Origin: Candidatus Daviesbacteria bacterium RIFCSPLOWO2_01_FULL_39_23
Lineage (GTDB): Bacteria; Patescibacteriota; Microgenomatia; Daviesbacterales; UBA10151
NCBI GenBank assembly: GCA_001776935.1
Contig: MFDN01000003.1
Location: 1 to 62,884, forward strand
Length of the DNA: 62,884 nucleotides
Reading direction: 5' to 3'
In this document: one piece after another, positions 1 to 62,884 of the stretch
Numbering within the stretch: position 1 is the first letter of the stretch
How the letters are laid out: every line of letters starts with the position of its first letter
Made by a program: the position numbers and the translations under genes
Notes under the pieces: generated by a model
Told to the model about the DNA's origin: nothing
The model's database searches: none
What the model saw: only the letters and a program-made list of their open reading frames with translations

Positions 1-60
1 TGATTTAGATACACCCCTGGAGTATGCTGACAAAATCTTCTTTAACAAAGTGTTACCTAT

Positions 61-462
61 GTGGCCTGCCTATACATTCATTTGACATCCGATTTATCCT
101 CCTGTAGTATGATTGCACTCTGCCCTCAAGATATGTTCGAAATTGTTTTTAACCCGCCAACCTCTCAGGTTTCTTTGGAATCTCAAATTGAGAGTTTGCA
201 AACCACACTTGCATCTTTAAACCAAAAAATTATCAGCTTGCAGGAAGAGGTGCAGGAAAGAGACAGAAAGATTACACAGCTGGAAGATATGCTAACCGCA
301 GCACATCCGGAGACGGTTAACATACCGCCTAGGGTTGCATCATTGGTAGAGCCGGTTCCTTCCCGGGCTGATGATACCTTGACAATAGTTGGAGGCTTAA
401 TTAAGCTTTACAAGTTTACATTCCCGCCCGGAGAAGAACAATCTGCCCCTATCAATAAATGA
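61..462 (+). CDS. hypothetical coiled-coil protein (start uncertain)
   Basis: 133-aa ORF with heptad-like segment LESQIESLQTTLASLNQKIISLQEEVQERDRKITQLEDML; stop overlaps next start codon (ATGA 459-462); no family recognised. Confidence 0.35.
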   Translation: MACLYIHLTSDLSSCSMIALCPQDMFEIVFNPPTSQVSLESQIESLQTTLASLNQKIISLQEEVQERDRKITQLEDMLTAAHPETVNIPPRVASLVEPVPSRADDTLTIVGGLIKLYKFTFPPGEEQSAPINK

Positions 463-734
463 ATTTAATTGTAATTTTAATTTTTGTTGTCTTAAATGAG
501 GCAATCATTGAATATTTTATTGGGAACATTAAATCTTTGCGTATCTATATTCCCCTTTTATCTTTGGCTACTGCAATTCTATTGGCGTTTGGCTATCAGG
601 TAAGTTTGTTTCATATTTTTTTGGGTACAGAAGTAATAAATCCCTTTTTTGACTTTTTGCTCTCAGCCTTTGTAGTTGCCAGACTGTCTAACTTTTTAAA
701 CGACTTAGCCCAAAAATATCTGGGAAGTAAATAA
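459..734 (+). CDS. small three-TM membrane protein, holin-like topology
   Basis: 91 aa; hydrophobic segments LIVILIFVVL, IPLLSLATAILLAFGY, FFDFLLSAFVVA plus polar C-tail; translationally coupled to preceding ORF. Confidence 0.4.
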   Translation: MNLIVILIFVVLNEAIIEYFIGNIKSLRIYIPLLSLATAILLAFGYQVSLFHIFLGTEVINPFFDFLLSAFVVARLSNFLNDLAQKYLGSK

Positions 735-736
735 TC

Positions 737-751
737 CCACCTTCCAGGTGG
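737..751. repeat. REP-like hairpin CCACCT-TCC-AGGTGG, 30 nt from RAYT stop
   Basis: 6-bp stem and 3-nt loop read directly; identical copy at 1497-1511 on the other side of the RAYT gene. Confidence 0.6.
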
Positions 752-780
752 ATTACATTGGCACCTTATCTTCCGCAAGA

Positions 781-1455
781 CTATTCTATTACCAAGTGTT
801 TAATTGATTCCAGCTGTCTCGCATAATCTACCTGATCTAAAACGAACTTTTCGTATTTCTTTTTTGAAGGAAAAAGACCTAATACAATATTTCCACTCAC
901 AAGTTTTTTGTCGGAAAGTCCTAAAAATTCAGGATAAGATGACCATTGATAATTTTTCAGCACTTCCAGCTTAATCAAAAAAGAAGAAACAGGATTTAAA
1001 TGAATATACCTCGATACATGCACAAGTTGCTCATCTGATTCTATCCTTACAGCCTTAAATGTTCCTTGAAAGAGAGGACCTATACGGTCATGCTTGGTAT
1101 TGAAATATCGGGTATAGCTATTTGTAAAATTTGATACAAAAATCGAGATTCCATCCTCCATTTTTTGTTTGAGCATTAGATGAAAATGATTAGGCATTAA
1201 ACAAAAACAAACTATTTCTACCAGTTTCTCATAATCATTTTCTAGCTTCCCCAACAACTTTAATTGTTCGTTTTCAGGTTGGATTAGAAACTTTGATAAT
1301 TTAACAGGTAATTCGGCAAATCTGTAGAAATTTAAGGTAAGTAGCGCTCTATCTAATTCTCGCTTATTTGTAAAGGTAGGTCTTTTCTCAACTCCCCTGT
1401 TAAATGCATGATAAATTTCCTCAATTGCGAAAACTAATTTTCTATTAGAGGACAT
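781..1455 (-). CDS. REP-associated tyrosine transposase (RAYT) / IS200-like Y1 HUH transposase domain protein
   Basis: 224 aa; HUH motif in CFCLMPNHFHLMLKQ and catalytic-Tyr motif SRYIHLNPV typical of the IS200-like transposase domain; flanked by identical hairpins. Confidence 0.8.
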   Translation of the reverse strand: MSSNRKLVFAIEEIYHAFNRGVEKRPTFTNKRELDRALLTLNFYRFAELPVKLSKFLIQPENEQLKLLGKLENDYEKLVEIVCFCLMPNHFHLMLKQKMEDGISIFVSNFTNSYTRYFNTKHDRIGPLFQGTFKAVRIESDEQLVHVSRYIHLNPVSSFLIKLEVLKNYQWSSYPEFLGLSDKKLVSGNIVLGLFPSKKKYEKFVLDQVDYARQLESIKHLVIE

Positions 1456-1470
1456 ATTTTAAGAATAGTG

Positions 1471-2211
1471 TTAAAAAGAGTAGGTGTCAAGCCATTCCAC
1501 CTTCCAGGTGGGATGGCACAGGTGGGATGGCAGGTGGGTAGTCACGTCCTCTTCTGTTGGTAATCTAACACCATGAACCCATAAAGATGTCCTAGAGTTC
1601 TTCAAGATTTCCAAAAGCTCACCTTCAAAATCAGGTACTCTTAATTTGTTTCTAGAAACCATTCTAGTTATTTCCTTTTTAATTACCCTAACTGGAACTT
1701 CCTTAATTTTTTCCAAATTTAAATAGGGTTGAGTTTCCTGCCATATAGTATCAGGAAACAATAAATATGAAAATTTTTCTGTTGGCATAATTCCATTAGT
1801 AATAATACGTTTATTGTCATGATAATAAGGAACTTTACAAACAATTAATACTACAGAACACACTCTTCTTGTAAGCAGACCTTTTTCGTCTGGGGAAAGA
1901 TCGATATAGACTTTGTGCTCTCGCTCCCGTTCAATCATAACGGGCAAAATAGAATCCCCACCTGCATATAGGGCATCTCCTATTTGTTCGGTTGGATTGC
2001 TAAAATTATTGAGTATACGTCCATGCAATGATCCTGGACTTCCATCAACTGATCCGAAATAATGCGTACCTTCCATATTAAGTTCCTTAGAGGATCTAAG
2101 GCCATCGAGGAGAATAGAGTTGATAATGCCTGCTCTCTTTTTTTGAAGTGTTGGGTTATTCGGTTTTTCGGCTGGTTCTTTTCTAAAGACACCATGAATA
2201 AATTCCATCAT
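1471..2211 (-). CDS. hypothetical protein
   Basis: 246-aa ORF, no motif recognised; last ~17 codons (HLPSHLCHPTWKVEW) are encoded by the REP-like hairpin/word cluster 1497-1540. Confidence 0.45.
   Translation of the reverse strand: MMEFIHGVFRKEPAEKPNNPTLQKKRAGIINSILLDGLRSSKELNMEGTHYFGSVDGSPGSLHGRILNNFSNPTEQIGDALYAGGDSILPVMIEREREHKVYIDLSPDEKGLLTRRVCSVVLIVCKVPYYHDNKRIITNGIMPTEKFSYLLFPDTIWQETQPYLNLEKIKEVPVRVIKKEITRMVSRNKLRVPDFEGELLEILKNSRTSLWVHGVRLPTEEDVTTHLPSHLCHPTWKVEWLDTYSF
1497..1511. repeat. REP-like hairpin CCACCT-TCC-AGGTGG followed by triplicated AGGTGGG word (to about 1540)
   Basis: Identical to 737-751; followed by caggtgggatggcacaggtgggatggcaggtgggta. Confidence 0.6.
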
Positions 2212-2214
2212 AGC

Positions 2215-2424
2215 TTAAATAGGTTTGCCGGCTAAGCCGTATAGTAGAAGATCTCTTACAAAACCAATTGACTGAATCGGCCAGGATAGGATAACGCTAT
2301 AAAACCCGGGTGATAAAAAAGATAAAAACGGCCAGCGGTAATAAAGGGCAAAAGCGATTGCAAATATAAAACCAAGCATAAAATAAACAATTGCAATACT
2401 TGAGACTATATTTGATCTTTTCAT
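2215..2424 (-). CDS. small two-TM membrane protein
   Basis: 69 aa, two long hydrophobic helices; start overlaps gyrA stop by 1 nt (TAATG). Confidence 0.45.
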   Translation of the reverse strand: MKRSNIVSSIAIVYFMLGFIFAIAFALYYRWPFLSFLSPGFYSVILSWPIQSIGFVRDLLLYGLAGKPI

Positions 2425-5072
2425 TAAGTTGTTTCTTTGGATGAAACCACTGTTGCGGCAGCCACTTTCTCACCGGGTCTTACCCTCATTAAGATTACAC
2501 CTTGAGTTTGCCGCTGTAATGTGGGAACTTCTGCCAGGTTCATCTTTATGAGTTGTCCTTTAGTTGAAGTCATAACTAAGGTATCCATATTTTCATTTAA
2601 AGCCTGGGCTGTGACAATGGGGCCGGTTTTAGCAGTAACTTGGGCCGCTTTTACGCCTTGTCCTCCTCTGCCCTGTCTGCTCCATGCAGAAAACTTGGTT
2701 TTTTTACCTAATCCGTTTTCCATAATAACCAAAAGTGTTTCCTCGTCGCTTTGAACAGTATTTAAAGAAACCACTTCGTCTTTGCCGGTAAGCCTTATGC
2801 CTCTTACTCCTGAGGTGTCCCTGTGGGTTGGTTTGACCTGGGCTTCCGTAAAGCGAATGGATTTCCCGTCTTTTGAAACAATAATCAAATCATCTTTGCC
2901 GCCTGTTGCAGCCACCCAACCAAGCTCGTCTCCTGAATCCAACTTTATAGCAGTCAGGCCATTTTTGCGGATATTGGCATATTCTTCCAGGCTCGTTTTT
3001 TTGACTGTGCCTTTTTTGGTACACATAAAGAAGTATTTAGCGCTTTCACCTTTTTGGCGGGTGGTTAAAACTGCCGTTATTTTTTCTCCCTGTTCAACAT
3101 TTATTAAATTAACAACAGCCTGTCCTTTGGCAGTCCGCTGGGTTTCCGGAATTTCCCAAACCTTAATTTGAAAAACTCTTCCTTTATCCGTAAAAAATAA
3201 AATATTGTCATGTGTTTGAGTATAAAAGATATGGGAAACAGCATCTGTTTCTTTGGTGGAAATACCCATAACTCCTTTTCCGCCTCTGCCTTGCGTCCTG
3301 AAAGAATGCGGAGACTGGCGCTTGATATAACCTCCTTCGGTTATGGTGGCGATCGTTACTTCATTCGGCACTAGATCTTCTTCTGAAAACTCCCCTACTT
3401 TTTGTTTATAAACGCGGGTTCTGCGTTCGTCTGCATATTTTTCCTTAATCCTGATAAGTTCGTCTTTTATAACCTTTAAAATTTTCTCTGGGTGTGCCAG
3501 CAGATCTTCTAAATATGTAATTGTTTCCCGTACCATCTTAAGCTCATCGTCAATTTTTTGCCTCTCTAATGCTGCAAGCCGCCTAAGCTGCATATCCAAA
3601 ATTGCCACGGATTGAATTTCTGTTAATTTAAACTTTTCCATTAAATTCTGTTTGGCAGTATCTGCGTCTTTGGATTTTTTAATGATTTCTATTACTGCAT
3701 CAATATTATCTACTGCTATTTTTAATCCTTCTAAAATGTGTTCTCTTGCTTTTGCTTCCGAGAGTTCAAATTCTGAACGCCGTCTGACAACTACTTGTCT
3801 GTGGCGGATAAATTCTTCCAGGATATGTTTTAAAGTTAAAAGGTGCGGTACACCGTCTGAAAGGGCAACTAAATTAACATTAAAAACAGACTGCATTGCA
3901 GTATGCTTATAAAGGTTATTTAAAAGGGATTGGGGTTTGGCATCCCGTTTCAAATCGAAAACAATTCTAACCATCTGTTTTCTGTCGGATTCATCGCGCA
4001 AATCCGCAACACCTTCCAGTTTTTTGTCTTTTACCAAATCTGCAATTTTAGCAATTAAAGTGGCTTTATTAACCTGATAAGGCAGTTCGGAAACTATAAT
4101 CTGCATTTTTCCGGCAGCTGTTTCATCTATTTCCGCTTTTGCCCGCATCACAATTCTTCCTTTGCCTGTACCGTATGCTGCCAAAATTTCTGTTTGGTCG
4201 TAAATAGAAGCACCTGTTGGAAAGTCCGGACCTTTCACAAATTGCACCAGATCTTCAACGGTGGTAGTGGAGTGGAAGCTATCAGTTTTCAGTATCGCTT
4301 CGCTTGCCTTCGGCTCGCCTCGATCCGGCGGAGCGGGCGTGGCTCCGCTGTCAGCTGTCAGACTTTCTGAATTTTCTGACGACTGACGACTGACGACTGA
4401 CGACTCTTTCTCCGGATGTTCTATCATATAAACCAACGCATCGCAGACTTCTCCCAAATTATGAGGCGGGATTTGAGTGGCCATACCCACAGCAATACCG
4501 GAAGCGCCGTTTAAAAGTAAATTCGGGATTACAGAAGGCAAAAGTACCGGTTCTTGCGTAGTGCCGGAGTAATTATCTATAAATTCTACTGTATTTTTAT
4601 TGATATCCCGAAGCAGTTCTTCGGAAATTGCAGAAAGACGGGCTTCGGTATAACGCATGGCAGCCGGAGAATCGCCGTCAATTGAACCGAAATTTCCCTG
4701 CCCGTCCACCAGCATATATCTCATGGAAAAATTTTGGGCCATTCTGACCATAGCTTCATAAACAGGGGCATCCCCGTGCGGGTGGAAATTCTTTAACACT
4801 TCTCCGACAACTGCTGCGCTTTTTTGAAAACGCGAAGTGTGATGCAGGCCCTGCTGATGCATGGCATAGATAATTCTTCGTTGGACCGGCTTTAAGCCGT
4901 CCCGGACATCAGGTAGCGCCCGGGATACAATAACAGACATGGCGTAGTCGAGGTACGACTTTTTCATTTCATCAATGATGGGAATTAATTGAATTTTGCC
5001 TATATTCATGCGGTTTTTAAACAAAAATTGAGCTTGCAGCTCAGATTTAATTATACCTTTTTTTGATCTCAA
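2424..5072 (-). CDS. gyrA: DNA gyrase subunit A
   Basis: [36 protein letters not shown] active-site Tyr region, GPDFPTG, C-terminal repeat domain; more likely start MNIGKIQL at 5009. Confidence 0.95.
4270..4408 (-). repeat. in-frame ~46-codon insert in gyrA: MITE-derived GC-rich part plus (CTGACGA)n word hairpin
   Basis: Extra peptide [47 protein letters not shown] between conserved IEHPE and [17 protein letters not shown]; DNA shares CAGCGGAGCC and GAGGCGAGCCGAAGG strings with MITE 46680-46792. Confidence 0.65.
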
Positions 5073-5097
5073 AAGGCAAGGACTTTTAGGGGATGTT

Positions 5098-5712
5098 CTA
5101 GCGGTGATCGTAGAAAAACTTTACCTGGTCTTTGGGTAATCCCAGCTTTTGGTATCTTCTTAAAACTTCTTTTTTTGGTAAGTTTTTCCAGGATTTTTTT
5201 GTGAGGGTGATAAATTCCCTTATCTCGTGTGGGAAAATTATCCAGGCTTTCGTTTTACAAGCAAAAAAGTCAGGAATAATAACTGAATGTGGTTTAAGAA
5301 ATAGCGATGCAGTTTCCACTTTTTTGGCGCCCAATTTTTGCAGGTACTTTTTAACTTCTAAAAATGTTTTACCAGAATCCGTTACATCGTCAAAAAGAAG
5401 GACAGTTTTATTTTTAACAATAACACTAACAGGTAAGCTTTGTTCCAAAATTAACTCAGGGGCAGTTTGTCCGATACCTGAATATAATTTAGCCTTAACA
5501 GAGGCTAGATTATCGGTATCCAAAAAATCAGCTAAAGTCCTGCTCCAGGTCCAGCCGCCTTTGGCTATGGATATCAGCCAATCATATTTTCTTTCGCTTT
5601 TTAAAATTTGTTTGCCCAGTTCAAATATCAGTTTTCCCATTTCTTCCCAAGAAGGAGCAATATAGGAAATATCTTCCCTAAAATTAACTTCCTCAAATCT
5701 TAATTTGCTCAT
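5098..5712 (-). CDS. phosphoribosyltransferase (purine PRT-like)
   Basis: 204 aa; PRPP-binding motif [14 protein letters not shown]. Confidence 0.7.
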
Positions 5713-7259
5713 GCTAATTCAACCAATTTTTTTACCAGTTTTGGGAAGGGTAATCCTATTGCTTTGGCAGCTCTTGGGAATAGGGATTCGGAAGTAAAAC
5801 CCGGTATAGTATTTACTTCTAAAACATAAGGGATACCTTCTGATAATATGAAATCAATCCTTGAGTATTGGCCCAGATTTAACTTTCGGTGGATATTTTC
5901 AGCAATTTGCTGAACTTTCCTCTTTTGGTTTTCATTTAAAGATGGTGCTCCTACAATTTCTTTGGTGGCTCCGGAATATTTATTTTTATAGTCAAACCAC
6001 TTTCCTTCAGGAGGGACTATTTCGATAACCGGTAAGGCATTATTGTCTAAAATTGGTACAGTTACTTCTATTCCAGGTAAATATTTTTCAATGAATATTT
6101 CTGCCTTTGAATTGATTAAATCACGGAAATTTTTTCTTTTTAGATCACGCCTTGTTTTTAAAATGATAACTTCTTTGGAAGATCCGCCGTGAGAAGCTTT
6201 TAAAACAACAGGGAAACCAAACTCCATAATGTCGTTTTCGTTTTTGACAATTTTCCACCGGGAAGAAAGGATTTTATTTTTGTCGCAATATTTTTTAAAA
6301 GGAATTTTAAACCATCCCTGTTTAAAACCTTTGGGATCTCCGCCGACATAAGTTTTGCCGTTTTTCGCTAAAAATTCCTGTAATGATCCACCTTCTCCTT
6401 CTTCTCCGTGAAGCATGGGGAAAAATACGTCGTACAAGGGCAGCATCCTGCTTAAAGCAGAATATCCTTTTTTTAAATCAAATAATTTAACTTCAAAACC
6501 CTCCTCTTCCAGAGCTTTCTTAACCTCTTTAGCAGATATTAAAGATATTTTTCTTTCGGAGGATATGCCTCCGGTGATTACTAAAACTTTCTTTTTCATG
6601 TTGTATTTTTTTAGCCAATTTCTCCAAGCTTCTTTATTTCTATATAAAGGAAACTCTTTTTCTTCTACCCAGTGTAATTTATCAGGATCTTTGATGCAAT
6701 CTGTAAATAATTTTCCGTTTAGGTGATCTATCTCGTGTTGAAAAATCCTGGCTGTATATCCGCCATATTTTTCCTCCACAACTTTAGCTTCCCAATCCCG
6801 GATTGAATTTGAACTTACAAACCGGGATTGTAGCTTCAAAGCTTGTATTTTAATTAAGGCTGGACGGGAGACTATTCCGCAGACCCCGCCCCGCCCGCCA
6901 CGCAAGCCGAGCTTGCGAGGTGTTGCGGGCAGGCCGGTTGAATAACATCCCTCATACCACTCTTCTTGCCTTTTTGATTCCCAAACTATTTTAGGATTTA
7001 TAAATACGTTAATACCGCCTACTTGGCCTTTACCTTCTGCTTTTACATCAACCAAAATTATTCTTTTAAAAATACCAATCTGCGGCGCAGCCAGCCCTAC
7101 CATTAAAGGTTTGCTTTTATCTTTTTGCTCACCATAAGCAATCTGAAGCATTTTTTTGACAGTTTGTTGAAGTTCCGTTGAATTGAATTCCGTTTGGGGA
7201 ATTTCTTTTGAGATTTTTCTTAAAGCCGGATCAAAAGGCTTGACAGATTTAACTTGCAT
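5709..7259 (-). CDS. def-ddl: peptide deformylase fused to D-alanine--D-alanine ligase
   Basis: Def motifs GLAAPQIG, EGCYS, QHEIDHLNG in the N-half. ATP-grasp Ddl in the C-half (KKVLVITGGISSERKISL, YDVFFPMLHGEEGEGGSLQ, SRIDFIL, EVNTIPG). No stop between the halves. The ORF runs to 7361 but that part overlaps murD; MQVKS start at 7259 preferred. Confidence 0.8.
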   Translation of the reverse strand: MQVKSVKPFDPALRKISKEIPQTEFNSTELQQTVKKMLQIAYGEQKDKSKPLMVGLAAPQIGIFKRIILVDVKAEGKGQVGGINVFINPKIVWESKRQEEWYEGCYSTGLPATPRKLGLRGGRGGVCGIVSRPALIKIQALKLQSRFVSSNSIRDWEAKVVEEKYGGYTARIFQHEIDHLNGKLFTDCIKDPDKLHWVEEKEFPLYRNKEAWRNWLKKYNMKKKVLVITGGISSERKISLISAKEVKKALEEEGFEVKLFDLKKGYSALSRMLPLYDVFFPMLHGEEGEGGSLQEFLAKNGKTYVGGDPKGFKQGWFKIPFKKYCDKNKILSSRWKIVKNENDIMEFGFPVVLKASHGGSSKEVIILKTRRDLKRKNFRDLINSKAEIFIEKYLPGIEVTVPILDNNALPVIEIVPPEGKWFDYKNKYSGATKEIVGAPSLNENQKRKVQQIAENIHRKLNLGQYSRIDFILSEGIPYVLEVNTIPGFTSESLFPRAAKAIGLPFPKLVKKLVELA

Positions 7260-8610
7260 TAAATATTTTTTGGACAGCTTCGTTAAATTTTCTACCTCTG
7301 TCAAATTCATTTTGGAATAAATTAAATGAGGTTGCTCCGGGAGAAAATAAAATAGTGTCACCTTCTCTTGCTTCTTTTTTTATCTCTTTTAAAAGATTAA
7401 CTAAATCATTATAAAATCCTTTCCCGCCGATGATTGCAGTATCGCGAATATATTTGGCAATTTCTTTACTGGCATCTCCTTCCAAAAAGTAAACTAATTT
7501 AATACTTTTGGCTGTTTCAATGGCAGCAGCTACTTCGTGGTACTCCAATCCTTTATTCATGCCGCCGGCAATCAGGATTATATTTTTCTTATCAGATGAA
7601 GCTTCTATGGCACTTATAATTGATACCGGATTTGTAGCAGCAGAGTCATTTATAATTGTTATTCCGTTAAAATCGCCCATGGTTTGCATTCTAAACTCTC
7701 CCCCTTTAAAAGCGCTAAAAGCCTTAAGTGTAACTTTGTCATTAATACCTAAAGTTTCTGTGACTGTTAATGCAAGGGAATAATTTTCCCGATAAGCATA
7801 CCCCTTTAAAGGTAGATCTATATTTAGATATTCTTCCTCAAAATCTCCTATACAACTTGTAATAATTTTTGATTTTATTCCCGTAGTTAAATCTTTTGCA
7901 GCTCTTCTTCCGCCGCTATCACCGCAGGGAATAATTAAAAAATCTGTCCTAGTTTGATTTTTGGCAATCTCTTTTTTTGCTTCAATATATTCCTCCATAG
8001 AGGAGTGCCAATTAAGATGGTCCGGATAAATATTGGTAATTACCGCGACTTTTGGAGCAAAATTTTTATCCTTTAACGCTTGCAGCTGAAAAGAAGAAAT
8101 TTCCACCACTATCCAAGGATCTTCTTTCAGATATGGAATGGTATCTAATATACTTTTGCCGATGTTGCCTGCAAAAACAACTTTTTTTCCTGCTTCTTTT
8201 AATGCTTCATAAATTAGTGAAGCAGTTGTTGATTTGCCTTTGGTGCCGGTGACAGCGATGATCTTCTTTTGGTTTGCAAAATTTAAAAAGATAGAAAAAT
8301 CCGTTTCAATTTCCTTTCCTTGTTTTTTTGCATAGTCCATATAAGGATTACCGGGTTTAACAGAAGGATTTTGAATAATTAGATCCGCCCATTCAATATC
8401 TTCGTTTTTGTGGCCCCCTAATGAGTATTCAATATTGTGAATTTCTTTTAACTGTTCTAAAGAGGGTTTTAAAACATCTTCTGATTTTAAATCAGTGACT
8501 TTTACTTTTGCTCCTTGAGAAGCAAAAAATTTAGCACACCCCACCCCGCCTTGATTTAAACCTAAACCAAAAATAAGCACTTTTTTGTCTATAAATGTTT
8601 TATTTATCAT
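7249..8610 (-). CDS. murD: UDP-N-acetylmuramoylalanine--D-glutamate ligase
   Basis: 453 aa; N-terminal Rossmann VLIFGLGLNQGGVG, Mur-ligase P-loop GTKGKSTT. Confidence 0.9.
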   Translation of the reverse strand: MINKTFIDKKVLIFGLGLNQGGVGCAKFFASQGAKVKVTDLKSEDVLKPSLEQLKEIHNIEYSLGGHKNEDIEWADLIIQNPSVKPGNPYMDYAKKQGKEIETDFSIFLNFANQKKIIAVTGTKGKSTTASLIYEALKEAGKKVVFAGNIGKSILDTIPYLKEDPWIVVEISSFQLQALKDKNFAPKVAVITNIYPDHLNWHSSMEEYIEAKKEIAKNQTRTDFLIIPCGDSGGRRAAKDLTTGIKSKIITSCIGDFEEEYLNIDLPLKGYAYRENYSLALTVTETLGINDKVTLKAFSAFKGGEFRMQTMGDFNGITIINDSAATNPVSIISAIEASSDKKNIILIAGGMNKGLEYHEVAAAIETAKSIKLVYFLEGDASKEIAKYIRDTAIIGGKGFYNDLVNLLKEIKKEAREGDTILFSPGATSFNLFQNEFDRGRKFNEAVQKIFNAS

Positions 8611-9241
8611 TTTTAATCCCGCTTAACTCCTTAATAAAGAAATCAACTCCATCCGATTCCAATTTTATATATCCTAAATTAGAAATTGCGTTAGTAAAAT
8701 AAGTTTTATCTGATAAATGGTTTAGTAAAACCCTCATAACTCCGCCGTGCGAAACAATTAAGACCTTTATTCCTAAATGAGCAACAGCCACTTCTCTTAA
8801 AAATGTAATATACCTGCTGATTATTTCTTCATCTGTTTCGTAATCATCATATGGTTTGTAGCTGAGTCTTGCTTTTCGGGTTAAGCTTTCCCATGTTTTA
8901 TGAAAGTCTTTCATATCATTGTATGGAAGACCTTCATATTTCCCAAAACGCCTTTCCCTAAGCGCTTTTGCTGTTTTGATTGCCAGCTTTTTTTCCAAAC
9001 TTATTATTTCTGCAGTTTTCTTGGCGCGGATTAAATCAGAAGAAAATACTGTGTCAAAATCAATGTCTTTTAAGTTTTTCCTTAAAGTTTCTGCCTGCTT
9101 TATACCTTCCGGGTTTAGAGGAATATCGGTTTGTCCCTGGTTTAACTCTTTTACATTCCATTCGGTCTGCCCATGCCTTACTATATAAAGAGTGCAATAC
9201 CTTTGTCTGTTTTTAATCATAAGTGGTATTATAACTAACAA
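8600..9241 (-). CDS. histidine phosphatase family protein (phosphoglycerate-mutase-like)
   Basis: LYIVRHGQTEWN (RHG motif) and LIVSHGG; start may be MIKNRQ at 9220. Confidence 0.75.
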   Translation of the reverse strand: MLVIIPLMIKNRQRYCTLYIVRHGQTEWNVKELNQGQTDIPLNPEGIKQAETLRKNLKDIDFDTVFSSDLIRAKKTAEIISLEKKLAIKTAKALRERRFGKYEGLPYNDMKDFHKTWESLTRKARLSYKPYDDYETDEEIISRYITFLREVAVAHLGIKVLIVSHGGVMRVLLNHLSDKTYFTNAISNLGYIKLESDGVDFFIKELSGIKNDK

Positions 9242-10042
9242 ATGAAAAATAGACCAATTGGTATTTTTGATTCAGGCATAGGCGGTTTGACAGTTGCTAA
9301 AGAAATAATAAGGTTGCTCCCCCATGAAAGCATTATTTATATTGGTGATACTGCAAGGGTTCCGTATGGTACAAGATCAAATGAAATTATTGCCAAATTC
9401 GGAATTCAATTAACAGATTTTCTATTAAAAAGAAATGTTAAATGTTTGGTGGTGGCCTGTAATACTATTTCCGCTGTAGCTTTGGAAGAAATTGAGAAAA
9501 TTTCAAAAGTTCCGGTCTTGGGAGTGATAAAGCCTGCTGTTTCAGAAGCTCTAAACACAACTAAAAATAAAAAAATTGGTGTGATAGGCACATATGCAAC
9601 AATAAACAGCAGAGCATACGAAAAAGAAATTAAAAAACAAAACCCTGATGTTGAAATTTGTTCTACCGGATGTCCTCTTTTTGTGCCTTTGGCCGAGGAA
9701 GGTTTTTCAGACCACCCTGCAGCAGGGTTGGTTGCAAAAGATTATTTGGGGTCTGTAAAATCTTCGGGAGCAGATACTTTAATCCTGGGATGCACCCATT
9801 ACCCGATTCTTTCCGGTATCGTTAAAAAAATCATGGGGCCGGAAGTAAGTTTAATAGATTCTGCTGGGCCTACTGCAAAGCAGCTGCAGGAATTACTCAA
9901 GGCTAGAAATCTTTTAGCAGATAACAGAGATCCTTCGTATGAATTTTTTGTGACAGATGCACCAAAACGGGTTTTGCAGGTGGCAGGCAGATTTTTTGGA
10001 GATACTATAAACGGCAGACTAAAAAAAGTCAGTTTGGATTAA
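9242..10042 (+). CDS. murI: glutamate racemase
   Basis: IGIFDSGIGGLTV, ACNTIS and GCTHYP catalytic-Cys motifs. Confidence 0.9.
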   Translation: MKNRPIGIFDSGIGGLTVAKEIIRLLPHESIIYIGDTARVPYGTRSNEIIAKFGIQLTDFLLKRNVKCLVVACNTISAVALEEIEKISKVPVLGVIKPAVSEALNTTKNKKIGVIGTYATINSRAYEKEIKKQNPDVEICSTGCPLFVPLAEEGFSDHPAAGLVAKDYLGSVKSSGADTLILGCTHYPILSGIVKKIMGPEVSLIDSAGPTAKQLQELLKARNLLADNRDPSYEFFVTDAPKRVLQVAGRFFGDTINGRLKKVSLD

Positions 10043-11342
10043 GAACAATTTTTCTTGCCAGTTTATCTATATCCCCTGCTCCCATAAAAAAAACTACATC
10101 ATCAGGTTTGATTTCCCCCCCCAAAATTTCTACCAGCTCATTTTTACTATGATAGACAAGAATATCTAAGTTTGCTGTATCAACTAAATCTTTGGCATGG
10201 ACTAGTCCAGCATCTGCTTCCCTGCTGGGATAAATATCTGTCAAAATAATCTTGTTAACAGGAATACTTCCAAAAACTTTTATAAAATCATTAAATAATG
10301 CTTTTGTTCTGGAAAACATGTGAGGTTGATAAACTAAAACTATTCTTTGTTTAGGAAATTTCTGCCTGGCTGCTTCCATAGTTTTTTTTATTTCTGTCGG
10401 ATGGTGGCCAAAATCTGAGTAAACCTGTGCATTTTTATAGTCACCGATATATTCAAATCTTCTGCCTACTCCGGTATAGTTTTGCAAACTTTCCTTGATA
10501 ATTTGCGGGTTTAGACCAAGTAATAATCCCACCCTAAAAGCAGCAGAAGCATTTAGTTTATTAAATTCCCCCGGAATTTTTAGATTTAAGTTATAGTCAT
10601 CGTTTGAATAATCAAAGCTTGTAACAGAAGTTTGTTTCATGACATCTTTTAAAATTAAGGCAATAGCAGGATCTTTTAAATTCGCCACAATTGTTTGTTT
10701 AGTCTGCAGCAAAAATTTTTTAAAGCTTTCTTTTACTGCTTCAAAGTTTTCGAAATATTCCGGGTGGTCCATTTCAATATTGGTAACTATTGTAATATCC
10801 GGTTTCAAATGCAAAAAATTGTCATTAAATTCATCCGCTTCTACAACGAAATATTTACCTTTACCAATTCTGTAATTTGATTTCCATGATGGAACTATTG
10901 CCCCGAGTTCTGCGGTCGGATCTAAATTTGCATCTTCCAGCGTTTTGGCAATCATGGCTGTTGTGGTGGTTTTGCCGTGTGTGCCGCAAACAGCAATAAC
11001 GAATTTATCTTTTGTTAAATACTCTCCCAAAAATTGCTGCCAGGTCATTACTGTAATCCCTTTTTCTTTGGCAGCCAGTAGTTCCGGATTATTTGGGTCC
11101 AGCGAAAAAATTGCCGGAGTAAGTGCCAAAATATCTACGTTCCCACTTCCGATGTGGGAAGATAAATGCTGACTGCTGTGGCCGGTAAAAAGCTGATCAG
11201 GTTTAAATTGGGTTGTGAATTCATTATGAGGGTTTAAATCACAGCCTGTGACTTCAAACCCAAGAGATTGTGCAATTGCCGCAGCTCCTGAAATTCCACT
11301 TCCTCCTGTTCCTAAAAAATGGACTTTTACTCCCATGATCAA
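10029..11342 (-). CDS. murC: UDP-N-acetylmuramate--L-alanine ligase
   Basis: HFLGTGGSGISG, P-loop GTHGKTTT, Mur ligase length (437 aa). Confidence 0.9.
   Translation of the reverse strand: MIMGVKVHFLGTGGSGISGAAAIAQSLGFEVTGCDLNPHNEFTTQFKPDQLFTGHSSQHLSSHIGSGNVDILALTPAIFSLDPNNPELLAAKEKGITVMTWQQFLGEYLTKDKFVIAVCGTHGKTTTTAMIAKTLEDANLDPTAELGAIVPSWKSNYRIGKGKYFVVEADEFNDNFLHLKPDITIVTNIEMDHPEYFENFEAVKESFKKFLLQTKQTIVANLKDPAIALILKDVMKQTSVTSFDYSNDDYNLNLKIPGEFNKLNASAAFRVGLLLGLNPQIIKESLQNYTGVGRRFEYIGDYKNAQVYSDFGHHPTEIKKTMEAARQKFPKQRIVLVYQPHMFSRTKALFNDFIKVFGSIPVNKIILTDIYPSREADAGLVHAKDLVDTANLDILVYHSKNELVEILGGEIKPDDVVFFMGAGDIDKLARKIVLNPN
11140..11160. repeat. REP-like hairpin TTCCCAC-TTCCGAT-GTGGGAA inside murC
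   Basis: 7-bp stem read directly; translated in frame as SHIGSGN. Confidence 0.6.
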
Positions 11343-12418
11343 ATTATATACCGGATGTGCTTTAACAGGGTACTTACATTTTTGATAGTGTGGGCCGGAA
11401 AGTTGGCAATCCTTATATGGTTTTCTCTATTTGTCCCATACCCTGCTCCGATTATAAAACCCTTTTTAGAAAGTTTTTTTCTTATTTGCTCGGAGTCTCC
11501 TAAAACATCAAGTACTGGTGTTGTTGGCGAGCAAAACAACGGGTTTTTTATAAAAGGAAAATATCTTGTGGAAGTTTTGAAATACCCATATATCATTTGT
11601 GCCTTTTTTTCTGTATCTTTTCTGATTTTATTTGCACTCAACTTCAACATGTCTTTTACAACTGAATTTAAAAGATAAATATTCAAAACATTAGGAGTAA
11701 GTGGGGTTTGATAATCTTTGGCTTTTTCTGAAAGGCTTCTGAAACTATGATAACTACCCACTTTTATACCCTTCTTGATCATCTTTTCTGTTTTTTCCAA
11801 AGCTTTAGGTCCTGCTATAATTACTGCAAGCCCTGCAGGCAGACCAAAACCTTTTTGAACAGAGAAAAAGGCTATATCTATATATTTAAAATTAATGTCA
11901 ATATATGGCGCAGAAGAAACAATATCTATTGCGACTAATTTTTCCGGATTTTTCTTTTTGAGGTTAATAATTTCCTCAATCGGTATAGAACAGCCTGTGG
12001 ATGTTTCGTTTTGAGTAATGCAGATAATTTCTGCAGCTTTAGGCACTGTTAGATTGTCCAGATTTACATCCGGGGTGTTTTCAAATATATGAGTCACTGC
12101 ATTTTTCCCCACTTGAGAGGCATAATTTGACCATGCTTTTCCAAAGGCTCCGGCGACGATATGAAATGAGGTGTCCTGGCAGCAGCTTTGGATAACTCTT
12201 TCCATGCTTTCTGTTGCGGAAGAAACAAAAAAGATCTGGAAATTTTCAGGAACATTAAGGAGTTTTTTTAGGCCGTCTGCGGTTTCCTTATATAAATTCT
12301 TAAATTGCTGGCTCCTATGGTTTAAGGAACATATTTCCTCTTTTATAGCTTTACCCATATGTTTATGCAGTGTTGGGTAAACTTGCGATGGTCCGACAGT
12401 AAAATATATTTTTTTCAT
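11339..12418 (-). CDS. serC: phosphoserine aminotransferase-like class V aminotransferase
   Basis: FTVGPSQ N-terminus and PLP-Lys region FSVQKGFGLPAGL; next to the serB-serA fusion. The ORF extends to 12436 only through an ATG supplied by the MITE terminus. Confidence 0.7.
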   Translation of the reverse strand: MKKIYFTVGPSQVYPTLHKHMGKAIKEEICSLNHRSQQFKNLYKETADGLKKLLNVPENFQIFFVSSATESMERVIQSCCQDTSFHIVAGAFGKAWSNYASQVGKNAVTHIFENTPDVNLDNLTVPKAAEIICITQNETSTGCSIPIEEIINLKKKNPEKLVAIDIVSSAPYIDINFKYIDIAFFSVQKGFGLPAGLAVIIAGPKALEKTEKMIKKGIKVGSYHSFRSLSEKAKDYQTPLTPNVLNIYLLNSVVKDMLKLSANKIRKDTEKKAQMIYGYFKTSTRYFPFIKNPLFCSPTTPVLDVLGDSEQIRKKLSKKGFIIGAGYGTNRENHIRIANFPAHTIKNVSTLLKHIRYII

Positions 12419-12431
12419 GATTTCCCCTTCC

Positions 12432-12534
12432 GTCATTCTGAGTGACTAACGAAGAATCTCTTGCGTATGCAAGTACAGTAATGTAACTGACATAAAGTCA
12501 GAGATCCTTCGTCGCTACGCTCCTCAGGATGACA
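12432..12534. mobile_element. MITE-like element with GTCATTCTGAG / CTCAGGATGAC inverted termini
   Basis: Terminal inverted repeats read directly; internal GAAGAATCTC box and CTTGC-GTAT-GCAAG hairpin; related copies at 26964, 46680, 54584. Confidence 0.7.
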
Positions 12535-12543
12535 GAAGATTAA

Positions 12544-14433
12544 TTAATAAAGCACTCTAAATCTAATCGTTTCCGGGATTTTTTTCAACTGGGTGATTAC
12601 ATCCTGGTTATATTTCTTATTTACGTCCGTAATCACATAGCCAATATTGTCTGAAGTTTTTAAATATTGCCCGTTAATATTTATTTTGTAATCTGCAAAA
12701 ATTTTATTTATTTGAGCCAGTACTCCGGGAACATTCTTATGTAAATGCAGTAACCTGTGAGAATCGTTTTGCTGGGGAAGCTGCAGTTGAGGGAGGTTTA
12801 CGCAAAGGTAAGTATTACCGGAATTTATAAAGTCGGTTATTTTGCCCGAGACATAGCGGGCAATTTCCCTTTGCGCTTCTTCTGTGGATCCGGCTATATG
12901 AGGAGTTAATATGACATTAGGTAAATTTTGCAGCTGCGATTTAAACGGTTCGTCTTTACTTTTTGGTTCAGACGGGAAAACATCAAGGCCGGTTCCGCGC
13001 ACTTTGCCTGATTTAATAAATTTTACTAAAGCAGTATTATCCACTATAAATCCCCTGCTTAAATTTATAAAAATCACCCCGTCTCTCATAAGAGAAAATT
13101 CTTTTTCGCCTATTAGGTTGGTATTTGATTTTTCTCCGCTTACATGAACAGAGATAATATCGGAAATTTTTAAAAGTTCGGTTAAATTCTTAACCTTTTT
13201 GGCATTGCCCAGGGGAAGTCTTTCAAGCGCATCATAGTAAATTACATTAATCCCCAAACTTTCCGCTAAAATAGATAGTTGAGAGCCGATATTTCCATAG
13301 CCGATTATTCCAAGTGTTTTACCTCTTACTTCATTAGAATTTTTTGCTGATTTTTCCCACATTCCCTGATGGGCCTTATTGCTTTTATCAAAAACTCCTC
13401 TAATCAGTATAATCATCTCCCCGATTGCCAGCTCCACAACTGAGCGGGTGTTTTGAAAAGGAGCATTGAAGGCAGCTATCCCTTTTTCGGTTAAGGCAGG
13501 AAGATCCATTTGGTTTGTGCCGATGCAAAAAGCGCCTACAACTTTTAACATATGGGCGTTTGCCAAAACTTTTCCGGTTATTTCTGTTTTAGACCTGATT
13601 CCAAGGACTGAGATGTCTTTTATTTTTTCTGCAAGCTCTTCTTCGTCAAGGGCAGTTTTTAAAAGCTCAACCTGATAGCCTTCTTTCTCCAAAGCTTGCT
13701 TTGCCGAGTCTTCTATATTTTCCAAAAGCAGAGCTTTAATTTTAGATTTTGGATAAGACAGGGAGCCCTGCAATTTATGCAGATATAAAAATTCATCAAA
13801 ACTGGAAACTATTTGATCAGCCCTTTTTAAAACCTGTTCTCTTTTGACATTTTCGGTGAAAGCAATAAAACGGGAAGCTGCTCCCATTTGTTTAATTTGG
13901 TAATCGGTAATTCCGTCCCCTATTACTAAAATTTCCCCCTTAAGCTTTAATTTTTTAACAGCTTTTACTTTACCGTTATCTTCTGAGAGCGCATTTTTAG
14001 GATCAAAGCCGCTAACTTCTCCTTTTTTATTGAAAATAAAAGTATTAGCGAGAATATGGTTTTTTTGGATGCCAAATTTTTCAGCAATAGGCAAAACCCA
14101 TTCGGCAAAACCGCCTGTGACAATATAAATCCTGTTTTTGTTTTTTTTGAGAAATTTTTTGTTTCTTAAAATTGAGGGAGAAATTTTCTTTTTTAAAACT
14201 TTTTTTACTTTCTCAAGATGCGTTCTGTTTGCTTTCAAAAGAGCTAATCTTTTTTTCAAACTTTCCCTAAAACCGATTTTACCCTCCATCCCTAAATTGG
14301 TAATTTTTTTAATCTCTTCTAGAATTTCTTCTTTTTTAGGATTGTCTTTCAAGACCACTTCTGCAAGTTCTTCAAGCCCCTCTGTCTGGATAAAAGTAGA
14401 ATCAAAATCAATGATAAAATACTGCTCTGGCAT
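12544..14433 (-). CDS. serB-serA: phosphoserine phosphatase (HAD) fused to D-3-phosphoglycerate dehydrogenase with ACT domain
   Basis: HAD motifs DFDSTF, TGGF, GDGITD in the N-third; NAD site GIIGYGNIGSQ, HIAGST, then ACT-like C-terminus HRLLHLHKNVPGVLAQI. Confidence 0.8.
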   Translation of the reverse strand: MPEQYFIIDFDSTFIQTEGLEELAEVVLKDNPKKEEILEEIKKITNLGMEGKIGFRESLKKRLALLKANRTHLEKVKKVLKKKISPSILRNKKFLKKNKNRIYIVTGGFAEWVLPIAEKFGIQKNHILANTFIFNKKGEVSGFDPKNALSEDNGKVKAVKKLKLKGEILVIGDGITDYQIKQMGAASRFIAFTENVKREQVLKRADQIVSSFDEFLYLHKLQGSLSYPKSKIKALLLENIEDSAKQALEKEGYQVELLKTALDEEELAEKIKDISVLGIRSKTEITGKVLANAHMLKVVGAFCIGTNQMDLPALTEKGIAAFNAPFQNTRSVVELAIGEMIILIRGVFDKSNKAHQGMWEKSAKNSNEVRGKTLGIIGYGNIGSQLSILAESLGINVIYYDALERLPLGNAKKVKNLTELLKISDIISVHVSGEKSNTNLIGEKEFSLMRDGVIFINLSRGFIVDNTALVKFIKSGKVRGTGLDVFPSEPKSKDEPFKSQLQNLPNVILTPHIAGSTEEAQREIARYVSGKITDFINSGNTYLCVNLPQLQLPQQNDSHRLLHLHKNVPGVLAQINKIFADYKININGQYLKTSDNIGYVITDVNKKYNQDVITQLKKIPETIRFRVLY

Positions 14434-14500
14434 GATTTTAGGTCAGGGAAAATACATGATATACGGTTGAATTCTTTTTTAAAAGAGGGGAAAATTAAAT

Positions 14501-14540
14501 GTCCAAGGTGGCCATCTTCGTCCTTCGACTTCGCTCAGGA
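14501..14540. repeat. miniature/partial MITE copy (GTCCAAGG...CTCAGGAC)
   Basis: Contains CTTCGACTTCGCTCAGGAC, similar to the MITE end CTTCGCTTCGCTCAGAATGAC. Confidence 0.4.
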
Positions 14541-14557
14541 CCGCGTTAGCAGCTTTA

Positions 14558-16627
<2,070 letters not shown>

Positions 16628-16648
16628 TTAAATATAGTTTAGCATAAT

Positions 16649-16727
16649 TAGAGACTAGTCGCTAGAGTCAAGAGTTGAGTAAGATTATTTGTTCTCCTAG
16701 ACTCTAGATTCTAGACTCTTGATTCTA
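16649..16727. repeat. word hairpin (TAGAGTC/GACTCTA words) overlapping holB 3' end
   Basis: Arms 16649-16680 and 16694-16727 are imperfectly complementary; the last holB codons (PKLESRV) are encoded by the right arm. Confidence 0.5.
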
Positions 16728-17388
16728 ACTTTGGCATTACGAGCATTAAATATTCCAATATTGCCCGAATATTTACATTTTGTTTGGCCCATTGCTCCGC
16801 CGGTAAAAGCTCTTTTAAAAACTGTAGGACATCAGGCTTTTTGTATGCATTTTTAAGCATTTCCTGACGGAAAAAGTAAACCAGGCAGTGTAAAAACTCC
16901 TCTTTATTTTTAATTTTTTCAACATATTCAAAGCGATTTTCAAAAGATGAGTCAAGCAATTTTTCTATTTCTTTTATATAGACCTCGTAGGTCGTAGGCT
17001 CGCCGCCTGCGAGGCCGGTTGTCTCAAGGCGGACAATTTCGCACCTGGATAAAACAGTGGGTAAAAAGTTAGCATCGGAGCTTGCGCCCAATATTAAGAG
17101 AGCATCCCTGGTTAATTCCTCAATTGTTTTCAAAAGGGCATTTTGGGCTTCCGGGGTTAAAATTGAGGCATCTTCTAAAACTGCTGCCCTGCCTTTGGCA
17201 GAGAATGGTTTTAAAGAAAAGTGTTCTTTTATTTTTCTGGCTTCAGCTATGCCTAACTTTTCTCCAGCCGGAAAAAACAAAATGTCCGGATGCTTTACGT
17301 TCCCACATTCGATGTGGGAAGCTAAAGTTTTTTGAATTTCTTCTTTGATTCTTTCTTTGTCCGGGGATAATAAAAGCCTTGCAATCAC
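16711..17388 (-). CDS. holB: DNA polymerase III delta-prime-like subunit (short form)
   Basis: 225 aa; AQNALLKTIEE box typical of clamp-loader delta-prime/tau; no clear Walker A. Confidence 0.6.
   Translation of the reverse strand: MIARLLLSPDKERIKEEIQKTLASHIECGNVKHPDILFFPAGEKLGIAEARKIKEHFSLKPFSAKGRAAVLEDASILTPEAQNALLKTIEELTRDALLILGASSDANFLPTVLSRCEIVRLETTGLAGGEPTTYEVYIKEIEKLLDSSFENRFEYVEKIKNKEEFLHCLVYFFRQEMLKNAYKKPDVLQFLKELLPAEQWAKQNVNIRAILEYLMLVMPKLESRV
17300..17320. repeat. REP-like hairpin TTCCCAC-ATTCGAT-GTGGGAA inside holB
   Basis: 7-bp stem; translated in frame as SHIECGN. Confidence 0.6.
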
Positions 17389-17407
17389 GGCGGTATTTTA
17401 ACATAAT
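17379..17407 (+). promoter_or_regulatory. putative sigma70-type promoter of pilB (TTGCAA-17-CATAAT)
   Basis: Hexamers and spacing read directly; -10 ends 6 nt before ATG 17414, no SD. Confidence 0.35.
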
Positions 17408-17413
17408 GGGTAT

Positions 17414-19120
17414 ATGCCCAACATAGCTGCCCAATCCCTGGAGGATATTCTTTTTAAACAAGGTTTTATAAGCGCTGATCAGCTTTCATCAATAAAGCTT
17501 GAAAGTATTAATTCCGGTCAGCCCGTAGAGAAACTTATTGCTGCGCATAATTTAGTGACAGCTGATAAGATGACCCAGGCAAAAGCGCAGCTTTTAAATG
17601 TGCCTTATATTCAGCTTGCAGGCCGGGCAATTGCAGCTGACGTTTTAAATTTGATTCCAGAGCCGGCTGCGCGCCGTTATCATATTATTCCGTTTGAAAA
17701 GAAAGATGATGAGATCTGGGTGGCAATGGCAGATCCTCTGGATATTCAGATTGCACAATTTATTGAAAAAAGAGCAGGACTTAGGGTTAAGCCGTTTCTT
17801 TCGCAAGTAGAGGATATTTTGAAGGCAATTTCTGAACAATACTCTCAAAACCTGACTTCAGAGGTGACTTCGGCTCTAAAGGAAGTCGAAGATATAAAGC
17901 CCGAAGAATCATTTCAAAATACCCCGGAGGTTTTACGTGAGGCGCCTGTTTCAAATATCATAGACCAGCTTCTGGAATATGCTATTAAAAGCCGCGCATC
18001 TGATATTCACATTGAACCTCAGGAGGACCGGACAAGGGTCAGGTACAGGATTGACGGAATTTTGCAGGAAAGAATACTTTTACCAAAAGGAGTGCATGAT
18101 GCTTTGGTCTCAAGGGTCAAGATTTTGTCTGTTTTAAAGATTGATGAGAAAAGACTCCCGCAGGACGGCAGGTTTACGTTTACTTTTGGGGATAATGTGG
18201 TGGATCTTCGTGTATCTACCGTACCCACTGTTTTTGGTGAAAAGGTGGTTTTGAGACTGCTTCCTAAATCAACGGCGGCTCCGACTTTTTTGGAATTAGG
18301 ACTGAGAGGCTCATCTTTAAAGAGTCTGGAAACTCAATTGCAAAGGCCGCACGGGATAATATTAATCTGCGGCCCGACAGGAAGCGGAAAAACCACAACC
18401 CTTTATTCAGTTTTGAGTAAGATTTCCACCACGAAAGTAAATATTGTCACTATTGAGGATCCTGTGGAATATCAAATCCCGGGTGTAAACCAGGTGCAGG
18501 CTAACACTTCTGCCGGGCTTACATTTGCATCAGCTCTAAGAAGCTTTCTGCGCCAGGATCCGAATATTATCATGGTCGGTGAGATACGTGATACTGAAAC
18601 AGCTGATTTGGCAATCCAGGCTGCTTTGACAGGCCATCAGGTTTTTTCAACGGTTCATACCAACTCTTCGGCAGGCGCTCCTCCCCGGCTTTTGGATATG
18701 GGGATAGAGCCTTTTTTGCTGATCTCTGCTTTAAATGCGGTTGTCGGGCAAAGAGTTGTGCGTAAAATTTGTCCGCACTGCCGGATGGAACTTACAGCCC
18801 CGCCTGAGGTCGTAGAGGATATTAAATCCGTTTTGGGCAAAATCTTGTCTGCTTCGTCTGCGCCCGGTTCTTTAAAGCTTTATAAAGGAAAAGGATGTTC
18901 GTATTGCGCAAACACCGGTTATTTGGGGAGAGTAGGCATTTTTGAAGTGCTTTCTCTTTCCGAAAGTATTGCGAAATTAGTGCTGGAGCATGCTTCTTCA
19001 GGAAAAATCGAGGAAGCGGCCGTAAACCAGGGCATGGTGACAATGAAGCAGGATGGATATTTGAAAGTTTTGGAAGGAGTGACAACTATGGAGGAAGTGC
19101 TCAGGGTAGCCCAAGACTAG
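17414..19120 (+). CDS. pilB: type IV pilus assembly ATPase PilB (GspE family)
   Basis: 568 aa; N-terminal GspE_N-like domain, Walker A GPTGSGKTTT, tetracysteine CPHC...CSYC. Confidence 0.9.
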   Translation: MPNIAAQSLEDILFKQGFISADQLSSIKLESINSGQPVEKLIAAHNLVTADKMTQAKAQLLNVPYIQLAGRAIAADVLNLIPEPAARRYHIIPFEKKDDEIWVAMADPLDIQIAQFIEKRAGLRVKPFLSQVEDILKAISEQYSQNLTSEVTSALKEVEDIKPEESFQNTPEVLREAPVSNIIDQLLEYAIKSRASDIHIEPQEDRTRVRYRIDGILQERILLPKGVHDALVSRVKILSVLKIDEKRLPQDGRFTFTFGDNVVDLRVSTVPTVFGEKVVLRLLPKSTAAPTFLELGLRGSSLKSLETQLQRPHGIILICGPTGSGKTTTLYSVLSKISTTKVNIVTIEDPVEYQIPGVNQVQANTSAGLTFASALRSFLRQDPNIIMVGEIRDTETADLAIQAALTGHQVFSTVHTNSSAGAPPRLLDMGIEPFLLISALNAVVGQRVVRKICPHCRMELTAPPEVVEDIKSVLGKILSASSAPGSLKLYKGKGCSYCANTGYLGRVGIFEVLSLSESIAKLVLEHASSGKIEEAAVNQGMVTMKQDGYLKVLEGVTTMEEVLRVAQD

Positions 19121-19189
19121 CTGTCAGTCATCAGACTTCAGCTATCAGACTTAAAAAATCTGACGACTGAAGACTGAAAGCTGATGACT
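19119..19189. repeat. word hairpin (CTGA-GACT words) between pilB and pilT
   Basis: AGTCATCAG...CTGATGACT outer 9-bp stem, AAAAAA loop; the right arm TCTGACGACTGAAGACTGAAAGCTGATGACT recurs in gyrA and recG. Confidence 0.6.
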
Positions 19190-19195
19190 ATTGTT

Positions 19196-20248
19196 ATGAA
19201 TATACAACAATTACTGGATTTAACCATTCAAAGAAATGCTTCTGATTTACATCTTTCGGTTGGATTTCCCCCCACTCTCCGTATTTACGGCGAACTTTTT
19301 CCCGTACCCGGCGAACCGGTAATTACGTCTGCACAAATTGATAGTCTGATTCTCCCGCTTCTTTCCGAAATGCAAAAAAAGATTTACATAGAAACACTTG
19401 AGCTTGATTTTTCTTTCCAGGTTGAAAAAAAAGCCAGGTTCAGGGCAAATTTGTTCAGACAGAAAGGTCACCCCTCGGTGGCTTTAAGACTTATCCCTTT
19501 TCAAATACCGCCGCTTGAGCAGTTAGGCTTTCCCCAGGTTGTAAATAAATTGGTGGATCTTAAACAGGGCTTTATTTTGGTGACAGGTCCCACCGGCCAC
19601 GGCAAATCTACAACTCTGGCCTCTTTTATAAATAAGATTAATCAAACCCGCGCATCACATATCCTTACAGTTGAAGACCCGATAGAATACGTGTACCCTT
19701 ACGGCAAATCTTTAATTGAACAAAGAGAAATGTATTCTGACACCCGCTCGTGGGATAATGCTTTACGTTCTGCTTTACGGGAAGATCCTGATGTGCTTTT
19801 GGTCGGAGAAATGCGGGATTTAGAAACTATTTCCTCAGCTATGACGATTGCAGAAACCGGGCACTTGGTTTTTGCGACCCTGCATACAAATTCTGCCGCC
19901 CAGTCTGTGGATAGAATCATCGATGTTTTTCCGGAAATTCAGCAGCCTCAGATAAGGCTTCAGCTTGCATCAACCCTGGAGGCTATTTTGTCTTTAAGGT
20001 TAATACCTACAATTGATCCGGGAAGAGCACTGGCGTCGGAAATTTTATTTGCAACGCCTGCAGTGAGGAATATTATCCGGGAAGGGAAAACGTACCTAAT
20101 AGACAATACCATAGAAACATCTGCCGAACTTGGTATGCAGACTTTGGAAAGATCGCTTGCCGGTTTAATAAAAAGCGGAAAAATCTCGCAGGATGTGGCT
20201 TTAAGGTATGCCCTCAGACCGGAGCTATTAAGTAAGTTGTTGCGGTAG
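19196..20248 (+). CDS. pilT: twitching-motility retraction ATPase PilT
   Basis: MNIQQLLDLTIQRNASDLHLSVG N-terminus, Walker A GPTGHGKSTT, LVGEMRD, ATLHTNSA; the upstream in-frame ATG 19184 lies in the hairpin arm. Confidence 0.9.
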   Translation: MNIQQLLDLTIQRNASDLHLSVGFPPTLRIYGELFPVPGEPVITSAQIDSLILPLLSEMQKKIYIETLELDFSFQVEKKARFRANLFRQKGHPSVALRLIPFQIPPLEQLGFPQVVNKLVDLKQGFILVTGPTGHGKSTTLASFINKINQTRASHILTVEDPIEYVYPYGKSLIEQREMYSDTRSWDNALRSALREDPDVLLVGEMRDLETISSAMTIAETGHLVFATLHTNSAAQSVDRIIDVFPEIQQPQIRLQLASTLEAILSLRLIPTIDPGRALASEILFATPAVRNIIREGKTYLIDNTIETSAELGMQTLERSLAGLIKSGKISQDVALRYALRPELLSKLLR

Positions 20249-20291
20249 CTATCAGCTATGAGAAACTCTGGATAAAAGAAAATTATATAAA

Positions 20292-21494
20292 ATGGCAGAA
20301 TTTATCTATAAAGCAAAGGATTTGCAAGGCAATGATCATATCGGAAGCGTTCAGTCTCCTGATGCACATTCTGCTGTCTCTATACTGCAAAAAAAAGGTT
20401 TGATCATTATTTCTTTAAATTCCAAAAATCCTTTTGCCAATAAATTCTTAAGCCGTTTTATAGACAGGGTCGGCTTTACGGAGTTGGTTATTATTACCAG
20501 GCAGCTTGCCACTATGGTTTCAAGCGGACTGGTTTTATCCGAGGCGCTGGATATTTTGGAAGAACAGCAGACAAATAAAACTTTAAAAAAAGCCCTTGCA
20601 GATATTTCGGAGAATGTAAAGGGTGGATTAACCCTGTCCCAGTCTTTGAGTAAATATCCGGATATATTCCCCCGTTTATATATAAATCTGGTGAAAAGCG
20701 GCGAAGCTTCCGGTAAGCTTGATTCGGTGCTTTTGCAGATGGCTGACGGATTGGAAAAAGACAGAGAATTTAAAGCAAAGATTAAAGGAGCGATGATTTA
20801 TCCTATTGTTGTTTTATCCATGATGGTGGTTGTTATCATTATAATGATGGTTTTTGTTATCCCTAAGCTCACTTCTTTATATAGCCAATCCACTATGGAC
20901 TTGCCTCTCCCCACTAAAATCTTAATTACTGTATCGGCGCTCTTTACAAATTATTGGTGGCTTGTAATAATCCTTTTGATTGCAGGTGCGTTTGCTGTTA
21001 CAAGGTGGAACCGGACACCCGAGGGTAATTTGTTTTTCGGCAGAGTGATTTTAAAAACTCCGCTTGTTGGGAAAATTGTTACTTCTGCAATTTTGACTAA
21101 TTTTAACCGGACGTTTGGGCTTTTGACATCTGCCGGTATCCCCCTTTTAAATTCTATCGGCATAGTAACGGATTTGATGCCAAACCCCGTATATAAAAAC
21201 GCCCTTAGGGACGCTTATAACGGGGTTGAAAAGGGTTTGCCGTTTTCCATGCTTTTGGCGGGCGATATATTTCCTAAGATCGTAGGCCAAATGATTAAAG
21301 TGGGTGAGGAAACAGGTAAAGTGGATGAAGTTTTTTTTAAGCTTTCCGAATATTTTGAAGCCGAGTCGGATCATATGATTAAAAATTTAACAGTGGCTAT
21401 TGAACCGATTGTTTTAATTATTTTGGGTATCGGAGTGGCATTTTTAGTGCTTTCAATAATATTACCGATTTATAAACTTACAACTTCGTTCTAA
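20292..21494 (+). CDS. pilC: type IV pilus platform protein PilC (GspF family)
   Basis: 400 aa, duplicated GspF-type cytoplasmic domains and three TM segments. Confidence 0.9.
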   Translation: MAEFIYKAKDLQGNDHIGSVQSPDAHSAVSILQKKGLIIISLNSKNPFANKFLSRFIDRVGFTELVIITRQLATMVSSGLVLSEALDILEEQQTNKTLKKALADISENVKGGLTLSQSLSKYPDIFPRLYINLVKSGEASGKLDSVLLQMADGLEKDREFKAKIKGAMIYPIVVLSMMVVVIIIMMVFVIPKLTSLYSQSTMDLPLPTKILITVSALFTNYWWLVIILLIAGAFAVTRWNRTPEGNLFFGRVILKTPLVGKIVTSAILTNFNRTFGLLTSAGIPLLNSIGIVTDLMPNPVYKNALRDAYNGVEKGLPFSMLLAGDIFPKIVGQMIKVGEETGKVDEVFFKLSEYFEAESDHMIKNLTVAIEPIVLIILGIGVAFLVLSIILPIYKLTTSF

Positions 21495-21500
21495 GTTTGT

Positions 21501-21589
21501 GATCCTTCGGATCTAAAACTCACTACGCCTTTTTAGACTTCGTGAGTTTGCGAGAACTGCATATGCTATTGAAATCGTTGTTTCAATAG
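21501..21589 (+). promoter_or_regulatory. structured intergenic region (three hairpins) between pilC and first pilin
   Basis: GATCC-TTC-GGATC (21501-21513); AAACTCAC...GTGAGTTT (21516-21549); CTATTGAAA-TCGTTG-TTTCAATAG (21566-21589); none followed by a T-tract. Confidence 0.3.
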
Positions 21590-21687
21590 CCATTCCATTC
21601 TCTAAAATTAACTACCAGCTTCTAATTTGGTCTCTTGACTGTATGTTACAAGTTATGTCTACAATGAAAGGTAAGGAGGTGAGAAAT

Positions 21688-22245
21688 TTGAAAAAATCTG
21701 CTCAGGTTCACAAAGGTTTTACCCTTGTTGAACTTTTAGTAGTTATTGCAATTATTGCCATATTGGCAGCTGTCGTTGTCTTGATTATTAATCCGTTGGA
21801 ACTCACAAGAAGAGGTCGTGACGCAGCCAGACTTTCCGATTTGTCTAATTTACAACAGGCGATTAATGTGACTTTGCAAGAAGCCACAGGTTCTGCCACG
21901 GAAATTTTGTGCAAAGGCGGAATTTGTACCGGAAACAGCGTTAGCGATTCAAGGGCTGCAGACGGAGACGGATGGGTGAAGGCTAATTTGTCAGCACAGA
22001 CCAGCGTATCCGTGCCGATTTTGCCTGTTGATCCGGCTTCCAGTCCCAATACTGCCGCCAATCATTACACTTACTGTTCTAATGGCGACACCTGGAAAAT
22101 CGTGACCGATTTGGAATCAACCCAACAGACGCCTAAGGAAACACAGGACGGGGGTACCAATACCACAGGTGGTAGCACAGGTACCGGAGGTAGCGATAAT
22201 CTTTACGAAGTTGGTTCTAATATGGCTTTGACATGCGCCTATTAG
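21688..22245 (+). CDS. type IV pilin (candidate major pilin)
   Basis: Class III signal KKSAQVHKG|FTLVELLVVIAIIAILAAV with Glu+5. TTG start 8 nt after TAAGGAGGTG; the ORF is open from 21643 and an alternative ATG lies at 21664. Confidence 0.85.
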   Translation: MKKSAQVHKGFTLVELLVVIAIIAILAAVVVLIINPLELTRRGRDAARLSDLSNLQQAINVTLQEATGSATEILCKGGICTGNSVSDSRAADGDGWVKANLSAQTSVSVPILPVDPASSPNTAANHYTYCSNGDTWKIVTDLESTQQTPKETQDGGTNTTGGSTGTGGSDNLYEVGSNMALTCAY

Positions 22246-22339
22246 ATTAGGTTTTAGTATGCTTTGAAAGGTCGTGCTTGCGAGAAAAATTTGCGGCACG
22301 GCCTTTCTTTTTTTAGTCAGGTTTTTAGAAAATACAGAT

Positions 22340-23266
22340 ATGAGTTATTTATTCACGGTTATTGGTTTTATCCTGGGAAGCGTACTCGGAAGTTTTGTCA
22401 AAGCACTTGCTGATAGAAGTCTAACCAGAAAATCTTTCTGGGGAAGATCGTATTGTTTGATGTGTAAGAAGAAATTACAATGGTATGACCTTATCCCTAT
22501 TTTTTCATATTTATTTCTAAAAGGAAAATGCCGATACTGCAAAAAAAATATCGGGACAGAATACCTAGTAGTTGAAGTGGTACTGGGATTTTTAATAGCT
22601 TTTTTGTTTTGGCAAACTTTTCTTGGATTTCAATTTTCCCTTACTGAACTTTCGGTTTCATATGAGGAAAGATTCCGCTTTTCAATTTTTTTATGGAACC
22701 TTTTTTATAAAACCTTCTTTATAGTAGTTTTGGCGATTCTTTTTTTGACTGATATTAAGAAAATGCTTATTCCGGACAGGATAATTATTCCTTCCATTAT
22801 AATCGGTATTACCTGCTTAGTGATCGTCACTATATATAAAGTTTCCTATCTTTATTACCTGCTTTCCCAGTCTTCTTTCGGACGCAAACTTCTGCCGCCG
22901 CACAGCGACTACTTTCAAAGGCATGCTTTTTTATCTGTTGAGCCTTTAATTTACGGAATTGCTGCAGGTTTTTTGATCGGTTTGTTTTTTACTGGGCTGA
23001 TCATAATTACCCGCGGCAAAGGCATGGGCGGAGGGGATGTAAAGCTGGGAGCATTTATGGGGATAATACTGGGATTTCCGCAGGCTCTTTTAGCGCTTAT
23101 GCTGGCGTTTTTTACGGGAGCTATTTTTTCTTTATTCTTAATTATTCTAGGAAAGAAAAGTTTTGGTCAATCTATTCCCTTTGGGCCTTTTTTAGTTTTA
23201 GGCAGTTTAACTGCGCTTTTTTGGGGCGATCAAATACTTGATTGGTATTTGCATTTGGGAAGATAA
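22340..23266 (+). CDS. pilD: prepilin peptidase / N-methyltransferase PilD (A24 family)
   Basis: CLMC...CRYC zinc motif, multi-TM, catalytic GGGDVKLG box. Confidence 0.9.
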   Translation: MSYLFTVIGFILGSVLGSFVKALADRSLTRKSFWGRSYCLMCKKKLQWYDLIPIFSYLFLKGKCRYCKKNIGTEYLVVEVVLGFLIAFLFWQTFLGFQFSLTELSVSYEERFRFSIFLWNLFYKTFFIVVLAILFLTDIKKMLIPDRIIIPSIIIGITCLVIVTIYKVSYLYYLLSQSSFGRKLLPPHSDYFQRHAFLSVEPLIYGIAAGFLIGLFFTGLIIITRGKGMGGGDVKLGAFMGIILGFPQALLALMLAFFTGAIFSLFLIILGKKSFGQSIPFGPFLVLGSLTALFWGDQILDWYLHLGR

Positions 23267-23308
23267 AATAATTTACAATTTACAATGTACAATTTACAAT
23301 GAAGGCAG

Positions 23309-23749
23309 ATGAAATTTTCTAAAAGGGGCTTCACCTTAATTGAACTCTTAGTGGTGATTGCAATAATTGCGGTATTGTCTATGGTGGGAATCGCTGTTTA
23401 TACCGATATTGGGGCCGGCGCAAGAAACGCCAAAAGAATGGGTGATATTGATGCAATAGCCAAAGCTTTGGAAGTTCACCAGACTTCAAACGGCTATATT
23501 CCACTTGCTAATTCACAATTCGGAAGCGGCGGTATTCCCCTGACTGACAGTCAAAGGAATGTCTATTGCGGGAATTCTACACAAAACGATCCTGCTGATC
23601 CAACTGCATTCTGGGGAATAACGTGTCCAACAAGCTACGGCGTATTGGGTGCTCATCCTCAAGCAGGTACCAGTTGGAAAATTTGTGCCTGGCTGGAAGG
23701 TGCGGGAGGTGAAAATGCAAAGGCTTATTGCAGGTCTAATGCTGAATAA
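23309..23749 (+). CDS. type IV pilin-like protein
   Basis: MKFSKRG|FTLIELLVVIAIIAVL; C-terminal Cys pair WKICAW...YCRSN. Confidence 0.85.
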   Translation: MKFSKRGFTLIELLVVIAIIAVLSMVGIAVYTDIGAGARNAKRMGDIDAIAKALEVHQTSNGYIPLANSQFGSGGIPLTDSQRNVYCGNSTQNDPADPTAFWGITCPTSYGVLGAHPQAGTSWKICAWLEGAGGENAKAYCRSNAE

Positions 23750-23769
23750 ATTGAGGCTATTTTGGGGTA

Positions 23770-23799
23770 TTGACAAGTATTTTTAGGTATGTGAATAAT
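23770..23799 (+). promoter_or_regulatory. putative promoter TTGACA-18-AATAAT upstream of pilin 23820
   Basis: Hexamers read directly; shares GAATAATAGATT with the region upstream of pilin 24830. Confidence 0.4.
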
Positions 23800-23819
23800 A
23801 GATTAGTAACAAATTTTTA

Positions 23820-24314
23820 ATGAAAAAACTACTGCCCAAAACTGCTAATAACCCAAAAGGTTTTACCCTGATTGAACTCCTTATTGTTGTCACTATCATT
23901 GCAGTTTTATCTGCGATCGGATATGCAGTTTATGCAAATCTTGGTTTGCAAGCAAAATCAAGAAATGACAGAAGAAAAGCTGATATTGATGCAATTTCTA
24001 AAGCATTGGAAGTTAATAAGATTCCGGAAGGAAACTATGCTGAGTTAGATAATGCCCAATTTTCTAATGGGATAGTGCCAACTGATCCTGGTACAAGTAC
24101 TTCTTATTGTGTAACAGTAACCGCTACAAATGTAACGGCATCGAATCCTAGCGCTTGGGGAGCATGTAGCGCTGTTCTACCAGCTAATGAGTGGTCTACT
24201 GTTGCTGATGCTGTTCCGGCTACTACAGTTCAATGGAAAGCATGCGCCTGGTTAGAAGCTGAAGTTAATCCAACCAAGGCGGCTCAAACATACTGCAGAC
24301 GTAACTCCCAGTAG
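23820..24314 (+). CDS. type IV pilin-like protein
   Basis: NNPKG|FTLIELLIVVTIIAVL; C-terminal WKACAW...YCRRN. Confidence 0.85.
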   Translation: MKKLLPKTANNPKGFTLIELLIVVTIIAVLSAIGYAVYANLGLQAKSRNDRRKADIDAISKALEVNKIPEGNYAELDNAQFSNGIVPTDPGTSTSYCVTVTATNVTASNPSAWGACSAVLPANEWSTVADAVPATTVQWKACAWLEAEVNPTKAAQTYCRRNSQ

Positions 24315-24331
24315 TTTAATAGAACTTATTA

Positions 24332-24781
24332 ATGTTCCGGAATACAAAAGGTTTTACCCTGATTGAACTCCTTATTGTTGTCACTATCATTGCTGTTTTA
24401 TCTGCCATCGGATATGCAGTTTTCAGTGGTCTTTCCACCTCAGGAAATGATTCCAGAAGGAGAGGAGATCTGAAAGCCATCTCAGATGCGTTAGAAGCAA
24501 AAAAAGGTACTAATTCCAATTATCAATTAATTAAAGCAGGTTCTTTTACGGGAGGGGTTATTCCCAAGGAGCCAACAGGAAGGGATGAAAAATACTGTTA
24601 CGGCGAGGATAATACACCGATTGATAACCCATCTGTCTGGACCGGCAGTACCTGCCCTGTTGGTATCCCAACTAACATTGATAATGCTGCTACAATTGGA
24701 ACCAATAATTTTCCTTATTATAAAGTATGCGCAGTTAATGAAAAAAAAGACGATGTAATTTGTTTTGGCAGCAGACAATAA
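24332..24781 (+). CDS. type IV pilin-like protein
   Basis: MFRNTKG|FTLIELLIVVTIIAVL; 5' 77 nt nearly identical to the previous gene. Confidence 0.85.
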   Translation: MFRNTKGFTLIELLIVVTIIAVLSAIGYAVFSGLSTSGNDSRRRGDLKAISDALEAKKGTNSNYQLIKAGSFTGGVIPKEPTGRDEKYCYGEDNTPIDNPSVWTGSTCPVGIPTNIDNAATIGTNNFPYYKVCAVNEKKDDVICFGSRQ

Positions 24782-24793
24782 TGCCTTTTCTAC

Positions 24794-24822
24794 TTGAAAT
24801 AATATTGCTTACTTGAAATAAT
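24794..24822 (+). promoter_or_regulatory. putative promoter TTGAAA-17-AATAAT inside a 14-nt direct repeat (TACTTGAAATAATA x2)
   Basis: Repeat copies 24791-24804 and 24810-24823 read directly. Confidence 0.4.
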
Positions 24823-24829
24823 AGATTTA

Positions 24830-25354
24830 ATGCCCAAATCTTTACGCGGATTCACCCTTATAGAACTTTTGGTGACTGTGAGTATTATTGCCATATTGGC
24901 AACCATCGGCCTTATTGCCTACTCTTCTATTTTAGCGCAGGGACGGGATTCAAAAAGGCAATCGGATTTGCGATCCATTCAATCTGCCCTGGAGCAGTAT
25001 TACAGCGACCAGGGGTTTTACCCTACGGCAGGTCCAGTTGGTACCCAACAGCAACAGGGGCTTAATGATCTGTTAGCGTCTACCACTACCCCGCCTCCTG
25101 CTTTTGACAGCAATACAGGCAATCCTGTAACTTCCGGCATAATTAAAAAATACATTAACCAATTGCCTCATGATCCGGCAGAAATAGATTATTATTATGA
25201 AGCGTTTTCAAGCAATTTATCATCATGTGACAATAGTACTACTAACAAATGCACAACTTATTGTCTTTATACTCAATTGGAAAGCCTTTCTGCAAATGAC
25301 TTAAAAGGATGTCGAGAAGTTTCCACCTATAATTTTGCCCTCACTCCCCCATAA
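24830..25354 (+). CDS. GspG/PulG-like pilin
   Basis: SLRG|FTLIELLVTVSIIAIL followed by GRDSKRQSDLRSIQSALEQYYSDQGFYP. Confidence 0.85.
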   Translation: MPKSLRGFTLIELLVTVSIIAILATIGLIAYSSILAQGRDSKRQSDLRSIQSALEQYYSDQGFYPTAGPVGTQQQQGLNDLLASTTTPPPAFDSNTGNPVTSGIIKKYINQLPHDPAEIDYYYEAFSSNLSSCDNSTTNKCTTYCLYTQLESLSANDLKGCREVSTYNFALTPP

Positions 25355-25403
25355 GAAAGGTTGCAGTTTACAGGGTGCAGGTTTCAGTTTACAATAGAAT
25401 CAG

Positions 25404-25946
25404 ATGAAATTTTCTGCCCGTGGTTTTACCCTTATGGAGCTTTTAGTGGTAGTTGCCATAATTTCTATTATAGGAGTATATGCACTTTCCAATTATAAAT
25501 CCTTTGGGGAGGATCAAAATTTAAAAAATTCGGTTTTAGATATCCAAAGCAAGCTGCGTACAGCTCAAGCTAATGCCACTTCCAATACAAAATGTGATAC
25601 CCAGTATAATGCTACTTGGGAAGTTGGGTTTGAAAATGATAATGCTGTTAATTTAAACTGCAGGGAATTACCTGATAATATCTATACAAAAAAAACCATA
25701 AATTTGGGTAACATTATACTAACATCAGTACGGGGAGAGCCAGACGCATCCTGCCCGGCGGAGACAGCTTTTAGTGTAATTTTCAATCCACTAAGCGGTA
25801 ATATAAATTTTAAGGATGATAATCCGGGAGGAGGTATTTTGGATGGTTGTTCGAAAATTACGCTAACCTTAGAAAATACTAAAACAATTCCTCCTATACA
25901 AAAAAAATTAATTATTGAAAAAGGAGGAAGGATATATGCAGAGTAA
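25404..25946 (+). CDS. minor pilin (FimT/GspH-like)
   Basis: MKFSARG|FTLMELLVVVAIISII; 180 aa. Confidence 0.8.
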   Translation: MKFSARGFTLMELLVVVAIISIIGVYALSNYKSFGEDQNLKNSVLDIQSKLRTAQANATSNTKCDTQYNATWEVGFENDNAVNLNCRELPDNIYTKKTINLGNIILTSVRGEPDASCPAETAFSVIFNPLSGNINFKDDNPGGGILDGCSKITLTLENTKTIPPIQKKLIIEKGGRIYAE

Positions 25947-26952
25947 CCAATTAACAGTTAACAATGAACAGTTAACAAGTAAAAATCAGTTACTGGACAG
26001 AATATTACGATTTGCAATTGATATTATTAGTCTTGTTGATAAACTTCCCCGGAGTCCTGCAGGTATGAATATTGCAAATCAGCTGGTTAGGTCGGCAACA
26101 TCAATCGGAGCTAATACAGAAGAAGCCCAAGGAGCTTCTTCAAGGAGAGATTTCATAAATAAAATGCATATTGCTTTAAAAGAGGCAAAAGAAAGCAAAT
26201 ATTGGCTTAAGCTTATCCGGCTCTCTCACCTGCAGTCCAGCTATTCAGTGGAGCGCGAACTAAAGGAAGCGGATGAGCTTTGTGCGATTTTTTCTGTTAT
26301 TGTGAAGAAAGCAAAGGTTAACTTGTTAAATGTTAAATCTCAAATGTTAAATGCTAATGGTCAGTCGCTTTTGGAGGTCACAGTGGCTGTGGCTATTGGC
26401 ACCCTGGTGGTGGCGGCTTTAACTTTTGCAACTATTTTTTCTTTAAGAAATGCTAATTTTGCCAAAAACTCTGCCCAGGCCACAAAACTGGCTCAGGAAG
26501 GGATAGAAAGGGTCAGAAGCAGCAGAGACCGAAATCAATGCATAGAAGGTTTGACTAATGTTAACTCCTGGAACGGTAGCACGGATTGTTCTGCCGTATC
26601 TGGATCAGGATCGATTTGGACTTATCCTATATCAGGTGACTGCGACAAACCTGATTTACCTCAAGCAGGTTTTTGCTATTTTAAGGTTAATTCAACTACC
26701 GGACAATTAACAAATATTGGTTTTTCGTTTACACCAACATCCTCTGTCCCATTACCTGCTCAGGCAGAAGGTATTCCTACAACTAACCCGGTATTTAAGA
26801 GGGTAATTCTTCTGTCAGATGATCTTAATCATGATAAAAATTTTACTAACGATGATTATCAAAACCAAAAAGAAGTGACAGTTATTGTTACCTGGAATGA
26901 TTTTGCAGGGACTCATGAATCAAGGTTGACTACTATATTAAGAAAACTATGA
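25936..26952 (+). CDS. four-helix-bundle (23S rRNA IVS-type) domain in frame with a minor pilin-like protein
   Basis: 4HB family signature QLVRSATSIGANTEEAQGASSRRDFINKMHIALKEAKESKYWLKLI (25936 to ~26315; SD AGGAGG upstream). No stop before the internal ATG 26344, which begins MLNANG|QSLLEVTVAVAIGTLVV. Confidence 0.75.
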   Translation: MQSNQLTVNNEQLTSKNQLLDRILRFAIDIISLVDKLPRSPAGMNIANQLVRSATSIGANTEEAQGASSRRDFINKMHIALKEAKESKYWLKLIRLSHLQSSYSVERELKEADELCAIFSVIVKKAKVNLLNVKSQMLNANGQSLLEVTVAVAIGTLVVAALTFATIFSLRNANFAKNSAQATKLAQEGIERVRSSRDRNQCIEGLTNVNSWNGSTDCSAVSGSGSIWTYPISGDCDKPDLPQAGFCYFKVNSTTGQLTNIGFSFTPTSSVPLPAQAEGIPTTNPVFKRVILLSDDLNHDKNFTNDDYQNQKEVTVIVTWNDFAGTHESRLTTILRKL

Positions 26953-26963
26953 GAAGATTTGAT

Positions 26964-27050
26964 TGTCATTCTGAACGAAGTGAAGAATCTCTGACGAATG
27001 TCAGACCCACATTCGTGGGAGATCCTTCGGCTAATCGCCTCAGGATGACA
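26964..27050. mobile_element. MITE-like element (TGTCATTCTGA...TCAGGATGACA)
   Basis: Inverted termini, GAAGAATCTC box, central CCCAC-ATTC-GTGGG hairpin; the last 30 nt are identical to the end of the copy at 54584-54683. Confidence 0.7.
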
Positions 27051-27710
27051 AAGGAACAAGCTCAGGATGAGGGGAGAGAAAATGGTTTTACCCTGGCTGA
27101 AATTATGGTGGTGATGGCTATTACTGCTGTTGTCGGAACAATTTTGGTTTTAATATTTACCAATACGTTAAGAGGCAGCGGTAAATCGCAAATACTGGCG
27201 GTTATAAAGCAGAATGGGCAGTCGGTTTTAGGCAATATTGATAAAACAGTAAGGGATGCAGATAATATAATTTGTCCGACTGGTATTTCTCCTAGTGGCA
27301 GCATTTTAGTTGTTGTCAAAGACGGTGTTTATACAAGGTATCGGATGGTTCTGCCGGATTCATCTGATCCCGTGCCGCTATCCTGCAATGAAAACGGCTG
27401 TATTGCCTGGGATCAGCCGTCTAAGGAGAATGACCTTGATCCTAATACCGGACAGTTGAAATCAGATTCTCAATTTATTAATGATGTTTGCCTGCCAAAT
27501 TCTTTAATGAGTCAAGCTGCGGTTTTAACTGATACCAATTCTCAAACCGGAGTCTCGGTAGAAGATGGGTTTTTTACCCGGAATAAATCTGCAGGATATA
27601 AGGATCAGCTGACGATTGAATTTAAGTTAGGCCCGGGTGCCGGAGTGCCTCAAGCAATCAAAGAACAAATTGATCCGGTGAAATTTCAGACAACAGTGCA
27701 GCTGCGGTAA
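27045..27710 (+). CDS. minor pilin-like protein (PilW-like size)
   Basis: MTKEQAQDEGRENG|FTLAEIMVVMAITAVV; the ATG is supplied by the MITE terminus; the ORF is open from 26949 through the MITE. Confidence 0.75.
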   Translation: MTKEQAQDEGRENGFTLAEIMVVMAITAVVGTILVLIFTNTLRGSGKSQILAVIKQNGQSVLGNIDKTVRDADNIICPTGISPSGSILVVVKDGVYTRYRMVLPDSSDPVPLSCNENGCIAWDQPSKENDLDPNTGQLKSDSQFINDVCLPNSLMSQAAVLTDTNSQTGVSVEDGFFTRNKSAGYKDQLTIEFKLGPGAGVPQAIKEQIDPVKFQTTVQLR

Positions 27711-27752
27711 ATATTTGACAATGAGCGAACAACAACTGACAATGGAAGTAAG

Positions 27753-28598
27753 ATGAAAAAAGAAGAAAAAGGTCAGATTATCTTAATACTGGTTTTGGTG
27801 ATGACTGTAGCTTTAGCTATTGGGATATCTGTAATTCAAAGATCCTTGTCAGATATTTCAACAGCCACTAAAGTTGAACAATCTTCCCGGGCTTTTTCTG
27901 CCGCTGAGGCAGGGATAGAAAAAGCCTTAAGAGGCGATGCAACAGCAGTAAGTTTTCCGGAAAACAATTCCAGCGCTACGGTAACGGGTACAGATTTGAT
28001 TCCGGCTGTTCCGGCTGATGGCACTCGTCAGGATCCTTTGGAATACCCGAATTTAGCCAAAGAAGAAATTGCTCATGTTTGGTTGGCTGATCCGGATTCT
28101 GCCACTAATCCTCCTGCAGCATTTTACAAGCAGCCAAGTCTGGATATTTATTGGGGAAATTCCAATTTTGATCAGGCTGCTTTAGAGCTGACACTGGTTT
28201 ATTATAATGGCAGTCAATATACCACTCAAAATACCAAATGGTATCTTGACCATACTGTTACCAGAACTCCAGATAACAAATTTACTCCAGTTCCATGTAG
28301 CGGCGGATACAAACCGGGGACAAATACTTATCAATGTAAATATACGATAAATAGCCTGCCTGCTGGTTTGATGTTAATTCGGGCACGACTCTTGTATAAC
28401 AGCTCCTCGCAGCCTTTTGCAGTGCATGCTGTTGGGATTTGCGGAGCAGACTGCTCGCTTCCTCCGCAGGCAAGAAAATTAATTGCCACTGGTATTTCCG
28501 GTCAAACCCAGAGAAGAATTCAGGTATTCCGTCTTGATAAAGTAGTCCCGCCTTATTTCGACTACGCCATATTTTCCACCGGAGAAATTAATAAGTAA
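27753..28598 (+). CDS. PilX_N-type pilus-associated protein
   Basis: N-terminus KGQIILILVLVMTVALAIGISVIQRS...AEAGIEKAL resembles the PilX N-terminal domain. Confidence 0.65.
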   Translation: MKKEEKGQIILILVLVMTVALAIGISVIQRSLSDISTATKVEQSSRAFSAAEAGIEKALRGDATAVSFPENNSSATVTGTDLIPAVPADGTRQDPLEYPNLAKEEIAHVWLADPDSATNPPAAFYKQPSLDIYWGNSNFDQAALELTLVYYNGSQYTTQNTKWYLDHTVTRTPDNKFTPVPCSGGYKPGTNTYQCKYTINSLPAGLMLIRARLLYNSSSQPFAVHAVGICGADCSLPPQARKLIATGISGQTQRRIQVFRLDKVVPPYFDYAIFSTGEINK

Positions 28599-28601
28599 GT
28601 A

Positions 28602-29027
28602 ATGTTAAATGAAAAGGGTGTTTCTTTAATTGAGTCTTTGCTGGTTATTGTAGTGATAGGCTCGATATTATTTCTTATGGCAAATATTCCTAATGCGCTT
28701 CAGTTGGTTGGCAAGAGCAAACACATGAATTTAGCGCGGGAAATAGCCGTAAAACAAATTGAGGATAAAAGAGCAATAGATTATGCAGATATTGCCCTTG
28801 GCAGTTCTGCTGTTTCTGATTACCGCTTAGGTATGCTGCCCAGGGGAAGCGGCACAGTAACGGTGGGAGTGGAAGATGAGGAAGGAGAATGGGTAAACTG
28901 TGATGCCTCAATTTGTGCAAACGGAGAAGATGTGAAACAGCTAACAGTTACAGTTAACTGGCATGATAATAAACCTCAAACAATAACATTAAAAACTATG
29001 ATCGGAGAAGGAGGGATAAACCAGTAA
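28602..29027 (+). CDS. minor pilin-like protein
   Basis: MLNEKG|VSLIESLLVIVVIGSILF with Glu+5. Confidence 0.75.
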   Translation: MLNEKGVSLIESLLVIVVIGSILFLMANIPNALQLVGKSKHMNLAREIAVKQIEDKRAIDYADIALGSSAVSDYRLGMLPRGSGTVTVGVEDEEGEWVNCDASICANGEDVKQLTVTVNWHDNKPQTITLKTMIGEGGINQ

Positions 29028-29056
29028 AGTGCAAAGTGCAAAGTGCAAAGTGCAAA
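29026..29056 (+). repeat. perfect 7-nt tandem repeat (AAAGTGC)x4 spanning a stop/start junction
   Basis: Read directly; gives GTG codons at 29029, 29036, 29043, 29050. Confidence 0.9.
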
Positions 29057-29631
29057 ATTTAAAAAACCGGGGACTAACCTTAATAGAAATTTTGGTGGCT
29101 ATGGGGATTGCGACAGTTGCCGGAATGCTGCTTCTTGTAATTATAGTAAACAGCGCCGGATTGTTTCAGGGACAATCGTCAAAAGTACAGACCGGCCTGA
29201 ATGTTAATGACGCTCTCTCTAAAATCCGGGCAAGCGCAAAGCAGGCGAGCGCTATAGCCAACTCTTATACCGACGGTCAAACTGTATATACAACCGGCTC
29301 AGACCAGCTTGTTTTAAAAGTCGCATCTGTTGACGGGGAAGGCAATATTATCGAGAATTTATCTGATTATTTTGTGTTTTTTAAAGATCAAAGCTATTTG
29401 CGTTTTAAAGTGTTTCCGGATCCTTCAAGCTTTAGAAAAGTTAGTAATGAGGTGCTTACTGCTTCTTTGGAAAGTGTGGTTTTTAATTACTTCAACCTGG
29501 ATAATCCCCCGCTTGAGGTAAATCCCTCCCAGGCTTCCAAAGTGCGTATTAGTATAAGTTTAAGACAAAGAATTGGAACCAGAGTTGAAATTAATACTGC
29601 AACATCGGAGGCAAATTTGAGAAATGATTAA
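29029..29631 (+). CDS. minor pilin-like protein
   Basis: Leader encoded by the heptamer repeat, then NLKNRG|LTLIEILVAMGIATVAG. Confidence 0.75.
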   Translation: MQSAKCKVQNLKNRGLTLIEILVAMGIATVAGMLLLVIIVNSAGLFQGQSSKVQTGLNVNDALSKIRASAKQASAIANSYTDGQTVYTTGSDQLVLKVASVDGEGNIIENLSDYFVFFKDQSYLRFKVFPDPSSFRKVSNEVLTASLESVVFNYFNLDNPPLEVNPSQASKVRISISLRQRIGTRVEINTATSEANLRND

Positions 29632-31441
29632 GGATCAGTCAGGGCAAATTATAATACTCGCTTTTATTGCCCTGGGAGTCATGCTTTTTACCGTACTTTT
29701 TATAATCGGCGGCGCACAACTTTATTTCCAAAATGCCTCATATTCAGCAAATGCAGAGAAAGCAATAGCAATAGCCGAGGCAGGGGTGGATAAAGCCATA
29801 GCATCACTTAATAAAACAGGAGGAAGTTATACAGATGAATCAACTATACTTGGTGACGGGGCATATTCAGTGACAGTTACTAACAAGGATGCTATCACCA
29901 AAGTGATTGAATCTACAGGTTTTATTCCGGATAAGAACAATCCGAAGGTTAAAAGAACCGTTAAAATCAACGCCTTAAGAGGGACAGGTGTATCCTTTAA
30001 TTACGGACTTCAGGTAGGAGAAGGCGGACTGGAGCTGGGTAACGGAAACATTATTAAAGGTTCAATATATTCAAACGGCAGTATTATTATGGGTAATGTT
30101 AATGAAATTACAGGAGATGCCTGGGTGGCTGCAGGTGTTTCTCCAACAGCTAACCAACAGGCAGACTGTCAGGTGTGCGCTGAGTTTGTTTTTGGCAAAA
30201 TTATCGACGGGCAAACCAGACTGGATATTGCTCAGAGCTTTAAACCTTCTATAACCGATAAGATCAGGAAAGTTGCCCTAAAGGTTAAAAAAACAGGACC
30301 GGGTCCGCACGCTGATCCGATAGTCAGGATTATGGGTGATGATAATGGTAAGCCTAAAAGAAATGAAGTGCTGGCTACAGGAGTTTTAAATAATCTGCTT
30401 GTTACCGGAGACCCCGGTTTTATTGATGTAACTTTTTTCACTAATCCTACTTTAATAGCAGAAACTACTTACTGGATAATGATAGATACCTCAGCAAATA
30501 ACACCAATTACTGGGTTTGGCAAAATGACACCGCAGCCAGCTACAACAGAGGACAGCCTAAGTGGTCTGCTGACTGGGGAGCCGGCAACCCTGTCTGGAA
30601 TGATTTAACCGGGGGTCCTAATTTGAATGATTTCAGCTTTAATATCTATATGGGCGGGACTATAAATTCTATTACTTCCGGCAATAACTCTAAGGTTTTG
30701 GGGGATGTTCATGCGAACACAATAAACGGATTGACAATACAAAAAGAGGCATATTATCAGGCAATCGCCAATTCAACAGTCGGCGGAAGTGCTTGTCCGA
30801 ATCCAAAATGTCACCCCGGTTCAGAAGATCCTGCTCCGCAGGCTTTCCCCATATCTGAAGCAAACATAAACAGTTGGAAAAGCGGGGCTGAGTCGGCCGG
30901 TCCGCTTCCTTCACCAACCTGTGGATCGCCGGTAGCCTGGGGGCCGGGTAAATATAGCGGAAACCTGATACTGGGTAGTTCCTGTTCCATAAAAGTTAAG
31001 ACTCCTGTATGGATAACAGGAAACCTTACTTTGGAGAACGGTAATAGCTTTATTTTGGACTCATCCTATGGCAGTACCTCAGGGGTGATTATTTTAGGGA
31101 CGGATGGAACTCAGGGGTATGCCACCATGGGTAATCAAAATAAAATTTTGGGTACTGGCGAAGGTAGCAGTATTCTGGTCCTTTTAACAACATATGATTC
31201 AAGAGTGAACCAACAAACTGCTATTACTATAGGTAATGTCGGGAATTCAGGAGTGTTTTACGCTGATAAAGGGATTATTGATCCGGGGAATAGCAACAAG
31301 TTTAAAGAGCTGACAGCCTGGAAAATAACCCTCACCAATGATTCAATCATAGATTATGAAACTGGATTGGCTTCAACGCTTTTTTCATCAGGGCCGCAAG
31401 GTTCATATTCTTTGGTTAAAGGAACATATCAGGTAAAATAA
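29624..31441 (+). CDS. large PilX_N-type pilus-associated protein (candidate tip/adhesin)
   Basis: 605 aa; N-terminus SGQIIILAFIALGVMLFTVLFIIGG...AEAGVDKAI, then Gly/Asn-rich repeats such as GNGNIIKGSIYSNGSIIMGNVNEITGDA. Confidence 0.6.
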   Translation: MIKDQSGQIIILAFIALGVMLFTVLFIIGGAQLYFQNASYSANAEKAIAIAEAGVDKAIASLNKTGGSYTDESTILGDGAYSVTVTNKDAITKVIESTGFIPDKNNPKVKRTVKINALRGTGVSFNYGLQVGEGGLELGNGNIIKGSIYSNGSIIMGNVNEITGDAWVAAGVSPTANQQADCQVCAEFVFGKIIDGQTRLDIAQSFKPSITDKIRKVALKVKKTGPGPHADPIVRIMGDDNGKPKRNEVLATGVLNNLLVTGDPGFIDVTFFTNPTLIAETTYWIMIDTSANNTNYWVWQNDTAASYNRGQPKWSADWGAGNPVWNDLTGGPNLNDFSFNIYMGGTINSITSGNNSKVLGDVHANTINGLTIQKEAYYQAIANSTVGGSACPNPKCHPGSEDPAPQAFPISEANINSWKSGAESAGPLPSPTCGSPVAWGPGKYSGNLILGSSCSIKVKTPVWITGNLTLENGNSFILDSSYGSTSGVIILGTDGTQGYATMGNQNKILGTGEGSSILVLLTTYDSRVNQQTAITIGNVGNSGVFYADKGIIDPGNSNKFKELTAWKITLTNDSIIDYETGLASTLFSSGPQGSYSLVKGTYQVK

Positions 31442-31443
31442 GG

Positions 31444-31470
31444 GTTTAGGGTATAGCGTTTAGGGTATAG
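31444..31470 (+). repeat. tandem word repeat GTTTAGGGTATAG x2
   Basis: Two 13-nt copies separated by 1 nt, directly after stop 31441. Confidence 0.8.
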
Positions 31471-31535
31471 TTTGTTCTAAAATAATTTTAGGACTGGTTA
31501 TTAGACTTGATATCTAGTATCTGGTTGCTGCTCAT

Positions 31536-32573
31536 ATGTCCAAGATATCAGTTGGTTTAGATATAGGCTTTTCTTCTATTAAAGTTGTTTCTTTATTAAA
31601 AGATAATGATAATTTCAAGCTTGTTTCGCTGGGGTCTATCCCCTCTCCCAGGCCGGGCATAATATCTGACTCTGATACTGATTTGGAGACTTTGGCAAAT
31701 TCCATAAAACAGCTTTTTGCCGCAACAAAGATCGATACGAAGGAAGTTATTGTTGCCTTGCCTGAATCGAAAGTTTTTACCAGAGTTATTGATGAGCTGC
31801 CCTATCTGACTGATAATGAACTGTCCTCTGCTATCCGTTATACGGCAGAAGAATTTATCCCTATGCCTCTTGCAGATGTGAATTTAAACTGGCAGGTATT
31901 AATCAGGTCAAATGTAAAAGGCGGGGATGCAAAGACGGTGGTACTCGTAATCGCCTCTCCCAAACATGTGGTTTCCAAATATGTCCATGTTTTGGATCTT
32001 GCGGGACTCCACCCGAGAGCTTTAGAAACAGAGACTATTGCTGTTACGCGGTCTTTAGCAGGCAGCAATCCTTTTTCTCCCAGCACAATGATTATGCAGT
32101 TTGGCGCTACAACAACAGATTTTGCAGCAGTATCTAAAGGCTTGATTTGGCTGACGCGTTCGATTTCTACCGGCGGCATGGCTCTTACCCGGTCCCTGGC
32201 TCAGCATTTTAATTTTGAAGCAAATCAGGCAGAACAGTATAAAAAGATTTACGGTTTAATGGAAGATCAGCTGGAGGGAAAAGTTTTTGAAGCGCTCAAG
32301 CCAATAATTGACATTATTGCCGAAGAGGGTAAAAGGATGATCCGGGCTTTTGAAACAAAATACCCTCAAAACCCCATCAAAAGAGTAGTTTTATCAGGTG
32401 GAGGAGCAAAAATGCCGGGATTTGTTATCTACCTTGCAAATGCTTTCGGGCTTGAGGTTCAGGAAGCTGATCCCTGGTATTCCATTGTCAAAGATAAAGA
32501 ATCGGCTTCGCGTCTTGTGCAGGATGCTCCGTCTTATTCTGTAGCTGTAGGCTTGGCTTTAAGGGAAGACTGA
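31536..32573 (+). CDS. pilM: type IV pilus assembly protein PilM (actin-like ATPase)
   Basis: 345 aa; VGLDIGFSSIKVV N-terminus, position before pilN/pilO. Confidence 0.85.
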   Translation: MSKISVGLDIGFSSIKVVSLLKDNDNFKLVSLGSIPSPRPGIISDSDTDLETLANSIKQLFAATKIDTKEVIVALPESKVFTRVIDELPYLTDNELSSAIRYTAEEFIPMPLADVNLNWQVLIRSNVKGGDAKTVVLVIASPKHVVSKYVHVLDLAGLHPRALETETIAVTRSLAGSNPFSPSTMIMQFGATTTDFAAVSKGLIWLTRSISTGGMALTRSLAQHFNFEANQAEQYKKIYGLMEDQLEGKVFEALKPIIDIIAEEGKRMIRAFETKYPQNPIKRVVLSGGGAKMPGFVIYLANAFGLEVQEADPWYSIVKDKESASRLVQDAPSYSVAVGLALRED

Positions 32574-32575
32574 AA

Positions 32576-33121
32576 ATGTCAAAAATATCTATCAATCTGC
32601 TTCCTCCGGAAATTCTGGCGCAGGAAGTAAAAAAAGCAAGATTTTATAAAATTCAGGCAGCGGGCGTGGGCGTTGTATTAGTTCTTGTTTTTCTCACTTC
32701 CCTGACCTTAGCTCTGCGTATTTTACAAAGCAGGAATATTTCTGAAGTGCAGGTAAAATTGGCTAAAGCTGAACAAAGAATCTCGGATTTAAAAAGCACG
32801 GAAACTTCTTTAATGCTGCTAAAAAATAGGTTGATGGTGGTAAACCAGTACTTTGGTGTGTCTTCCCAGCAGACTGAAATGTATAAATTGATTGAGAAAT
32901 TAACGCCCTTATCTGTGGCGGTGAATTCAATCACTGTTGGCAAAGGAGGAGATGTGACCCTTCAGGCATTTGTATCCGATCCTGTAAGCCTGGATGAATT
33001 TGTAAATAATTTGACTTCTGTAGAATGGAATGAAAATAAGATCAGTCAGGTTTCGGTGGATAATCTTAACAGAGGGAGAGATGGGGTTTTCCGTATCAGT
33101 TTAAAAATAACTTCCCAATAG
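32576..33121 (+). CDS. pilN: PilN-like bitopic protein
   Basis: INLLPPE N-terminal motif, single TM, coiled coil. Confidence 0.8.
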   Translation: MSKISINLLPPEILAQEVKKARFYKIQAAGVGVVLVLVFLTSLTLALRILQSRNISEVQVKLAKAEQRISDLKSTETSLMLLKNRLMVVNQYFGVSSQQTEMYKLIEKLTPLSVAVNSITVGKGGDVTLQAFVSDPVSLDEFVNNLTSVEWNENKISQVSVDNLNRGRDGVFRISLKITSQ

Positions 33122-33122
33122 T

Positions 33123-33818
33123 ATGAAGAAAGAAATAAGTAAATTTTATCAAACCTATAAGCTGTTTATTTTTCCTTCTGCTGTTGCGCTTTCAAGCTTG
33201 TTTTTAATTGCATTTGCAATAATACCCCAGACAATTAAATTAATGGATAATCAGAAAGCAGCGCAGGAGTATATGAATAAGTCTAATTTATTGGAGGCAA
33301 AAGCGCAGACTTTAGAAGACTATAACGGAGAAGATCTATCTCAAAAAATACAAATTGTAATGGGGGCTTTACCCGAAGATAAGGATTTTGGAAGTATTTT
33401 GGGCATACTTCAGCAGGCAACAGCAGAGTCAGGTTATATTATCAGTTCAATATCTTTTGGTCATGCCGGTAAATTAGGGAATGCAGAAAGTTATGAGGTA
33501 AGGTTGACTGTTAAAGGTGCTAAAGATTTACTTAAGCTCTTAATAAATAATTTGGAAAATGCGCCGCGTCTTGTCAGGATTAATTCGATGGATGTTGGGT
33601 CGGTTCAGAGTGCCGGAGGAGCAGATATATCTTTAATATTGGAAGTTTTGTATTCGCGTCTGCCCAGCGCTCTCGGATCCATAGACTCAGCTTTGCCGTC
33701 CCTTACTCAAAAAGACGAAGAAGTTTTAAACACTCTTGAAAGGATAAGTCAAAAAGCTCCGACAACTTCATCTTCCTTTGTCCAATCCCCACGGGGTAAA
33801 ACTAATCCTTTTGAGTGA
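33123..33818 (+). CDS. pilO: PilO-like bitopic protein
   Basis: Single N-terminal TM, coiled coil, position after pilN. Confidence 0.65.
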   Translation: MKKEISKFYQTYKLFIFPSAVALSSLFLIAFAIIPQTIKLMDNQKAAQEYMNKSNLLEAKAQTLEDYNGEDLSQKIQIVMGALPEDKDFGSILGILQQATAESGYIISSISFGHAGKLGNAESYEVRLTVKGAKDLLKLLINNLENAPRLVRINSMDVGSVQSAGGADISLILEVLYSRLPSALGSIDSALPSLTQKDEEVLNTLERISQKAPTTSSSFVQSPRGKTNPFE

Positions 33819-34638
33819 TTTTTGCTTTATCTCGATAAAATCCCGACTGCGAAGTCGAGGGTTTTCCAAAACCGGACGAAGTCCGATCGAGAGAAGATAC
33901 CCCGACCGTTAGGTCGTGGGTAGATTCATTTGCTAAATCAGGCCTGACTTTTTTAGTTTTTTCAAGTGATTTTTTTAACCGCCATTTTTTTATTTCTGCA
34001 TGGTTTCCGGAAAGTAAAACTTGGGGTACTTTTTTACCTTCGAATTCTTCGGGTCTTGTGTAATGCGGGTACTCCAATAAATTTTCGGAAAATGATTCAT
34101 CTTGTATGGCTTCGGGTTTTTCCAGTACACCGGGAATAAGTCTTGTAATTGAATCAACTATTGCCATAGCTGGGATCTCGCCGCCCGTTAAGACATAATC
34201 TCCAATGGAGATTTCCTCGTCAACGTAATTTTCTATAAACCGCTGGTCAACCCCTTCGTAATGGCCGCAGACAATGATTAGATGGGCAAGTTTTGATAAC
34301 TTCCGGGCTTGCGCCTGCTTGTAGGGTTTTCCAGATGCTGAAGTAAGGATTGTGTACGGCTTTTTGCTTTTAGCTGTTAGCTTTTGGCTGCGAATAGCTA
34401 AAAGCGAATTGCTAATAGCCCGTTTTAATGCTTTTGCCAAAATATCTGCCCGCAAAATCATCCCTGCTCCCCCGCTGTACGGCCTATCGTCAACTATCTG
34501 ATGTTTGCCTTCTCCAAAATCCCGGAGGTTTATAAGTTCAAATTCGACAAGACCTTTTTTTTGAGCTCTTTTTAAGATAGAAGAATTTAAAATGGGTTCA
34601 AAGACTTGGGGAAAAAGAGTGATAATGGAAATCTTCAT
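33802..34638 (-). CDS. trmD: tRNA (guanine37-N1)-methyltransferase with internal insert and ~40-aa C-terminal extension
   Basis: MKISIITLFPQVFEPIL, DDRPYSGGAGMIL, GHYEGVDQR, IGDYVLTGGE. Confidence 0.9.
   Translation of the reverse strand: MKISIITLFPQVFEPILNSSILKRAQKKGLVEFELINLRDFGEGKHQIVDDRPYSGGAGMILRADILAKALKRAISNSLLAIRSQKLTAKSKKPYTILTSASGKPYKQAQARKLSKLAHLIIVCGHYEGVDQRFIENYVDEEISIGDYVLTGGEIPAMAIVDSITRLIPGVLEKPEAIQDESFSENLLEYPHYTRPEEFEGKKVPQVLLSGNHAEIKKWRLKKSLEKTKKVRPDLANESTHDLTVGVSSLDRTSSGFGKPSTSQSGFYRDKAKITQKD
33844..33916. repeat. three GC-rich mini hairpins (CGACT-GCGA-AGTCG, CGGAC-GAA-GTCCG, CGACC-GTTA-GGTCG)
   Basis: Read directly at 33844-33857, 33873-33885, 33903-33916; they encode the trmD tail. 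Confidence 0.6.
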
Positions 34639-34673
34639 TAGAGTCTAGTTACCGGATTCCGGAATCACAGAGA

Positions 34674-34970
34674 TTAAGCAGTCAATTTTTCGCTAGAATC
34701 TTGATTCTCGGCTCCCGGCTCTTTTTGAGGTTCTGTAAGCTGAAGGTTCACCCTGACATTTTCAGCAATGGCCCTGACTGTCAGGAGTTTTCTGATTGCC
34801 CTTATTGTTTGCCCGTTTTTACCGATAATGATTCCCATGTCTGAAGGGTCAACTGTTAAGTTTAAATCCAAATTACCTTCGTTTTCAGTTTCGTCAACAA
34901 TAACAGCTTCCGGTTTGGTAACGAGGTTTTTAACAATAAAATCAAGAAGGTCTTTCATCTTTTTTCTCAC
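34674..34970 (-). CDS. KH-domain RNA-binding protein (YlqC/UPF0109-like)
   Basis: IIGKNGQTIRAIRKLL KH core; conserved rpsP-KH-trmD neighbourhood. Confidence 0.8.
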   Translation of the reverse strand: MRKKMKDLLDFIVKNLVTKPEAVIVDETENEGNLDLNLTVDPSDMGIIIGKNGQTIRAIRKLLTVRAIAENVRVNLQLTEPQKEPGAENQDSSEKLTA

Positions 34971-35463
34971 TTTCTTCTACAGCTGGTTCCTCTTTAGTTG
35001 CCGGCTCACTAGTTTGCGGTTGGGAAGTTTCACTCTGAGCCTCAGTGCCGGCTTGTTGAGATGCAGATTCAGTGGGTGTTTGCGTGGTCGGAGTTTCAGC
35101 AGTATCAGCAACTTTTTCTTCCGGTTGAGCTGATGGCTCTGCTTTTTTCTCCCCGCCTGCATCGCTTTGTCCACTCGCGTCACTATGCGAAACATTGCGG
35201 GCAGGTTTCTTTGGTTTTCTTGGAAGTCTTTGAGGTGCCTGACCAATTATACGTAAAAATCCGGTGCTTTTAACAGCTCCTTGTTTCACCCAGTAATCAA
35301 TTCTGTCTTGAATTAATTTAATTTCTTTTGGTTCTGTTAATGGATTATAAGTACCCAATAGTTCAATATAAGCGCCTGTTCTTTTGGCGCGCTCATCCAC
35401 GGCAACCACCCGGTAAAAGGGCTTTTTCTTTGTTCCAATTCTCATCAAACGAATTTTAAGCAT
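34942..35463 (-). CDS. rpsP: 30S ribosomal protein S16 with long acidic/Pro-Thr-rich C-terminal extension
   Basis: MLKIRLMRIGTKKKPFYRVVAVD...YWVKQGA core, then ~95 low-complexity residues. Confidence 0.9.
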   Translation of the reverse strand: MLKIRLMRIGTKKKPFYRVVAVDERAKRTGAYIELLGTYNPLTEPKEIKLIQDRIDYWVKQGAVKSTGFLRIIGQAPQRLPRKPKKPARNVSHSDASGQSDAGGEKKAEPSAQPEEKVADTAETPTTQTPTESASQQAGTEAQSETSQPQTSEPATKEEPAVEESEKKDERPS

Positions 35464-35515
35464 GGGGACTAGTATATCTGATATTAACCTGCTTCGCAAG
35501 GAGAGATCTTGGAGC

Positions 35516-36211
35516 TTATTTTGAGGTCAGATGTCCTAGGGTTTGGGTGGCTGCCTGCTCTTCTGCTATTTGTTTACTGGTGCCTTCGCCCCGGCCCATT
35601 TCCCGGCCTCCAACAAAACAGGCAACGGTAAAGCGCTTGGCATGATCCGGGCCTGCGGTTTTCAGAATTTTATAGTAGGGCGAAGTTTTGAACTTTTGTT
35701 GTGCTATTTCCTGCAAAGAAGATTTTGCATCTTTTGGGGGTCCCATTTTTAATTCTTTTTCAAATAAAGATAATAGTGTTTTATAAATAACTTCTTTTGT
35801 AACTTCCAGTCCCTGATCTAAATATAAACTGCCTAAAAGCGCCTCATAAGTATTTGCAAGTATTTGCGGGTTATTCCTTCCCCCGGATATTTCTTCTCCT
35901 TTGGATAAGCTTAAATATTTCCCTAAGTTTAATTTTTTTGCGGCTTCGGCCAAAGATTCTGTCCGTACTATATGGGCCCGCAGGTTGGTCAGTTCGCCTT
36001 CGGTATCAGAAGTCCTTAAGGAAAAAAGATAGGATGAGACTACTAAGGATAGTACTGAATCTCCTAAAAACTCCAACCGCTCATTTGACTCTAAGACTAT
36101 TTTAACCTCATTCAAATATGACCTGTGCAAGAAAGCTCTGTTTAAGATCTGAGGATTGTTAAATTTTACATTGAGCAGTTTAAGGAGGTCTGCGAAATCT
36201 TGTGTTGACAT
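35516..36211 (-). CDS. rnc: ribonuclease III
   Basis: ERLEFLGDSVL signature and C-terminal dsRBD (AKSSLQEIAQ...HAKRFTV). Confidence 0.9.
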   Translation of the reverse strand: MSTQDFADLLKLLNVKFNNPQILNRAFLHRSYLNEVKIVLESNERLEFLGDSVLSLVVSSYLFSLRTSDTEGELTNLRAHIVRTESLAEAAKKLNLGKYLSLSKGEEISGGRNNPQILANTYEALLGSLYLDQGLEVTKEVIYKTLLSLFEKELKMGPPKDAKSSLQEIAQQKFKTSPYYKILKTAGPDHAKRFTVACFVGGREMGRGEGTSKQIAEEQAATQTLGHLTSK

Positions 36212-36447
36212 TAATCTAATAAATTATCTTCAATTAGGACAATTAAATCATCAATTTTCCGTAAGCCTTCTATATCAGAGCTGTCGAAAGACACATCAAA
36301 TTTTTGGGATAAATCAACCAGCAGGTCGTTTAATTCAATCGGCCCCAAATCTAATTCTTCACGGAGCAGGGCATGACGGTCTAAATCCTCCACAGAGACG
36401 CCCAAATGTTCTGCTATTGCCTGTATTATTTGTTTTTCTGTTGTCAT
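36211..36447 (-). CDS. acyl-carrier-protein-like protein lacking the phosphopantetheine Ser
   Basis: 78 aa, aligns by eye to ACP (IAEHLGV...ELDLGPIELNDLLVDLSQKFDV), but DLGxDSL is DLGPIEL. Confidence 0.55.
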   Translation of the reverse strand: MTTEKQIIQAIAEHLGVSVEDLDRHALLREELDLGPIELNDLLVDLSQKFDVSFDSSDIEGLRKIDDLIVLIEDNLLD

Positions 36448-36452
36448 TTTAC

Positions 36453-36821
36453 TTAATCGGTTTTGATCTTTTCCAATTGTATTAATTTTCCTAAGGCTCC
36501 GTTAATAAAAGCAGCTGAGGAATCAGAACCATATTCTTTACCAAGTTCCACAGCCTCGTCTATCACCACTTTTGGCGGAACCCCTTTCTCTATTATTAAC
36601 TCAAAAACTGCAAGACGCAAGATAGCTAAATCAATTCTATTAATTTCCGAGATCGGCCGGTCCGGAGCAGACTTTGATATCAACTCATCAATATCACTAA
36701 GGTTTGAAACAACTGGTCTGATCTTGATGGTTGGTTTCCGGTCAGTTTTAAACTGCCAGGAGAAAAGGTCCTGCATGAGTTCAGCTCTTTTTTTGTGCCG
36801 CGGGTCGGATTTTTTCTTCAT
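36453..36821 (-). CDS. nusB: transcription antitermination factor NusB
   Basis: 122 aa; SDPRHKKRAELMQDLF N-terminus, ILRLAVFELI, AFINGALGK. Confidence 0.8.
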   Translation of the reverse strand: MKKKSDPRHKKRAELMQDLFSWQFKTDRKPTIKIRPVVSNLSDIDELISKSAPDRPISEINRIDLAILRLAVFELIIEKGVPPKVVIDEAVELGKEYGSDSSAAFINGALGKLIQLEKIKTD

Positions 36822-36904
36822 GATTTTGGACTAATCAGCACTAACCTCTTTTGTTTATTTCTCTTGCCGAATTGTCCACTACGACCTCTTGCCCGTTTAA
36901 GAAG

Positions 36905-37102
36905 TTAAGCCCTTATTACCTCCGCTGTTTTTGGGGTTTTAATCTTTTTCCCTCCATAAAAACCACAATACTTGCATACTACATGCGGCAGTGTCAATTT
37001 ACTGCAGCTTTTACAGGTTACTAAATTAACCGACAATTTTATAGCGGCTCTTCTTACGCGTTTTCTGGTTTTAGAATGTCTTCTTTTTGGTTCTCCAGCC
37101 AT
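36905..37102 (-). CDS. rpmF: 50S ribosomal protein L32
   Basis: MAGEPKRRHSKTRKRVRRA and CKSC...CKYC zinc ribbon. Confidence 0.9.
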   Translation of the reverse strand: MAGEPKRRHSKTRKRVRRAAIKLSVNLVTCKSCSKLTLPHVVCKYCGFYGGKKIKTPKTAEVIRA

Positions 37103-37112
37103 TTTATTTTGG

Positions 37113-39203
37113 TCAATCAGGCATCACTTCTGATGCAATATCCTGTAATTTTGCCTTGATTAGTGGGTGTTTGTCAAGAGCAGGATCTTTTGCAAGCAAA
37201 TCCCGTGCTGCCTGTTTGGTTTTTTCAAGGAGGGAAATATTAGAAAAAGATGCAATTTTAAATTCAAATCTTCCGGATTGTGCGCTTCCAAAGATTTGTC
37301 CGCTGCCTCTTATTTTTAAATCAAGCTCTGCAAGTTTTAAGCCGTCAAAAGTTTTTTCTAAGAATTTCAGCCGCCTTGAATCATCGCCTGAGGTGTTTGA
37401 AGTATAAAGCAGACAATAGGATTCTTTTGTTCCCCTGCCAACTCTGCCCCTGAGCTGATGCAGTTGGGCAAGGCCGAAACGTTCTGCTCCTTCGATCACA
37501 ATAATGGTGGCATTTGGATTATCCATTCCCACTTCCACTACAGAAGTGGAGACTAAAATTTGGATTTTGCCTTGGCGGAAATCGTGGGTAATTTCTTCTT
37601 TTTCCTTACCTTTTAACCTGCCATGAAGTAAGCCCAGCTTAAAATTTGGAAAGACTTTTTGTAGATTTTCAAATTCAACTTTTGCGGCTTTGACTGTCTT
37701 TAGTGTTTCTGAGGCCTCGATTAAAGGCGTGATGATATAGGCCTGATCGCCGCCTGCAACTTTTTTGGCAATAAATTTATAAGAATCCAGTCTTTTTCTT
37801 TCAGGTACCAGATAAGTTTTGACAATTTGCCGGCCCTTTGGAAGTTCATCAATCACCGACATATCCAAATCGCCGTATAGAGTTAAGGCGACAGTCCGCG
37901 GAATTGGTGTGGCAGTCATTGTTAAAAAATGCGGCACTTTAGCTCTTTTACGAAGAAAGGTTCTTTGCTCGACACCGAAGCGCTGCTGTTCGTCTACTAT
38001 GATAAGCCCGACATTTTCAATACTTAATTTAGGCGAGAGTAAGGCATGAGTTCCAATTGTAATATCGGGAATTGTAGTATGTATTATGTATTTAGTATTA
38101 ATGGTTTTTTGTTTTTTTCCATAATACTTGCTACTTAATACTTGATACTTTCGGCTTCCCGTATAAATTCCAACCGTCACCTCAAATGGTGATAGAAGCT
38201 TGGTTAAAGTCTCAAAATGTTGGAATGCTAAAATTTCCGTTGGAGCCATAAAAAGTGTCCGGAGATTATTTTTGTGCACCAAATATGCGGCAATTGCGGC
38301 AACTACTGTTTTCCCTGAACCGACTTCCCCCTGTATCAGTCTGTTCATCGGCTGGTTTTTTACAAGGTTCCGGAGAATTTCTTTTAATACTTTGTGCTGG
38401 GCAGAAGTCAATTTAAAGGGAAGCTTACCGATAAAATCCCTAAGGTCTGATTGCTTGATCTTTAAAGGTTCTACGAGAGGTTTTCTGCGCCATGCAAGTC
38501 TTGCTTTTTGGGTGGCTAAAGAGACGTAAAATAGCTCATCAAAGCTTAGTCTTTCTCTGCTTTTTTCCAGATCTTCCCAGGTTTTGGGGAAGTGGATTTG
38601 TTCTAAAGCAGAAGTAAGGCAAATCATCGTGCTGCGGATATCATCCGGCAAAGGGTCCTGTATTTTACCTGTAATTTGCGGCAGAAGTTTGGTAATTTTT
38701 GCACGCAGCCATTTGGATGAAAGTCCCTCAGTTTCCGGATAGATTGGTACTAATCTTCCCGTATGTATTGTCTGACGACTGATAGCTGAAGACTGAAGAC
38801 TCTCTATTTTTTCCCATCTTGGGGCAATGATAGAGAGTTTGTTTTTATATTTACTGATTTTTCCTGAAACCTGCAACCTGTCGCCTGTTTGGATTTGTTT
38901 TGTCAGCCATGAAGAGTTAAACCATGTTAATTCTATGGGTGAGGTGCCGTCATTAAAAATTGCTTTGGTGATAATTTTGCGGGATCTTGTATAAATATTG
39001 GAAATTGACCAGATTTCCCCCTGCAGGGTTACACTTTCCCCTATTTGTGCATCCAGTGCAGATGTATTATTCGAAAAATCATCATACCTGAAAGGAAAAT
39101 GATAAATTAAATCTTCTACAGTATTTAGGTTCAGCTTATTAAGCTTGTATAAAAGCGATGGGCCAATACCTGAGATGGCGGCAAGTGAAGAATTAAGATC
39201 CAT
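37113..39203 (-). CDS. recG: ATP-dependent DNA helicase RecG
   Basis: Walker A GEVGSGKT, DEQQRFG, GTHALL, QLRGRVGRG; the ORF is open to 39314 but MDLNSSLAAISGIG is the likely start. Confidence 0.9.
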   Translation of the reverse strand: MDLNSSLAAISGIGPSLLYKLNKLNLNTVEDLIYHFPFRYDDFSNNTSALDAQIGESVTLQGEIWSISNIYTRSRKIITKAIFNDGTSPIELTWFNSSWLTKQIQTGDRLQVSGKISKYKNKLSIIAPRWEKIESLQSSAISRQTIHTGRLVPIYPETEGLSSKWLRAKITKLLPQITGKIQDPLPDDIRSTMICLTSALEQIHFPKTWEDLEKSRERLSFDELFYVSLATQKARLAWRRKPLVEPLKIKQSDLRDFIGKLPFKLTSAQHKVLKEILRNLVKNQPMNRLIQGEVGSGKTVVAAIAAYLVHKNNLRTLFMAPTEILAFQHFETLTKLLSPFEVTVGIYTGSRKYQVLSSKYYGKKQKTINTKYIIHTTIPDITIGTHALLSPKLSIENVGLIIVDEQQRFGVEQRTFLRKRAKVPHFLTMTATPIPRTVALTLYGDLDMSVIDELPKGRQIVKTYLVPERKRLDSYKFIAKKVAGGDQAYIITPLIEASETLKTVKAAKVEFENLQKVFPNFKLGLLHGRLKGKEKEEITHDFRQGKIQILVSTSVVEVGMDNPNATIIVIEGAERFGLAQLHQLRGRVGRGTKESYCLLYTSNTSGDDSRRLKFLEKTFDGLKLAELDLKIRGSGQIFGSAQSGRFEFKIASFSNISLLEKTKQAARDLLAKDPALDKHPLIKAKLQDIASEVMPD
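38074..38148. repeat. AT-rich word hairpin (GTAT/ATAC words) translated inside recG
   Basis: Arms 38074-38104 and 38119-38148 around a T-rich loop; encodes YQVLSSKYYGKKQKTINTKYIIHTT. Confidence 0.55.
38771..38802. repeat. half copy of the TCTGACGACTGA word element inside recG
   Basis: TCTGACGACTGATAGCTGAAGACTGAAGACTC, near-identical to the right arm of the 19119-19189 hairpin; encodes ESLQSSAISRQT. Confidence 0.6.
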
Positions 39204-39339
39204 GAGGGAATTATATATCAGTATTCCTCCGCACGCATTTAAAATGCGGTTAGAAGCGGCAGAAGAGAAAAAAGGATAATGGCTATTCCGGCAACAACAG
39301 ACAAAATTATCCAAAAAATTCTAAACTTCGGGTTATACA

Positions 39340-40440
39340 TTATTTTGCAGTTAACCTTTCAATTTCTTCCAAAGCTGCTTTTCTTTTTGGGTCTTCAAAA
39401 TATTTTCTTGCCGGTTCAAGTTGAGCAATCAACCATTCTGCTACGGCATTTTTTAAATCCTGAGGGTGTAATTTTTTATCTGCATAATCTTTTTCTAAAT
39501 CCTCATAAGTTGAGTAAGGTATATCTCCTCCCCATTTTTCAGGCCTTTTAATAGTTAAGTTGGCGGAATTATAAAATATCAAATACTTAGTCCAGTCTAG
39601 AATAGGATTAAATTCCACTATGCCTTCCGGGCAATATGCATTATTTATTTTCCTTTTAATTTCATCCGGATTATCATGAATAAAAATAGCGCTGTCAGGT
39701 TTGGATTTGCTCATTTTCGCTGCTTCCATATCCAAACTTTTTTGTCCATTTTCACCAGTGATCAAAACAGGTTGGAGCAATCCCTGCAATAAATGGTGAT
39801 GCAGGGCTGCTGGTTTTTGTTTGTCTAAATCTTTGGCTGCCTCCCGTGCTACAACATGAACATTCCGCTGGTCGGTTCCGGCATGAGCAATATTTACCTC
39901 TAAAGCAAAAATATCAGAAGATTGCATAGCCGGATAAATCAGCATGGCAGCGTCTGAAATGTCGCTTTCTTTGCGTCCCATGATAGTGGTCGACCGGATC
40001 ATTCTCGCAAGAGTGGTTGCCTTAGATACTCTTACCACATTTGCCCAATAATTTTGTCCTAATTTCTCATATAAATCACTTCCTAAAACAAACTCAATTT
40101 TATCCGGATCTGCCCCTATGCACAAAGCTGCAGCCTTCATACCTTCCTCAAAATATTCTCTGGCCATTTTTCTGGCGGTTTCCAATGTTCCATCTAACTT
40201 TTTATTAATCCAGGTATGCCAGTCAGCCAAAAGTACGGTTGTTTGCACACCGGCGTCCTGTAAGTCTTTTATTTTAAGCATGCTGGCAAAGCCTGTTCCG
40301 AGATGAACTTTGCCGGAGATTTCAAAGCCAATATAGTGGCGTAAGGCTTGACCTGATTCAACTAAAGATTTCAATTCTTCTTCAGTTAAAACTTCTTCTA
40401 AATTCCTGGTTATTAAATTAGTGCGTTCCTCAGTTGTCAT
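39340..40440 (-). CDS. tyrS: tyrosyl-tRNA synthetase, archaeal/eukaryotic type
   Basis: HYIGFEISGKVHLG (HIGH region), LLADWHTW, KMSKSK; N-terminal layout as in archaeal TyrRS. Confidence 0.8.
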   Translation of the reverse strand: MTTEERTNLITRNLEEVLTEEELKSLVESGQALRHYIGFEISGKVHLGTGFASMLKIKDLQDAGVQTTVLLADWHTWINKKLDGTLETARKMAREYFEEGMKAAALCIGADPDKIEFVLGSDLYEKLGQNYWANVVRVSKATTLARMIRSTTIMGRKESDISDAAMLIYPAMQSSDIFALEVNIAHAGTDQRNVHVVAREAAKDLDKQKPAALHHHLLQGLLQPVLITGENGQKSLDMEAAKMSKSKPDSAIFIHDNPDEIKRKINNAYCPEGIVEFNPILDWTKYLIFYNSANLTIKRPEKWGGDIPYSTYEDLEKDYADKKLHPQDLKNAVAEWLIAQLEPARKYFEDPKRKAALEEIERLTAK

Positions 40441-40482
40441 AGTTTAATTAGGGTATGGTAATATTTAGATATAGTATAACAA

Positions 40483-42054
40483 ATGGCTAAAACATTAAAT
40501 AAGTTATCTTCTGCTTTGATTGCAACATACGATCGGATTTCTGCGCCAAACCATGATAAAACTATCTCAGTAAATCCTTTAGTTGCAGAGCTGGCCAGCT
40601 GGTATGAAAAATTCCGTACAGCTATGGATTACCGGGAAGATGAGGTAATCCTGCGTTCTGCTATTGAGCGCATTCTAAAAAGAAGGCTGACTTTTGGCGG
40701 AAAAGGGCAAACAGTTGCTGCGCCGCTGATTCGGGAGCTTGTATGGGCGCGCTATTTTCCGGATTCTTCTATCCCCGAATCGTTAGTTTCTAAAGTTGAA
40801 GAAATAGTTGATCTATATTTAGAGCTTGAGATGCAAATAAATAAAAAACACAGCATTAACAAGGGAAAAGTTAATGAGTGGATAGTGCATCTTTTGTCTT
40901 CTGAGATAGAGCATACTTTAAAACCTAAGGATTCAAAAGATGTGATGTGTAATTTTATATTCAGGATTTTTAAAGATATGATTACCATTTCTGATGACAG
41001 CGAAGAAACAAAAGACGTGCAGACTTTTATTGCAGTAAGAAGAGCGTATGCAAATGATGACCTTGCCCTGCTTCGTTATCATCTTTTTAAACAATATTTT
41101 GGAACAATTAATGAGCATAACTTAGATGAAATTGCGACAGCGTTTCCCAAGGTGGCTACAAACATTGAAAATCAATTCAATTATCCAGCAAAAGACAGGA
41201 TCTACTCATATGTAAAAAATCAAACTATTCCCTTTATAATTTTGGATGATGTTTTAAAAAAGCATAATGGCAAAGCCCTTTCCTTGGCAACTGATGAGGA
41301 TCTTTTAAATTCGGAGATTTTTTCAGCCTGCAATACCCGCTACCGGAATATTAAAGGAAAAGTTAAAAGGGCAATAGTAAGAAGCGTTATTTTTATATTT
41401 TTTACTAAGGCAATCTTTGCTCTTGCCGTGGAAGGAACTTTTGAAAGATTTTTATACGGCCGGATTCTTTGGTCATCCATTGCCTTAAATACTCTGACTC
41501 CCCCCATGCTTATGATTTTAGTGGGAGTTTTGATTAAAACCCCGGGCAGGGATAATTCTTTTAGAATATTAAAAAAAATTAGTACAATTTTGTATGATGA
41601 GCACCCGGCGCTTGCTCCCCCGCTTGTTGTGAAGAAAAAACAAAATAAAACAGATCCATTGCTTTGGACTATATTTATTTTGCTTTGGCTGACAACTTTT
41701 GTCTTGAGCTTTGGGGCGATTGTGTTTGTCCTCAATAAACTGCATATTAATCCCCTTTCGCAGGCGATATTTATGTTTTTCCTTGCAATAGTCTCATTTG
41801 TGAGTTTTAGGATCAACAGGACAGCCCATATGTATATCATCAAAGAAAGAAAAGAAAATTTAAAGTCGCTTTTTGCAGACTTTTTCTTTATGCCTTTTAT
41901 TCAGGTGGGAAGAAGATTGACGCTGGCAATTTCACAAGTGAATATATTTTTATTTGTGTTTGATTTTATTATTGAAACTCCTTTTAAGGGTGTATTTGCC
42001 TTTTTTGAACAATGGTTTCTTTTCCTGCGCTCCCAGCGCGAAAAGTTGGACTAG
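40483..42054 (+). CDS. hypothetical multi-pass membrane protein with ~280-aa soluble N-domain
   Basis: 523 aa; at least five hydrophobic segments in the C-half; no family recognised. Confidence 0.5.
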   Translation: MAKTLNKLSSALIATYDRISAPNHDKTISVNPLVAELASWYEKFRTAMDYREDEVILRSAIERILKRRLTFGGKGQTVAAPLIRELVWARYFPDSSIPESLVSKVEEIVDLYLELEMQINKKHSINKGKVNEWIVHLLSSEIEHTLKPKDSKDVMCNFIFRIFKDMITISDDSEETKDVQTFIAVRRAYANDDLALLRYHLFKQYFGTINEHNLDEIATAFPKVATNIENQFNYPAKDRIYSYVKNQTIPFIILDDVLKKHNGKALSLATDEDLLNSEIFSACNTRYRNIKGKVKRAIVRSVIFIFFTKAIFALAVEGTFERFLYGRILWSSIALNTLTPPMLMILVGVLIKTPGRDNSFRILKKISTILYDEHPALAPPLVVKKKQNKTDPLLWTIFILLWLTTFVLSFGAIVFVLNKLHINPLSQAIFMFFLAIVSFVSFRINRTAHMYIIKERKENLKSLFADFFFMPFIQVGRRLTLAISQVNIFLFVFDFIIETPFKGVFAFFEQWFLFLRSQREKLD

Positions 42055-42065
42055 AAAAGTGGACG

Positions 42066-42095
42066 TTGACGGATTTTAGGAGCTTCTTGTAAAAT
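42066..42095 (+). promoter_or_regulatory. putative atp operon promoter TTGACG-18-TAAAAT
   Basis: Hexamers read directly, 27 nt upstream of atpB start. Confidence 0.45.
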
Positions 42096-42122
42096 ACCTG
42101 GAATTCAAGGAAAATAATATCA

Positions 42123-42848
42123 ATGGAGCATGCAATAGTTTTACAACCTGAAACATTAGGATTTATAAAAAATTTTCCTGTCACAAATACCCTTTTAGTT
42201 TCCTGGATAACAATAATAATTTTGACTGTTTTGTCTTTTTTGGCAACCTGGAAAATTAAAATGGTTCCTTCGGGTTTGCAAAATTTATTTGAGGTGATTA
42301 TTGATGCAGGATACAATATGGTTGAAGATTTGGCAGGCAGTAAAAAAGCCAGGGTGTTTTTCCCGATTGTAATGACGTTTTTTCTGTTTATACTTTTTTC
42401 CAATTGGCTTGGTCTTTTGCCGGGTTTTGCAACAATCACCTTCCGCGGTGAGCCCCTGCTTCGTTCTGTAAATTCAGACCTGAATATGACTTTGGCGCTT
42501 GCTTTAACTTCTGCATTTTTAACCCATGCTTTTGCCATCCGCTATTTGGGCATTTTTGATTACTTAAAAAAATGGTTTACCCTAAACCCGATATTTTTAT
42601 TTGTGGGAATATTGGAACTTGTGGGTGAGGTGACAAAAATAGTATCGCTATCTTTTAGGCTTTTTGGTAATATATTTGCAGGGGAAGTGGTTTTGGCAAC
42701 GGTTTCATCAATCTTTGCCTTTTTGATACCGCTCCCTTTTTATTTTTTGGAGATTATTGTAGGATTTGTACAGGCTGCTGTTTTTATGATGCTGACTTTG
42801 GTATTCATGGTGTTATTGTCAGAAAAACATGGAGCTGAGAGTCACTAA
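42123..42848 (+). CDS. atpB: ATP synthase F0 subunit a
   Basis: LSFRLFGNIFAGE (essential Arg helix), multi-TM, 241 aa. Confidence 0.9.
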   Translation: MEHAIVLQPETLGFIKNFPVTNTLLVSWITIIILTVLSFLATWKIKMVPSGLQNLFEVIIDAGYNMVEDLAGSKKARVFFPIVMTFFLFILFSNWLGLLPGFATITFRGEPLLRSVNSDLNMTLALALTSAFLTHAFAIRYLGIFDYLKKWFTLNPIFLFVGILELVGEVTKIVSLSFRLFGNIFAGEVVLATVSSIFAFLIPLPFYFLEIIVGFVQAAVFMMLTLVFMVLLSEKHGAESH

Positions 42849-43145
<297 letters not shown>

Positions 43146-43224
43146 TTCGCAGCTCGTCGGTGCACAAAGCACCCCTCGGCTAGAAAGGCCTGAAACATTA
43201 ACAGTTTCTCTAGCCTCGCTATAT

Positions 43225-43261
43225 GAAGATTTTATGGAGGAATACTACACATAAAATCTTC
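43225..43261. repeat. perfect 10-bp inverted repeat GAAGATTTTA...TAAAATCTTC (17-nt loop)
   Basis: Read directly in the 171-nt atpE-atpF spacer. Confidence 0.6.
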
Positions 43262-43316
43262 AAATTGCTTTGATTGCACTCGACTTCGCTGCTTAAAAGT
43301 AGCTGTTCTAAAATAT

Positions 43317-43811
43317 ATGGAGATTATTAAACAATTTGGCATAAATCCAATACTGTTGGCTGCACAGGTGGTCAATTTTATAGTGCTTCTTTTTATCTTT
43401 AAAAAACTTTTATACAAACCGATTTTGAAAGTCTTGGATGAAAGAAAGAAAAAGATTGAAGAAAGTTTAAAAAATGCAGAAGAAATAGAAGCAAAACTGC
43501 AGGAAACTAATGAGAAAATCGATAAAATGCTTGCTAAAGCCTTAGATGAAGGACAAAAAATCAGGGAAGAATCAAAAAAAGAAGCAAGTGTGTACTTGGA
43601 GGATGTTAAACAAAATGCTTCTAAATTATCTCAGGAAATAATTAAAAAAGGTGAAGAAGCATTAAGGGTGGAAAAAGAAAAAATGCAAACAGAATTAAGG
43701 GTGGAATTTTCAGAGATAGTAGCTGCGGCTTTACAAAAAGTTACCGGTAAGGTACTTTCTAAGAAAGATCAAAAAGACATGATCGAAAAGTCCATAAAAG
43801 GGCTGGTATAA
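43317..43811 (+). CDS. atpF: ATP synthase F0 subunit b
   Basis: N-terminal TM (ILLAAQVVNFIVLLFIF) then long charged helix. Confidence 0.85.
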   Translation: MEIIKQFGINPILLAAQVVNFIVLLFIFKKLLYKPILKVLDERKKKIEESLKNAEEIEAKLQETNEKIDKMLAKALDEGQKIREESKKEASVYLEDVKQNASKLSQEIIKKGEEALRVEKEKMQTELRVEFSEIVAAALQKVTGKVLSKKDQKDMIEKSIKGLV

Positions 43812-43826
43812 ACCAATCGTACTATT

Positions 43827-44222
43827 ATGAAAAAAAATAAATATTTGCAAAAACTGATTAATAAACTGGTAGATTTAAGTTTGAAAGAGGACAGGATTAT
43901 TGAAGGTCAGGTGACAAAATCTATTAAGATTTTAAAATCTCTGCCGCAAGCTCAGGCTATCGATGCCCTCTCGGAATATTTGCGGCAATTAAAGCGGAAG
44001 GAAAGAGAGCATACTTTATATATAGAAACAGCGATCCCCTTAACGCCGGAGCAAATTAAAAAGATGAAAAAAATTGTAGAAAAAAAGGTTAAAATCACGA
44101 AAGTTTTGGTAAACAGCAATACAGGAATACTTGGAGGATTTAAGATAAGAATCGGTGATGAAATTTGGGATGATTCTATTTCAGGCAGGATAGAAAAAGT
44201 TAAGGAGGTAATCCAGGGATGA
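43827..44222 (+). CDS. atpH: ATP synthase subunit delta (OSCP), short form
   Basis: C-terminus [26 protein letters not shown] matches the OSCP signature; operon position. Confidence 0.8.
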
Positions 44223-45730
44223 GCGATTTAATTGCTGATATAGAAAACCAAATAAAAGGCCTTAAATTAAAGACTCAGAAGCAGAACATTGGGGTTGTTA
44301 CAGAAATTGGTGACGGTGTGGCCAGAATAGAAGGCTTATCCGGCGTTCAGTACTCGGAGCTTATAGATTTTGGCAAAGGAATAACCGGACTTGCATTGAA
44401 TTTAGAGCAATATAATGTCGGATCAGTTATTTTTGGGGAGTTTCCCAAGATTAAAGAAGGCGATGAGGTTAAGACTACGGGTAATGTTTTACAGGTTCCT
44501 GTTGGAGAAGGTTTGATCGGCCGGGTGGTAGATGCATTGGGTAATCCTTTGGATGGGAAGGGCAAAATAAAAGCAAGTGATTATTATCCTGTGGAAAAAA
44601 TTGCTCCTGGTGTTATCACAAGACAGGGTGTTAATACTCCCCTGCAAACCGGCATAAAAGCGGTTGATTCCATGATTCCCGTCGGTCGGGGTCAGCGTGA
44701 GCTTATTATCGGAGACCGAAACACAGGGAAAACCACCATCGCCATAGATACCATAATCAACCAGAAAGATGTTATTTGCATTTATGTGGCAATCGGCCAA
44801 AAAACCTCCAAAATTGCCCAGTTGGTGGCAAAACTTGAGGAAAAAGGTGCAATGAAGCATACCATTATTGTGTCTGCAACAGCTTCTGATTCAGCCACCA
44901 TGCAGTATATTGCCCCCTACTCCGGTTGTGCTATGGGTGAATATTTTATGGATCAGGGTAAAGATGCATTAATTGTTTATGATGATCTGTCAAAGCATGC
45001 CTGGGCATACCGGCAAATATCTTTACTTTTGCGCCGTCCATCCGGCAGGGAGGCTTATCCGGGAGATGTATTTTATCTGCACTCAAGACTTTTGGAACGG
45101 GCTGCAAAATTAAATAAGGATTACGGCGGCGGATCTTTAACTGCTTTGCCTATTATTGAAACTCAAGCCGGTGATGTTTCTGCATATATTCCCACTAATG
45201 TTATTTCAATTACGGATGGGCAAATTTACCTGGAAGCAGATCTTTTTTATGCAGGCTTTCGGCCGGCTTTAAACGTTGGTATTTCTGTTTCCCGTGTGGG
45301 AGGTGCCGCGCAGACAAAAGCTATGAAAGCGGTTGCAGGAAAATTAAGACTTGATTTGGCGCAATTTAGGGCATTGCAGGCTTTTGCCCAATTTTCTTCT
45401 GATTTAGACCCGGCCACAAAGACGCAAATTGAAAGAGGTAAAAGAATTACAGAGATCCTAAAACAGCCTCCATATCAGCCTGTTCCGGTAGCAGAACAGG
45501 TAGCATCGCTTTGGGCAGTTACTAACGGGTATTTGGATGAAGTGGAAATTGAAAGAGTGAAAGAATTTGAGACTAAATATATTGATTATCTAAAGACCCG
45601 GGAGAAAGCACTTCTTAAAGATATTGCAGAGAAAAAAGAATTGGATGAAAGGCTGATCAAAGAACTTGAAAAAGCCACTAAAGCGTTTGCGGGAATGTTT
45701 AATAAAGGCAAGAAGGGAGATACGAGATAA
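44219..45730 (+). CDS. atpA: ATP synthase F1 subunit alpha
   Basis: Walker A GDRNTGKT, 503 aa, ATGA overlap with atpH. Confidence 0.95.
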
Positions 45731-45780
45731 GTAATAAGAGATATGTTTTAACTTATCACATATTACGTATCGCTTATATC
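45716..45780. repeat. word hairpin (GATACG/GATAAG words), loop GTTTTAAC
   Basis: Arms 45716-45744 and 45753-45780; the atpA stop codon lies inside the left arm. Confidence 0.6.
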
Positions 45781-45786
45781 TAACAC

Positions 45787-46677
45787 ATGGCTAATACAAG
45801 AGAACTTCGGAGAAGAATAAAATCTATAAAAAATACGGCTCAAATTACCAAAGCCATGCAGATGGTGGCTGCAACTAAAATGAGAAGGGCGCAAAATCAG
45901 GCAATAAGCGGCAGGCCTTACAGTTTTAATTTAAATAATGCGCTCTCAAGGCTTTTACCACTGGTGGATATTGGTTCTCATCCCCTGCTTTTGGGAAATG
46001 AGTCTTTGAAAAAAGGAATTGTGTTACTTTCTACGGATAAGGGTTTATGTGGGGCTTTAAACACAAATTTATTCAGACTGATGCTCTCTTCAAATTTAAC
46101 TGGGGGGAATACTATATTTTATACTGTCGGCAAAAGAGGCAGGAGCTTTGTGGTCAAATCCGGCGGGCAACTTTTGGCTGATTTTGAGAATTTGGATATT
46201 ATAACCTTCAGACAGGCAGCACAGCTGGCAAGAATGGCTGTTGATTCTTTTATGGCAAAAGAGGTAAGCGAAGTTTTTATTGTTTATCCTCATTTTATTT
46301 CAACTCTGCGCCAGGAATCAATCAAAATAAAGCTATTGCCGATAGATTTAGAATCAGTTATTGCAGGTATAGAAAAAGAGATTGACACCTCGCCTGCGGC
46401 TCCTCGCAATGACAAGGCAGGAGAATTCCTGTTTGAGCCGAATCCAAAGATTTTGTTGGATTATATTTTAGTTCATCAAATTCAAACTAAAATTTATCAG
46501 GCTCTTTTGGAAACCAAAGCTTCAGAGTTTTCAAGCAGAATGATTGCCATGCAGAATGCAACAGATAATGCTTTGGAACTTGTGGATGACCTAAATCTTG
46601 CATATAATCAAACGCGTCAGGATTCTATAACAAAAGAACTTTTGGAGATTACAACGGCTGCAGCCGCGATGACATGA
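45787..46677 (+). CDS. atpG: ATP synthase F1 subunit gamma
   Basis: ELRRRIKSIKNTAQITKAMQMVAATKMRRAQ N-terminus, C-terminal ITKELLEI. Confidence 0.9.
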   Translation: MANTRELRRRIKSIKNTAQITKAMQMVAATKMRRAQNQAISGRPYSFNLNNALSRLLPLVDIGSHPLLLGNESLKKGIVLLSTDKGLCGALNTNLFRLMLSSNLTGGNTIFYTVGKRGRSFVVKSGGQLLADFENLDIITFRQAAQLARMAVDSFMAKEVSEVFIVYPHFISTLRQESIKIKLLPIDLESVIAGIEKEIDTSPAAPRNDKAGEFLFEPNPKILLDYILVHQIQTKIYQALLETKASEFSSRMIAMQNATDNALELVDDLNLAYNQTRQDSITKELLEITTAAAAMT

Positions 46678-46679
46678 AG

Positions 46680-48173
<1,494 letters not shown>

Positions 48174-48177
48174 TCTT

Positions 48178-48702
48178 TTAGTAGTTTTTGATTCTTTTAG
48201 CTCTTTCCAAAACCCGGTGCATTCTTGCCCGTGATGATCTTTGTATCATCACAGGGTATAAATTTCCTGCTCCCCATGCGGCAGATGCGACTATAAGAAT
48301 ATTATTATTTAAGCTAGTTGCTGTTATCAAGCCTGTTATTCCTAAAAGTGTGCCTGCGGTATGAAGTATTTCATGCTTTCTTGAGTATGTTTCATATTTG
48401 AGTATTTCTTCTAAAGTAGGGGTTTTTAGTGTAAATCCTTTCTGATGGTATTTTGGATCTATTTTCCTTCTTTCTCTGACTTCTAAATCTCCCCCGTTTG
48501 GGATATATCTTTTAATCAGTTCCACGCCGAGTAATTTATATAAGATGCCTTTTTGTGCTGTTTCCCAAGGAAATGGCTTAAAGTAGCGGGCCGGAAGTAT
48601 CTCGGCTATTTTATAAGCAATTGTGTCGGCAAGATTTTGATATCTATTATTAATTTCCCGGTAGCCGCCTTTGCAGGTTTCAACAAGGCCCATGCAGAGC
48701 AT
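48178..48702 (-). CDS. membrane protein resembling glycosyl-4,4'-diaponeurosporenoate acyltransferase (CrtO-like) family
   Basis: LPARYF, ETYSRKHEILH and NLYPVMIQRSSRARM resemble, from memory, the IPDKYF / ETKRAELIHW / IIVQRYNRPR pattern of that family. Confidence 0.4.
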   Translation of the reverse strand: MLCMGLVETCKGGYREINNRYQNLADTIAYKIAEILPARYFKPFPWETAQKGILYKLLGVELIKRYIPNGGDLEVRERRKIDPKYHQKGFTLKTPTLEEILKYETYSRKHEILHTAGTLLGITGLITATSLNNNILIVASAAWGAGNLYPVMIQRSSRARMHRVLERAKRIKNY

Positions 48703-48738
48703 TTTAACAAAAAGTTCGTTTATATTCCAACTATAGGG

Positions 48739-49110
48739 CTAGGAAATTTGTTCAAAAGTTCCATCAAGGTGAAGGTAGTAAGTATTAACTTCCAGATCAG
48801 GGTATTGCCCTTTAATTTTTTCGGCAGCATTTTTTAAATCTTCACTGTGTTTTTCTGCAGTACCCGCTTCTCCGTATGCTCCGCAGTCTTCGTGATTTAC
48901 GAGTATCACTTTATTAATTTGATGCAGTCTTTTGGAAATACTAACTTGTTTTAGAACATATTCAAAATCAAACACTCCTCCGGCCAGACTTACCCTATCA
49001 TAGGTTTTGGGGGCAAAATTTTCCGAGATAAATTTATTTATATATTCCTGAAAGCGGAAATCAATGCAGGTGGCTATTAATGCATCGCATGTATGGTTAC
49101 TCATAAACAA
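48739..49110 (-). CDS. minimal beta-carbonic-anhydrase-like protein
   Basis: 123 aa; C15-I-D17-F-R19 and H73-E-D-C76-G: the CxDxR...HxxCG zinc-site pattern with beta-CA-like 58-residue spacing. Confidence 0.55.
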   Translation of the reverse strand: MFMSNHTCDALIATCIDFRFQEYINKFISENFAPKTYDRVSLAGGVFDFEYVLKQVSISKRLHQINKVILVNHEDCGAYGEAGTAEKHSEDLKNAAEKIKGQYPDLEVNTYYLHLDGTFEQIS

Positions 49111-49125
49111 AGATATTACACTATT

Positions 49126-49154
49126 TTGGATTTTTTGACCAGATTTGTTATACT
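49126..49154 (+). promoter_or_regulatory. putative extended -10 promoter TTGGAT-17-(TGt)TATACT
   Basis: Read directly in the divergent spacer upstream of 49197. Confidence 0.4.
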
Positions 49155-49163
49155 ACAACCTTA

Positions 49164-49191
49164 ATTCGACCCAACAGGGGTCGGATTTTTT
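49164..49191 (+). terminator. intrinsic-terminator-like hairpin plus T5 tract, 5 nt before start codon 49197
   Basis: 9-bp stem ATTCGACCC / GGGTCGGAT (one G-U), 5-nt loop, then TTTTT. Confidence 0.4.
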
Positions 49192-49196
49192 AAAAT

Positions 49197-50723
49197 ATGC
49201 CTGAACGAATTTTAGACAGAGTGCCGCCTGAATTTCAACTAAAACCAGATTCGCAAATCCTCCGCCAGGAACTCTTGGAGGCGGATCCTTCATTGGCTTC
49301 TGATAGATTACTGCTGGAGGAGGCTCATGGATTAATTGTTTATAACAATTTTGTGGCCGGGATATATACTTCCCCCGAGCGATTAAAGGTGAGAGACATG
49401 AATAAAGTACAAGCAGAAGCTAATACTGCTGATATTGATTGCGTGGATGGGCGTCGTGGAGGGAAACAACAAGAAGAAGGTCCAACACATACCGAACCAG
49501 GCGGTTTTACTAAAAGAGCACCTAGGCTTTACCAAAGAAAAAAGCATGAATCAGGCGGAAAGCATATCCCGAGGTCAGCCTTTTTAAGGGGAGGAATTAA
49601 AGCAGCCGCTTATGAGGGTAAGGATCTAGTTGAATTTCCCAAAGGCCACTTTATGGAGGAACCTTTAAAAGATGCCAATGGTAAACATTTATCTCCTTTT
49701 CAGACCTGCGGACAGGCCGCCAAAATGCAGGATCAAGGAGAAATCAAGGATCCTGATTTAATCAGAGGCCATATTGGTAAGCTTAATGAAATAACAGTAC
49801 CAGCTGTAACTGATTGGTATGACGATTGTCTGGATATGCAGGGAAGGGATATTCTAAAAATGGTGTGTGTACCTTTGATGTTGGATGCTGAAACCAGAGG
49901 CTATGTTTTAGATCTAGACAAAAAGAATTTATATTCCCCTTTATCTGTAGCGGAATTGATAAAAGTCTATAGAGGTAGGATAGAAGCGAGTTTAGGGAAA
50001 CTAGTGGGCAGTTATGGGTCTAAGGCAGAATGGTTACTCAACCCAGCAAAAATAACTGATTTAGCTTTGGTAAGATACGAGATAACCCGCGGCTTAATGC
50101 AGGATGATCAGCTGCGCCCATTCAGAGAAGATATTTTAACCTATCTTTCTGAACATTATGCTGATTTAACTGCTCAGCAACGGCAGGGAGTATTATTTAA
50201 GTTTTCTAATAATGGTTCATTAGTTTATTTACAAGGTTCAGCCTATAAAGAAGCAGAACATCCTTATAAATGGCATAATGAAAGATGTTTAGTGATTAGC
50301 CCAGAAGGCAATCCTCCTTTTGTGTATTTCCCCGATATCCAGAGCTTTGTTGCTACACCACCCGAACCAGAGAGAACAAATATTTACGCAAACACAATGA
50401 TCGATATTTGGAATCATTATCACGAGGAGGCAAAGACAAGAAACTCGCACACTAGAATGCCAGATGAGATTTTAATATTTTTAACTACACCGGTTTATGG
50501 AGAACTTACTCAGAGGAATCATAATTATGTGGCTGCTTTAAATACTAGTGCTGAATTATTCCATCATATGATTAGTGATCCTACTAAAATTGAGAGCGAG
50601 AATGGTGCTACTAAATTTGATTTATATAAAGCTGGTAAATTAAAAGTTTTCTCATTACTTTATGATTATCAGACTAGAATTATTAGAGCAGTAGTGAATA
50701 ATCGCGCAATCGCCAACAGATGA
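49197..50723 (+). CDS. large uncharacterised protein with CsoSCA-like (beta-CA subclass) zinc-site signature
   Basis: 508 aa; DIDC82-V-D84-G-R86, H151 (+69 from Cys), QTC171GQAA. Confidence 0.4.
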   Translation: MPERILDRVPPEFQLKPDSQILRQELLEADPSLASDRLLLEEAHGLIVYNNFVAGIYTSPERLKVRDMNKVQAEANTADIDCVDGRRGGKQQEEGPTHTEPGGFTKRAPRLYQRKKHESGGKHIPRSAFLRGGIKAAAYEGKDLVEFPKGHFMEEPLKDANGKHLSPFQTCGQAAKMQDQGEIKDPDLIRGHIGKLNEITVPAVTDWYDDCLDMQGRDILKMVCVPLMLDAETRGYVLDLDKKNLYSPLSVAELIKVYRGRIEASLGKLVGSYGSKAEWLLNPAKITDLALVRYEITRGLMQDDQLRPFREDILTYLSEHYADLTAQQRQGVLFKFSNNGSLVYLQGSAYKEAEHPYKWHNERCLVISPEGNPPFVYFPDIQSFVATPPEPERTNIYANTMIDIWNHYHEEAKTRNSHTRMPDEILIFLTTPVYGELTQRNHNYVAALNTSAELFHHMISDPTKIESENGATKFDLYKAGKLKVFSLLYDYQTRIIRAVVNNRAIANR

Positions 50724-50738
50724 TATAATCAAATAATT

Positions 50739-51149
50739 ATGTCACAACTGCATTTGAAAATTGTTACCCCTGAAAAGTTAATATTAGATGAGGAAGTGTC
50801 TCAGGTTAATGTTTCCACTCAGGAAGGGGAAATCGGCATACTTCCCCATCATGCTAATTTAATGGCTAAAGTAAAACCCGGAGAGTTGGTTATCAAAAGA
50901 AGCGGTAAAATTGACTCTTTGGCAATTGGAGGAGGGTTTTTACAGGTTTCCGACAATATTGTGACAGTAATGACAGATTTAGCAACTTATGCCACTGATA
51001 TTGATGAAAGGGCTGTTGAGGAAGCTAAAAAGCGGGCAGAGCAGGCTTTGACTCAAACTTTATCTGATGAAGAATATGCAGAAACCCTGGCAAACTTGGA
51101 AAAATCTTTAGCCCAACTTCGCATCAAACGCCGCCACAAAGTTAGATAG
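50739..51149 (+). CDS. atpC: ATP synthase F1 subunit epsilon
   Basis: 136 aa; LHLKIVTPEK...GEIGILPHHANL, C-terminal helical hairpin. Confidence 0.9.
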   Translation: MSQLHLKIVTPEKLILDEEVSQVNVSTQEGEIGILPHHANLMAKVKPGELVIKRSGKIDSLAIGGGFLQVSDNIVTVMTDLATYATDIDERAVEEAKKRAEQALTQTLSDEEYAETLANLEKSLAQLRIKRRHKVR

Positions 51150-51428
51150 CTACTTATACAACTGGCTGTGAGTGCCGAGAAGTTCAAATATAACCGCATC
51201 TTTTTCTTCTGAATAAATAGCCCGCCAGTCCCCTGTGATATTGATACTTCTATAGCCTTTGTATTTGCCGGTAAGCGTGTGATTATTAAGCTGTGGATGA
51301 AACTGGTCAGCTATAAATAAGCCGAGCCGTTGGCGTAAAGCAATTTTTATGGAAAGTGGAGCTTTTTTAAGTTGTTTGTTAAAGCCTTTGGAATAATCAA
51401 TTCTGCTTAGACTTTTTTTCATCAGCAA
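51150..51428 (-). CDS. type II toxin, RelE/ParE superfamily (YafQ-like)
   Basis: 92 aa; GKYKGYRSINITGDWRAIY and GTHSQLY C-terminus; overlaps the upstream antitoxin gene. Confidence 0.7.
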   Translation of the reverse strand: MLMKKSLSRIDYSKGFNKQLKKAPLSIKIALRQRLGLFIADQFHPQLNNHTLTGKYKGYRSINITGDWRAIYSEEKDAVIFELLGTHSQLYK

Positions 51429-51699
51429 TGATTTTATCTAAGTAGTCTAAAGCATCATTGGGCTTTTTGAAAGAGATTACTCTGCCTGCTTTTATATCTT
51501 TTCTAGACTCCTTCAAGGCTTGGATCATGTATTCAGACGGTTCTTCTCTTAAGCTAAAAGTTACAGTCTTAGTTTTTATAAGCTGTCTCAAATAGCCATT
51601 TATCAGGCTGCTTAAGGATAAGCCCAGTTTTCCGGCAACTTTTTGGGCATCTTTTTTAACCTGAGGATTAATTTTAATATTAATTACTGCTGTATTCAT
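51397..51699 (-). CDS. RelB/DinJ-family antitoxin (RHH)
   Basis: 100 aa; INIKINPQVKKDAQKVAGKLGLSLSSLINGYLRQL ribbon-helix-helix-like N-terminus. Confidence 0.65.
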   Translation of the reverse strand: MNTAVINIKINPQVKKDAQKVAGKLGLSLSSLINGYLRQLIKTKTVTFSLREEPSEYMIQALKESRKDIKAGRVISFKKPNDALDYLDKIIADEKKSKQN

Positions 51700-51770
51700 A
51701 TATACATAGTATATACTTTATATATATCAGAGTCAATACCCGCTACAAAGTCAGATAGGGGTTTTAAAAG

Positions 51771-52133
51771 TTACTTAGCTTTTTTATGTTTTAACTCGTG
51801 AGCTACAACACGAACAGATTCTATTCGGGTGATCCTGACGTCGTGTTCGGAAACTTTACCAGTGATATGGTCAATTTTGCGTTCCAGTCTATCTATATCA
51901 GATTTATCTGCTTTCTCTTCGATTAGAGGCAATAGTTGGTCTTCTACAAATTTACCAATTTCACCGAGTACTCTTTTTTCAGATTTCCCTATTTCTTCCG
52001 ATAGTCTTTTTTCCAGCCTTTTTTCAGAAGCAGAAACTTCTTCTTTTACAATAGTAGTTACTTCTTCTTTTACAATAGTAGAAACTTCTTCTTTTACAAT
52101 TGTCCTGATTTGGTTTAAATCCTGTTTGTTCAT
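51771..52133 (-). CDS. hypothetical coiled-coil protein with IVKEEV(S/T)T x3 repeat
   Basis: 120 aa; charged heptads. Confidence 0.5.
   Translation of the reverse strand: MNKQDLNQIRTIVKEEVSTIVKEEVTTIVKEEVSASEKRLEKRLSEEIGKSEKRVLGEIGKFVEDQLLPLIEEKADKSDIDRLERKIDHITGKVSEHDVRITRIESVRVVAHELKHKKAK
52032..52103. repeat. 3 x 24-nt tandem repeat
   Basis: AGAAACTTCTTCTTTTACAATAGT and two near copies, read directly. Confidence 0.85.
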
Positions 52134-52184
52134 AATTTATATGATAGTTGACTTAAATTAAGAGTACAAGATGGATCAAATATA

Positions 52185-53549
52185 TCATTTGAGAATAACT
52201 TCTTTATAATACTTTTCTGCCCATTCCAATGTTTCTTTCGCTAAAGTTTCGTTCCACTTAATTAATGCATCTTTTCTAAACGTGCTTCTGTCTTTGCCGT
52301 CAATTGAATCTTTCAAATAACCAATCTGGTATTGCTGTTTGCCAGCCGGGGTTTTCCAGGCCCAGCCATGAGCTAAAAACAAATAGGCTAAAACTACTGC
52401 TTCCAAGCCAAATGGATTAAAACTCCTGTTAAAAAAAGTTTCTGAGAATTTATTTTCCCTTTGAAAAGTTTCCGTTAGGGCCTGATAAGAACCGATATCG
52501 CCGCTTAGGCTTGAACCCGGTACGTTATCAGCGCGGTATTTTAGGGGTCCTCCTGCTGAAAGTTTTTGACAAATATTTTCTAATGCTGTTATCAAGCCTT
52601 TGGCTTTACCCGGTTCCCTGCTTTCCGGGTAAGTTCTTAGCAACGCATTTTTTGCAGGCTCGTTTCCGATATGTACAAATAAGTATCTTAATCCTCTGGG
52701 AGACAGCCCCATGCCAGTTTCCCTGTTTATAAGGTAGAGCATTCCTCCCGGATTCATCAGCAGTTCATCAACGCTGTTTTCTCTGGTTTGTAAATCTACT
52801 AAATCAACCTTAGAAAAACCTGAATCTTCTTGTTTTGACAAAGCTGCCAAATCAGGTCTGAAAATTTCATAAAATTGCTCCCCGCGTAATTTTTCAAACT
52901 TACGATGCAGTATTTCTTTTGCTTCGTTGTAGCTATCTATACAAACAGCAAAGCTCTCAGGATGGAAGCGGTTATTCTCGGCCCATACCCTGTTTTCTCC
53001 GGTTAGTTGCGGTAGATTAGGGTGCCCTTTTTCGCGGAGTGAAAATCTTTTATCAAGTAATTTTCCTCGTAAGTTTGTATCAAAAACCCCTAAAAACCCG
53101 TTGTCTATTTGTTCTAAGCTTTCTGCCCACTCAACATATTCTGCTTCTTTTTGTAGCCTAATTTCAGAGGTTAGGGGTAGCGCCAGGATTTCATTAAGAC
53201 GGTTAAACCCGTGATCTATTTCTTCTTTTGGCTCATTTTGCGGAGGAGGGTCGATTTTCGTTATTTCTTTTATTGCTGGCGCAGTTTGTGATATATCCGA
53301 CTGTATTAATTGATTACTTTGGTTTTGATTTGCAGTAGGTATATCTGCTTGAGAAGCCTGGGCAGTATTGGTTCCGGAATTTACTAAAGCACCGGGTATT
53401 TTTGATGCAATATATGCAATTCCGAAAGCTGCAGCTGCTTTGCCAATTCTTTTAAGTGTTAATCTTTTGCCGGGATCTTTTGGTCCTTCAGACTCCTGAT
53501 TATTAATACTCATACTTAAAATCATAGGGTTTGTATATAAAATATGCAA
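52185..53549 (-). CDS. hypothetical membrane-anchored/secreted protein
   Basis: 454 aa; N-terminal anchor KAAAAFGIAYIASKIPGALV, Gln/Asn-rich linker, ~330-aa C-domain of unknown family. Confidence 0.5.
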   Translation of the reverse strand: MHILYTNPMILSMSINNQESEGPKDPGKRLTLKRIGKAAAAFGIAYIASKIPGALVNSGTNTAQASQADIPTANQNQSNQLIQSDISQTAPAIKEITKIDPPPQNEPKEEIDHGFNRLNEILALPLTSEIRLQKEAEYVEWAESLEQIDNGFLGVFDTNLRGKLLDKRFSLREKGHPNLPQLTGENRVWAENNRFHPESFAVCIDSYNEAKEILHRKFEKLRGEQFYEIFRPDLAALSKQEDSGFSKVDLVDLQTRENSVDELLMNPGGMLYLINRETGMGLSPRGLRYLFVHIGNEPAKNALLRTYPESREPGKAKGLITALENICQKLSAGGPLKYRADNVPGSSLSGDIGSYQALTETFQRENKFSETFFNRSFNPFGLEAVVLAYLFLAHGWAWKTPAGKQQYQIGYLKDSIDGKDRSTFRKDALIKWNETLAKETLEWAEKYYKEVILK

Positions 53550-53592
53550 ATTCGATTGGTAATTAAGCTATTGTCGTTATACAATTATCAAT

Positions 53593-54582
53593 ATGGGTGA
53601 AAAAAATCCTGATTTGAGCATAGTAATTTTAAGTTACAACGTCCGGGATTTATTACTAAATTGCCTGGAGTCAATTTTCAAAAATATTACAAAAGAAGAT
53701 AATTGGCAGGTTATTGTGGTGGATAATGCTTCAACAGACGGGTCAGTGGAGGCAGTAAAGGAAAAGTATAAGGTAGCTGAAATAAATTCAGGGATTCTTC
53801 GCTTCGCTCAGAATGACAAAAAAGGTGCTCGGAATGACAACGTTGTAGAACTAATAGAAAATAAGGAGAATTTGGGATTTGCGGCCGGGAATAACGAAGG
53901 TGTAAAATGCGCTAAAGCTCCTGTTATTTTATTTTTAAATCCTGATACTATTATTGTCGGCGATGCCATACAAAAATCTTTGGAGGTTTTACTTTCAAAT
54001 CCGGATTTAGGAGCTTTGACCTGTAAGGTGGAACTGCCTGATGGAAGATTAGACTACTCCTGCCACAGGGGCTTCCCTACTCCCTGGAATTCATTTTGTT
54101 ATTTTGGGGGAATTTCCAAAAGATTTAGAAAATCCCCAATTTTCTCTGGATACACCGCCAGTTATTTGGATATGACTAGTCCGCACGTTGTAGATTGCAT
54201 CAGCGGAACTTTTTTTATGGTCAGAAAAATAGCCGGAGAGCAGGTTGGTTTTTGGGATAAGGATTATTTTTTTAACGGCGAAGATATAGAATTTTGCTAC
54301 CGTTTAAAAGAAAAAGGATGGCAGATTTATTATTATCCGTTGGTTAAAATAATTCATTATAAAGGTTCATCTTCCGGGCTTTGGCGTACATCGGGTATGA
54401 AAGTGCAAAAGACGACAAAACTAACTTCTGCTTCTCATGCTGCTTCTGCTATGAAATTATTTTATAAAAAACACTATTATGTTAAATACCCTCCCTTGTT
54501 TCGGGATTTTGTGCTTTGGGGAATATTGCTTTTGGAAAAATACAGGAAGTTTAAAATATTAACTGGATTAAGGTATGAGTAA
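53593..54582 (+). CDS. family 2 glycosyltransferase (rhamnosyltransferase-like)
   Basis: LSIVILSYN, VVDNASTDGS, NLGFAAGNN, NPD, GEDIEFCYR. Confidence 0.85.
   Translation: MGEKNPDLSIVILSYNVRDLLLNCLESIFKNITKEDNWQVIVVDNASTDGSVEAVKEKYKVAEINSGILRFAQNDKKGARNDNVVELIENKENLGFAAGNNEGVKCAKAPVILFLNPDTIIVGDAIQKSLEVLLSNPDLGALTCKVELPDGRLDYSCHRGFPTPWNSFCYFGGISKRFRKSPIFSGYTASYLDMTSPHVVDCISGTFFMVRKIAGEQVGFWDKDYFFNGEDIEFCYRLKEKGWQIYYYPLVKIIHYKGSSSGLWRTSGMKVQKTTKLTSASHAASAMKLFYKKHYYVKYPPLFRDFVLWGILLLEKYRKFKILTGLRYE
53791..53843. repeat. MITE end fragments translated inside the GT2 gene
   Basis: GGGATTCTTCGCTTCGCTCAGAATGACA plus GCTCGGAATGACA; encodes GILRFAQNDKKGARNDN. Confidence 0.65.
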
Positions 54583-54583
54583 A

Positions 54584-54683
54584 TGTCATTCTGAGGTCGC
54601 CACAGTGACAGAAGAATCTCTTGCGAATGCAAGGTACCTCAAACAAGTTGAGAGATCCTTCGGCTAATCGCCTCAGGATGACA
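54584..54683. mobile_element. MITE-like element (TGTCATTCTGAGG...CCTCAGGATGACA)
   Basis: Inverted termini, GAAGAATCTC box, CTTGC-GAAT-GCAAG hairpin. Confidence 0.7.
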
Positions 54684-54691
54684 ATAGATAT

Positions 54692-55609
54692 ATGAGCAAT
54701 TTAAATTTATCAGTAGTTATTTTAAGCTATAACACAAAAGATGTAACCGGAAGGTGTCTTGCGAAAGCTTTGGCAGCAAAAGAGTACTGCGAAAAAAAAT
54801 TAAAAAATAAGGTAGAAGTGATAGTTTTGGATAATGCTTCTGCTGACGGTTCAGCGCTGGCTATTAAAAAAGATTTCCCAAAAGTAAAACTTATTGCCCA
54901 AAAGGAAAATCTGGGTTTTGCCAAAGGAAACAATTTAGTCATGCAAAAAATTAAAAATCCCTTTATTTTACTTTTAAATTCTGATTGTTACTTACAGGAA
55001 GAAAGTTTATATAAAGCCATTGCTTATTTTAGGGTAAATTTAAATTGTGATGTTTTAGGCGCCCGGTTAAATTATGCCAGCGGTTTGCTGCAGCCAAGCG
55101 CGGGCAGCTTGCCGAATATTTTGAATATTATTTTTTGGATTTTGGGTTTGTCTTTATTGCCGTTTTTTAATATGATAGTTTCTCCGTTTCATCCAAAAGA
55201 AAAAAAATACTTTGCCAAAGCACACAAAACCGGCTGGATTATGGGAGCTTTTTTTATGCTAAAGAAAAAAGTATATGATGTTACAGGAGGCTTTGACGAG
55301 AATTTTTTTATGCATATGGAAGAAGTTGAATGGTGCAAAAGGATTTGGCAAAAAGGCTATAAAATTTGGTATGTTCCGCAAGTTGAAGTTGTTCATTTGC
55401 ACGGCGCATCAACTAACTTTGATTTAAACGCAAGTTTTTCAAACGAACTTAAAGGAATTAAATATTATCTAAAAAAGCATTATGGCGTGTATTATTTTAT
55501 ACTCAAGCCCGTTTTAATTTTAGGCTTAATTTTAAGAATGATTGCTTTTTCGCTTTTGCGGAAAAATAAAAGAGCCAGGGTTTATTTGGAAGGATTGAAA
55601 GCCATATGA
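54692..55609 (+). CDS. family 2 glycosyltransferase
   Basis: LSVVILSYN, VLDNASADGS, NLGFAKGNN, NSD, MEEVEWCKR. Confidence 0.85.
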   Translation: MSNLNLSVVILSYNTKDVTGRCLAKALAAKEYCEKKLKNKVEVIVLDNASADGSALAIKKDFPKVKLIAQKENLGFAKGNNLVMQKIKNPFILLLNSDCYLQEESLYKAIAYFRVNLNCDVLGARLNYASGLLQPSAGSLPNILNIIFWILGLSLLPFFNMIVSPFHPKEKKYFAKAHKTGWIMGAFFMLKKKVYDVTGGFDENFFMHMEEVEWCKRIWQKGYKIWYVPQVEVVHLHGASTNFDLNASFSNELKGIKYYLKKHYGVYYFILKPVLILGLILRMIAFSLLRKNKRARVYLEGLKAI

Positions 55610-57387
55610 GAATTGCAATAATTACGCTTAATTATAATGGTAAAGAAGATACGCTGGAACTTTTGGAATCACTTCAAAAACTACAACCTACCTCCTACGA
55701 GCTACACACTATTGTAGTTGATAACGCATCTTCTGACGGCAGTGTCTCTGAAATCAAAAAGCAGTTTCCGGAAGCCAATATTTTACAAACAGGAGCTAAT
55801 TTAGGTTTTGCCGGAGGTTTTAATAAAGGTATAGATTATGCAAAAGTCTGGGGAGCAGATTATTTTTTGCTGATTAATAATGATTGTTTAATTAAAGATA
55901 CAGATTTAGTTACAAGGCTTATTGAAACTGCAAAGAAAGATGCAAAAATCGGTTTGGTTTCTCCGAAAATTTATTTTGCCCCGGGATTTGAATTTCACAA
56001 AGACAGATATAAAAGCAGTGACTTGGGAAAAATAATTTGGTATGCGGGAGGAAAATTTGACTGGGATAATATTAGTTCCATTCACAGGGGGCTTGATGAG
56101 GCGGATAGCGGACAATATGATGGCGAAGAAGAGACAGAACTTATAAGCGGAGCTTGTTTGTTGATTAAAAAAGAAGTATTGGAAAGAGTTGGTCCGCCAG
56201 CTGGCGGATTTGATGAAAGCTATTTTTTGTATTTTGAAGACAGTGATTTTGTAAAAAGAGTCAAAGATATAGGTTTTAAAACATATTACACCGGAAAGAC
56301 ATCTATATATCATAAAGTTTCCCGTTCTACAGGTATTGGTTCGCCTGTCACTGATTATTATCACACCAGAAACAGGCTTATTTTTGGAATGAAATACGCA
56401 AAAGGCAGAACTAAGTTTGCGCTGTTGCGGGAATCCATAAAACTTTTAATTTTTGGAAGACCGGCGCAAAAAAAGGGCGTTTTAGATTTTTATATGGGTG
56501 TCCATCTATTACACCCTGGAAGTGTGCAGCCACGACGAATAGAATATCCCCTGAAATTGTCTATTGGGATAGTAAACTACAACACCGCTGATTTAACAAA
56601 AAAACTCCTGATAAGTATTTTTAACAAAAACTCCGGGTTTGATCCTGAAACCATGGAAGTGATTGTTTTAGATAATGGTTTAATTGATCCCTGCAAAGAC
56701 AAAATCAAAGAATTTATTCACAGGATTAAATACCTTCAGAATAAAGAAAATGAAGGTTTTTCCAGGGGCTACAACAAAACAATAAAATTTTCCAGAGGAG
56801 AATATTATTTAATGTTGAATTCCGATATAGAAGTTTTAGAAAACGGGCTCTATGAATTAATAAAAACAGAAGACGAATTTGTGGGTAATGCTGTTTTGGG
56901 CGGGAGATTGGTCTTTCCGGATATGAGCAGTCAGGACAGCGCTTTTCATCTGCCTACTCTTTCCGGTGCTTTTGGCGAATATTTCCTGGCTAAGTGGGGG
57001 TCGTATTTTATGTTTGAACCGGAAAGCTATAAACCGGCAAGAGTGGAAGGTTTGGTTATGGCCTGTTTTATGATTCCCAAAAAGATATTAAATAAAGTAG
57101 GCCTGTTGGATGAGAAAACATTTATCTTTTTTGAAGATATTGAATACTGCCGGAGACTTAAAAAATATGGTGTACCGGTTTATTTTGCATCCCAGGCAAA
57201 ATTTATCCACCATCACGGTGCATCTACGCAAAAAATCGGCCTTGAAAAAGCCAATGAACATTTAGTCCGGGCCTCAAAGCATTATCACGGGATATTTTAT
57301 TACACACTGCTCACTTTAGTTTTACGCTTGGGCCAAAAATTCGGCCGGGTAAAAACTCCTACTTGCAGATGGACAAAAGATGATTAA
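55606..57387 (+). CDS. tandem double family 2 glycosyltransferase
   Basis: 593 aa; two complete GT2 modules (IAIITLNYNG...DNASSDGS...NLGFAGGFN...FEDSDF, and LSIGIVNYNT...NEGFSRGYN...FEDIEYC). Confidence 0.8.
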   Translation: MRIAIITLNYNGKEDTLELLESLQKLQPTSYELHTIVVDNASSDGSVSEIKKQFPEANILQTGANLGFAGGFNKGIDYAKVWGADYFLLINNDCLIKDTDLVTRLIETAKKDAKIGLVSPKIYFAPGFEFHKDRYKSSDLGKIIWYAGGKFDWDNISSIHRGLDEADSGQYDGEEETELISGACLLIKKEVLERVGPPAGGFDESYFLYFEDSDFVKRVKDIGFKTYYTGKTSIYHKVSRSTGIGSPVTDYYHTRNRLIFGMKYAKGRTKFALLRESIKLLIFGRPAQKKGVLDFYMGVHLLHPGSVQPRRIEYPLKLSIGIVNYNTADLTKKLLISIFNKNSGFDPETMEVIVLDNGLIDPCKDKIKEFIHRIKYLQNKENEGFSRGYNKTIKFSRGEYYLMLNSDIEVLENGLYELIKTEDEFVGNAVLGGRLVFPDMSSQDSAFHLPTLSGAFGEYFLAKWGSYFMFEPESYKPARVEGLVMACFMIPKKILNKVGLLDEKTFIFFEDIEYCRRLKKYGVPVYFASQAKFIHHHGASTQKIGLEKANEHLVRASKHYHGIFYYTLLTLVLRLGQKFGRVKTPTCRWTKDD

Positions 57388-57835
57388 TAAACCATTGCTT
57401 TATATAATTTTAACTTTAGGCCTCCTGTGGGCTAAGATAAGTTATGCAAAATTTGCTTCTGGCAATTTTGTTGCAGAACTTGGAATATCTTTATCCAAAG
57501 TCCAGCCCAAAAATCCCTACCCTTTCTTCAAAGAGTTCTTATCTAATTTTGCTATCCCAAACTCCCAAATTTTTGGGACCATGGTTTTGTATGGAGAAGC
57601 GCTGGTGGCAATTTCTTTAATTTTAGGAAGCAGTTTATTATTGTTTAAAGCCAAAGTTGACAGATTGGCGACTCTATTTTTAATTGCCGGACTTTTGGGA
57701 GGATTATTTTTAAATATTAATTTTTGGTTGGGATTTGGCTGGACCAGTCCGTCAACAGACAGCTTGAATTTGTTAATGGGAGCAATAGAAGGACTCGGCA
57801 TATTCTTTTTAGTAAAACATTTGAAAACTGCTTAA
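57380..57835 (+). CDS. four-TM membrane protein (DoxX-like topology)
   Basis: 151 aa, overlaps the GT gene end by 8 nt. Confidence 0.45.
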   Translation: MINKPLLYIILTLGLLWAKISYAKFASGNFVAELGISLSKVQPKNPYPFFKEFLSNFAIPNSQIFGTMVLYGEALVAISLILGSSLLLFKAKVDRLATLFLIAGLLGGLFLNINFWLGFGWTSPSTDSLNLLMGAIEGLGIFFLVKHLKTA

Positions 57836-57892
57836 TTTTTAAACAGATAACCCTTGCTTTTTTAGAAGCTTTCTGGATATTATAGTTATTCT

Positions 57893-58342
57893 ATGGATGA
57901 CCAGCAACCCCAAACAGCAGCAGAAAAGCCTGCAGAAAATGATGCGGTTTTGCTTCTTCGGATAGAAGAAATGATCAAAACCCATATGTCTCAAATAGAT
58001 ACCCTGCAGGAAGATATTACAAAGCGCAAAGATATGTTGAATGATATTTTTACAAATGATGAAACTTATCAGGAGCATGATAAAATTGCCAAAGAAGCAG
58101 CCAAAGTGCGCACCGGAACAAAACAGCAAATTATGAAAAGGCCGGATGCTGCGGATTTATCTAACCAGCTAAAATCTTTAAAGTCTGAGCAGAAAGAGCT
58201 AAAAGAAGGCTTGTCTGACTATCTAAGAGAGTATCAAAGATTATCAGGTTCTAATGAGATTGAGGGAGAAGACGGAGAACTCCGGGAGATTGTCTACACA
58301 GCCAAACTGGTCAAAAAATCAGCTCAGTTCAGTTCAAGGTAA
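57893..58342 (+). CDS. hypothetical coiled-coil protein
   Basis: 149-aa charged ORF, no family recognised. Confidence 0.45.
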   Translation: MDDQQPQTAAEKPAENDAVLLLRIEEMIKTHMSQIDTLQEDITKRKDMLNDIFTNDETYQEHDKIAKEAAKVRTGTKQQIMKRPDAADLSNQLKSLKSEQKELKEGLSDYLREYQRLSGSNEIEGEDGELREIVYTAKLVKKSAQFSSR

Positions 58343-58362
58343 TTATTTTTTGAAATGCTTCC

Positions 58363-58659
58363 CTATTTTTTTATTTGAGATCTTTCCTGTATTTTTGAAA
58401 CTATTTTATCTGCGAAATCTTTATGTCCTTCACTTTTTAATTCTTCATATGCTCCTGAAGCGGCTCCCCTAAGCATTGCTACAAATTCTCTGTCTACAAA
58501 AACACTATTCTCTTCACCATCTCCCATTTGAAAATCTTTGCCTCCCAGTTTATTTAATTCTTCTGTAAAGTCATAAGCGCCTTTGAGCGCCCTGTCTAGC
58601 ATTCTTGCATATCCTAAGGTCTGCTGACTAAGTGGTTCCCTTTCCTTCATAGTAAGCAA
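58363..58659 (-). CDS. hypothetical protein, paralog of 62480-62812
   Basis: GDGEENSVFVDREFVAMLRGAASGAYEELKSEG aligns with GEEKEAFPIADENFQAVMNGVTRGAFRELKAAG. Confidence 0.5.
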   Translation of the reverse strand: MLTMKEREPLSQQTLGYARMLDRALKGAYDFTEELNKLGGKDFQMGDGEENSVFVDREFVAMLRGAASGAYEELKSEGHKDFADKIVSKIQERSQIKK

Positions 58660-58723
58660 GGATCATACAAGAAATTTTTTAAATAGTCAAACTATGGGGC
58701 TATTTCGCAATTAATGAAATACC

Positions 58724-58744
58724 TTCCCACATTCGATGTGGGAA
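58724..58744. repeat. REP-like hairpin TTCCCAC-ATTCGAT-GTGGGAA (intergenic copy)
   Basis: Identical to the copy inside holB (17300-17320). Confidence 0.65.
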
Positions 58745-58835
58745 TTCGTTTATGTGGAATTTGGTATATCTCATTTACATTATTTTTTGGATATGTAATA
58801 GTTTAATTAATTCTTTAAAGGGAGGGGGTGAATAT

Positions 58836-59360
58836 ATGAATATAAAAAAATTTTTAGCGGGCAGCGCTGCCAGTATTATGATGCTGGGTATTACAGCAAT
58901 TCCGGCTTTTGCCGCCGGCGGATTTGACCAGTATGGCTATAACGATACAGCAAGGATTTTTAATGGTACAGGTTCCAGCTGGTGCCAGGGCAAACTGCAT
59001 TGGAGCAAAGCTGTCTGTGATGCTTATATGGGCATTTACGCAAATGACAAATTAGTCATGAAATGGAATGCTGAATGGGATAGGGGGAATGCTGAAGGAT
59101 GGACTGATCCTAATGGTTATCAGGCATGGACAGATAATGAATGGAATGGAAGAGCTAATGGATCAGGCGAGATTTGGCATTACAAAATAGCCTGGGATAG
59201 AGGTTGTGCAGACTCAGGTACTCCATCAGGAGCAGCTGAGAAAGGAGCTGCTTATTGTATTTGGGGTCCTTTTGCAATGCTGCAAAGTCAGGGATCAGGG
59301 TCAGATAATGTACATTACTGGGATGTGTTGTTGAAACCTGCAGGTTACGGGGCATATTAG
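58836..59360 (+). CDS. secreted Trp-rich hypothetical protein
   Basis: SD GGGAGGGGGTG then MNIKKFLAGSAASIMMLGITAIPAFAAGG signal peptide; the ORF is open from 58752. Confidence 0.6.
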   Translation: MNIKKFLAGSAASIMMLGITAIPAFAAGGFDQYGYNDTARIFNGTGSSWCQGKLHWSKAVCDAYMGIYANDKLVMKWNAEWDRGNAEGWTDPNGYQAWTDNEWNGRANGSGEIWHYKIAWDRGCADSGTPSGAAEKGAAYCIWGPFAMLQSQGSGSDNVHYWDVLLKPAGYGAY

Positions 59361-59375
59361 TTTTGGTAGGATTTT

Positions 59376-59418
59376 AAAACAACCCATCGGTTTTTCAATC
59401 GGCGGGTTGTTTTTTAAT
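59376..59418 (+). terminator. possible intrinsic terminator
   Basis: AAAACAACCC...GGGTTGTTTT stem (up to 10 bp, 18-nt loop) followed by a T-run. Confidence 0.4.
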
Positions 59419-59553
59419 GTCCGGAGGGAGGGATAGAAAGCGTCCGGCTCTGCCGGAACGAACAGTCTTGTCCCTCGAAGACGGGACTACGCAGTTTGAA
59501 TTCTTAATCCTCAAACTTTAAAAATTGGATGCTCGTCATCCTAATTTTTAAAG

Positions 59554-59636
59554 TCCGGAGGGGAGGGTTCGAACCTCCGTAGGGAAATCCCGCCAGATTT
59601 ACAGTCTGGAGCAATTGGCCACTCTGCCACCTCCGG
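59554..59636 (-). tRNA. tRNA-Tyr (anticodon GTA), long variable arm, no encoded CCA
   Basis: Hand-folded cloverleaf. Acceptor CCGGAGG/CCTCCGG, anticodon arm CCAGA-CTGTAAA-TCTGG, 14-nt variable arm, T arm GGAGG-TTCGAAC-CCTCC. Confidence 0.85.
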
Positions 59637-59646
59637 TTTGGTACCA

Positions 59647-59675
59647 ATTATACCCTCAATTTAACTTTGCTTCAA
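59647..59675 (-). promoter_or_regulatory. tRNA-Tyr promoter TTGAAG-17-TATAAT
   Basis: Read on the minus strand; -10 ends 10 nt before the tRNA 5' end. Confidence 0.55.
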
Positions 59676-59696
59676 TGTGAGATTTACTTCTGCTTC

Positions 59697-59705
59697 TGCT
59701 ATAAT
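59697..59705 (+). promoter_or_regulatory. extended -10 element TGcTATAAT upstream of the PBP gene
   Basis: Ends 11 nt before ATG 59717; no SD. Confidence 0.35.
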
Positions 59706-59716
59706 AATTTCAATAT

Positions 59717-62272
59717 ATGACTTCGGGTTCGTGGAAAGCCAGACAGGACAGTAAAAAGATCTGGCGCTTTAAATTTTTATCCAAATTATCTACCGGAATG
59801 CTGGTAATTGTGGTAGGGTTTTTACTTCTTTTGTTTGGGTCAATAATTTTCTTTGCTACCCAAATTCCAAGCCCTCAGGAATTAACAAACCGCGACATCG
59901 CAGAAGCAACTAAAATATTTGATAAAAACGGCGAACTTTTGTATGACATTTATTCTGATGAAAACAGGACCCCTGTAAAACTTGCAGATATTCCTGAGGT
60001 TGTTAAGCAGGCAACAATTGCCATAGAAGATAAAGATTTTTATAAGCATTCTGGTTTTTCGATAATGGGTATTACAAGGTCAGTCTTTGAACTAATTGTT
60101 CACAGGCGGGTTGAGGGCGGTTCCACGCTTACCCAGCAGCTTATTAAAAATGCTCTACTGACGGATGAAAGAACCCTGACCCGGAAGCTGAAAGAATTTA
60201 TTCTGGCTATACAGGTGGAGGGGGCTTATGACAAGAATACAATTTTGGAGATGTATTTAAATGAAATCCCATATGGAGGGACTGCTTATGGTATAGAATC
60301 TGCTGCGAATTTATATTTTGGCAAATCAGCCCATGATCTTAATCTCGCAGAAGCTTCACTTCTTGCAGGACTTCCGCAGAGGCCGTCTGTTTATTCCCCT
60401 TACGGTTCGCGTCCTGAACTGGCCAAAGTAAGACAAAAGGAAGTTTTAAGAAGAATGGTAGATGACGGCTATATTACTCAAGCGCAGGCAAAAGAGGCTG
60501 AAAATGAGGAACTTACCTACAGGACCAGTAAAAGCGAGCAGGGTTTTAAAGCACCCCACTTTGTTTTATATGTTAAAGAAAAATTAATAGAACAATTCGG
60601 TGACAAAATGGTGGAGCAGGGTGGCTTGCGCGTTACCACAACTTTGGATTACGAATTGCAAAAAAAGGCAGAAGAGATAGTTAAAAAGGAAATTGAAAGT
60701 CTTGCTTCTGCTAAAGTCGGCAACGGCGCGGCAGTTGTGTTGGAAGCAAAAACTGGGCAAATTTTGTCTATGGTGGGCAGTAAGGATTATTTTGGGGATT
60801 CTTTGCCGGAAGGCTGTAAGGAAGGATTGGAATGTAAATTTGAGCCGAATGTGAATGTGACACTCCGCCCGAGACAGCCGGGTTCAGCCACCAAGCCGGT
60901 TGCTTATGCCAAAGCTTTGGAAAAAGGATATACGGCAAGTCAGGTTTATATGGATGTCCGTACTGAATTTCCCGGCGGAGATCAGCCTAATTACGTTCCT
61001 GTAAATTATGACGGGCAATATCACGGGCCGGTACAAATGAGATATTCACTGGGCAATTCTTATAATATTGCGGCTGTTAAGAATTTGGCTTTAACAGGCG
61101 TAAAAGATGTGATGGAGCTTGGGTATAGGATGGGCTTGACCACATGGGAGCCGTCGGAGGAAAATATTTCTAATGTAGGTCTTAGTTTGGTGCTTGGAGG
61201 AAGAGAAACGAGGCTATTGGATTTAACATCTGCTTATGCAGTTTTTGCAAATAAAGGTGCGCAGCTTGATCCGGTTTCCATACTGAAGGTTACAAACAGC
61301 AAAGGCAAAACCCTTTTTGAATACCGCCAGCCTGAGGGTAGAAAGGTTTTGGATCCGGGTATTGCCTATATTATTTCTGATATTTTATCTGATAACGGCG
61401 CAAGAACTGCGGCTTTTGGTTCAAATTCAGTATTAAATATTCCCGGTAAAGCTGTGGCTGTAAAAACCGGTACTACGGATAAAAAAGAGAGCAATTTGGC
61501 TGTGGGATATACGCCTTCGGTGGTGGTGGGGGTTTGGGTCGGTAATAATGATAATTCGGTGATGAGTTCAACCATTGCTTCCGGCGTCACAGGCGCTTCC
61601 CCTATTTGGAATAAAATCATGAAGGCTGTTTTGCAGGATAAGCAAAATGAGCCTTTTGAAAAGCCTTCAAACGTAGTGCAGGCAGAAGTTGACGGGTTGA
61701 TGACTGGTAGGACTCATGGAGGTTCTCCCACCAGAAAAGAATATTTCATAGCAGGTACAGAGCCTAAAGGAGAATCAGGGGTCTATCAGCGCAGAAAGGT
61801 TTGTAAGGCTAATCCGCACAGGTTGGCAAACGATAATGAAGATAATGAAGAAAAAGACGTTATAGTTTTGCAGGAAAATGACCCGACAGGTGCTAATAAA
61901 TGGCAGGCAGGAATAGATGCATGGGTGCTAACTTCAGCTGACCCGCGCTTTGTGGGAGCAACTGTAGGATGTGCGGGAGTGCCCGGGTTTACTGCAGGCA
62001 CAGGGGGGGTTATAGAGATTGTTAATGTAGGAAATGGGGCAAATGTGCCGAGAGTTTTTGATGTTTTGGCTAAAGCTAATTCCCCTGCCGGAGTTAAGAA
62101 AATCACCTGGTCAATAGACAGCGCGCAAAAAAGCACCCAAACATCTGAACCGTTTGCGCTGCACGTCGAATTTCCGCAGGGAGATAAAGGTTCGCATACC
62201 ATAACAGTTACTTTGGAAGATAATAACGGCGGAATGTTTTCCCACTCAATAGGTGTTACTATAGCTTTATAG
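59717..62272 (+). CDS. class A penicillin-binding protein (transglycosylase/transpeptidase, PBP1A family) with C-terminal extra domain
   Basis: EDKDFYKHSG, GGSTLTQQL, RKLKE (GT51); SATK, SYN, KTGT (transpeptidase). Confidence 0.9.
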   Translation: MTSGSWKARQDSKKIWRFKFLSKLSTGMLVIVVGFLLLLFGSIIFFATQIPSPQELTNRDIAEATKIFDKNGELLYDIYSDENRTPVKLADIPEVVKQATIAIEDKDFYKHSGFSIMGITRSVFELIVHRRVEGGSTLTQQLIKNALLTDERTLTRKLKEFILAIQVEGAYDKNTILEMYLNEIPYGGTAYGIESAANLYFGKSAHDLNLAEASLLAGLPQRPSVYSPYGSRPELAKVRQKEVLRRMVDDGYITQAQAKEAENEELTYRTSKSEQGFKAPHFVLYVKEKLIEQFGDKMVEQGGLRVTTTLDYELQKKAEEIVKKEIESLASAKVGNGAAVVLEAKTGQILSMVGSKDYFGDSLPEGCKEGLECKFEPNVNVTLRPRQPGSATKPVAYAKALEKGYTASQVYMDVRTEFPGGDQPNYVPVNYDGQYHGPVQMRYSLGNSYNIAAVKNLALTGVKDVMELGYRMGLTTWEPSEENISNVGLSLVLGGRETRLLDLTSAYAVFANKGAQLDPVSILKVTNSKGKTLFEYRQPEGRKVLDPGIAYIISDILSDNGARTAAFGSNSVLNIPGKAVAVKTGTTDKKESNLAVGYTPSVVVGVWVGNNDNSVMSSTIASGVTGASPIWNKIMKAVLQDKQNEPFEKPSNVVQAEVDGLMTGRTHGGSPTRKEYFIAGTEPKGESGVYQRRKVCKANPHRLANDNEDNEEKDVIVLQENDPTGANKWQAGIDAWVLTSADPRFVGATVGCAGVPGFTAGTGGVIEIVNVGNGANVPRVFDVLAKANSPAGVKKITWSIDSAQKSTQTSEPFALHVEFPQGDKGSHTITVTLEDNNGGMFSHSIGVTIAL

Positions 62273-62483
62273 TGCCGTTTTTGAACCTACTATTAAGACG
62301 AAGTATCGGGCAATTACTCGGTTTTCCTTGTATAGTTCGTCTCATCGTTTCGCTTACTGCAATATGATATATTTTGTACCCTTCTGGTATAAAAGTGGCT
62401 TCTGGACACCTTCTACCATTATCCCATTCACAATTATCACAGTGGCCTGTTAAAGATGAGATATTAGCTTCAAGATTTTTCAT
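62259..62483 (-). CDS. small Cys-rich hypothetical protein
   Basis: 74 aa; CDNC...C...C pattern; start overlaps upstream ORF stop (4 nt). Confidence 0.4.
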   Translation of the reverse strand: MKNLEANISSLTGHCDNCEWDNGRRCPEATFIPEGYKIYHIAVSETMRRTIQGKPSNCPILRLNSRFKNGTIKL

Positions 62484-62812
62484 CTCTTCTTACTCTCGAG
62501 ACATTCAGCTGTTTCGACAGTTACCTCAAACAGTAGCAGACTTGCTATTCTTTTTAGTCCTGCTGCTTTCAGTTCGCGGAATGCACCACGAGTTACGCCG
62601 TTCATTACAGCTTGAAAATTCTCATCCGCTATAGGGAATGCTTCTTTTTCTTCTCCCACCACATATTCTGAAATGATACCCTGTGAACCGGGTAACTTAC
62701 CCTGAGTGTTGTTTAACGCACTTTGCATAATTCGTATATTCTTAATTCTCTCAAGGGCTTTAAGATAAAGCCTTAATTGCTGATTTGATCCGGCAATCTC
62801 TAATTCTTTCAT
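62480..62812 (-). CDS. hypothetical protein, paralog of 58363-58659
   Basis: 110 aa; see the alignment noted for 58363-58659. Confidence 0.5.
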   Translation of the reverse strand: MKELEIAGSNQQLRLYLKALERIKNIRIMQSALNNTQGKLPGSQGIISEYVVGEEKEAFPIADENFQAVMNGVTRGAFRELKAAGLKRIASLLLFEVTVETAECLESKKR

Positions 62813-62884
62813 ACATTGAGAAGTTTTCTGCCCTATACTATTATAAGTTTATATTAAAGTCAACTATATGTATAGGCAGGCCAC

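Follow-up and report, generated by a model that had tools for sequence, protein, structure and literature searches.

To our knowledge, selfish palindromes that lie in frame within genes have so far been regarded as a peculiarity of Rickettsia. The Rickettsia palindromic elements (RPEs) were reportedly described by Ogata et al. in 2000 (Science 290:347) and 2002 (Genome Res 12:808), and the heptamer repeats (STRRs) and small dispersed repeats of cyanobacteria are said to have been described by Elhai et al. in 2008 (Genome Res 18:1484). According to one account, RPEs are dispersed palindromes of ~100–150 bp that lie in frame in many unrelated, often essential genes (PMC10969869). The cyanobacterial repeats are treated briefly in another account (PMC5861425), and REP/REPIN elements are mobilised by RAYT (Y1) transposases (PMC3116915). 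No description of in-frame palindromic elements of the RPE kind was found in the literature on CPR. The DNA analyzed here, a stretch of 62,884 nucleotides from Candidatus Daviesbacteria bacterium RIFCSPLOWO2_01_FULL_39_23 (the window), very probably contains a comparable element within gyrA.

The longest gyrA ORF encodes 882 residues from a TTG start, and the database cluster form of the same protein has 861 residues with a start at 5009. Pfam assigns DNA_topoisoIV (1.4e-153) and DNA_gyraseA_C domains to this ORF. The span from QIPPHNL to GPDFPT comprises 87 residues in the window protein but 39 residues in all outgroups (Oscillibacter, Thermoanaerobacterium, and other CPR) and in ~20 Daviesbacteria loci. 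Therefore, the window insert consists of 48 codons (4266–4409), which are placed between IEHPE and TTVEDL. The in-frame insert proposed in a sequence-only reading is thus real, and the position given there (4270–4408, ~46 residues) was essentially right. The comparison with orthologs suggested in that reading revealed insert-free copies both in outgroups (Firmicutes, other CPR, and every matched PDB gyrase or topo IV chain) and in approximately one-third of the closest Daviesbacteria GyrA proteins. The amino-acid sequence of the insert shows no conservation among distant GyrA orthologues.

The insert has a GC content of 56–61%, compared with 39% for the window, and its peptide is composed of 31% Ser+Thr, 27% charged, and 12.5% hydrophobic residues. 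Alignment to 4DDQ and 6FQM showed a clean break between two conserved blocks, and residues 200|249 of the query correspond to residues 203|204 of B. subtilis GyrA (4DDQ). Judging from these breaks, the insertion point may be a surface loop that tolerates extra residues. An AlphaFold2 model of the N-terminal half of GyrA with 40 close homologues had a pLDDT of 47.5 and was too poor for structural mapping. The insert is likely to be translated as part of GyrA, as suggested by its open frame. The metatranscriptome runs searched for words matching the gyrA insert region shared none. A profile of eight insert peptides, a short and low-complexity query, found nothing at E ≤ 10 in a set of 5.8 billion proteins.

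Table 1. Positions of the gyrA insert, its parts, and related repeats in the window, and loci of the class-A copies by host protein.
Feature	Position or locus	Strand	Remarks	Source
gyrA ORF	2424..5072	(-)		longest ORF, Pfam matches
Whole insert relative to insert-free GyrA	4266..4409	(-)	48 codons, KESSVV...SFHST	
Class-A palindromic element proper	4277..4405	(-)	AGTCGTC...GATAGCT, 129 nt	alignment A4
5' arm	4376..4405	(-)	(AGTCGTC)x4.3 heptamer array, encodes SSVVSRQSS	TRF
A-rich loop	4362..4375	(-)	between heptamer array and internal arm	fold, alignment A4
Internal arm	4345..4361	(-)	GTCTGACAGCTGACAGC, pairs with last heptamers	TRF, fold, alignment A4
Nested GC-rich mini-hairpin	~4314..4338	(-)	GCCCGCTCCGCC-GGAT-CGAGGCGAG, encodes PAPPDRGE	alignments
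3' part	4277..4313	(-)	right side of central hairpin and GCGAAGCGATACTGAAAACTGATAGCT	fold, alignment A4
Intergenic class-A relative	19119..19190	(-)	heptamer arms, no GC core; best match to insert in window	
Short related heptamer stretch in recG	38771..38803	(-)	in frame, ESLQSSAISRQT	alignment
Intergenic MITE	46681..46791	(+)	GTCATCCTGAG...CGTTCAGAATGAC; hosts GC module at 46698-46723	
Class-A copies in GyrA	window, L002, L004, L012, L045			
Class-A copy in GyrB	L084			
Class-A copies in LeuRS	L140, L189, L192, L194			
Class-A copies in DnaX	L195-L197			
Class-A copy in TsaD	L200			
Class-A copy in RF1	L202			
Class-A copies in ribosomal protein uL4	L193, L199			
Class-A copy in PEGA protein	L186			

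Most of the insert corresponds to a repeat that we call the class-A element. The family plan is a dispersed imperfect palindrome of 80–130 nt, in which four AGTCGTC heptamers are followed by an A-rich loop, GTCTGACAGCTGACAGCG, an optional central hairpin, and GCGAAGCGATACTGAARACTGATAGCT. Alignment A4 comprises ten copies from end to end and has 55 invariant columns. In the insert, TRF detected (CTGACGA)x4.3 at 4376–4405 and (GCTGTCA)x2.1 at 4347–4361. The last 16 nt of the element (4277–4292) form an imperfect inverted repeat of the 5' array; AGTCGTCAGTCGTCAG and the reverse complement of the 3' end, AGCTATCAGTCTTCAG, agree at 12 of 16 positions in A4. The coding-strand RNA folds into one nested palindrome (−61.1 kcal/mol, z = −4.8), which none of 200 shuffles equaled, and the fold with DNA parameters gave z = −2.2. 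The GyrA inserts of relatives fold with z = −3 to −6. Among the six reading frames of the element, the one used by gyrA is the sole stop-free frame.

In-frame class-A copies were found in at least eight unrelated, mostly essential genes of Daviesbacteria-type genomes, with host proteins identified by Pfam, which bears out the resemblance to RPEs noted in the sequence-only reading. The copies share orientation, frame, and the peptide SSVVSRQSS..SLxADSEA..LKTDS across host proteins. Over 79 nt, the leuS copy L140 and the L002 copy in gyrA are 87% identical (E = 2e-22); L140 also matches the window insert when the heptamer array is excluded (E = 5e-8 and 6e-7). One genome (CAYQAW) contains three copies (L004, L186, and L192), and another (STD1_94) at least two (L084 and L140). 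A further nested block, TTCCCCTTCGGGGGCCCAC, is already present in the element shared by L186 and L192, which are two genes of one genome; this points to copying of the class-A element as a unit. Scans for its right end in two collections yielded 10 and 9 matches, all in Daviesbacteria-type genomes and metagenome contigs, and none of the 19 was viral. The heptamer array alone was rejected as a family marker, since a scan with (CTGACGA)x3 showed that it is not lineage-specific. TRF also detected many period-7 arrays in the window.

The sequence-only reading described the insert as a MITE fragment plus a separate word hairpin, of which its character as repetitive palindromic DNA was retained. 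The internal arm does pair with the last heptamers. However, alignment A4 places the heptamer array in one family with the GCTGTCA arm and with the sequence flanking the GC-rich part, and the hairpin is not a separate element. The GTCATYCTGAG...CTCAGRATGAC family of MITEs occurs in the window at 12432, 26965, 46681, 53790 (partial), and 54585. Formal alignment of the insert to the MITE at 46680–46792, its best non-heptamer tile in the window, gave a modest but significant match (score 29, which 2 of 2000 dinucleotide shuffles also attained). This match is confined to 36 columns, GCCCGCTCCGCCGGAT--CGAGGCGAGCCGAAGG against GCCCGCTTCGCC-AATTCAGCGAGGCGAG-CGAAGG, which consist of a GC-rich module and its GAAGG flank. 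The likeness of the GC-rich part to a MITE thus holds for 24 nt (~4314–4338) and not beyond, and this segment is not generic to the MITE, being missing from three of the four full-length window copies (alignment A5). With two mismatches allowed, the terminal repeats GTCATYCTGAG...CTCAGRATGAC have 13 sites in the window and none in 4266–4409, and the MITE core GAAGRATCTC...GAGATYCTTC is not alignable in the insert. The gyrA insert was therefore rejected as a member of this MITE family. Members of this family and of the GTCATTGCGAG...CTCGCAATGAC MITE family do occupy that GyrA loop in frame in other Daviesbacteria (L008, L010, L021, and L039), and also occur in the GT2 gene of the window and in DnaX of L197.

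The GC module has the form of a GC-rich mini-hairpin, CCGCTYCGC-loop-CGAGGCGAG. Within the central hairpin, its 24 extra nt are present in the window copy only and absent from the nine other copies in A4; likewise, ~25 extra nt occur in MITE 46681 only, among the MITE copies aligned in A5. From these alignments, the module is a third, independent mini-hairpin nested in both the class-A element and MITE 46681, and the insert and the MITE resemble each other because both host it. Searches with blastn located the module in a second GyrA loop (L019, L022, and L040), in def (L007), in an ORF of L026, and between heptamer words (L026 and L027). Nesting of small repeats in other repeats is apparent in both alignments and at L026, L027, and L021. 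Eight strict matches were found in 1.0 Mb, compared with none in 30 block shuffles, for a pattern defined after the copies had been seen. The module is also present in low-GC genomes of other phyla, where a genome-wide scan left 18 informative low-GC loci, the signal being swamped in high-GC genomes.

We consider it probable that the insert is a copy of a dispersed class-A palindrome that spreads in Daviesbacteria genomes, is tolerated in its one open frame, and is read through, with the GC module having entered later. The repeat would spread within these genomes, and a genic copy would be retained only if it is read in the one stop-free frame and lies in a loop with room for extra residues. 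The window copy would sit in such a loop, at the junction of B. subtilis GyrA residues 203 and 204. The ribosome would read through the insert to produce a serine-rich, charged peptide of 48 residues, which is probably disordered and may be a passive passenger. The 24-nt module would have entered the central hairpin afterwards, and the same module would have entered MITE 46681.

The class-A element is presumed to be mobile from the distribution of its copies, because neither a transposase nor a conserved target motif was identified, and no direct repeat indicative of target-site duplication was seen by eye at the junctions of 12 copies. At these junctions, an A-rich base precedes AGTC and T follows AGC. 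In view of the lack of a visible target-site duplication, the most plausible route would involve a Y1/HUH-type enzyme or template switching, with copy-and-paste spread via a hairpin or single-strand intermediate. A RAYT-like Y1 gene (781–1455) lies ~1 kb downstream of gyrA and scores 47 bits against an NCBIfam cut-off of 80 bits. Its flanks contain CCACCTTCCAGGTGG hairpins and no class-A or GC-module sequence.

The GyrA site itself is highly variable. Among 120 homologues with 77–100% identity, it carries 0–57 extra residues; inserts are present in ~2/3 of relatives and belong to at least five unrelated repeat families. Those with paralogues outside gyrA include full MITEs (GTCATTGCGAG...CTCGCAATGAC) and GAGTC-heptamer hairpins similar to window 16650–16726. 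All alleles seen are stop-free and a multiple of three in length. Whatever their content, nearly all non-empty alleles begin with K (AAA/AAG) and end with (D/N/S)xF(Q/S/K/R/H)S, which hints at an older shared loop. It is possible, though we think it unlikely, that one old K...F-x-S loop insertion occurred in Daviesbacteria GyrA and that its interior was remodeled in place by slippage, hairpin-driven template switching, or gene conversion or recombination with other repeat copies, with no repeated transposition into gyrA. In addition to the common ends, which extend to short alleles such as KEPTDSFKS and KGEGSYES, this accords with the mutual complementarity of AAA and TTT at the insert ends and with decayed and composite alleles (P0021, P0018, P0011, and P0025). 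In A4 and A5, the host motif GCGAAGCG reads as the left half of the GC module when reverse-complemented, and an inverted duplication could therefore yield the module. However, an origin of the sequence at gyrA is excluded by complete copies of the element in seven further genes and in intergenic DNA. Alleles with and without an insert are intermingled where their backbones are equally similar, and isolated GC modules occur in AT-rich coding sequence that lacks GCGAAGCG. A neighbor-joining tree of GyrA without the insert and a nearest-neighbor analysis were star-like and did not separate repeated insertion from one old insertion with turnover. An old insertion concerns how gyrA acquired its contents and not what the insert is, and it can coexist with the spread of the class-A palindrome.

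The persistence of inserts in about two-thirds of relatives, the frame that is open in every allele seen, and the uniformly hydrophilic composition would also be expected of a selected, lineage-specific GyrA domain or linker, serving for example DNA-gate or tower movements or partner binding. This is improbable because neither length (0–57 residues) nor sequence is conserved in close relatives, one-third of which have no insert, and the same peptide occurs in unrelated proteins. The open frame can be explained by survivorship, given that one of six frames is open.

Removal or skipping of the segment before mature GyrA is formed, by an intein, an intron, or translational bypassing over the mRNA hairpin, is less probable still. 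The mRNA structure is indeed very stable (−61 kcal/mol, z = −4.8), and true inteins occur elsewhere in some Daviesbacteria GyrA proteins. However, 48 residues are far too few for an intein, Pfam finds two gyrase domains and no intein domain in the window GyrA, and Rfam gives no match at E ≤ 1; an intein, an intron, and a known RNA family were rejected on these grounds. There is no stop codon and no matched pair of gene-60-type take-off and landing codons, and the stop-free, in-phase alleles would be needless if the segment were untranslated.

A repeat-induced misassembly or binning artefact joining foreign repeat DNA into gyrA can practically be dismissed: the heptamer array is a high-copy repeat (its 31-mers are 70–100 times commoner than flanking sequence in metagenomes) at which de Bruijn contigs break, but the insert sequence is present in more than 20 public groundwater and soil runs, contigs from four independent runs cover 4100–4402 and 4377–4600 with zero differences and break only inside the array, the window GyrA cluster is seen on 5 contigs, and in-frame inserts occur at the same codon in dozens of independent assemblies of relatives.

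If the insert is a class-A palindrome as proposed, the same behavior as in Rickettsia would suggest that in-frame palindromes arise generally where genomes are small and densely packed with genes, leaving few intergenic sites to land in. Class-A inserts would account for some of the puzzling additional loops seen in housekeeping proteins of CPR, and annotators and phylogeneticists should treat such segments with caution, as repeat DNA and not homologous protein sequence. The copies would also provide natural maps of permissive sites for GyrA, GyrB, LeuRS, DnaX, TsaD, RF1, and uL4, and the nested 24-nt module and heptamer arms would tie these elements to poorly understood repeat classes of many phyla. 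A broader proposal is offered tentatively: Daviesbacteria, and perhaps CPR widely, may harbor a three-level hierarchy, in which hairpin modules of ~24–30 nt enter MITEs or heptamer-armed palindromes of 80–130 nt and these enter essential genes in frame, with some protein loops, such as the one matching the 203/204 junction of B. subtilis GyrA, as recurrent landing sites. If this is true, the lineage-specific loops and low-complexity inserts of CPR housekeeping proteins would stem in large part from selfish DNA, and the 24-nt module would be among the smallest mobile DNA units known. Its presence in low-GC genomes of several other phyla would then point to a shared mobilisation mechanism.

The class-A element shares with classical MITEs the form of a short palindromic repeat without coding capacity. 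However, the gyrA insert has neither GTCATYCTGAG/CTCAGRATGAC nor GTCATTGCGAG...CTCGCAATGAC terminal repeats and no target-site duplication, and the nested GC module is the only part that it has in common with MITE 46681. REP/REPIN elements are similar as short GC-rich hairpin repeats without target duplications, but REPs are extragenic, whereas class-A copies are mostly intragenic. The cyanobacterial repeats also comprise tandem heptanucleotide arrays that form hairpins, together with dispersed repeats of ~20–30 nt nested in other repeats and in MITE-like elements. They differ in lineage and sequence, and most of the Daviesbacteria copies found are probably translated parts of housekeeping genes. 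The closest likeness is to RPEs: both are dispersed, palindromic, and in frame in unrelated, often essential genes of host-dependent bacteria with reduced genomes, and both add a family-specific peptide to a host protein that apparently still functions. The class-A element differs from RPEs in its phylum (CPR/Daviesbacteria), in that one arm is a tandem heptamer array, in the still smaller hairpin modules nested inside, and in that one Daviesbacteria GyrA loop has received several different repeat families. By this comparison, we regard the class-A element as an analogue of RPEs in a new phylum and not as a member of that group.

The gyrA gene of the window carries an in-frame insert between IEHPE and the next conserved GyrA block, as the sequence-only reading had stated. 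The spacing from QIPPHNL to GPDFPT is 87 residues in the window GyrA, compared with 39 in the GyrA of Oscillibacter, Thermoanaerobacterium, other members of the candidate phyla radiation (CPR), and ~20 Daviesbacteria loci; therefore, the insert comprises 48 codons. Alignment to B. subtilis GyrA (4DDQ) breaks exactly at the insert, between residues 203 and 204; for S. aureus GyrA (6FQM), the break falls between 202 and 204. The GC content of the insert is 56-61%, while that of the window is 39%. It contains two tandem repeats, (CTGACGA)x4.3 at 4376-4405 and (GCTGTCA)x2.1 at 4347-4361, and folds as a single nested palindrome (RNA -61.1 kcal/mol, z = -4.8). The encoded peptide is hydrophilic (31% Ser+Thr, 27% charged). 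An assembly artefact was ruled out because more than 20 public sequencing runs contain the insert, and contigs from four runs match both sides with zero differences. These contigs are interrupted solely within the heptamer array, where the k-mer depth rises from ~17 to 1100-1800.

A scan for three CTGACGA units yielded Daviesbacteria loci that resemble the entire insert, beyond the array alone. With the array excluded, the window insert still matches locus L140 (E = 5e-8 and 6e-7), which is 87% identical to the L002 gyrA insert over 79 nt (E = 2e-22). Ten copies of this class-A element, a dispersed imperfect palindrome of 80-130 nt, can be aligned over their full length. In each, A-(AGTCGTC)x4-AG is followed by an A-rich loop, by AGTCTGAMAGCTGASAGCG, by a central hairpin that may be missing (AAGCCACGCC-RAA-GGCGGGCG), and finally by AAGCGRKWCTGAARACTGATAGCT; the 3' end repeats the heptamer array imperfectly in inverted form (12/16 positions). 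The gyrA insert is thus one element and not two joined pieces. Of the earlier description as a MITE fragment plus a word hairpin, only the resemblance of a short piece to the MITE at 46681 holds. Arrays of (CTGACGA)n also occur in Acidobacteriota, Chloroflexota, Bacteroidota, Deltaproteobacteria, Streptomyces, cyanobacteria, and Planctomycetota, among many phyla (L066-L185), where they are mostly intergenic and often coupled with further heptamer arrays. The word hairpin of one Deltaproteobacteria MAG contains a GC-rich core and is similar in design to the Daviesbacteria element; L082 (about 1420-1545) is an example of an array locus.

Features of the window and repeat insertions at the compared loci (L-numbers)
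Feature	Location	Strand	Remarks
RAYT-like Y1/IS200-like transposase ORF	781-1455	minus	~1 kb downstream of gyrA
gyrA ORF	2424-5072	minus	encodes GyrA
gyrA insert	4266-4409	minus	48 codons, MIEHPE to next conserved block
Class-A element, window copy	4277-4405	minus	end-to-end alignment of ten copies
MITE copy	12432-12533		
MITE copy	26965-27049		5' region of prepilin ORF 26949-27710
MITE copy	46681-46791		hosts GC module
MITE copy, partial	53790-53838		in frame in GT2 gene 53593-54582, peptide SGILRFAQNDKKGARNDN
MITE copy	54585-54682		
Seven-base tandem arrays	23270-23300, 25951-25977, 26324-26357, 29026-29056		near pilin-like genes
TrmD in-frame hairpin	34359-34419	minus	trmD ORF 33802-34638; arms GCTTTTA / GCTAAAA
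RecG in-frame heptamer hairpin	38073-38150	minus	recG ORF 37113-39314; helicase domain
RecG second in-frame heptamer hairpin	38772-38801	minus	wedge region; related to class-A words
GyrA loop: class-A	window, L002, L004, L012, L045		DNA-level comparison
GyrA loop: GAGTC-heptamer hairpins	L005, L006, L007, L040		
GyrA loop: complete MITEs	L008, L010, L021, L039		GTCATTGCGAG...CTCGCAATGAC
GyrA loop: another MITE	L035		
GyrA loop: other heptamer hairpins	L009, L059, L037		
Class-A in GyrB	L084		directly ahead of an 11-residue stretch
Class-A in LeuRS	L140, L189, L192, L194		between APFAPHITEELWQ and SIHQQSWP
Class-A in DnaX	L195-L197		between AKMVNCE and YPCNKC
Class-A in TsaD	L200		
Class-A in RF1	L202		
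Class-A in uL4	L193, L199		N-terminus
Class-A in PEGA-domain protein	L186		

In 185,579 species genomes, the class-A right end was matched 10 times, always in a Daviesbacteria-type MAG; metagenome contigs gave nine matches and viral contigs none. Nearly all copies are intragenic, in one common orientation and frame. Stops close five of the element's six reading frames; therefore, the shared frame needs no design. The common peptide, which has an optional K first, ends in (T/K)A(D/E)SEA..(PKAGEA)ILKTDS. Host proteins, assigned by Pfam, are unrelated and range from GyrA to uL4, which bears out the proposed resemblance to Rickettsia palindromic elements (RPEs). The leuS and PEGA copies of genome CAYQAW both contain an extra block, TTCCCCTTCGGGGGCCCAC, within the heptamer array; this block was thus gained before the element was copied. 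Neither a target-site duplication nor a target motif was visible at the 12 class-A junctions compared. The L197 DnaX, from a metagenome contig, holds two distinct in-frame repeats: class-A after the P-loop region and, in the C-terminal half, a GTCATTG-type MITE (peptide VIVGEAKQS...SPRDDN). Many MAGs with the title 'uncultured Gammaproteobacteria bacterium isolate binchicken_...' (L004, L007, L010, L013, L014, and others) encode GyrA 80-87% identical to that of Daviesbacteria and carry the same repeats; their label looks wrong.

At this loop, 36 of the 120 closest GyrA proteins (77-100% identity) have 0-2 extra residues and the others up to 57. Structured inserts have fold z values mostly of -3 to -6.4 (overall -2.8 to -6.4), and in some inserts no structure was detectable by DNA-level comparison. 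Several of the repeat families have paralogues elsewhere than in gyrA, for example at window 16650-16726. Nineteen GyrA with other or no inserts are nearer to the window GyrA than any class-A bearer, and the insert type appears independent of backbone similarity, with distances that are barely resolved. Either repeated insertion or recombination and turnover may have supplied these loop contents. K at the start and F-x-S at the end are shared by almost all inserts; this pattern suggests that the repeats later entered a small loop that was already present. Some Daviesbacteria GyrA of 1263-1346 aa (P0044, P0055, P0057, P0073, P0077, P0087, P0094) have intein domains (PF14528, PF14890) alongside or replacing the loop insert.

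A MITE with the ends GTCATYCTGAG...CTCAGRATGAC is present in the window in at least five copies; the start codon of the prepilin ORF probably lies downstream of its MITE. The reported near-match of the insert to the MITE at 46680-46792 is real (36 alignment columns, score 29, equalled in 2 of 2000 shuffles), but a scan of the window found no such ends in the insert. The window class-A copy has 24 extra bases, GCCCGCTCCGCCGGATCGAGGCGA (~4314-4338, encoding PAPPDRGE), within its central hairpin, and MITE 46681 has ~25 at GAGCGGAGCC^GAAGG. Within the respective alignments these bases are unique to the two copies; therefore, the common sequence is a third entity, a nested GC-rich mini-hairpin of ~24 nt, CCGCT(T/C)CGC(C)-loop-(G)CGAGGCGAG (GC module). 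The near-match stems from this module together with similar flanking host sequence, (C/G)AGCGGAGCC and GAAGG.

A second GyrA loop, AKAEIDET^GKMQIIV, of three other Daviesbacteria also contains the GC module, reversed and in frame, as a perfect 30-nt GC-rich hairpin encoding GSPRSAGGA (L040 10838-10867, L019 3888-3916, L022 10754-10782). The module is in frame in the L007 def gene and one L026 ORF, and stands amid heptamer words in L026, L027, and L021. A strict pattern, picked post hoc, matches Daviesbacteria DNA (1.0 Mb) at eight sites and none of 30 block shuffles. As a lone GC island, the module is also present in WOR-3, Elusimicrobiota, Bacteroidota, Ignavibacteria, and Saccharibacteria genomes of low GC content. 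In the window, 5709-7361 (minus) is one ORF with a peptide deformylase domain and a D-Ala-D-Ala ligase, an unusual fusion; the in-frame mini-hairpin of L007 lies in the deformylase part.

Other window genes have in-frame hairpins, adding 14 residues to TrmD relative to S. aureus TrmD (3KY7) and, at 38073-38150, 11 to RecG relative to T. maritima RecG (1GM5). The four pilin-associated arrays, with ~4 copies each of a word that differs per array, lie within the sequence coding for the leader peptide of type IV pilin-like genes or just upstream of it; one example is (AAAGTGC)x4.4 in the prepilin leader of ORF 29029-29631. Because slippage in these arrays would shift the frame, phase variation is possible.

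These elements are most likely selfish palindromic DNA that spreads through copying. In a gene-dense genome most landings would fall inside genes, and persistence would be restricted to in-frame landings in tolerant loops, the persisting segment then being translated as a hydrophilic loop. We infer that the insert is translated because the frame is unbroken in every allele; the window GyrA has no intein domains and the insert no Rfam match, both consistent with translation. The best NCBIfam match of the Y1 ORF is REP-associated tyrosine transposase (47 bits, cut-off 80). Its flanks (736-752 and 1496-1532) carry the hairpin CCACCTTCCAGGTGG on both sides and tandem CAGGTGGGATGGCA x2, unlike class-A, and a link between this gene and class-A elements is speculative.

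Cyanobacterial STRR and SDR elements were reportedly described by Elhai in 2008. The heptamer arms and nested mini-repeats of the class-A element resemble these elements, which are briefly mentioned in PMC5861425. Rickettsia RPEs (Ogata 2000 and 2002, as outlined in PMC10969869) are the closest analogue. Within the literature covered, our search found no account of RPE-like in-frame palindromes in CPR. The nested repeat hierarchy and the recurrent landing loop are an extension of the already known RPE-like phenomenon.

Follow-up and report, generated by a model that had tools for sequence, protein, structure and literature searches.

An IVS-type four-helix-bundle cassette lies in frame within the leader of a minor prepilin gene in a type IV pilus operon

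Introduction

What does a cell make from a reading frame in which a complete four-helix-bundle (4HB) domain, of the family found in the intervening sequences (IVS) of rRNA, runs on without a stop codon into a minor pilin? This question is raised by a locus that belongs to a type IV pilus operon, in a CPR bacterium with apparent affinity to Daviesbacteria, and that lies within the 62.9-kb stretch of DNA analysed here (hereafter the window). The 4HB/IVS family is large and, to our knowledge, its function has remained unknown since the 1990s. A first-pass annotation had proposed three outcomes for the fused frame: that the pilin carries a long cytoplasmic leader, that it is initiated at an internal ATG, or that two flanking repeat arms pair as RNA and the stem is cleaved, uncoupling the two parts. 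Here we describe the locus, its empty counterparts and its relatives, and find that the comparative evidence from these sequences favours the first of the three.

Results

A full-length 4HB domain is fused to an intact prepilin

The features of the locus are listed in Table 1. The assignment of the N-terminal part to the 4HB family, proposed in the first-pass annotation, is borne out by matches to TIGR02436 (88.7 bits against a cutoff of 24, covering profile positions 4-109 of 109) and PF05635 (65.5 bits, cutoff 33.8), with the domain occupying residues 29-134 of the 345-residue frame that opens at 25915; the nearest solved structure is 2RLD (E = 6.9e-19). Peptides encoded by this part include ILRFAIDIISLVDK and SATSIGANTEEAQGASSR. 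In an alignment of 36 family sequences that includes the window protein, the core QxxRSxxSIGAN ... E..YW contains the invariant residues Q49, S56, G58, A59, N60, E86 and W90, and every invariant column is kept in the window 4HB. The ratio dN/dS against the closest homologous copy, at locus L004, is about 0.05, and the 4HB protein is under purifying selection. The stand-alone form of the family, a protein of about 115-130 residues that has a start and a stop to itself, is not what occurs here, there being no stop before the pilin.

The frame was also described correctly as open from 25936 to 26952 and as fused to a complete prepilin signal, MLNANG↓QSLLEV (Met 26344, Gly 26359-26361; the arrow marks the predicted cut), with no stop codon upstream of the signal within the frame. 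This is a class III signal: Gly occupies -1, Glu occupies +5, and the stretch past the cut site has about 20 hydrophobic residues (NANG↓QSLLEVTVAVAIGTLVVAALTFA). The pilin part, which is matched weakly by the N_methyl and PilV (TIGR02523) profiles, carries the consensus residue in 36 of the 36 invariant columns of a 30-sequence ortholog alignment. Counted from the ATG at 25936, which follows the Shine-Dalgarno (SD) motif AGGAGG at a spacing of 8 nt as read from the sequence, the leader is 142 residues long, outside the short hydrophilic range of 6-26 residues described for such leaders; counted from Met 26344 it would have six residues, and the 20 nt ahead of that codon contain no SD-like motif. 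The overlap with the preceding pilin gene that had been noted earlier is real and amounts to 11 nt, the stop codon TAA of that gene (25944-25946) lying among the leader codons of the fused frame.

Table 1. Features of the fused locus and its surroundings in the window
Feature	Coordinates	Strand	Remarks
Prepilin peptidase PilD (A24)	22274..23266	+	PF06750, PF01478; 3 kb upstream, in operon
GspH/FimU-like minor pilin	25404..25946	+	end overlaps leader start of fused frame
Fused open reading frame	25915/25936..26952	+	open throughout, no internal stop
Shine-Dalgarno AGGAGG	25922..25927	+	the minor pilin gene's own ribosome-binding site, now shared with the cassette
Native leader codons 1-4, ATG CAG AGT AAC (MQSN)	25936..25947	+	
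Inserted IVS-type cassette	25948..26355	+	408 nt = 136 codons, in frame, stop-free
Left arm, about 5 tandem 7-mers CAATTAA CAGTTAA CAATGAA CAGTTAA CAAGTAA	25948..25983	+	inverted repeat, TRF
4HB domain (TIGR02436 / PF05635), full length	25999..26316	+	profile matches
Right arm, tandem 7-mers of TGTTAAA type	26318..26353	+	inverted repeat, TRF
Internal in-frame ATG in right-arm heptamer	26344..26346	+	possible alternative pilin start, leader MLNANG
Native last leader codons AAT GGT (N G)	26356..26361	+	
Predicted prepilin peptidase cut	26361/26362	+	after Gly
Mature PilV-like minor pilin, 196 aa plus stop	26362..26952	+	
Next minor pilin gene	26949..27710	+	46-residue leader, ATGA stop/start overlap
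RNase III gene (rnc)	35516..36211	-	NERLEFLGD signature; PF14622, PF00636, dsrm

The cassette occupies the middle of a six-codon leader

Sites without the cassette, for which a comparison of orthologous loci had been suggested, are abundant. One locus (L001) is syntenic across the operon, lacks the 4HB and has the same 11-nt overlap (upstream gene end 4572, pilin start 4562), and more than 100 pilin-only orthologs of 185-234 residues are 45-70% identical to the pilin part. Their leaders begin M-x-S/N-x, G↓QSLxE is kept in all of them, and the leader is 6-7 residues long in about half of the orthologs listed. Deletion of 25948-26355 in silico yields MQSNNG↓QSLLEV, with a canonical six-residue leader. 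The cassette thus sits precisely in frame in the middle of the six-codon leader of a PilV-like minor prepilin gene; no second leader with a 4HB is present among about 200 orthologs. A full AGGAGG or GGAGG is found in the 18 nt before the start in about 58 of 71 ortholog loci, and a handful more of the 71 have only a weaker 4-nt match, AAGG or GAGG. The SD and ATG at this locus had been read as the cassette's own, but orthologs without a cassette show the same arrangement, and the SD, the ATG at 25936 and the 11-nt overlap are the native start signals of the pilin rather than those of the cassette.

The exact 338-residue product has been deposited in 64 blocks of public assemblies, including GCA_001776705.1, of which 24 contigs were read; since it recurs in this way, the fusion is not a sequencing error. 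It is intact, with neither frameshift nor stop, in dozens of assemblies from several sampling campaigns, and a stop between 26315 and 26344, which would have separated the two parts, was sought in dozens of independent assemblies and occurs in none. At read level a variant (P0001) was seen that lacks 20 residues of the 4HB without loss of frame; no gene on record matches its sequence exactly. Three further contigs were set aside. On scaffold L005, whose left arm is 100% identical to that of the window, 26199-26399 is replaced by 31 unrelated bases and the sequence then jumps elsewhere at the 27071 hairpin, so that what might pass for a natural deletion was rejected as an assembly artefact; contigs L002 and L003, in which the right arm is the point where thyA joins the pilin and coverage is low, were treated as chimeras. 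Gene callers and assemblers trip on such elements, with chimeric contigs and truncated or over-extended pilin calls as the result.

The cassette is bounded by inverted arrays of heptamers

The arms that bracket the 4HB are inverted, as first described, but they are not loosely low-complexity sequence: both are tandem 7-nt repeats (TRF period 7/14; lag-7 self-identity 0.75 on the left and 0.79 on the right). Each is 36 nt long, the two are 78% complementary, and they mark the ends of the 408-nt insert exactly. The window, which holds one 4HB cassette only, has no longer inverted repeat within 600 nt. It contains two copies of the sequence CAGTTAACA, and the left arm accounts for both.

The proposal that the arms would pair as RNA is consistent with the predicted fold. 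The arm duplex has an energy of -25.8 kcal/mol, compared with -13.0 +/- 3.3 kcal/mol for shuffled arms (1 of 500 shuffles is as good), pairing as good is found in 4 of 1904 other window segments, and the minimum-free-energy fold of the region is closed by the two arms. The z-score of the whole-region fold is not significant (-0.62), and only the terminal stem stands out. This stem is AU-rich and interrupted, its longest perfect run being about 9 bp. In the window the antisense strand pairs better (-32.2 kcal/mol), and across 26 loci the sense strand is the better one in 14. A role of the arms as an intrinsic terminator was rejected, none being predicted in 24700-27300, and an Rfam scan of the window returned a single tRNA and no rRNA. 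The peptides that the arms encode are identical in all eight recorded protein variants, among which neither variation in repeat copy number nor the frame-shifting polymorphism of a phase-variable tract was seen.

The layout recurs around 4HB genes in many phyla

The closest homologous cassette, that of L004, lies before a different pilin in another genome and is 74.5% identical; it has arms as well, the left one being 89% identical to that of the window. Its reading frame starts at an ATG inside the left arm and stops at a TGA inside the right arm. The pilin that follows (MKNVRG↓FTLIE) begins 10 nt beyond this TGA, at a right-arm ATG. In the window the right-arm heptamer that corresponds to the one with the TGA reads AAATCTC, and the fused cassette has no start of its own at the position that L004 uses. 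Because the L004 cassette starts and stops inside its own arms, we regard the fusion as a lineage-specific capture and not as a property of the element. Fusion to the downstream gene was found in none of 77 other 4HB genes, all of which end within 50 residues of the profile match.

The layout of a stem with an ORF in its loop, which had been likened to that of an rRNA IVS, holds in detail, the arms being heptamer arrays as in Coxiella, and it is widespread. Among the 77 4HB genes, drawn from many phyla, 76% of the flanks have a 7-nt periodicity, and at 33 of 49 loci the left-hand unit reads as the right-hand one in reverse complement, against 8.5% of mismatched pairs. Bacteroidota, Cyanobacteria, Chloroflexi, Planctomycetes, Proteobacteria, Firmicutes and CPR are all represented. 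The heptamer words differ between loci and yet the two sides stay complementary, which points to selection for a stem. An association of this 4HB subfamily with pilins was considered and rejected, since two members (P0123 and P0126) adjoin a glycosyltransferase and an AP endonuclease. Within the literature searched, Coxiella is the one case in which heptamer arrays have been described around 4HB genes, and no description of in-frame palindromic elements in CPR came up.

Inserts in prepilin leaders stay in frame

The 4HB cassette is not the only extra DNA in leaders of this kind. About 20 of 71 informative ortholog loci (about 18 of them distinct) have leaders of 10-35 residues that are built from tandem 7-mers or hairpins, so that in-frame repeat inserts recur in the same leader in about a quarter of ortholog loci. 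In each of these loci an SD-like motif and a start codon lie upstream of the insert and the frame is open; in most, the stretch from the insert to the Gly lacks an in-frame start codon, and any that does occur there has no SD. If insert lengths were free, about one insert in three would be in frame by chance. At the ortholog loci, in-frame retention of leader inserts is the general rule.

The next gene of the operon follows the same pattern. A 90-nt hairpin (26963-27052; fold z = -5.5) is read in frame within the leader of its minor pilin, and an ortholog of this pilin (L090) has a hairpin of the same family at the same site. Nine of 12 distinct gaps of at least 35 nt at orthologs of this gene are open and in frame, with the start no more than about 5 nt from the upstream stop. 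The hairpin family of 26963, like arrays of CTGACGA-type heptamers, is present in multiple copies in the window, where heptamer hairpins are also read in frame in GyrA and RecG and a GTGCAAA tract lies at 29026-29056. The pilin start codon falls within the end of the upstream gene, which leaves no room between the two genes; the leader is therefore the sole place where extra DNA is tolerated, provided that it is in frame and free of stops.

Discussion

On balance we think it probable that translation of the cassette gives rise to a cytoplasmic leader of 142 residues and that PilD then removes this leader. From the comparisons above we infer translation of the fusion, its insertion into the membrane and its cleavage as the successive steps. 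The cassette would have lost its own start and stop in this lineage and would now be read from the SD and ATG of the pilin, giving as primary product a prepilin whose cytoplasmic leader contains a folded 4HB domain. The class III signal (G↓QSLLE and the hydrophobic helix) should insert N-in, and PilD would cut after the Gly at the cytoplasmic face, yielding free 4HB protein and normal mature pilin, one of each per translation event. Leaders of class III signal peptides are in general cytoplasmic and are cut after Gly-1 on the cytoplasmic side; those described are 6-26 residues long and unstructured (PMC4471445). A leader of 142 residues with a folded domain would lie far outside this range, at about five times the length of any described. 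The 4HB relative 2RLD has five chains and a Xanthomonas homologue is given as a pentamer in work cited in PMC4990558; a pentameric leader could hinder targeting or cleavage. If the long-leader explanation holds, the prepilin leader may be a general 'safe harbour' for extra coding DNA, which it tolerates because the cell cuts the leader off.

It is rather doubtful, though it could coexist with a long leader, that the pilin is made from Met 26344, on a start codon supplied by right-arm heptamers of the AAATGNN type, and that the 4HB-pilin read-through is a by-product. The resulting leader MLNANG would have the canonical six-residue length, like the ortholog leader MLNNKG, and a 7-nt array places its successive ATGs in each of the three frames. 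As the downstream pilin of L004 does start at a right-arm ATG, after the TGA, internal initiation has to be taken seriously as an alternative. However, the lack of an SD-like motif before 26344 contrasts with the full AGGAGG or GGAGG of most ortholog loci, ribosomes loaded at the strong SD at 25922 would read through 26344, and termination-reinitiation of the L004 kind cannot operate because there is no stop upstream. Unlikely, in our view, is that the heptamer arms pair and RNase III cuts the stem, separating the 4HB and pilin messages, and that the pilin is then made from a short-leader or leaderless RNA or is down-regulated. The predicted pairing of the arms, which closes the minimum-free-energy fold, is in keeping with such processing, as are the RNase III gene in the window, the left-right complementarity at 33 of 49 4HB loci with the selection for a stem to which it points, and the IVS of Coxiella, in which RNase III cleaves the heptamer stem at the first repeat (PMC4990558). 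The stem in the window is nevertheless AU-rich and interrupted, with 78% complementarity and no perfect run beyond about 9 bp, and because its antisense pairs at least as well, nothing marks an RNA-level over a DNA-level repeat. Both arms are moreover translated and would be melted by ribosomes, a cut would take away the only SD of the pilin, and the strict in-frame rule for leader inserts at ortholog loci is what translation predicts and excision does not.

A last alternative is that the insertion inactivated the pilin, or that the fusion polypeptide is non-functional and degraded; we hold this to be improbable, as we do the view that the locus is a recent neutral or mildly harmful accident. 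The 4HB-pilin fusion is unusual, none of the 77 other 4HB genes being fused, and because of this it could be merely tolerated or mildly harmful; the absence of a second 4HB leader among some 200 orthologs and the deletion within the 4HB of variant P0001 point the same way. Against a dead end stand the integrity of both halves across dozens of assemblies and several sampling campaigns, the consensus residues at all 36 invariant pilin columns, and the combination of two specific in-frame junctions with the loss of a stop, as selection for continued pilin expression would yield.

Taken more widely, the data allow a reading that we offer tentatively and as a whole. In it, 4HB genes with their inverted heptamer arrays would constitute one widespread class of element, for which the rRNA IVS is just one context; the heptamer hairpins and arrays without an ORF, whether intergenic, in prepilin leaders or in GyrA and RecG, would be derivatives or targets of this element; the 4HB protein would bind, protect or mobilise the heptamer stem; and at the present locus the element would be expressed as a prepilin leader, with PilD as its polyprotein-processing enzyme. 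If so, a membrane peptidase would release a cytoplasmic protein. The regularity joins the rRNA IVS, the unexplained heptamers near start codons and the 4HB family in one experimental question.

Comparison with known systems

The 23S rRNA IVS that carry an S23p/4HB ORF, in Coxiella burnetii and Leptospira, have the same protein family in the loop and terminal inverted repeats as closing stem; the size of about 410-440 nt, the stem of tandem heptamers and the presence of an RNase III gene in the host are also as here. In the Coxiella 23S IVS the stem, which RNase III cuts, is made of the heptamer GACAGAT and has one mismatch in its 28 bp, and the ORF is decaying and has no usable SD (PMC4990558). 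By comparison, the stem in the window is weaker, and the window ORF has a strong, borrowed SD and is under purifying selection. The window cassette also lies in frame in a protein-coding gene and not in an rRNA helix.

Ogata et al. reportedly described in 2000 the Rickettsia palindromic elements (RPEs), selfish palindromic DNA that lies in frame in protein genes. RPEs are repeats of 100-150 bp, of non-coding type, that share sequence between copies. In both cases a palindromic insert in an ORF persists only where the added peptide is tolerated, and here, too, the insert is absent from orthologs and the frame is kept. The element in the window differs from RPEs in carrying a complete conserved gene and in having as arms 7-nt arrays of locus-specific words, and its host site would be a peptide that is cleaved off.

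The Avd proteins of diversity-generating retroelements (DGRs) belong to the same fold family and are likewise small basic four-helix bundles whose solved relatives are pentameric; the profile matches of the window 4HB, however, are to the stand-alone proteins of TIGR02436 and PF05635. A DGR was rejected for this locus, which has no TR/VR pair and, apart from the pilin N-termini, no repeat of at least 60 nt near the cassette; none of the 26 window ORFs scanned against Pfam has a reverse transcriptase domain. The CTCTT repeats of Neisseria opa are leader tracts that switch genes on and off. They resemble the arms in being short tandem repeats, with a unit that is not a multiple of three, in the leader region of a gene for a surface structure; the arms differ in being imperfect, in their constant copy number among the eight variants and in bracketing a whole gene.

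Cyanobacterial STRR sequences are tandem heptamer repeats near start codons. Direct repeats of the heptamer TAACTGA are known near start codons in Beggiatoaceae, Cyanobacteria and Bacteroidetes (PMC4679880). These too are tandem 7-mers at or upstream of starts, in phyla that are also rich in 4HB paralogs, and a rotation of TAACTGA, once reverse-complemented, differs from the window word CAGTTAA at one position. They are described as direct repeats, with no partner arm and no mention of the 4HB family (PMC4679880), whereas the arrays in the window are inverted pairs around a 4HB ORF. Finally, type IVb and Tad prepilins have the same class III signal, with Gly-1, Glu+5 and the hydrophobic helix, and a peptidase in the operon, as here; type IVb leaders comprise about 15-30 residues (PMC4471445), while that predicted for the present prepilin would comprise 142 and contain a folded domain.

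The cassette as an insertion in a prepilin leader

The fused ORF is open from end to end and joins two recognisable halves. Residues 29-134 match the entire profile of TIGR02436 ('four helix bundle protein', 4HB; 88.7 bits against a cutoff of 24 bits) and also PF05635 ('23S rRNA-intervening sequence protein'; 65.5 bits against a cutoff of 33.8 bits), and the nearest solved structure is 2RLD, with five chains (E = 6.9e-19). With no stop between, the frame then reaches a class III (prepilin) signal, MLNANG|QSLLEVTVAVAIGTLVVAALTFA... (Met 26344; the bar marks the predicted cut site), followed by a pilin body of 196 residues with more than 100 orthologs, chiefly in Candidatus Daviesbacteria-type CPR genomes. 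The 4HB family membership and the in-frame fusion to a minor pilin proposed in the first-pass annotation are both borne out. Public assemblies record the exact 338-residue product in 64 blocks, GCA_001776705.1 among them, which excludes a sequencing error as the cause of the missing stop. One variant of the fusion, the SRR3989344-derived protein P0001, lacks 20 residues of the 4HB part through an in-frame deletion (EEAQGASSRRDFINKMHIALKEAKESKYW to EEAKESKYW, against window 26125-26190), with the pilin frame intact.

The orthologs, 185-234 residues long, consist of the pilin alone. They supply the empty-site comparison together with L001, a locus syntenic over the operon (upstream pilin, this pilin, four more genes, PilM) without a 4HB gene. 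Orthologs carry AGGAGG about 8 nt 5' of the ATG, and in L001, as in the window, the last 11 nt of the upstream pilin gene are also the first 11 nt of this one. Because the orthologs are arranged alike, the SD and ATG at the head of the fused ORF are the pilin's own signals, and not those of the 4HB ORF, to which they had been attributed. In silico removal of the cassette (408 nt, or 136 codons, with the inverted arms at its extreme ends) yields ATG CAG AGT AAC AAT GGT CAG..., that is MQSNNG|QSLLEV, restoring a canonical six-residue leader (compare MSNNRG, MLNNKG and MFNNKG in orthologs). These comparisons show the cassette to be an insertion with exact boundaries.

The two arms are 78% complementary, and no other inverted repeat within 600 nt anywhere in the window is longer. 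They also pair on folding, as had been proposed: in the minimum-free-energy fold of the region they form the closing stem, with a duplex energy of -25.8 kcal/mol that is equalled by only 1 of 500 shuffles and by 4 of 1904 other window segments. Recorded variants of the fusion show no arm copy-number variation, and hence give no evidence for phase variation.

A relative of the cassette in L004, a locus from another groundwater genome, is 74.5% identical at the DNA level (left arm 89%, 4HB protein 79%) and stands before another pilin gene, orthologous to window gene 24830-25354. The 4HB gene of this copy starts at an ATG within the left-arm heptamers and stops at a TGA within the right-arm heptamer AAATGAT, and the downstream pilin starts 10 nt after this TGA, at another right-arm ATG. 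An armed copy before a different pilin, with its own start and stop, implies that the element moved or was copied with its arms. The matching heptamer of the window is the stop-free AAATCTC and the codon aligned to the L004 4HB start is GTT; the in-frame fusion is a secondary capture in the window lineage. Between the two 4HB genes dN/dS is about 0.05 (pN 0.12; pS 0.73, near saturation), which indicates strong purifying selection on the protein.

Features of the window (window coordinates; minus-strand features are marked)
Feature	Position	Remarks
Fused 4HB-pilin ORF	25915/25936-26952	no internal stop
SD; ATG	25922-25927; 25936	
Cassette	25948-26355	
Left arm	25948-25983	tandem 7-nt repeats, 36 nt
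4HB profile match	25999-26316	
Right arm	26318-26353	tandem 7-nt repeats, 36 nt
PilD gene	22274-23266	
RNase III gene	35516-36211 (minus)	NusB and RecG nearby; 9 kb from cassette
GyrA ORF	2424-5072 (minus)	
GyrA heptamer hairpin	4347-4405 (minus)	AGTCGTC x4 ... CTGACAG x2
RecG ORF	37113-39314 (minus)	
RecG heptamer arrays/hairpins	38073-38150, 38772-38801 (minus)	in frame
Period-7/14 arrays	1505-1538, 16697-16727, 19126-19189, 23270-23300, 31444-31470, 34359-34419, 42888-42926	gene boundaries
Hairpin-family copies	26963-27052, ~12432-12533, ~46681-46791, ~54585-54682	first copy in gene 26949-27710
Hairpin family, partial copy	53788-53830	within ORF 53593-54582
GTGCAAA x4.4 tract	29026-29056	perfect; start and leader of pilin gene 29029
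Palindrome TTCCCACATTCGATGTGGGAA	11136-11166, 17296-17326, 58720-58750	near gene ends

Heptamer arms across the 4HB family

We examined 80 loci with 4HB relatives (L006-L085) from species-representative genomes of many phyla, 77 of which were analysable. Compared with controls from within the locus, the 100-nt flanks show better pairing in 26 of the 77 at z < -2 and in 11 at z < -3. Local periodicity is strongest at lag 7 in 55/77 left and 65/77 right flanks, against 20/231 random same-locus segments; a second analysis found it best in 76% of 4HB flanks and in 16% of other-ORF edges from the same loci. In the CPR, gammaproteobacterial and Bacteroidota examples inspected, the arms are long tandem 7-mer runs of a locus-specific word. 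Left and right units are reverse complements, with at most one mismatch, in 33 of the 49 doubly periodic loci, whereas units drawn from different loci match in 8.5%. This is covariation of whole arms, whose words are free to vary while complementarity is retained. Such a family-wide heptamer-stem rule may be a more valuable lead than the window locus itself.

Nearly all the 4HB genes have 7-nt periodic flanks on either side; L168 and L169 are also among these loci, and L168 has a Y1 transposase gene (PF01797; 2494-3192) 1.4 kb from its heptamer-armed cassette. Y1 enzymes elsewhere mobilise hairpin elements, and this nearness may be coincidence.

Other repeats in the window and their effect on assemblies

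The window contains about 14 heptamer arrays. In GyrA an array pair is read in frame and opens a 49-residue insertion, of which it supplies the first 20 residues; relative to Bacillus GyrA (4DDQ), the insertion falls at a single position of the topoisomerase domain. Of the two RecG arrays, one falls in the helicase core, at a place where Thermotoga RecG (1GM5) is shorter by about 11 residues. One dispersed family takes in the array of GyrA, one of the RecG arrays and the array between PilB and PilT, and the word family CTGACGA/CTGAAGA is common to arrays at 19152, 4368 and 38764. Several boundary arrays are inverted pairs; the boundaries concerned include those between PilB and PilT and between PilD and the first pilin. 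A multi-copy hairpin family, GTCATTCTGA...GAATCTC / GAGATCCTTCG...CTCAGGATGAC, encodes the peptide CHSERSEESL...LRMT, and the three-copy palindrome is a further small dispersed hairpin family. Every unit of the GTGCAAA tract (MQSAKCKVQNLKNRG|LTLIE) has a GTG, which provides a start codon in all three frames, and slippage by one unit would change the frame.

Two low-coverage contigs, L002 1-620 (Ga0208375_1056503) and L003 (NODE_98538), join the 5' half of thymidylate synthase to the pilin exactly within the right-arm heptamers (...FRKYKILNVKSQMLNANG...). These joins are probably an assembly chimera via a shared repeat, and hint at a similar array in or beside thyA in the same population. L005 (scaffold ANAN16-1 ... 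scaffold_4655) is otherwise identical to the window, with 31 unrelated bases (4520-4550) replacing window 26199-26399; beyond 5222 it enters a different locus (TsaD) after the 27071 hairpin. Evidently the repeats break or mislead assemblies and gene calls, as in a truncated 4HB protein (P0122) and a decapitated pilin (P0245).

The prepilin leader as a permissive site

In the DNA of 71 informative ortholog loci, an SD-preceded start codon mostly lies 5-7 codons 5' of the Gly, and in about 20 loci (about 18 distinct sequences) it lies 10-35 codons away. The extra codons are tandem 7-mers (AGTCGTC x4, AAAGTTA x5, AAAAGTC x4, AAATTTC x5, CAGTCTA x3) or strong hairpins. Each long-leader locus is open in frame from its SD-linked ATG; most have no in-frame start between insert and cut site, and any such start lacks an SD. 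Orthologs of the next gene (window 26949) usually start at an ATGA stop/start overlap with a leader of 3-6 residues, and where the gap is at least 35 nt, in 9 of 12 distinct gaps an uninterrupted frame runs into the gene from a start no more than about 5 nt from the upstream stop. The window gene itself has a 46-residue leader holding a 90-nt hairpin (fold z = -5.5), and at this leader site its ortholog in locus L090 has a member of that hairpin family too. As the pilin genes overlap or abut, only the leader can hold extra DNA, and solely in frame. This in-frame pattern argues that leader inserts are translated. Prepilin leaders remain cytoplasmic and are cut off behind Gly-1, on the inner side of the membrane (PMC4471445), so that their sequence is largely free to vary.

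Expression of the fusion

While the observation made in the first-pass annotation is confirmed, its interpretation is partly supported. We lean towards a 142-residue cytoplasmic leader that is translated and then cleaved by PilD. Translation would begin at the strong native SD and ATG of the pilin, and ribosomes would pass the left arm, the 4HB part and the right arm before entering the class III signal; PilD would then split the resulting prepilin into the 4HB protein and an ordinary PilV-like pilin. PilD is encoded in the same operon, as are PilB, PilT, PilC and PilM/O. Against this proposal, described prepilin leaders have 6-26 residues (PMC4471445), 4HB relatives are pentamers (2RLD; PMC4990558) and none of the 77 other 4HB loci has a fusion to the downstream gene.

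It is doubtful that pilin translation instead starts at Met 26344: the leader would be of canonical length, and the right-arm ATG of L004 offers a precedent, but no SD precedes this Met, and reinitiation is impossible where no stop lies upstream. RNase III cuts IVS stems in rRNA, and the enzyme is encoded in the window; however, cutting of the arm stem here seems quite improbable, because the stem is weak and lies in a translated region, the pilin would lose its SD, and the pairing shows no preference between sense and antisense strands. That the cassette inactivated the pilin is unlikely, since dozens of assemblies show both halves intact and every residue invariant among orthologs is retained.

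Relation to rRNA intervening sequences and other known systems

A DGR reading of the locus was rejected, as there is no TR/VR pair and a scan of 26 ORFs showed no reverse transcriptase domain. The in-frame heptamer arrays of the window resemble the Rickettsia palindromic elements. They also resemble the TAACTGA heptamer repeats that adjoin start codons in Beggiatoaceae, Cyanobacteria and Bacteroidetes, in a study that makes no connection to 4HB proteins (PMC4679880). Beyond the Coxiella IVS, none of the literature searched was found to tie 4HB genes in general to heptamer arrays.

In CPR genomes, 23S_rRNA_IVP ORFs are known within rRNA insertions (PMC11270868). The Coxiella 23S rRNA IVS has a 28-bp terminal stem and tandem GACAGAT heptamers 5' of the S23p ORF, which differ in copy number among strains and are cut by RNase III at the first repeat (PMC4990558). 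Its anatomy, a heptamer stem around an ORF, is that of the 4HB loci described here, and the IVS layout recognised at first pass is thus not only correct but general. The element of the window is a 4HB cassette of IVS type that lies outside rRNA and has been captured, in frame, by the leader of a prepilin.

Follow-up and report, generated by a model that had tools for sequence, protein, structure and literature searches.

The closest described counterpart of the gene studied here encodes CsoSCA, the carboxysomal carbonic anhydrase (CA) represented by the structures 2FGY, 8THM and 9G4T and by the Pfam families PF20687, PF20686 and PF08936. This enzyme has three domains, of which the first is helical, the second is the catalytic beta-CA domain and the third is a defunct copy of the fold; its N-terminus binds Rubisco, and its gene lies in the cso operon, after csoS2 and together with the shell and Rubisco genes. 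CsoSCA homologues outside carboxysome loci, named CsoSCA2, were found via Pfam08936 by Sutter, Kerfeld and Scott in 2022 (PMC9164163). These were reported from several CPR phyla, Daviesbacteria not being listed among them, and their function was described as unstudied (PMC9164163). The N-terminal domain, which is 144 aa long in the H. neapolitanus CsoSCA, is reduced to about 40 aa with two short helices in a compact CsoSCA2 variant (PMC9164163). The same paper asks whether free-living enzymes of the CsoSCA2 type gave rise to the carboxysomal one, and it does not mention an ATP-synthase, SulP or Pro_CA_2 context of CsoSCA2 genes (PMC9164163). As a kind, non-carboxysomal CsoSCA homologues have been known since 2022, and the branch described below is one that lies beneath the reach of Pfam.

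CA-like modules are also known on proton-translocating complexes: DabA/DabB (MpsAB), CupA/CupB on the cyanobacterial NDH-1, and the gamma-CA of plant complex I. DabA has a beta-CA-like Cys/His/Cys/Asp site. SulP anion transporters have reportedly been described as associated or fused with beta-CAs (by Felce and Saier, in 2004), and SulP proteins of the BicA type transport bicarbonate. We know of no CA module of the DabAB, CupAB or gamma-CA kind on the F1Fo ATPase, and our literature search returned nothing relevant on carbonic anhydrases in or beside ATP synthase operons, nor on follow-up work on CsoSCA2.

An earlier note on the DNA analysed here had proposed a 508-aa protein with a CsoSCA-like carbonic anhydrase site outside a carboxysome context, and fold, profile and conservation agree with that proposal. 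The open reading frame (ATG start, TGA stop; Table 1) is real, as was established by re-deriving it together with its translation, and its stop lies 15 nt 5' of atpC, as had been noted. Two opposite-strand genes separate atpD from atpC in the window (the whole 62.9-kb stretch of DNA that was analysed), so that atpC would have to be transcribed either from the promoter of the CA gene or from one within its coding sequence; probably, the CA gene and atpC are co-transcribed from a promoter of their own. The GC content of the CA gene (39.6%) and its GC3 (30.6%) are like those of the flanking atp genes, which rules out a recent horizontal acquisition. Shell, RuBisCO and transporter genes, which had been noted as lacking nearby, are absent from the entire window. 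The close homologues carry the name Candidatus Daviesbacteria, in keeping with the CPR host that had been surmised.

Table 1. Positions of the features discussed in the text, numbered from the first nucleotide of the window.
Feature	Position	Strand	Basis or remark
Predicted CsoSCA-like (CsoSCA2-like) beta-class carbonic anhydrase gene, 508 aa	49197..50723 (including stop)	+	ORF and translation, homologues, model
N-terminal all-helical domain (residues 1-72)	49197..49412	+	DSSP of model
Catalytic beta-CA-like domain and helical linker (residues ~73-355)	49413..50261	+	model; hhalign from query column 78
C82-V-D84-G-R86, predicted first zinc ligand and Asp-Arg dyad	49440..49454	+	invariant; aligned to CsoSCA CADGR
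His151, predicted second zinc ligand	49647..49649	+	invariant; aligned to CsoSCA ligand His
Cys171 (QTCGQAA), predicted third zinc ligand	49707..49709	+	invariant; aligned to CsoSCA GCAAHG
C-terminal degenerate beta-CA-like domain (residues ~356-508)	50262..50720	+	conservation, hhalign, model
H360-x-E362 motif in C-terminal domain	50274-50282	+	H360 and E362 each at least 90% conserved
Mini beta-CA-like protein, 123 aa, divergent partner (C15-I-D-F-R19 ... H73-E-D-C76-G)	48739..49110	-	Pfam PF20393 Pro_CA_2
Divergent intergenic region, 86 nt	49111..49196	.	sequence
Extended -10, TGTTATACT (putative promoter)	49146-49154		TGnTATACT kept in alignment with L001, L002, L004
Leader hairpin (putative)	49163-49187		folding: dG -14.1 kcal/mol, z -4.6
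T-run after leader hairpin	49186-49191		6 nt 5' of CA gene ATG
atpC (F1 epsilon subunit)	50739..51149	+	Pfam ATP-synt_DE_N E 9e-27 and ATP-synt_DE
Remaining F1Fo operon	42123..48173	+	ORFs; as phmmer queries recover atp genes in related loci
atpB	42123-42848	+	
atpE	42879-43145	+	
atpF	43317-43811	+	
atpH	43827-44222	+	
atpA	44219-45730	+	
atpG	45787-46677	+	
atpD	46803-48173	+	

Used as a single sequence, the 508-aa protein had no match at E<=1 in Pfam and NCBIfam, and none at this level in the PDB. When the PDB was searched with the family profile, CsoSCA chains were reached only at a non-significant E of 0.68-1.1; designed armadillo repeats, which topped that search, were rejected as repeat noise with no individually significant stretch. 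Profile comparison by hhalign with 16 genuine CsoSCA sequences gave E 7.5e-5 over 323 columns, though at a probability of only 62%, and placed the five catalytic residues (the Cys/His/Cys ligands and the Asp-Arg dyad) as well as the DTDT and HxE motifs of the two proteins in register. The protein has 11 close homologues, and a profile search added about 87 very divergent, distant cluster representatives (clusters at 50% identity); a homologue search with a 75-sequence alignment recovered the same 11 proteins and nothing further. CsoSCA_cat of Pfam was touched by only three of the 75 relatives (best E 0.014), and PF08936 was matched at E<=0.1 neither by the window protein nor by any of the 75. 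The named sources of the branch are, with one exception, Patescibacteria/CPR genomes. Judged by these comparisons, the 508-aa protein belongs to a fast-evolving, non-carboxysomal, CsoSCA2-like branch that Pfam does not detect. Two other assignments were ruled out. Membership of the canonical beta-CAs fails for want of a match to PF00484 (Pro_CA) and on a His-Cys gap of 20 (9-11 in most relatives), so that kinship with that family is at the superfamily level only; membership of DabA/MpsB fails for want of a match to PF10070 (DUF2309) and of a DabB (NuoL-like) neighbour in the window or the related loci.

The AF2 model of the protein, calculated with the 75-sequence alignment, has a pLDDT of 91.8 and a pTM of 0.92. 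This alignment was needed, as the 11 close homologues alone gave a pLDDT of 58 with residues 75-250 below 50 and an unusable catalytic region. When the model was compared with the PDB by Foldseek, the top five matches were all CsoSCA (9g4t, 2fgy, 8thm; E 2e-8 to 1.2e-6, probability 1.00), with TM values of 0.44-0.51 over 504-573 columns. The next match was the two-domain beta-CA of Porphyridium (E 2e-6); the rest had E values of at least 3e-3, canonical beta-CAs appearing only at E 0.1-1. According to DSSP, the N-terminal domain of the model comprises helices at residues 5-8, 11-14, 17-29, 31-34, 37-57 and 60-72. The hhalign match leaves this domain out, starting only at CsoSCA column 161. The C-terminal domain, whose boundary with the catalytic domain was placed by the HxE motif, aligns to that of CsoSCA including its GHAERF sequence, and it is modelled with strands at 362-367, 382-386, 425-433, 482-490 and 496-500. 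It has no conserved Cys and no conserved zinc triad, H360 and E362 being its only positions to reach at least 90% conservation; most likely, this domain is a second copy of the fold in which the metal site has been lost. No membrane segment is predicted in the protein.

The residues expected to hold the metal were found at the places given in the earlier note (C82, D84, R86, H151 at C82+69, and C171 in QTCGQAA). C82 falls within ADIDCVDGRRGG, and in the model the C82-V-D84-G-R86 box stands at the end of strand 76-81, His151 within strand 144-153, and Cys171 directly before helix 172-179. They align to C184, D186, R188, H252 and C263 of CsoSCA (Thiodictyon numbering). Besides Met1, these five are the sole invariant columns in the 75 relatives, which are about 20% identical to the query, and they are also invariant in the 11 orthologues; with this degree of divergence, the alignment puts the C/D/R/H/C signature far beyond chance. 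Most relatives carry the motif AH[TY][SD]S..P.HGC[GA]A, which is near the YHxSSxDPxHEGCAAH of CsoSCA. Not every detail of the original comparison survived. The Cys-to-His distance of +69, said to equal that of CsoSCA, is correct for the window protein and fails as a signature, since members of the family show values between 59 and 85 and the genuine CsoSCA sequences compared have 67-68; on these figures, the exact match is a coincidence. The difference in His-to-Cys spacing stood, with 20 residues here and 11 in CsoSCA. Since this spacing is 9-11 in 57 of the 75 relatives, the roughly 10 additional residues between H151 and C171 are a clade-specific insertion. H164, the alternative ligand that had been suggested, was ruled out, as even the close homologues do not conserve it. 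The predicted zinc site is accordingly intact and of the CsoSCA type: Cys82, His151 and Cys171 would hold the zinc, and the Asp84-Arg86 dyad would order the zinc-bound water.

CsoSCA, the best structural match, is thus close in length to the 508-aa protein and laid out in the same three domains. However, the two are only about 10% identical in sequence, and the 72-aa N-domain does not align to the N-terminus of CsoSCA; as it lies outside the hhalign match, the Rubisco-binding N-terminus is absent. Moreover, the gene stands in an ATP synthase operon instead of a cso operon. Like CsoSCA2, the protein is non-carboxysomal and combines a presumably active domain, in which no active-site residue is missing, with a defunct one. 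Its N-terminal domain of 72 aa and six helices is shorter than that of H. neapolitanus CsoSCA and longer than that of compact CsoSCA2. Yet CsoSCA2 was collected by Pfam08936, whereas the present family is invisible to it.

The divergent partner gene had been overlooked in the earlier note. Its product matches Pro_CA_2 (PF20393) above the gathering threshold (E 6.5e-17; 62.3 bits, cut-off 30), contains CIDFR and HEDCG (the CxDxR and HxxC motif pair), and has weak PDB matches to Rv1284, a small beta-CA, in which the two motifs line up. It is predicted to be a second intact beta-CA-like protein. A Pro_CA_2 neighbour is also present in the related loci L001, L002, L004 and L007, and, in the same direction as the CA gene, in L010/L016. 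Within the intergenic region, the extended -10 might serve as the promoter of the CA gene and the hairpin as part of its leader. The hairpin is kept in L001 and L004, the stem CGACC/GGTCG being CGGCC/GGCCG in L004; a consensus terminator scan did not flag it, although it is clear on folding.

The neighbourhood comparison comprised 18 distinct loci besides the window, which had been selected by the length of their contigs and are few and phylogenetically clustered; locus searches with narrower alignments yielded three loci each. Two genuine cso loci (L014 and L015) were taken for contrast. The CA gene is upstream of atpC or atpB in 12 of the 18, at a spacing of 4-130 nt from atpB or atpC. It stands directly 5' of atpC in the window and in L001, L007, L009 and L011, within one to five genes of atpC in L002 and L003, and directly 5' of atpB, heading atpBEFHAGDC, in L005, L008, L010/L016, L017 and L018. 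The atpB-upstream loci are widely syntenic with one another and may represent a single event. None of the 18 loci contains cso operon genes (shell, Rubisco), and the ATP synthase operon appears to be a new genomic context for a CsoSCA-like gene. As with DabAB, CupAB and the complex I gamma-CA, the gene of a predicted zinc protein of the CA type is associated with those of a proton-translocating membrane complex; here, however, this complex would be the F1Fo ATPase, and no DabB/NuoL-like gene is near. In a single sampled locus (L009), a SulP/STAS anion transporter gene lies directly 5' of the CA gene, in the order atpG-atpD-sulP-CA-atpC. This resembles the SulP-beta-CA pairs, but here the CA is of the CsoSCA type instead of being a canonical one, and the two genes are placed between atpD and atpC; the window itself has no SulP gene.

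The reading we prefer, at a probability of roughly 0.6, is that the 508-aa protein is a soluble, cytoplasmic, CsoSCA-type zinc carbonic anhydrase that is co-expressed with, and probably serves, the F1Fo ATPase. Transcribed together with atpC from its own promoter, and next to the minimal beta-CA Pro_CA_2, the gene would supply an enzyme catalysing CO2 + H2O <-> HCO3- + H+ in the cytoplasm. By equilibrating CO2, bicarbonate and protons at the cytoplasmic face of the F1Fo ATPase, this enzyme might supply protons to a pumping ATPase, or remove them during ATP synthesis. The local bicarbonate level might be under its control as well, and this oxyanion is known to affect F1 hydrolysis. Oxyanions including bicarbonate reverse inhibition of the F1-ATPase and relieve Mg-ADP inhibition, an effect that is modulated by epsilon (PMC3603449, PMC8039183). 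The placement in the ATP synthase operon suggests that CO2/bicarbonate chemistry is connected with proton-driven energy conversion.

Alternatively, the protein could be a genuine cytoplasmic CA of the CsoSCA2 type whose gene lies among the atp genes by chance. The atpD-atpC junction and the stretch 5' of atpB would then be places at which these small genomes tolerate insertions, and the task of the enzyme would be housekeeping bicarbonate supply for carboxylations and pH buffering. The atpD-atpC gap indeed also houses unrelated genes, such as a CrtO-like gene in the window, three genes including a glyoxalase gene in L011, and five genes in L002; one gene separates the CA gene from atpC in L003, and Mur ligase genes lie inside the atp operon of L009. 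Furthermore, the linkage is missing from the two largest sub-clusters, and an atp link is lacking in clusters 9, 10 and 11, which hold over half of the representatives. The unlinked CA genes of L012, L013 and L019-L021 are found near fmt/tgt/queA or sugar-nucleotide genes, and that of L006 is unlinked as well. Nevertheless, we consider an incidental position less likely, for several reasons: lineages with CA-like proteins of about 20% identity have the gene at two different operon positions; the spacing to atpB or atpC is tight; atpC would rely on the transcription unit of the CA gene in the window, L001 and L007; and the L011 and window versions of atpD and of atpC are each 86% identical, while the CA genes in the same slot are only 23% identical over 200 aa. 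The last observation indicates that the slot stayed the same although its gene was either exchanged for another or underwent drastic divergence.

A stronger form of the preferred reading, in which the CsoSCA-like protein, often with Pro_CA_2, is a functional and perhaps physical accessory of F1Fo, forming a CA/ATPase 'metabolon' in Patescibacteria, is in our view a doubtful extension. In fermentative, respiration-poor cells the ATPase would mainly run in reverse, building the proton-motive force, and the CA would feed it protons from the hydration of CO2 and would also supply bicarbonate; the latter might be exported (the SulP of L009) or might activate F1 by relieving Mg-ADP/epsilon inhibition. 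In acid-secreting epithelia, CAII works with the V-ATPase, and such a metabolon, if true, would be its bacterial counterpart. It would then be the fourth CA module recruited to a proton machine, after the gamma-CA of complex I, CupA of NDH-1 and DabAB, and it could preserve the original niche of the CsoSCA lineage, from before the carboxysome.

It is improbable that the beta-CA fold and the metal site have been kept for a different reaction, such as COS or CS2 hydrolysis, or for sensing CO2/bicarbonate. The same Cys/His/Cys zinc site on a beta-CA fold is present in COS hydrolase and CS2 hydrolase, the sequence is extremely far from that of any assayed CA, and two adjacent beta-CA-like genes could differ in function; yet the closest structures without exception come from active CAs, no relative varies in the Asp-Arg dyad, the SulP gene beside the CA gene of L009 speaks for bicarbonate, and a sulfur-metabolism context was not seen at any locus. 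Least probable of all is a non-catalytic, CA-descended structural or assembly accessory of F1Fo, comparable to the gamma-CA of plant complex I or replacing AtpI at the operon head: the CA genes of L005, L008, L017 and L018 do occupy the slot 5' of atpB that is usual for atpI, and the sequence evolves very fast while the position is kept, but strict invariance of five catalytic residues at about 20% identity points to retained chemistry, relatives outside atp operons retain the same site, and AtpI is a membrane protein, which the 508-aa protein by prediction is not.

With this family, the CsoSCA lineage gains a large, Pfam-invisible branch of about 87 clusters at 50% identity, almost only from CPR bacteria, which bears on the question of whether the carboxysomal enzyme originated from CsoSCA2-type enzymes (PMC9164163). 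Its recurrence at two places within the ATP synthase operon provides the first concrete functional lead for CsoSCA2-type enzymes. The slot is filled even by highly dissimilar occupants, and the gene is also met beside a second beta-CA and, in one case, beside a SulP gene. CPR bacteria have a minimal energy metabolism, and little is understood of how they maintain a proton-motive force and pH homeostasis. As the CsoSCA-like genes are now annotated as 'hypothetical protein', CO2/bicarbonate handling is likely under-called in CPR genomes.

The earlier note had described a 508-aa reading frame carrying the zinc-site signature of CsoSCA (CsoS3), the alpha-carboxysomal carbonic anhydrase (CA). ORF calling and translation bear out the gene, the positions of C82, H151 (at +69) and C171 in QTCGQAA, and the 15-nt spacer (TATAATCAAATAATT) between its stop codon and atpC, the latter being identified by its Pfam domain. 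The GC and GC3 contents of the CA gene are those of its neighbours, and the remainder of the window carries the usual CPR housekeeping genes (gyrA/B, mur ligases, a type IV pilus cluster, recG and glycosyltransferases). Shell, Rubisco and transporter genes, said to be missing nearby, were found nowhere in the window. A minimal beta-CA-like neighbour, Pro_CA_2, had been overlooked in the sequence-only reading.

Features of the CsoSCA-like gene and its surroundings in the window
Feature	Position	Strand	Remarks
F1Fo operon atpBEFHAGD	42123-48173	+	upstream of CA gene
CrtO-like membrane protein	48178-48702	-	174 aa; Pfam CrtO (glycosyl-4,4'-diaponeurosporenoate acyltransferase), E 2.8e-22
Pro_CA_2 'putative carbonic anhydrase'	48739..49110	-	123 aa; Pfam E 6.5e-17; CIDFR ... 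HEDCG
Extended -10, TGnTATACT	49146-49154	+	conserved; in 86-nt divergent intergenic region
Leader hairpin and T-run	49163-49191 (hairpin 49163-49187)	+	10-bp stem; dG -14.1 kcal/mol, z -4.6
CsoSCA-like CA gene	49197..50723	+	ORF, translation 508 aa
C82-V-D84-G-R86 codons	49440-49454	+	C82 within ADIDCVDGRRGG
H151 codon	49647-49649	+	C82 + 69 residues
C171 codon	49707-49709	+	within QTCGQAA
atpC	50739..51149	+	Pfam ATP-synt_DE_N, E 9e-27

The window protein had no match in Pfam or NCBIfam at E<=1 and nothing meaningful among PDB sequences, and a search of 5.8 billion proteins returned only 11 relatives (46-99% identity), of which one carries the name Candidatus Daviesbacteria. Invariant in these close relatives are C82, V83, D84, G85, R86, H151, C171 and G172. 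H164, which had been offered as an alternative zinc ligand, is variable even among these 11 and was rejected. A profile of the 11 relatives retrieved 87 proteins at E<=1e-3 from 1.84 billion cluster representatives (61 at E<=1e-10), nearly all of them 450-550 aa long. When 75 of the 87 were aligned (17-29% identity to the window protein, one closer relative 47%), just five columns apart from Met1 were invariant: C82, D84, R86, H151 and C171, the Cys/His/Cys set and the Asp-Arg dyad. Nothing else speaks as strongly for a functional signature as this confinement of invariance to five residues, and the conservation of the three ligands asked of orthologues thus holds in both close and distant relatives.

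The "exactly +69" match of the Cys-to-His spacing to CsoSCA is fortuitous, since this spacing ranges from 59 to 85 within the family and is 67-68 in genuine CsoSCA sequences. In most relatives, the region of the second and third ligands reads AH[TY][SD]S..P.HGC[GA]A, near the YHxSSxDPxHEGCAAH of CsoSCA. From His to Cys, 57 of the 75 relatives have a spacing of 9-11 and CsoSCA one of 11; an insertion of about 10 residues brings it to 20 in the window clade.

AlphaFold2 gave a poor model from a shallow alignment (pLDDT 58), and a model with pLDDT 91.8 and pTM 0.92 from the 75-sequence alignment. The five best Foldseek matches of this model in the PDB were all CsoSCA (9g4t, 2fgy and three 8thm chains; E 2e-8 to 1.2e-6, probability 1.00, TM 0.44-0.51, 504-573 columns). 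The sixth was 1ddz, the two-domain Porphyridium beta-CA (2e-6), nothing further was better than 3e-3, and single-domain canonical beta-CAs gave E values of 0.1-1. In the model, C82 ends up at the close of strand 76-81, H151 within strand 144-153, and C171 just before helix 172-179. For profile comparison, a 16-sequence CsoSCA alignment was assembled from genes of cso operons on Thiodictyon and Nitrobacter plasmids plus relatives. Against the 75-sequence family, hhalign matched 323 columns (E 7.5e-5, probability 62%) spanning the catalytic and C-terminal domains, with CIDGR on CADGR, ligand His on ligand His, hGCgA on EGCAAH, DTDTMG on DTDTDA, and H360-x-E362 on GHAERF. The profile and structure comparisons, as proposed in the earlier note, support its reading of the signature as CsoSCA-like. 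Judging from the hhalign register and the family alignments, C82, H151 and C171 would converge in space. The helical N-terminal 72 residues lie outside the match. In the C-terminal domain, no Cys is conserved across the 75-sequence alignment, so that this domain is "defunct", like that of CsoSCA.

Three genes occupy the atpD-atpC interval of the window: the CrtO-like and Pro_CA_2 genes, both on the reverse strand, and the CA gene. As the two reverse-strand genes place atpC out of reach of the atp promoter, atpC needs either the transcription unit of the CA gene or a promoter inside it, and we infer that the CA gene and atpC are co-transcribed. The leader hairpin with its T-run lies 3' of the extended -10 and 6 nt 5' of the CA gene ATG, and resembles a strong terminator, though it was not picked up when the sequence was scanned for consensus terminators. 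It is kept in two related loci, L001 and L004, the stem CGACC/GGTCG being CGGCC/GGCCG in L004. A possible role is control of the CA-atpC unit, as an attenuator or as a 5' stem-loop that stabilises the mRNA. The CrtO-like ORF lies 4 nt beyond the atpD stop codon; related loci do not keep it there, and L001 has two unannotated genes in its place. On the other side, a YafQ-family toxin and RelB antitoxin pair (51150-51699, reverse strand; Pfam E 1.7e-12 and 1.2e-8) is convergent with atpC, with no spacer to its stop codon. A RelB gene is also found a few genes 3' of atpC in L003.

Besides the window, 18 distinct loci (L010 and L016 counted once) carry homologues, a small and non-random sample. 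The CA gene is directly 5' of atpC, with gaps of 15-32 nt, in the window, L001, L007 (protein 29% identical), L009 (about 22%) and L011, a Daviesbacteria locus. It is one to five genes from atpC in L002 and L003. In L005 (gap 4 nt), L008, L010/L016, L017 and L018 (labelled 'Patescibacteria group bacterium'), it lies directly 5' of atpB and is itself the first gene of the atpBEFHAGDC operon, with Pro_CA_2 in between in L010/L016. Pro_CA_2 adjoins the CA gene divergently in the window, L001, L002, L004 and L007, and co-directionally in L010. In L009, the order is atpG-atpD-sulP-CA-atpC on one strand, the SulP/STAS transporter gene (6321-7988) ending 12 nt 5' of the CA gene; Mur-ligase genes break this operon between atpA and atpG. 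L017 (CAYHKI010000048.1), a MAG contig of 7.6 kb that bears the label 'uncultured Gammaproteobacteria bacterium', has the CPR-type arrangement and a CsoSCA-like protein 37% identical to P0021, and is probably a mis-binned Patescibacteria contig. In the window, this slot 5' of atpB (gap 69 nt) is taken by another gene (40483-42054, forward strand), whose 523-aa product is hydrophobic in its C-terminal half and has no Pfam match and no CxDxR motif.

The occupant of the atpC slot is less constant than the slot itself, most tellingly when the window is set against L011. The atp genes of L011 are as near to those of the window (atpD 86%, atpC 86%, atpG 70%) as are those of L001 (89%, 85% and 65%). 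In that same slot, however, the CA gene of L001 is 65% identical to the one of the window, and that of L011 (8001-9596) only 23%, over 200 aa. The slot was thus kept while its occupant changed: either a distant homologue replaced the gene in situ, or the gene diverged to an extreme degree. At the place of Pro_CA_2, L011 carries a glyoxalase-family gene.

The protein looks cytoplasmic, its N-terminus having no signal peptide or membrane segment as judged by eye. Presumably it is a zinc protein that converts CO2 to bicarbonate and back, in a role that would be coupled to the ATPase. F1Fo in these fermentative bacteria probably serves largely to pump protons at the expense of ATP; with a CA in the cytoplasm, protons would then be supplied and buffered faster (CO2 + H2O -> HCO3- + H+), and the CA would also set local bicarbonate. 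Bicarbonate is among the oxyanions that reverse F1-ATPase inhibition, and oxyanions in general relieve Mg-ADP inhibition, an effect modulated by epsilon (PMC3603449, PMC8039183). This proton-supply and bicarbonate role is the most economical physiological reading. Alternatively, the atp genes might merely offer a permissive insertion site, the synteny being incidental. Unrelated genes share the atpD-atpC gap, and linkage is absent from L006, L012, L013 and L019-L021 (between fmt and tgt/queA in the last three) and from the two largest sub-clusters of the family; clusters 1, 7, 8 and 12 are atp-linked and 9, 10 and 11 are not, L004 being too short to inform. The beta-CA fold might also serve a different reaction, the hydrolysis of COS or CS2 for example, or the protein might be a non-catalytic ATP-synthase accessory.

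Elsewhere in the window, a short repeat, CATTCTGAGCGAAGCGAAGAATC, occurs at 26967-26989 (+) and 53793-53815 (-), with 0 and 2 mismatches and none expected by chance. Each copy is embedded in a coding region, and the two are oppositely oriented (...HSERSEES... in ORF 26949-27710; ...LRFAQNDK... in the glycosyltransferase 53593-54582). The pattern resembles a small repeat or mobile element whose presence within genes is tolerated. The product of ORF 25915-26952 (+), in the type IV pilin cluster, starts with a '23S rRNA-intervening sequence protein' four-helix bundle (PF05635, E 5.8e-18); the part that follows is pilin-like and has a hydrophobic helix, an odd combination that is either a fusion or an insertion. 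Two further unusual fusions combine peptide deformylase with D-Ala-D-Ala ligase (5709-7361, reverse; Pfam Pep_deformylase, Dala_Dala_lig), and HAD phosphatase with D-2-hydroxyacid dehydrogenase and an ACT domain (12544-14433, reverse; SerB-SerA-like).

Non-carboxysomal CsoSCA homologues were named 'CsoSCA2' by Sutter, Kerfeld and Scott in 2022; they combine one active with one defunct domain, keep every catalytic residue, have a shorter N-terminus, are listed from several CPR phyla, Daviesbacteria not among them, and are stated to be unstudied (PMC9164163). That survey, in which ATP synthase, ATPase and SulP go unmentioned, was based on Pfam08936 (PMC9164163), whereas the present family is invisible to PF08936, which matched neither the window protein nor the 75 family members; CsoSCA_cat gave three marginal matches among the 75. 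The window protein has the fold and zinc site of CsoSCA, but not its sequence models or operon setting, and we file it as a divergent CsoSCA2-like member of that lineage. Full-text literature searches turned up neither follow-up work on CsoSCA2 nor any account of CPR bacteria with a carbonic anhydrase in or beside an ATP synthase operon. The kind of protein is already known, and its genomic association with ATP synthase appears to be new. That the gene is embedded among the atp genes was not to be expected and can be tested, and with this family the CsoSCA lineage stretches well past current sequence models.
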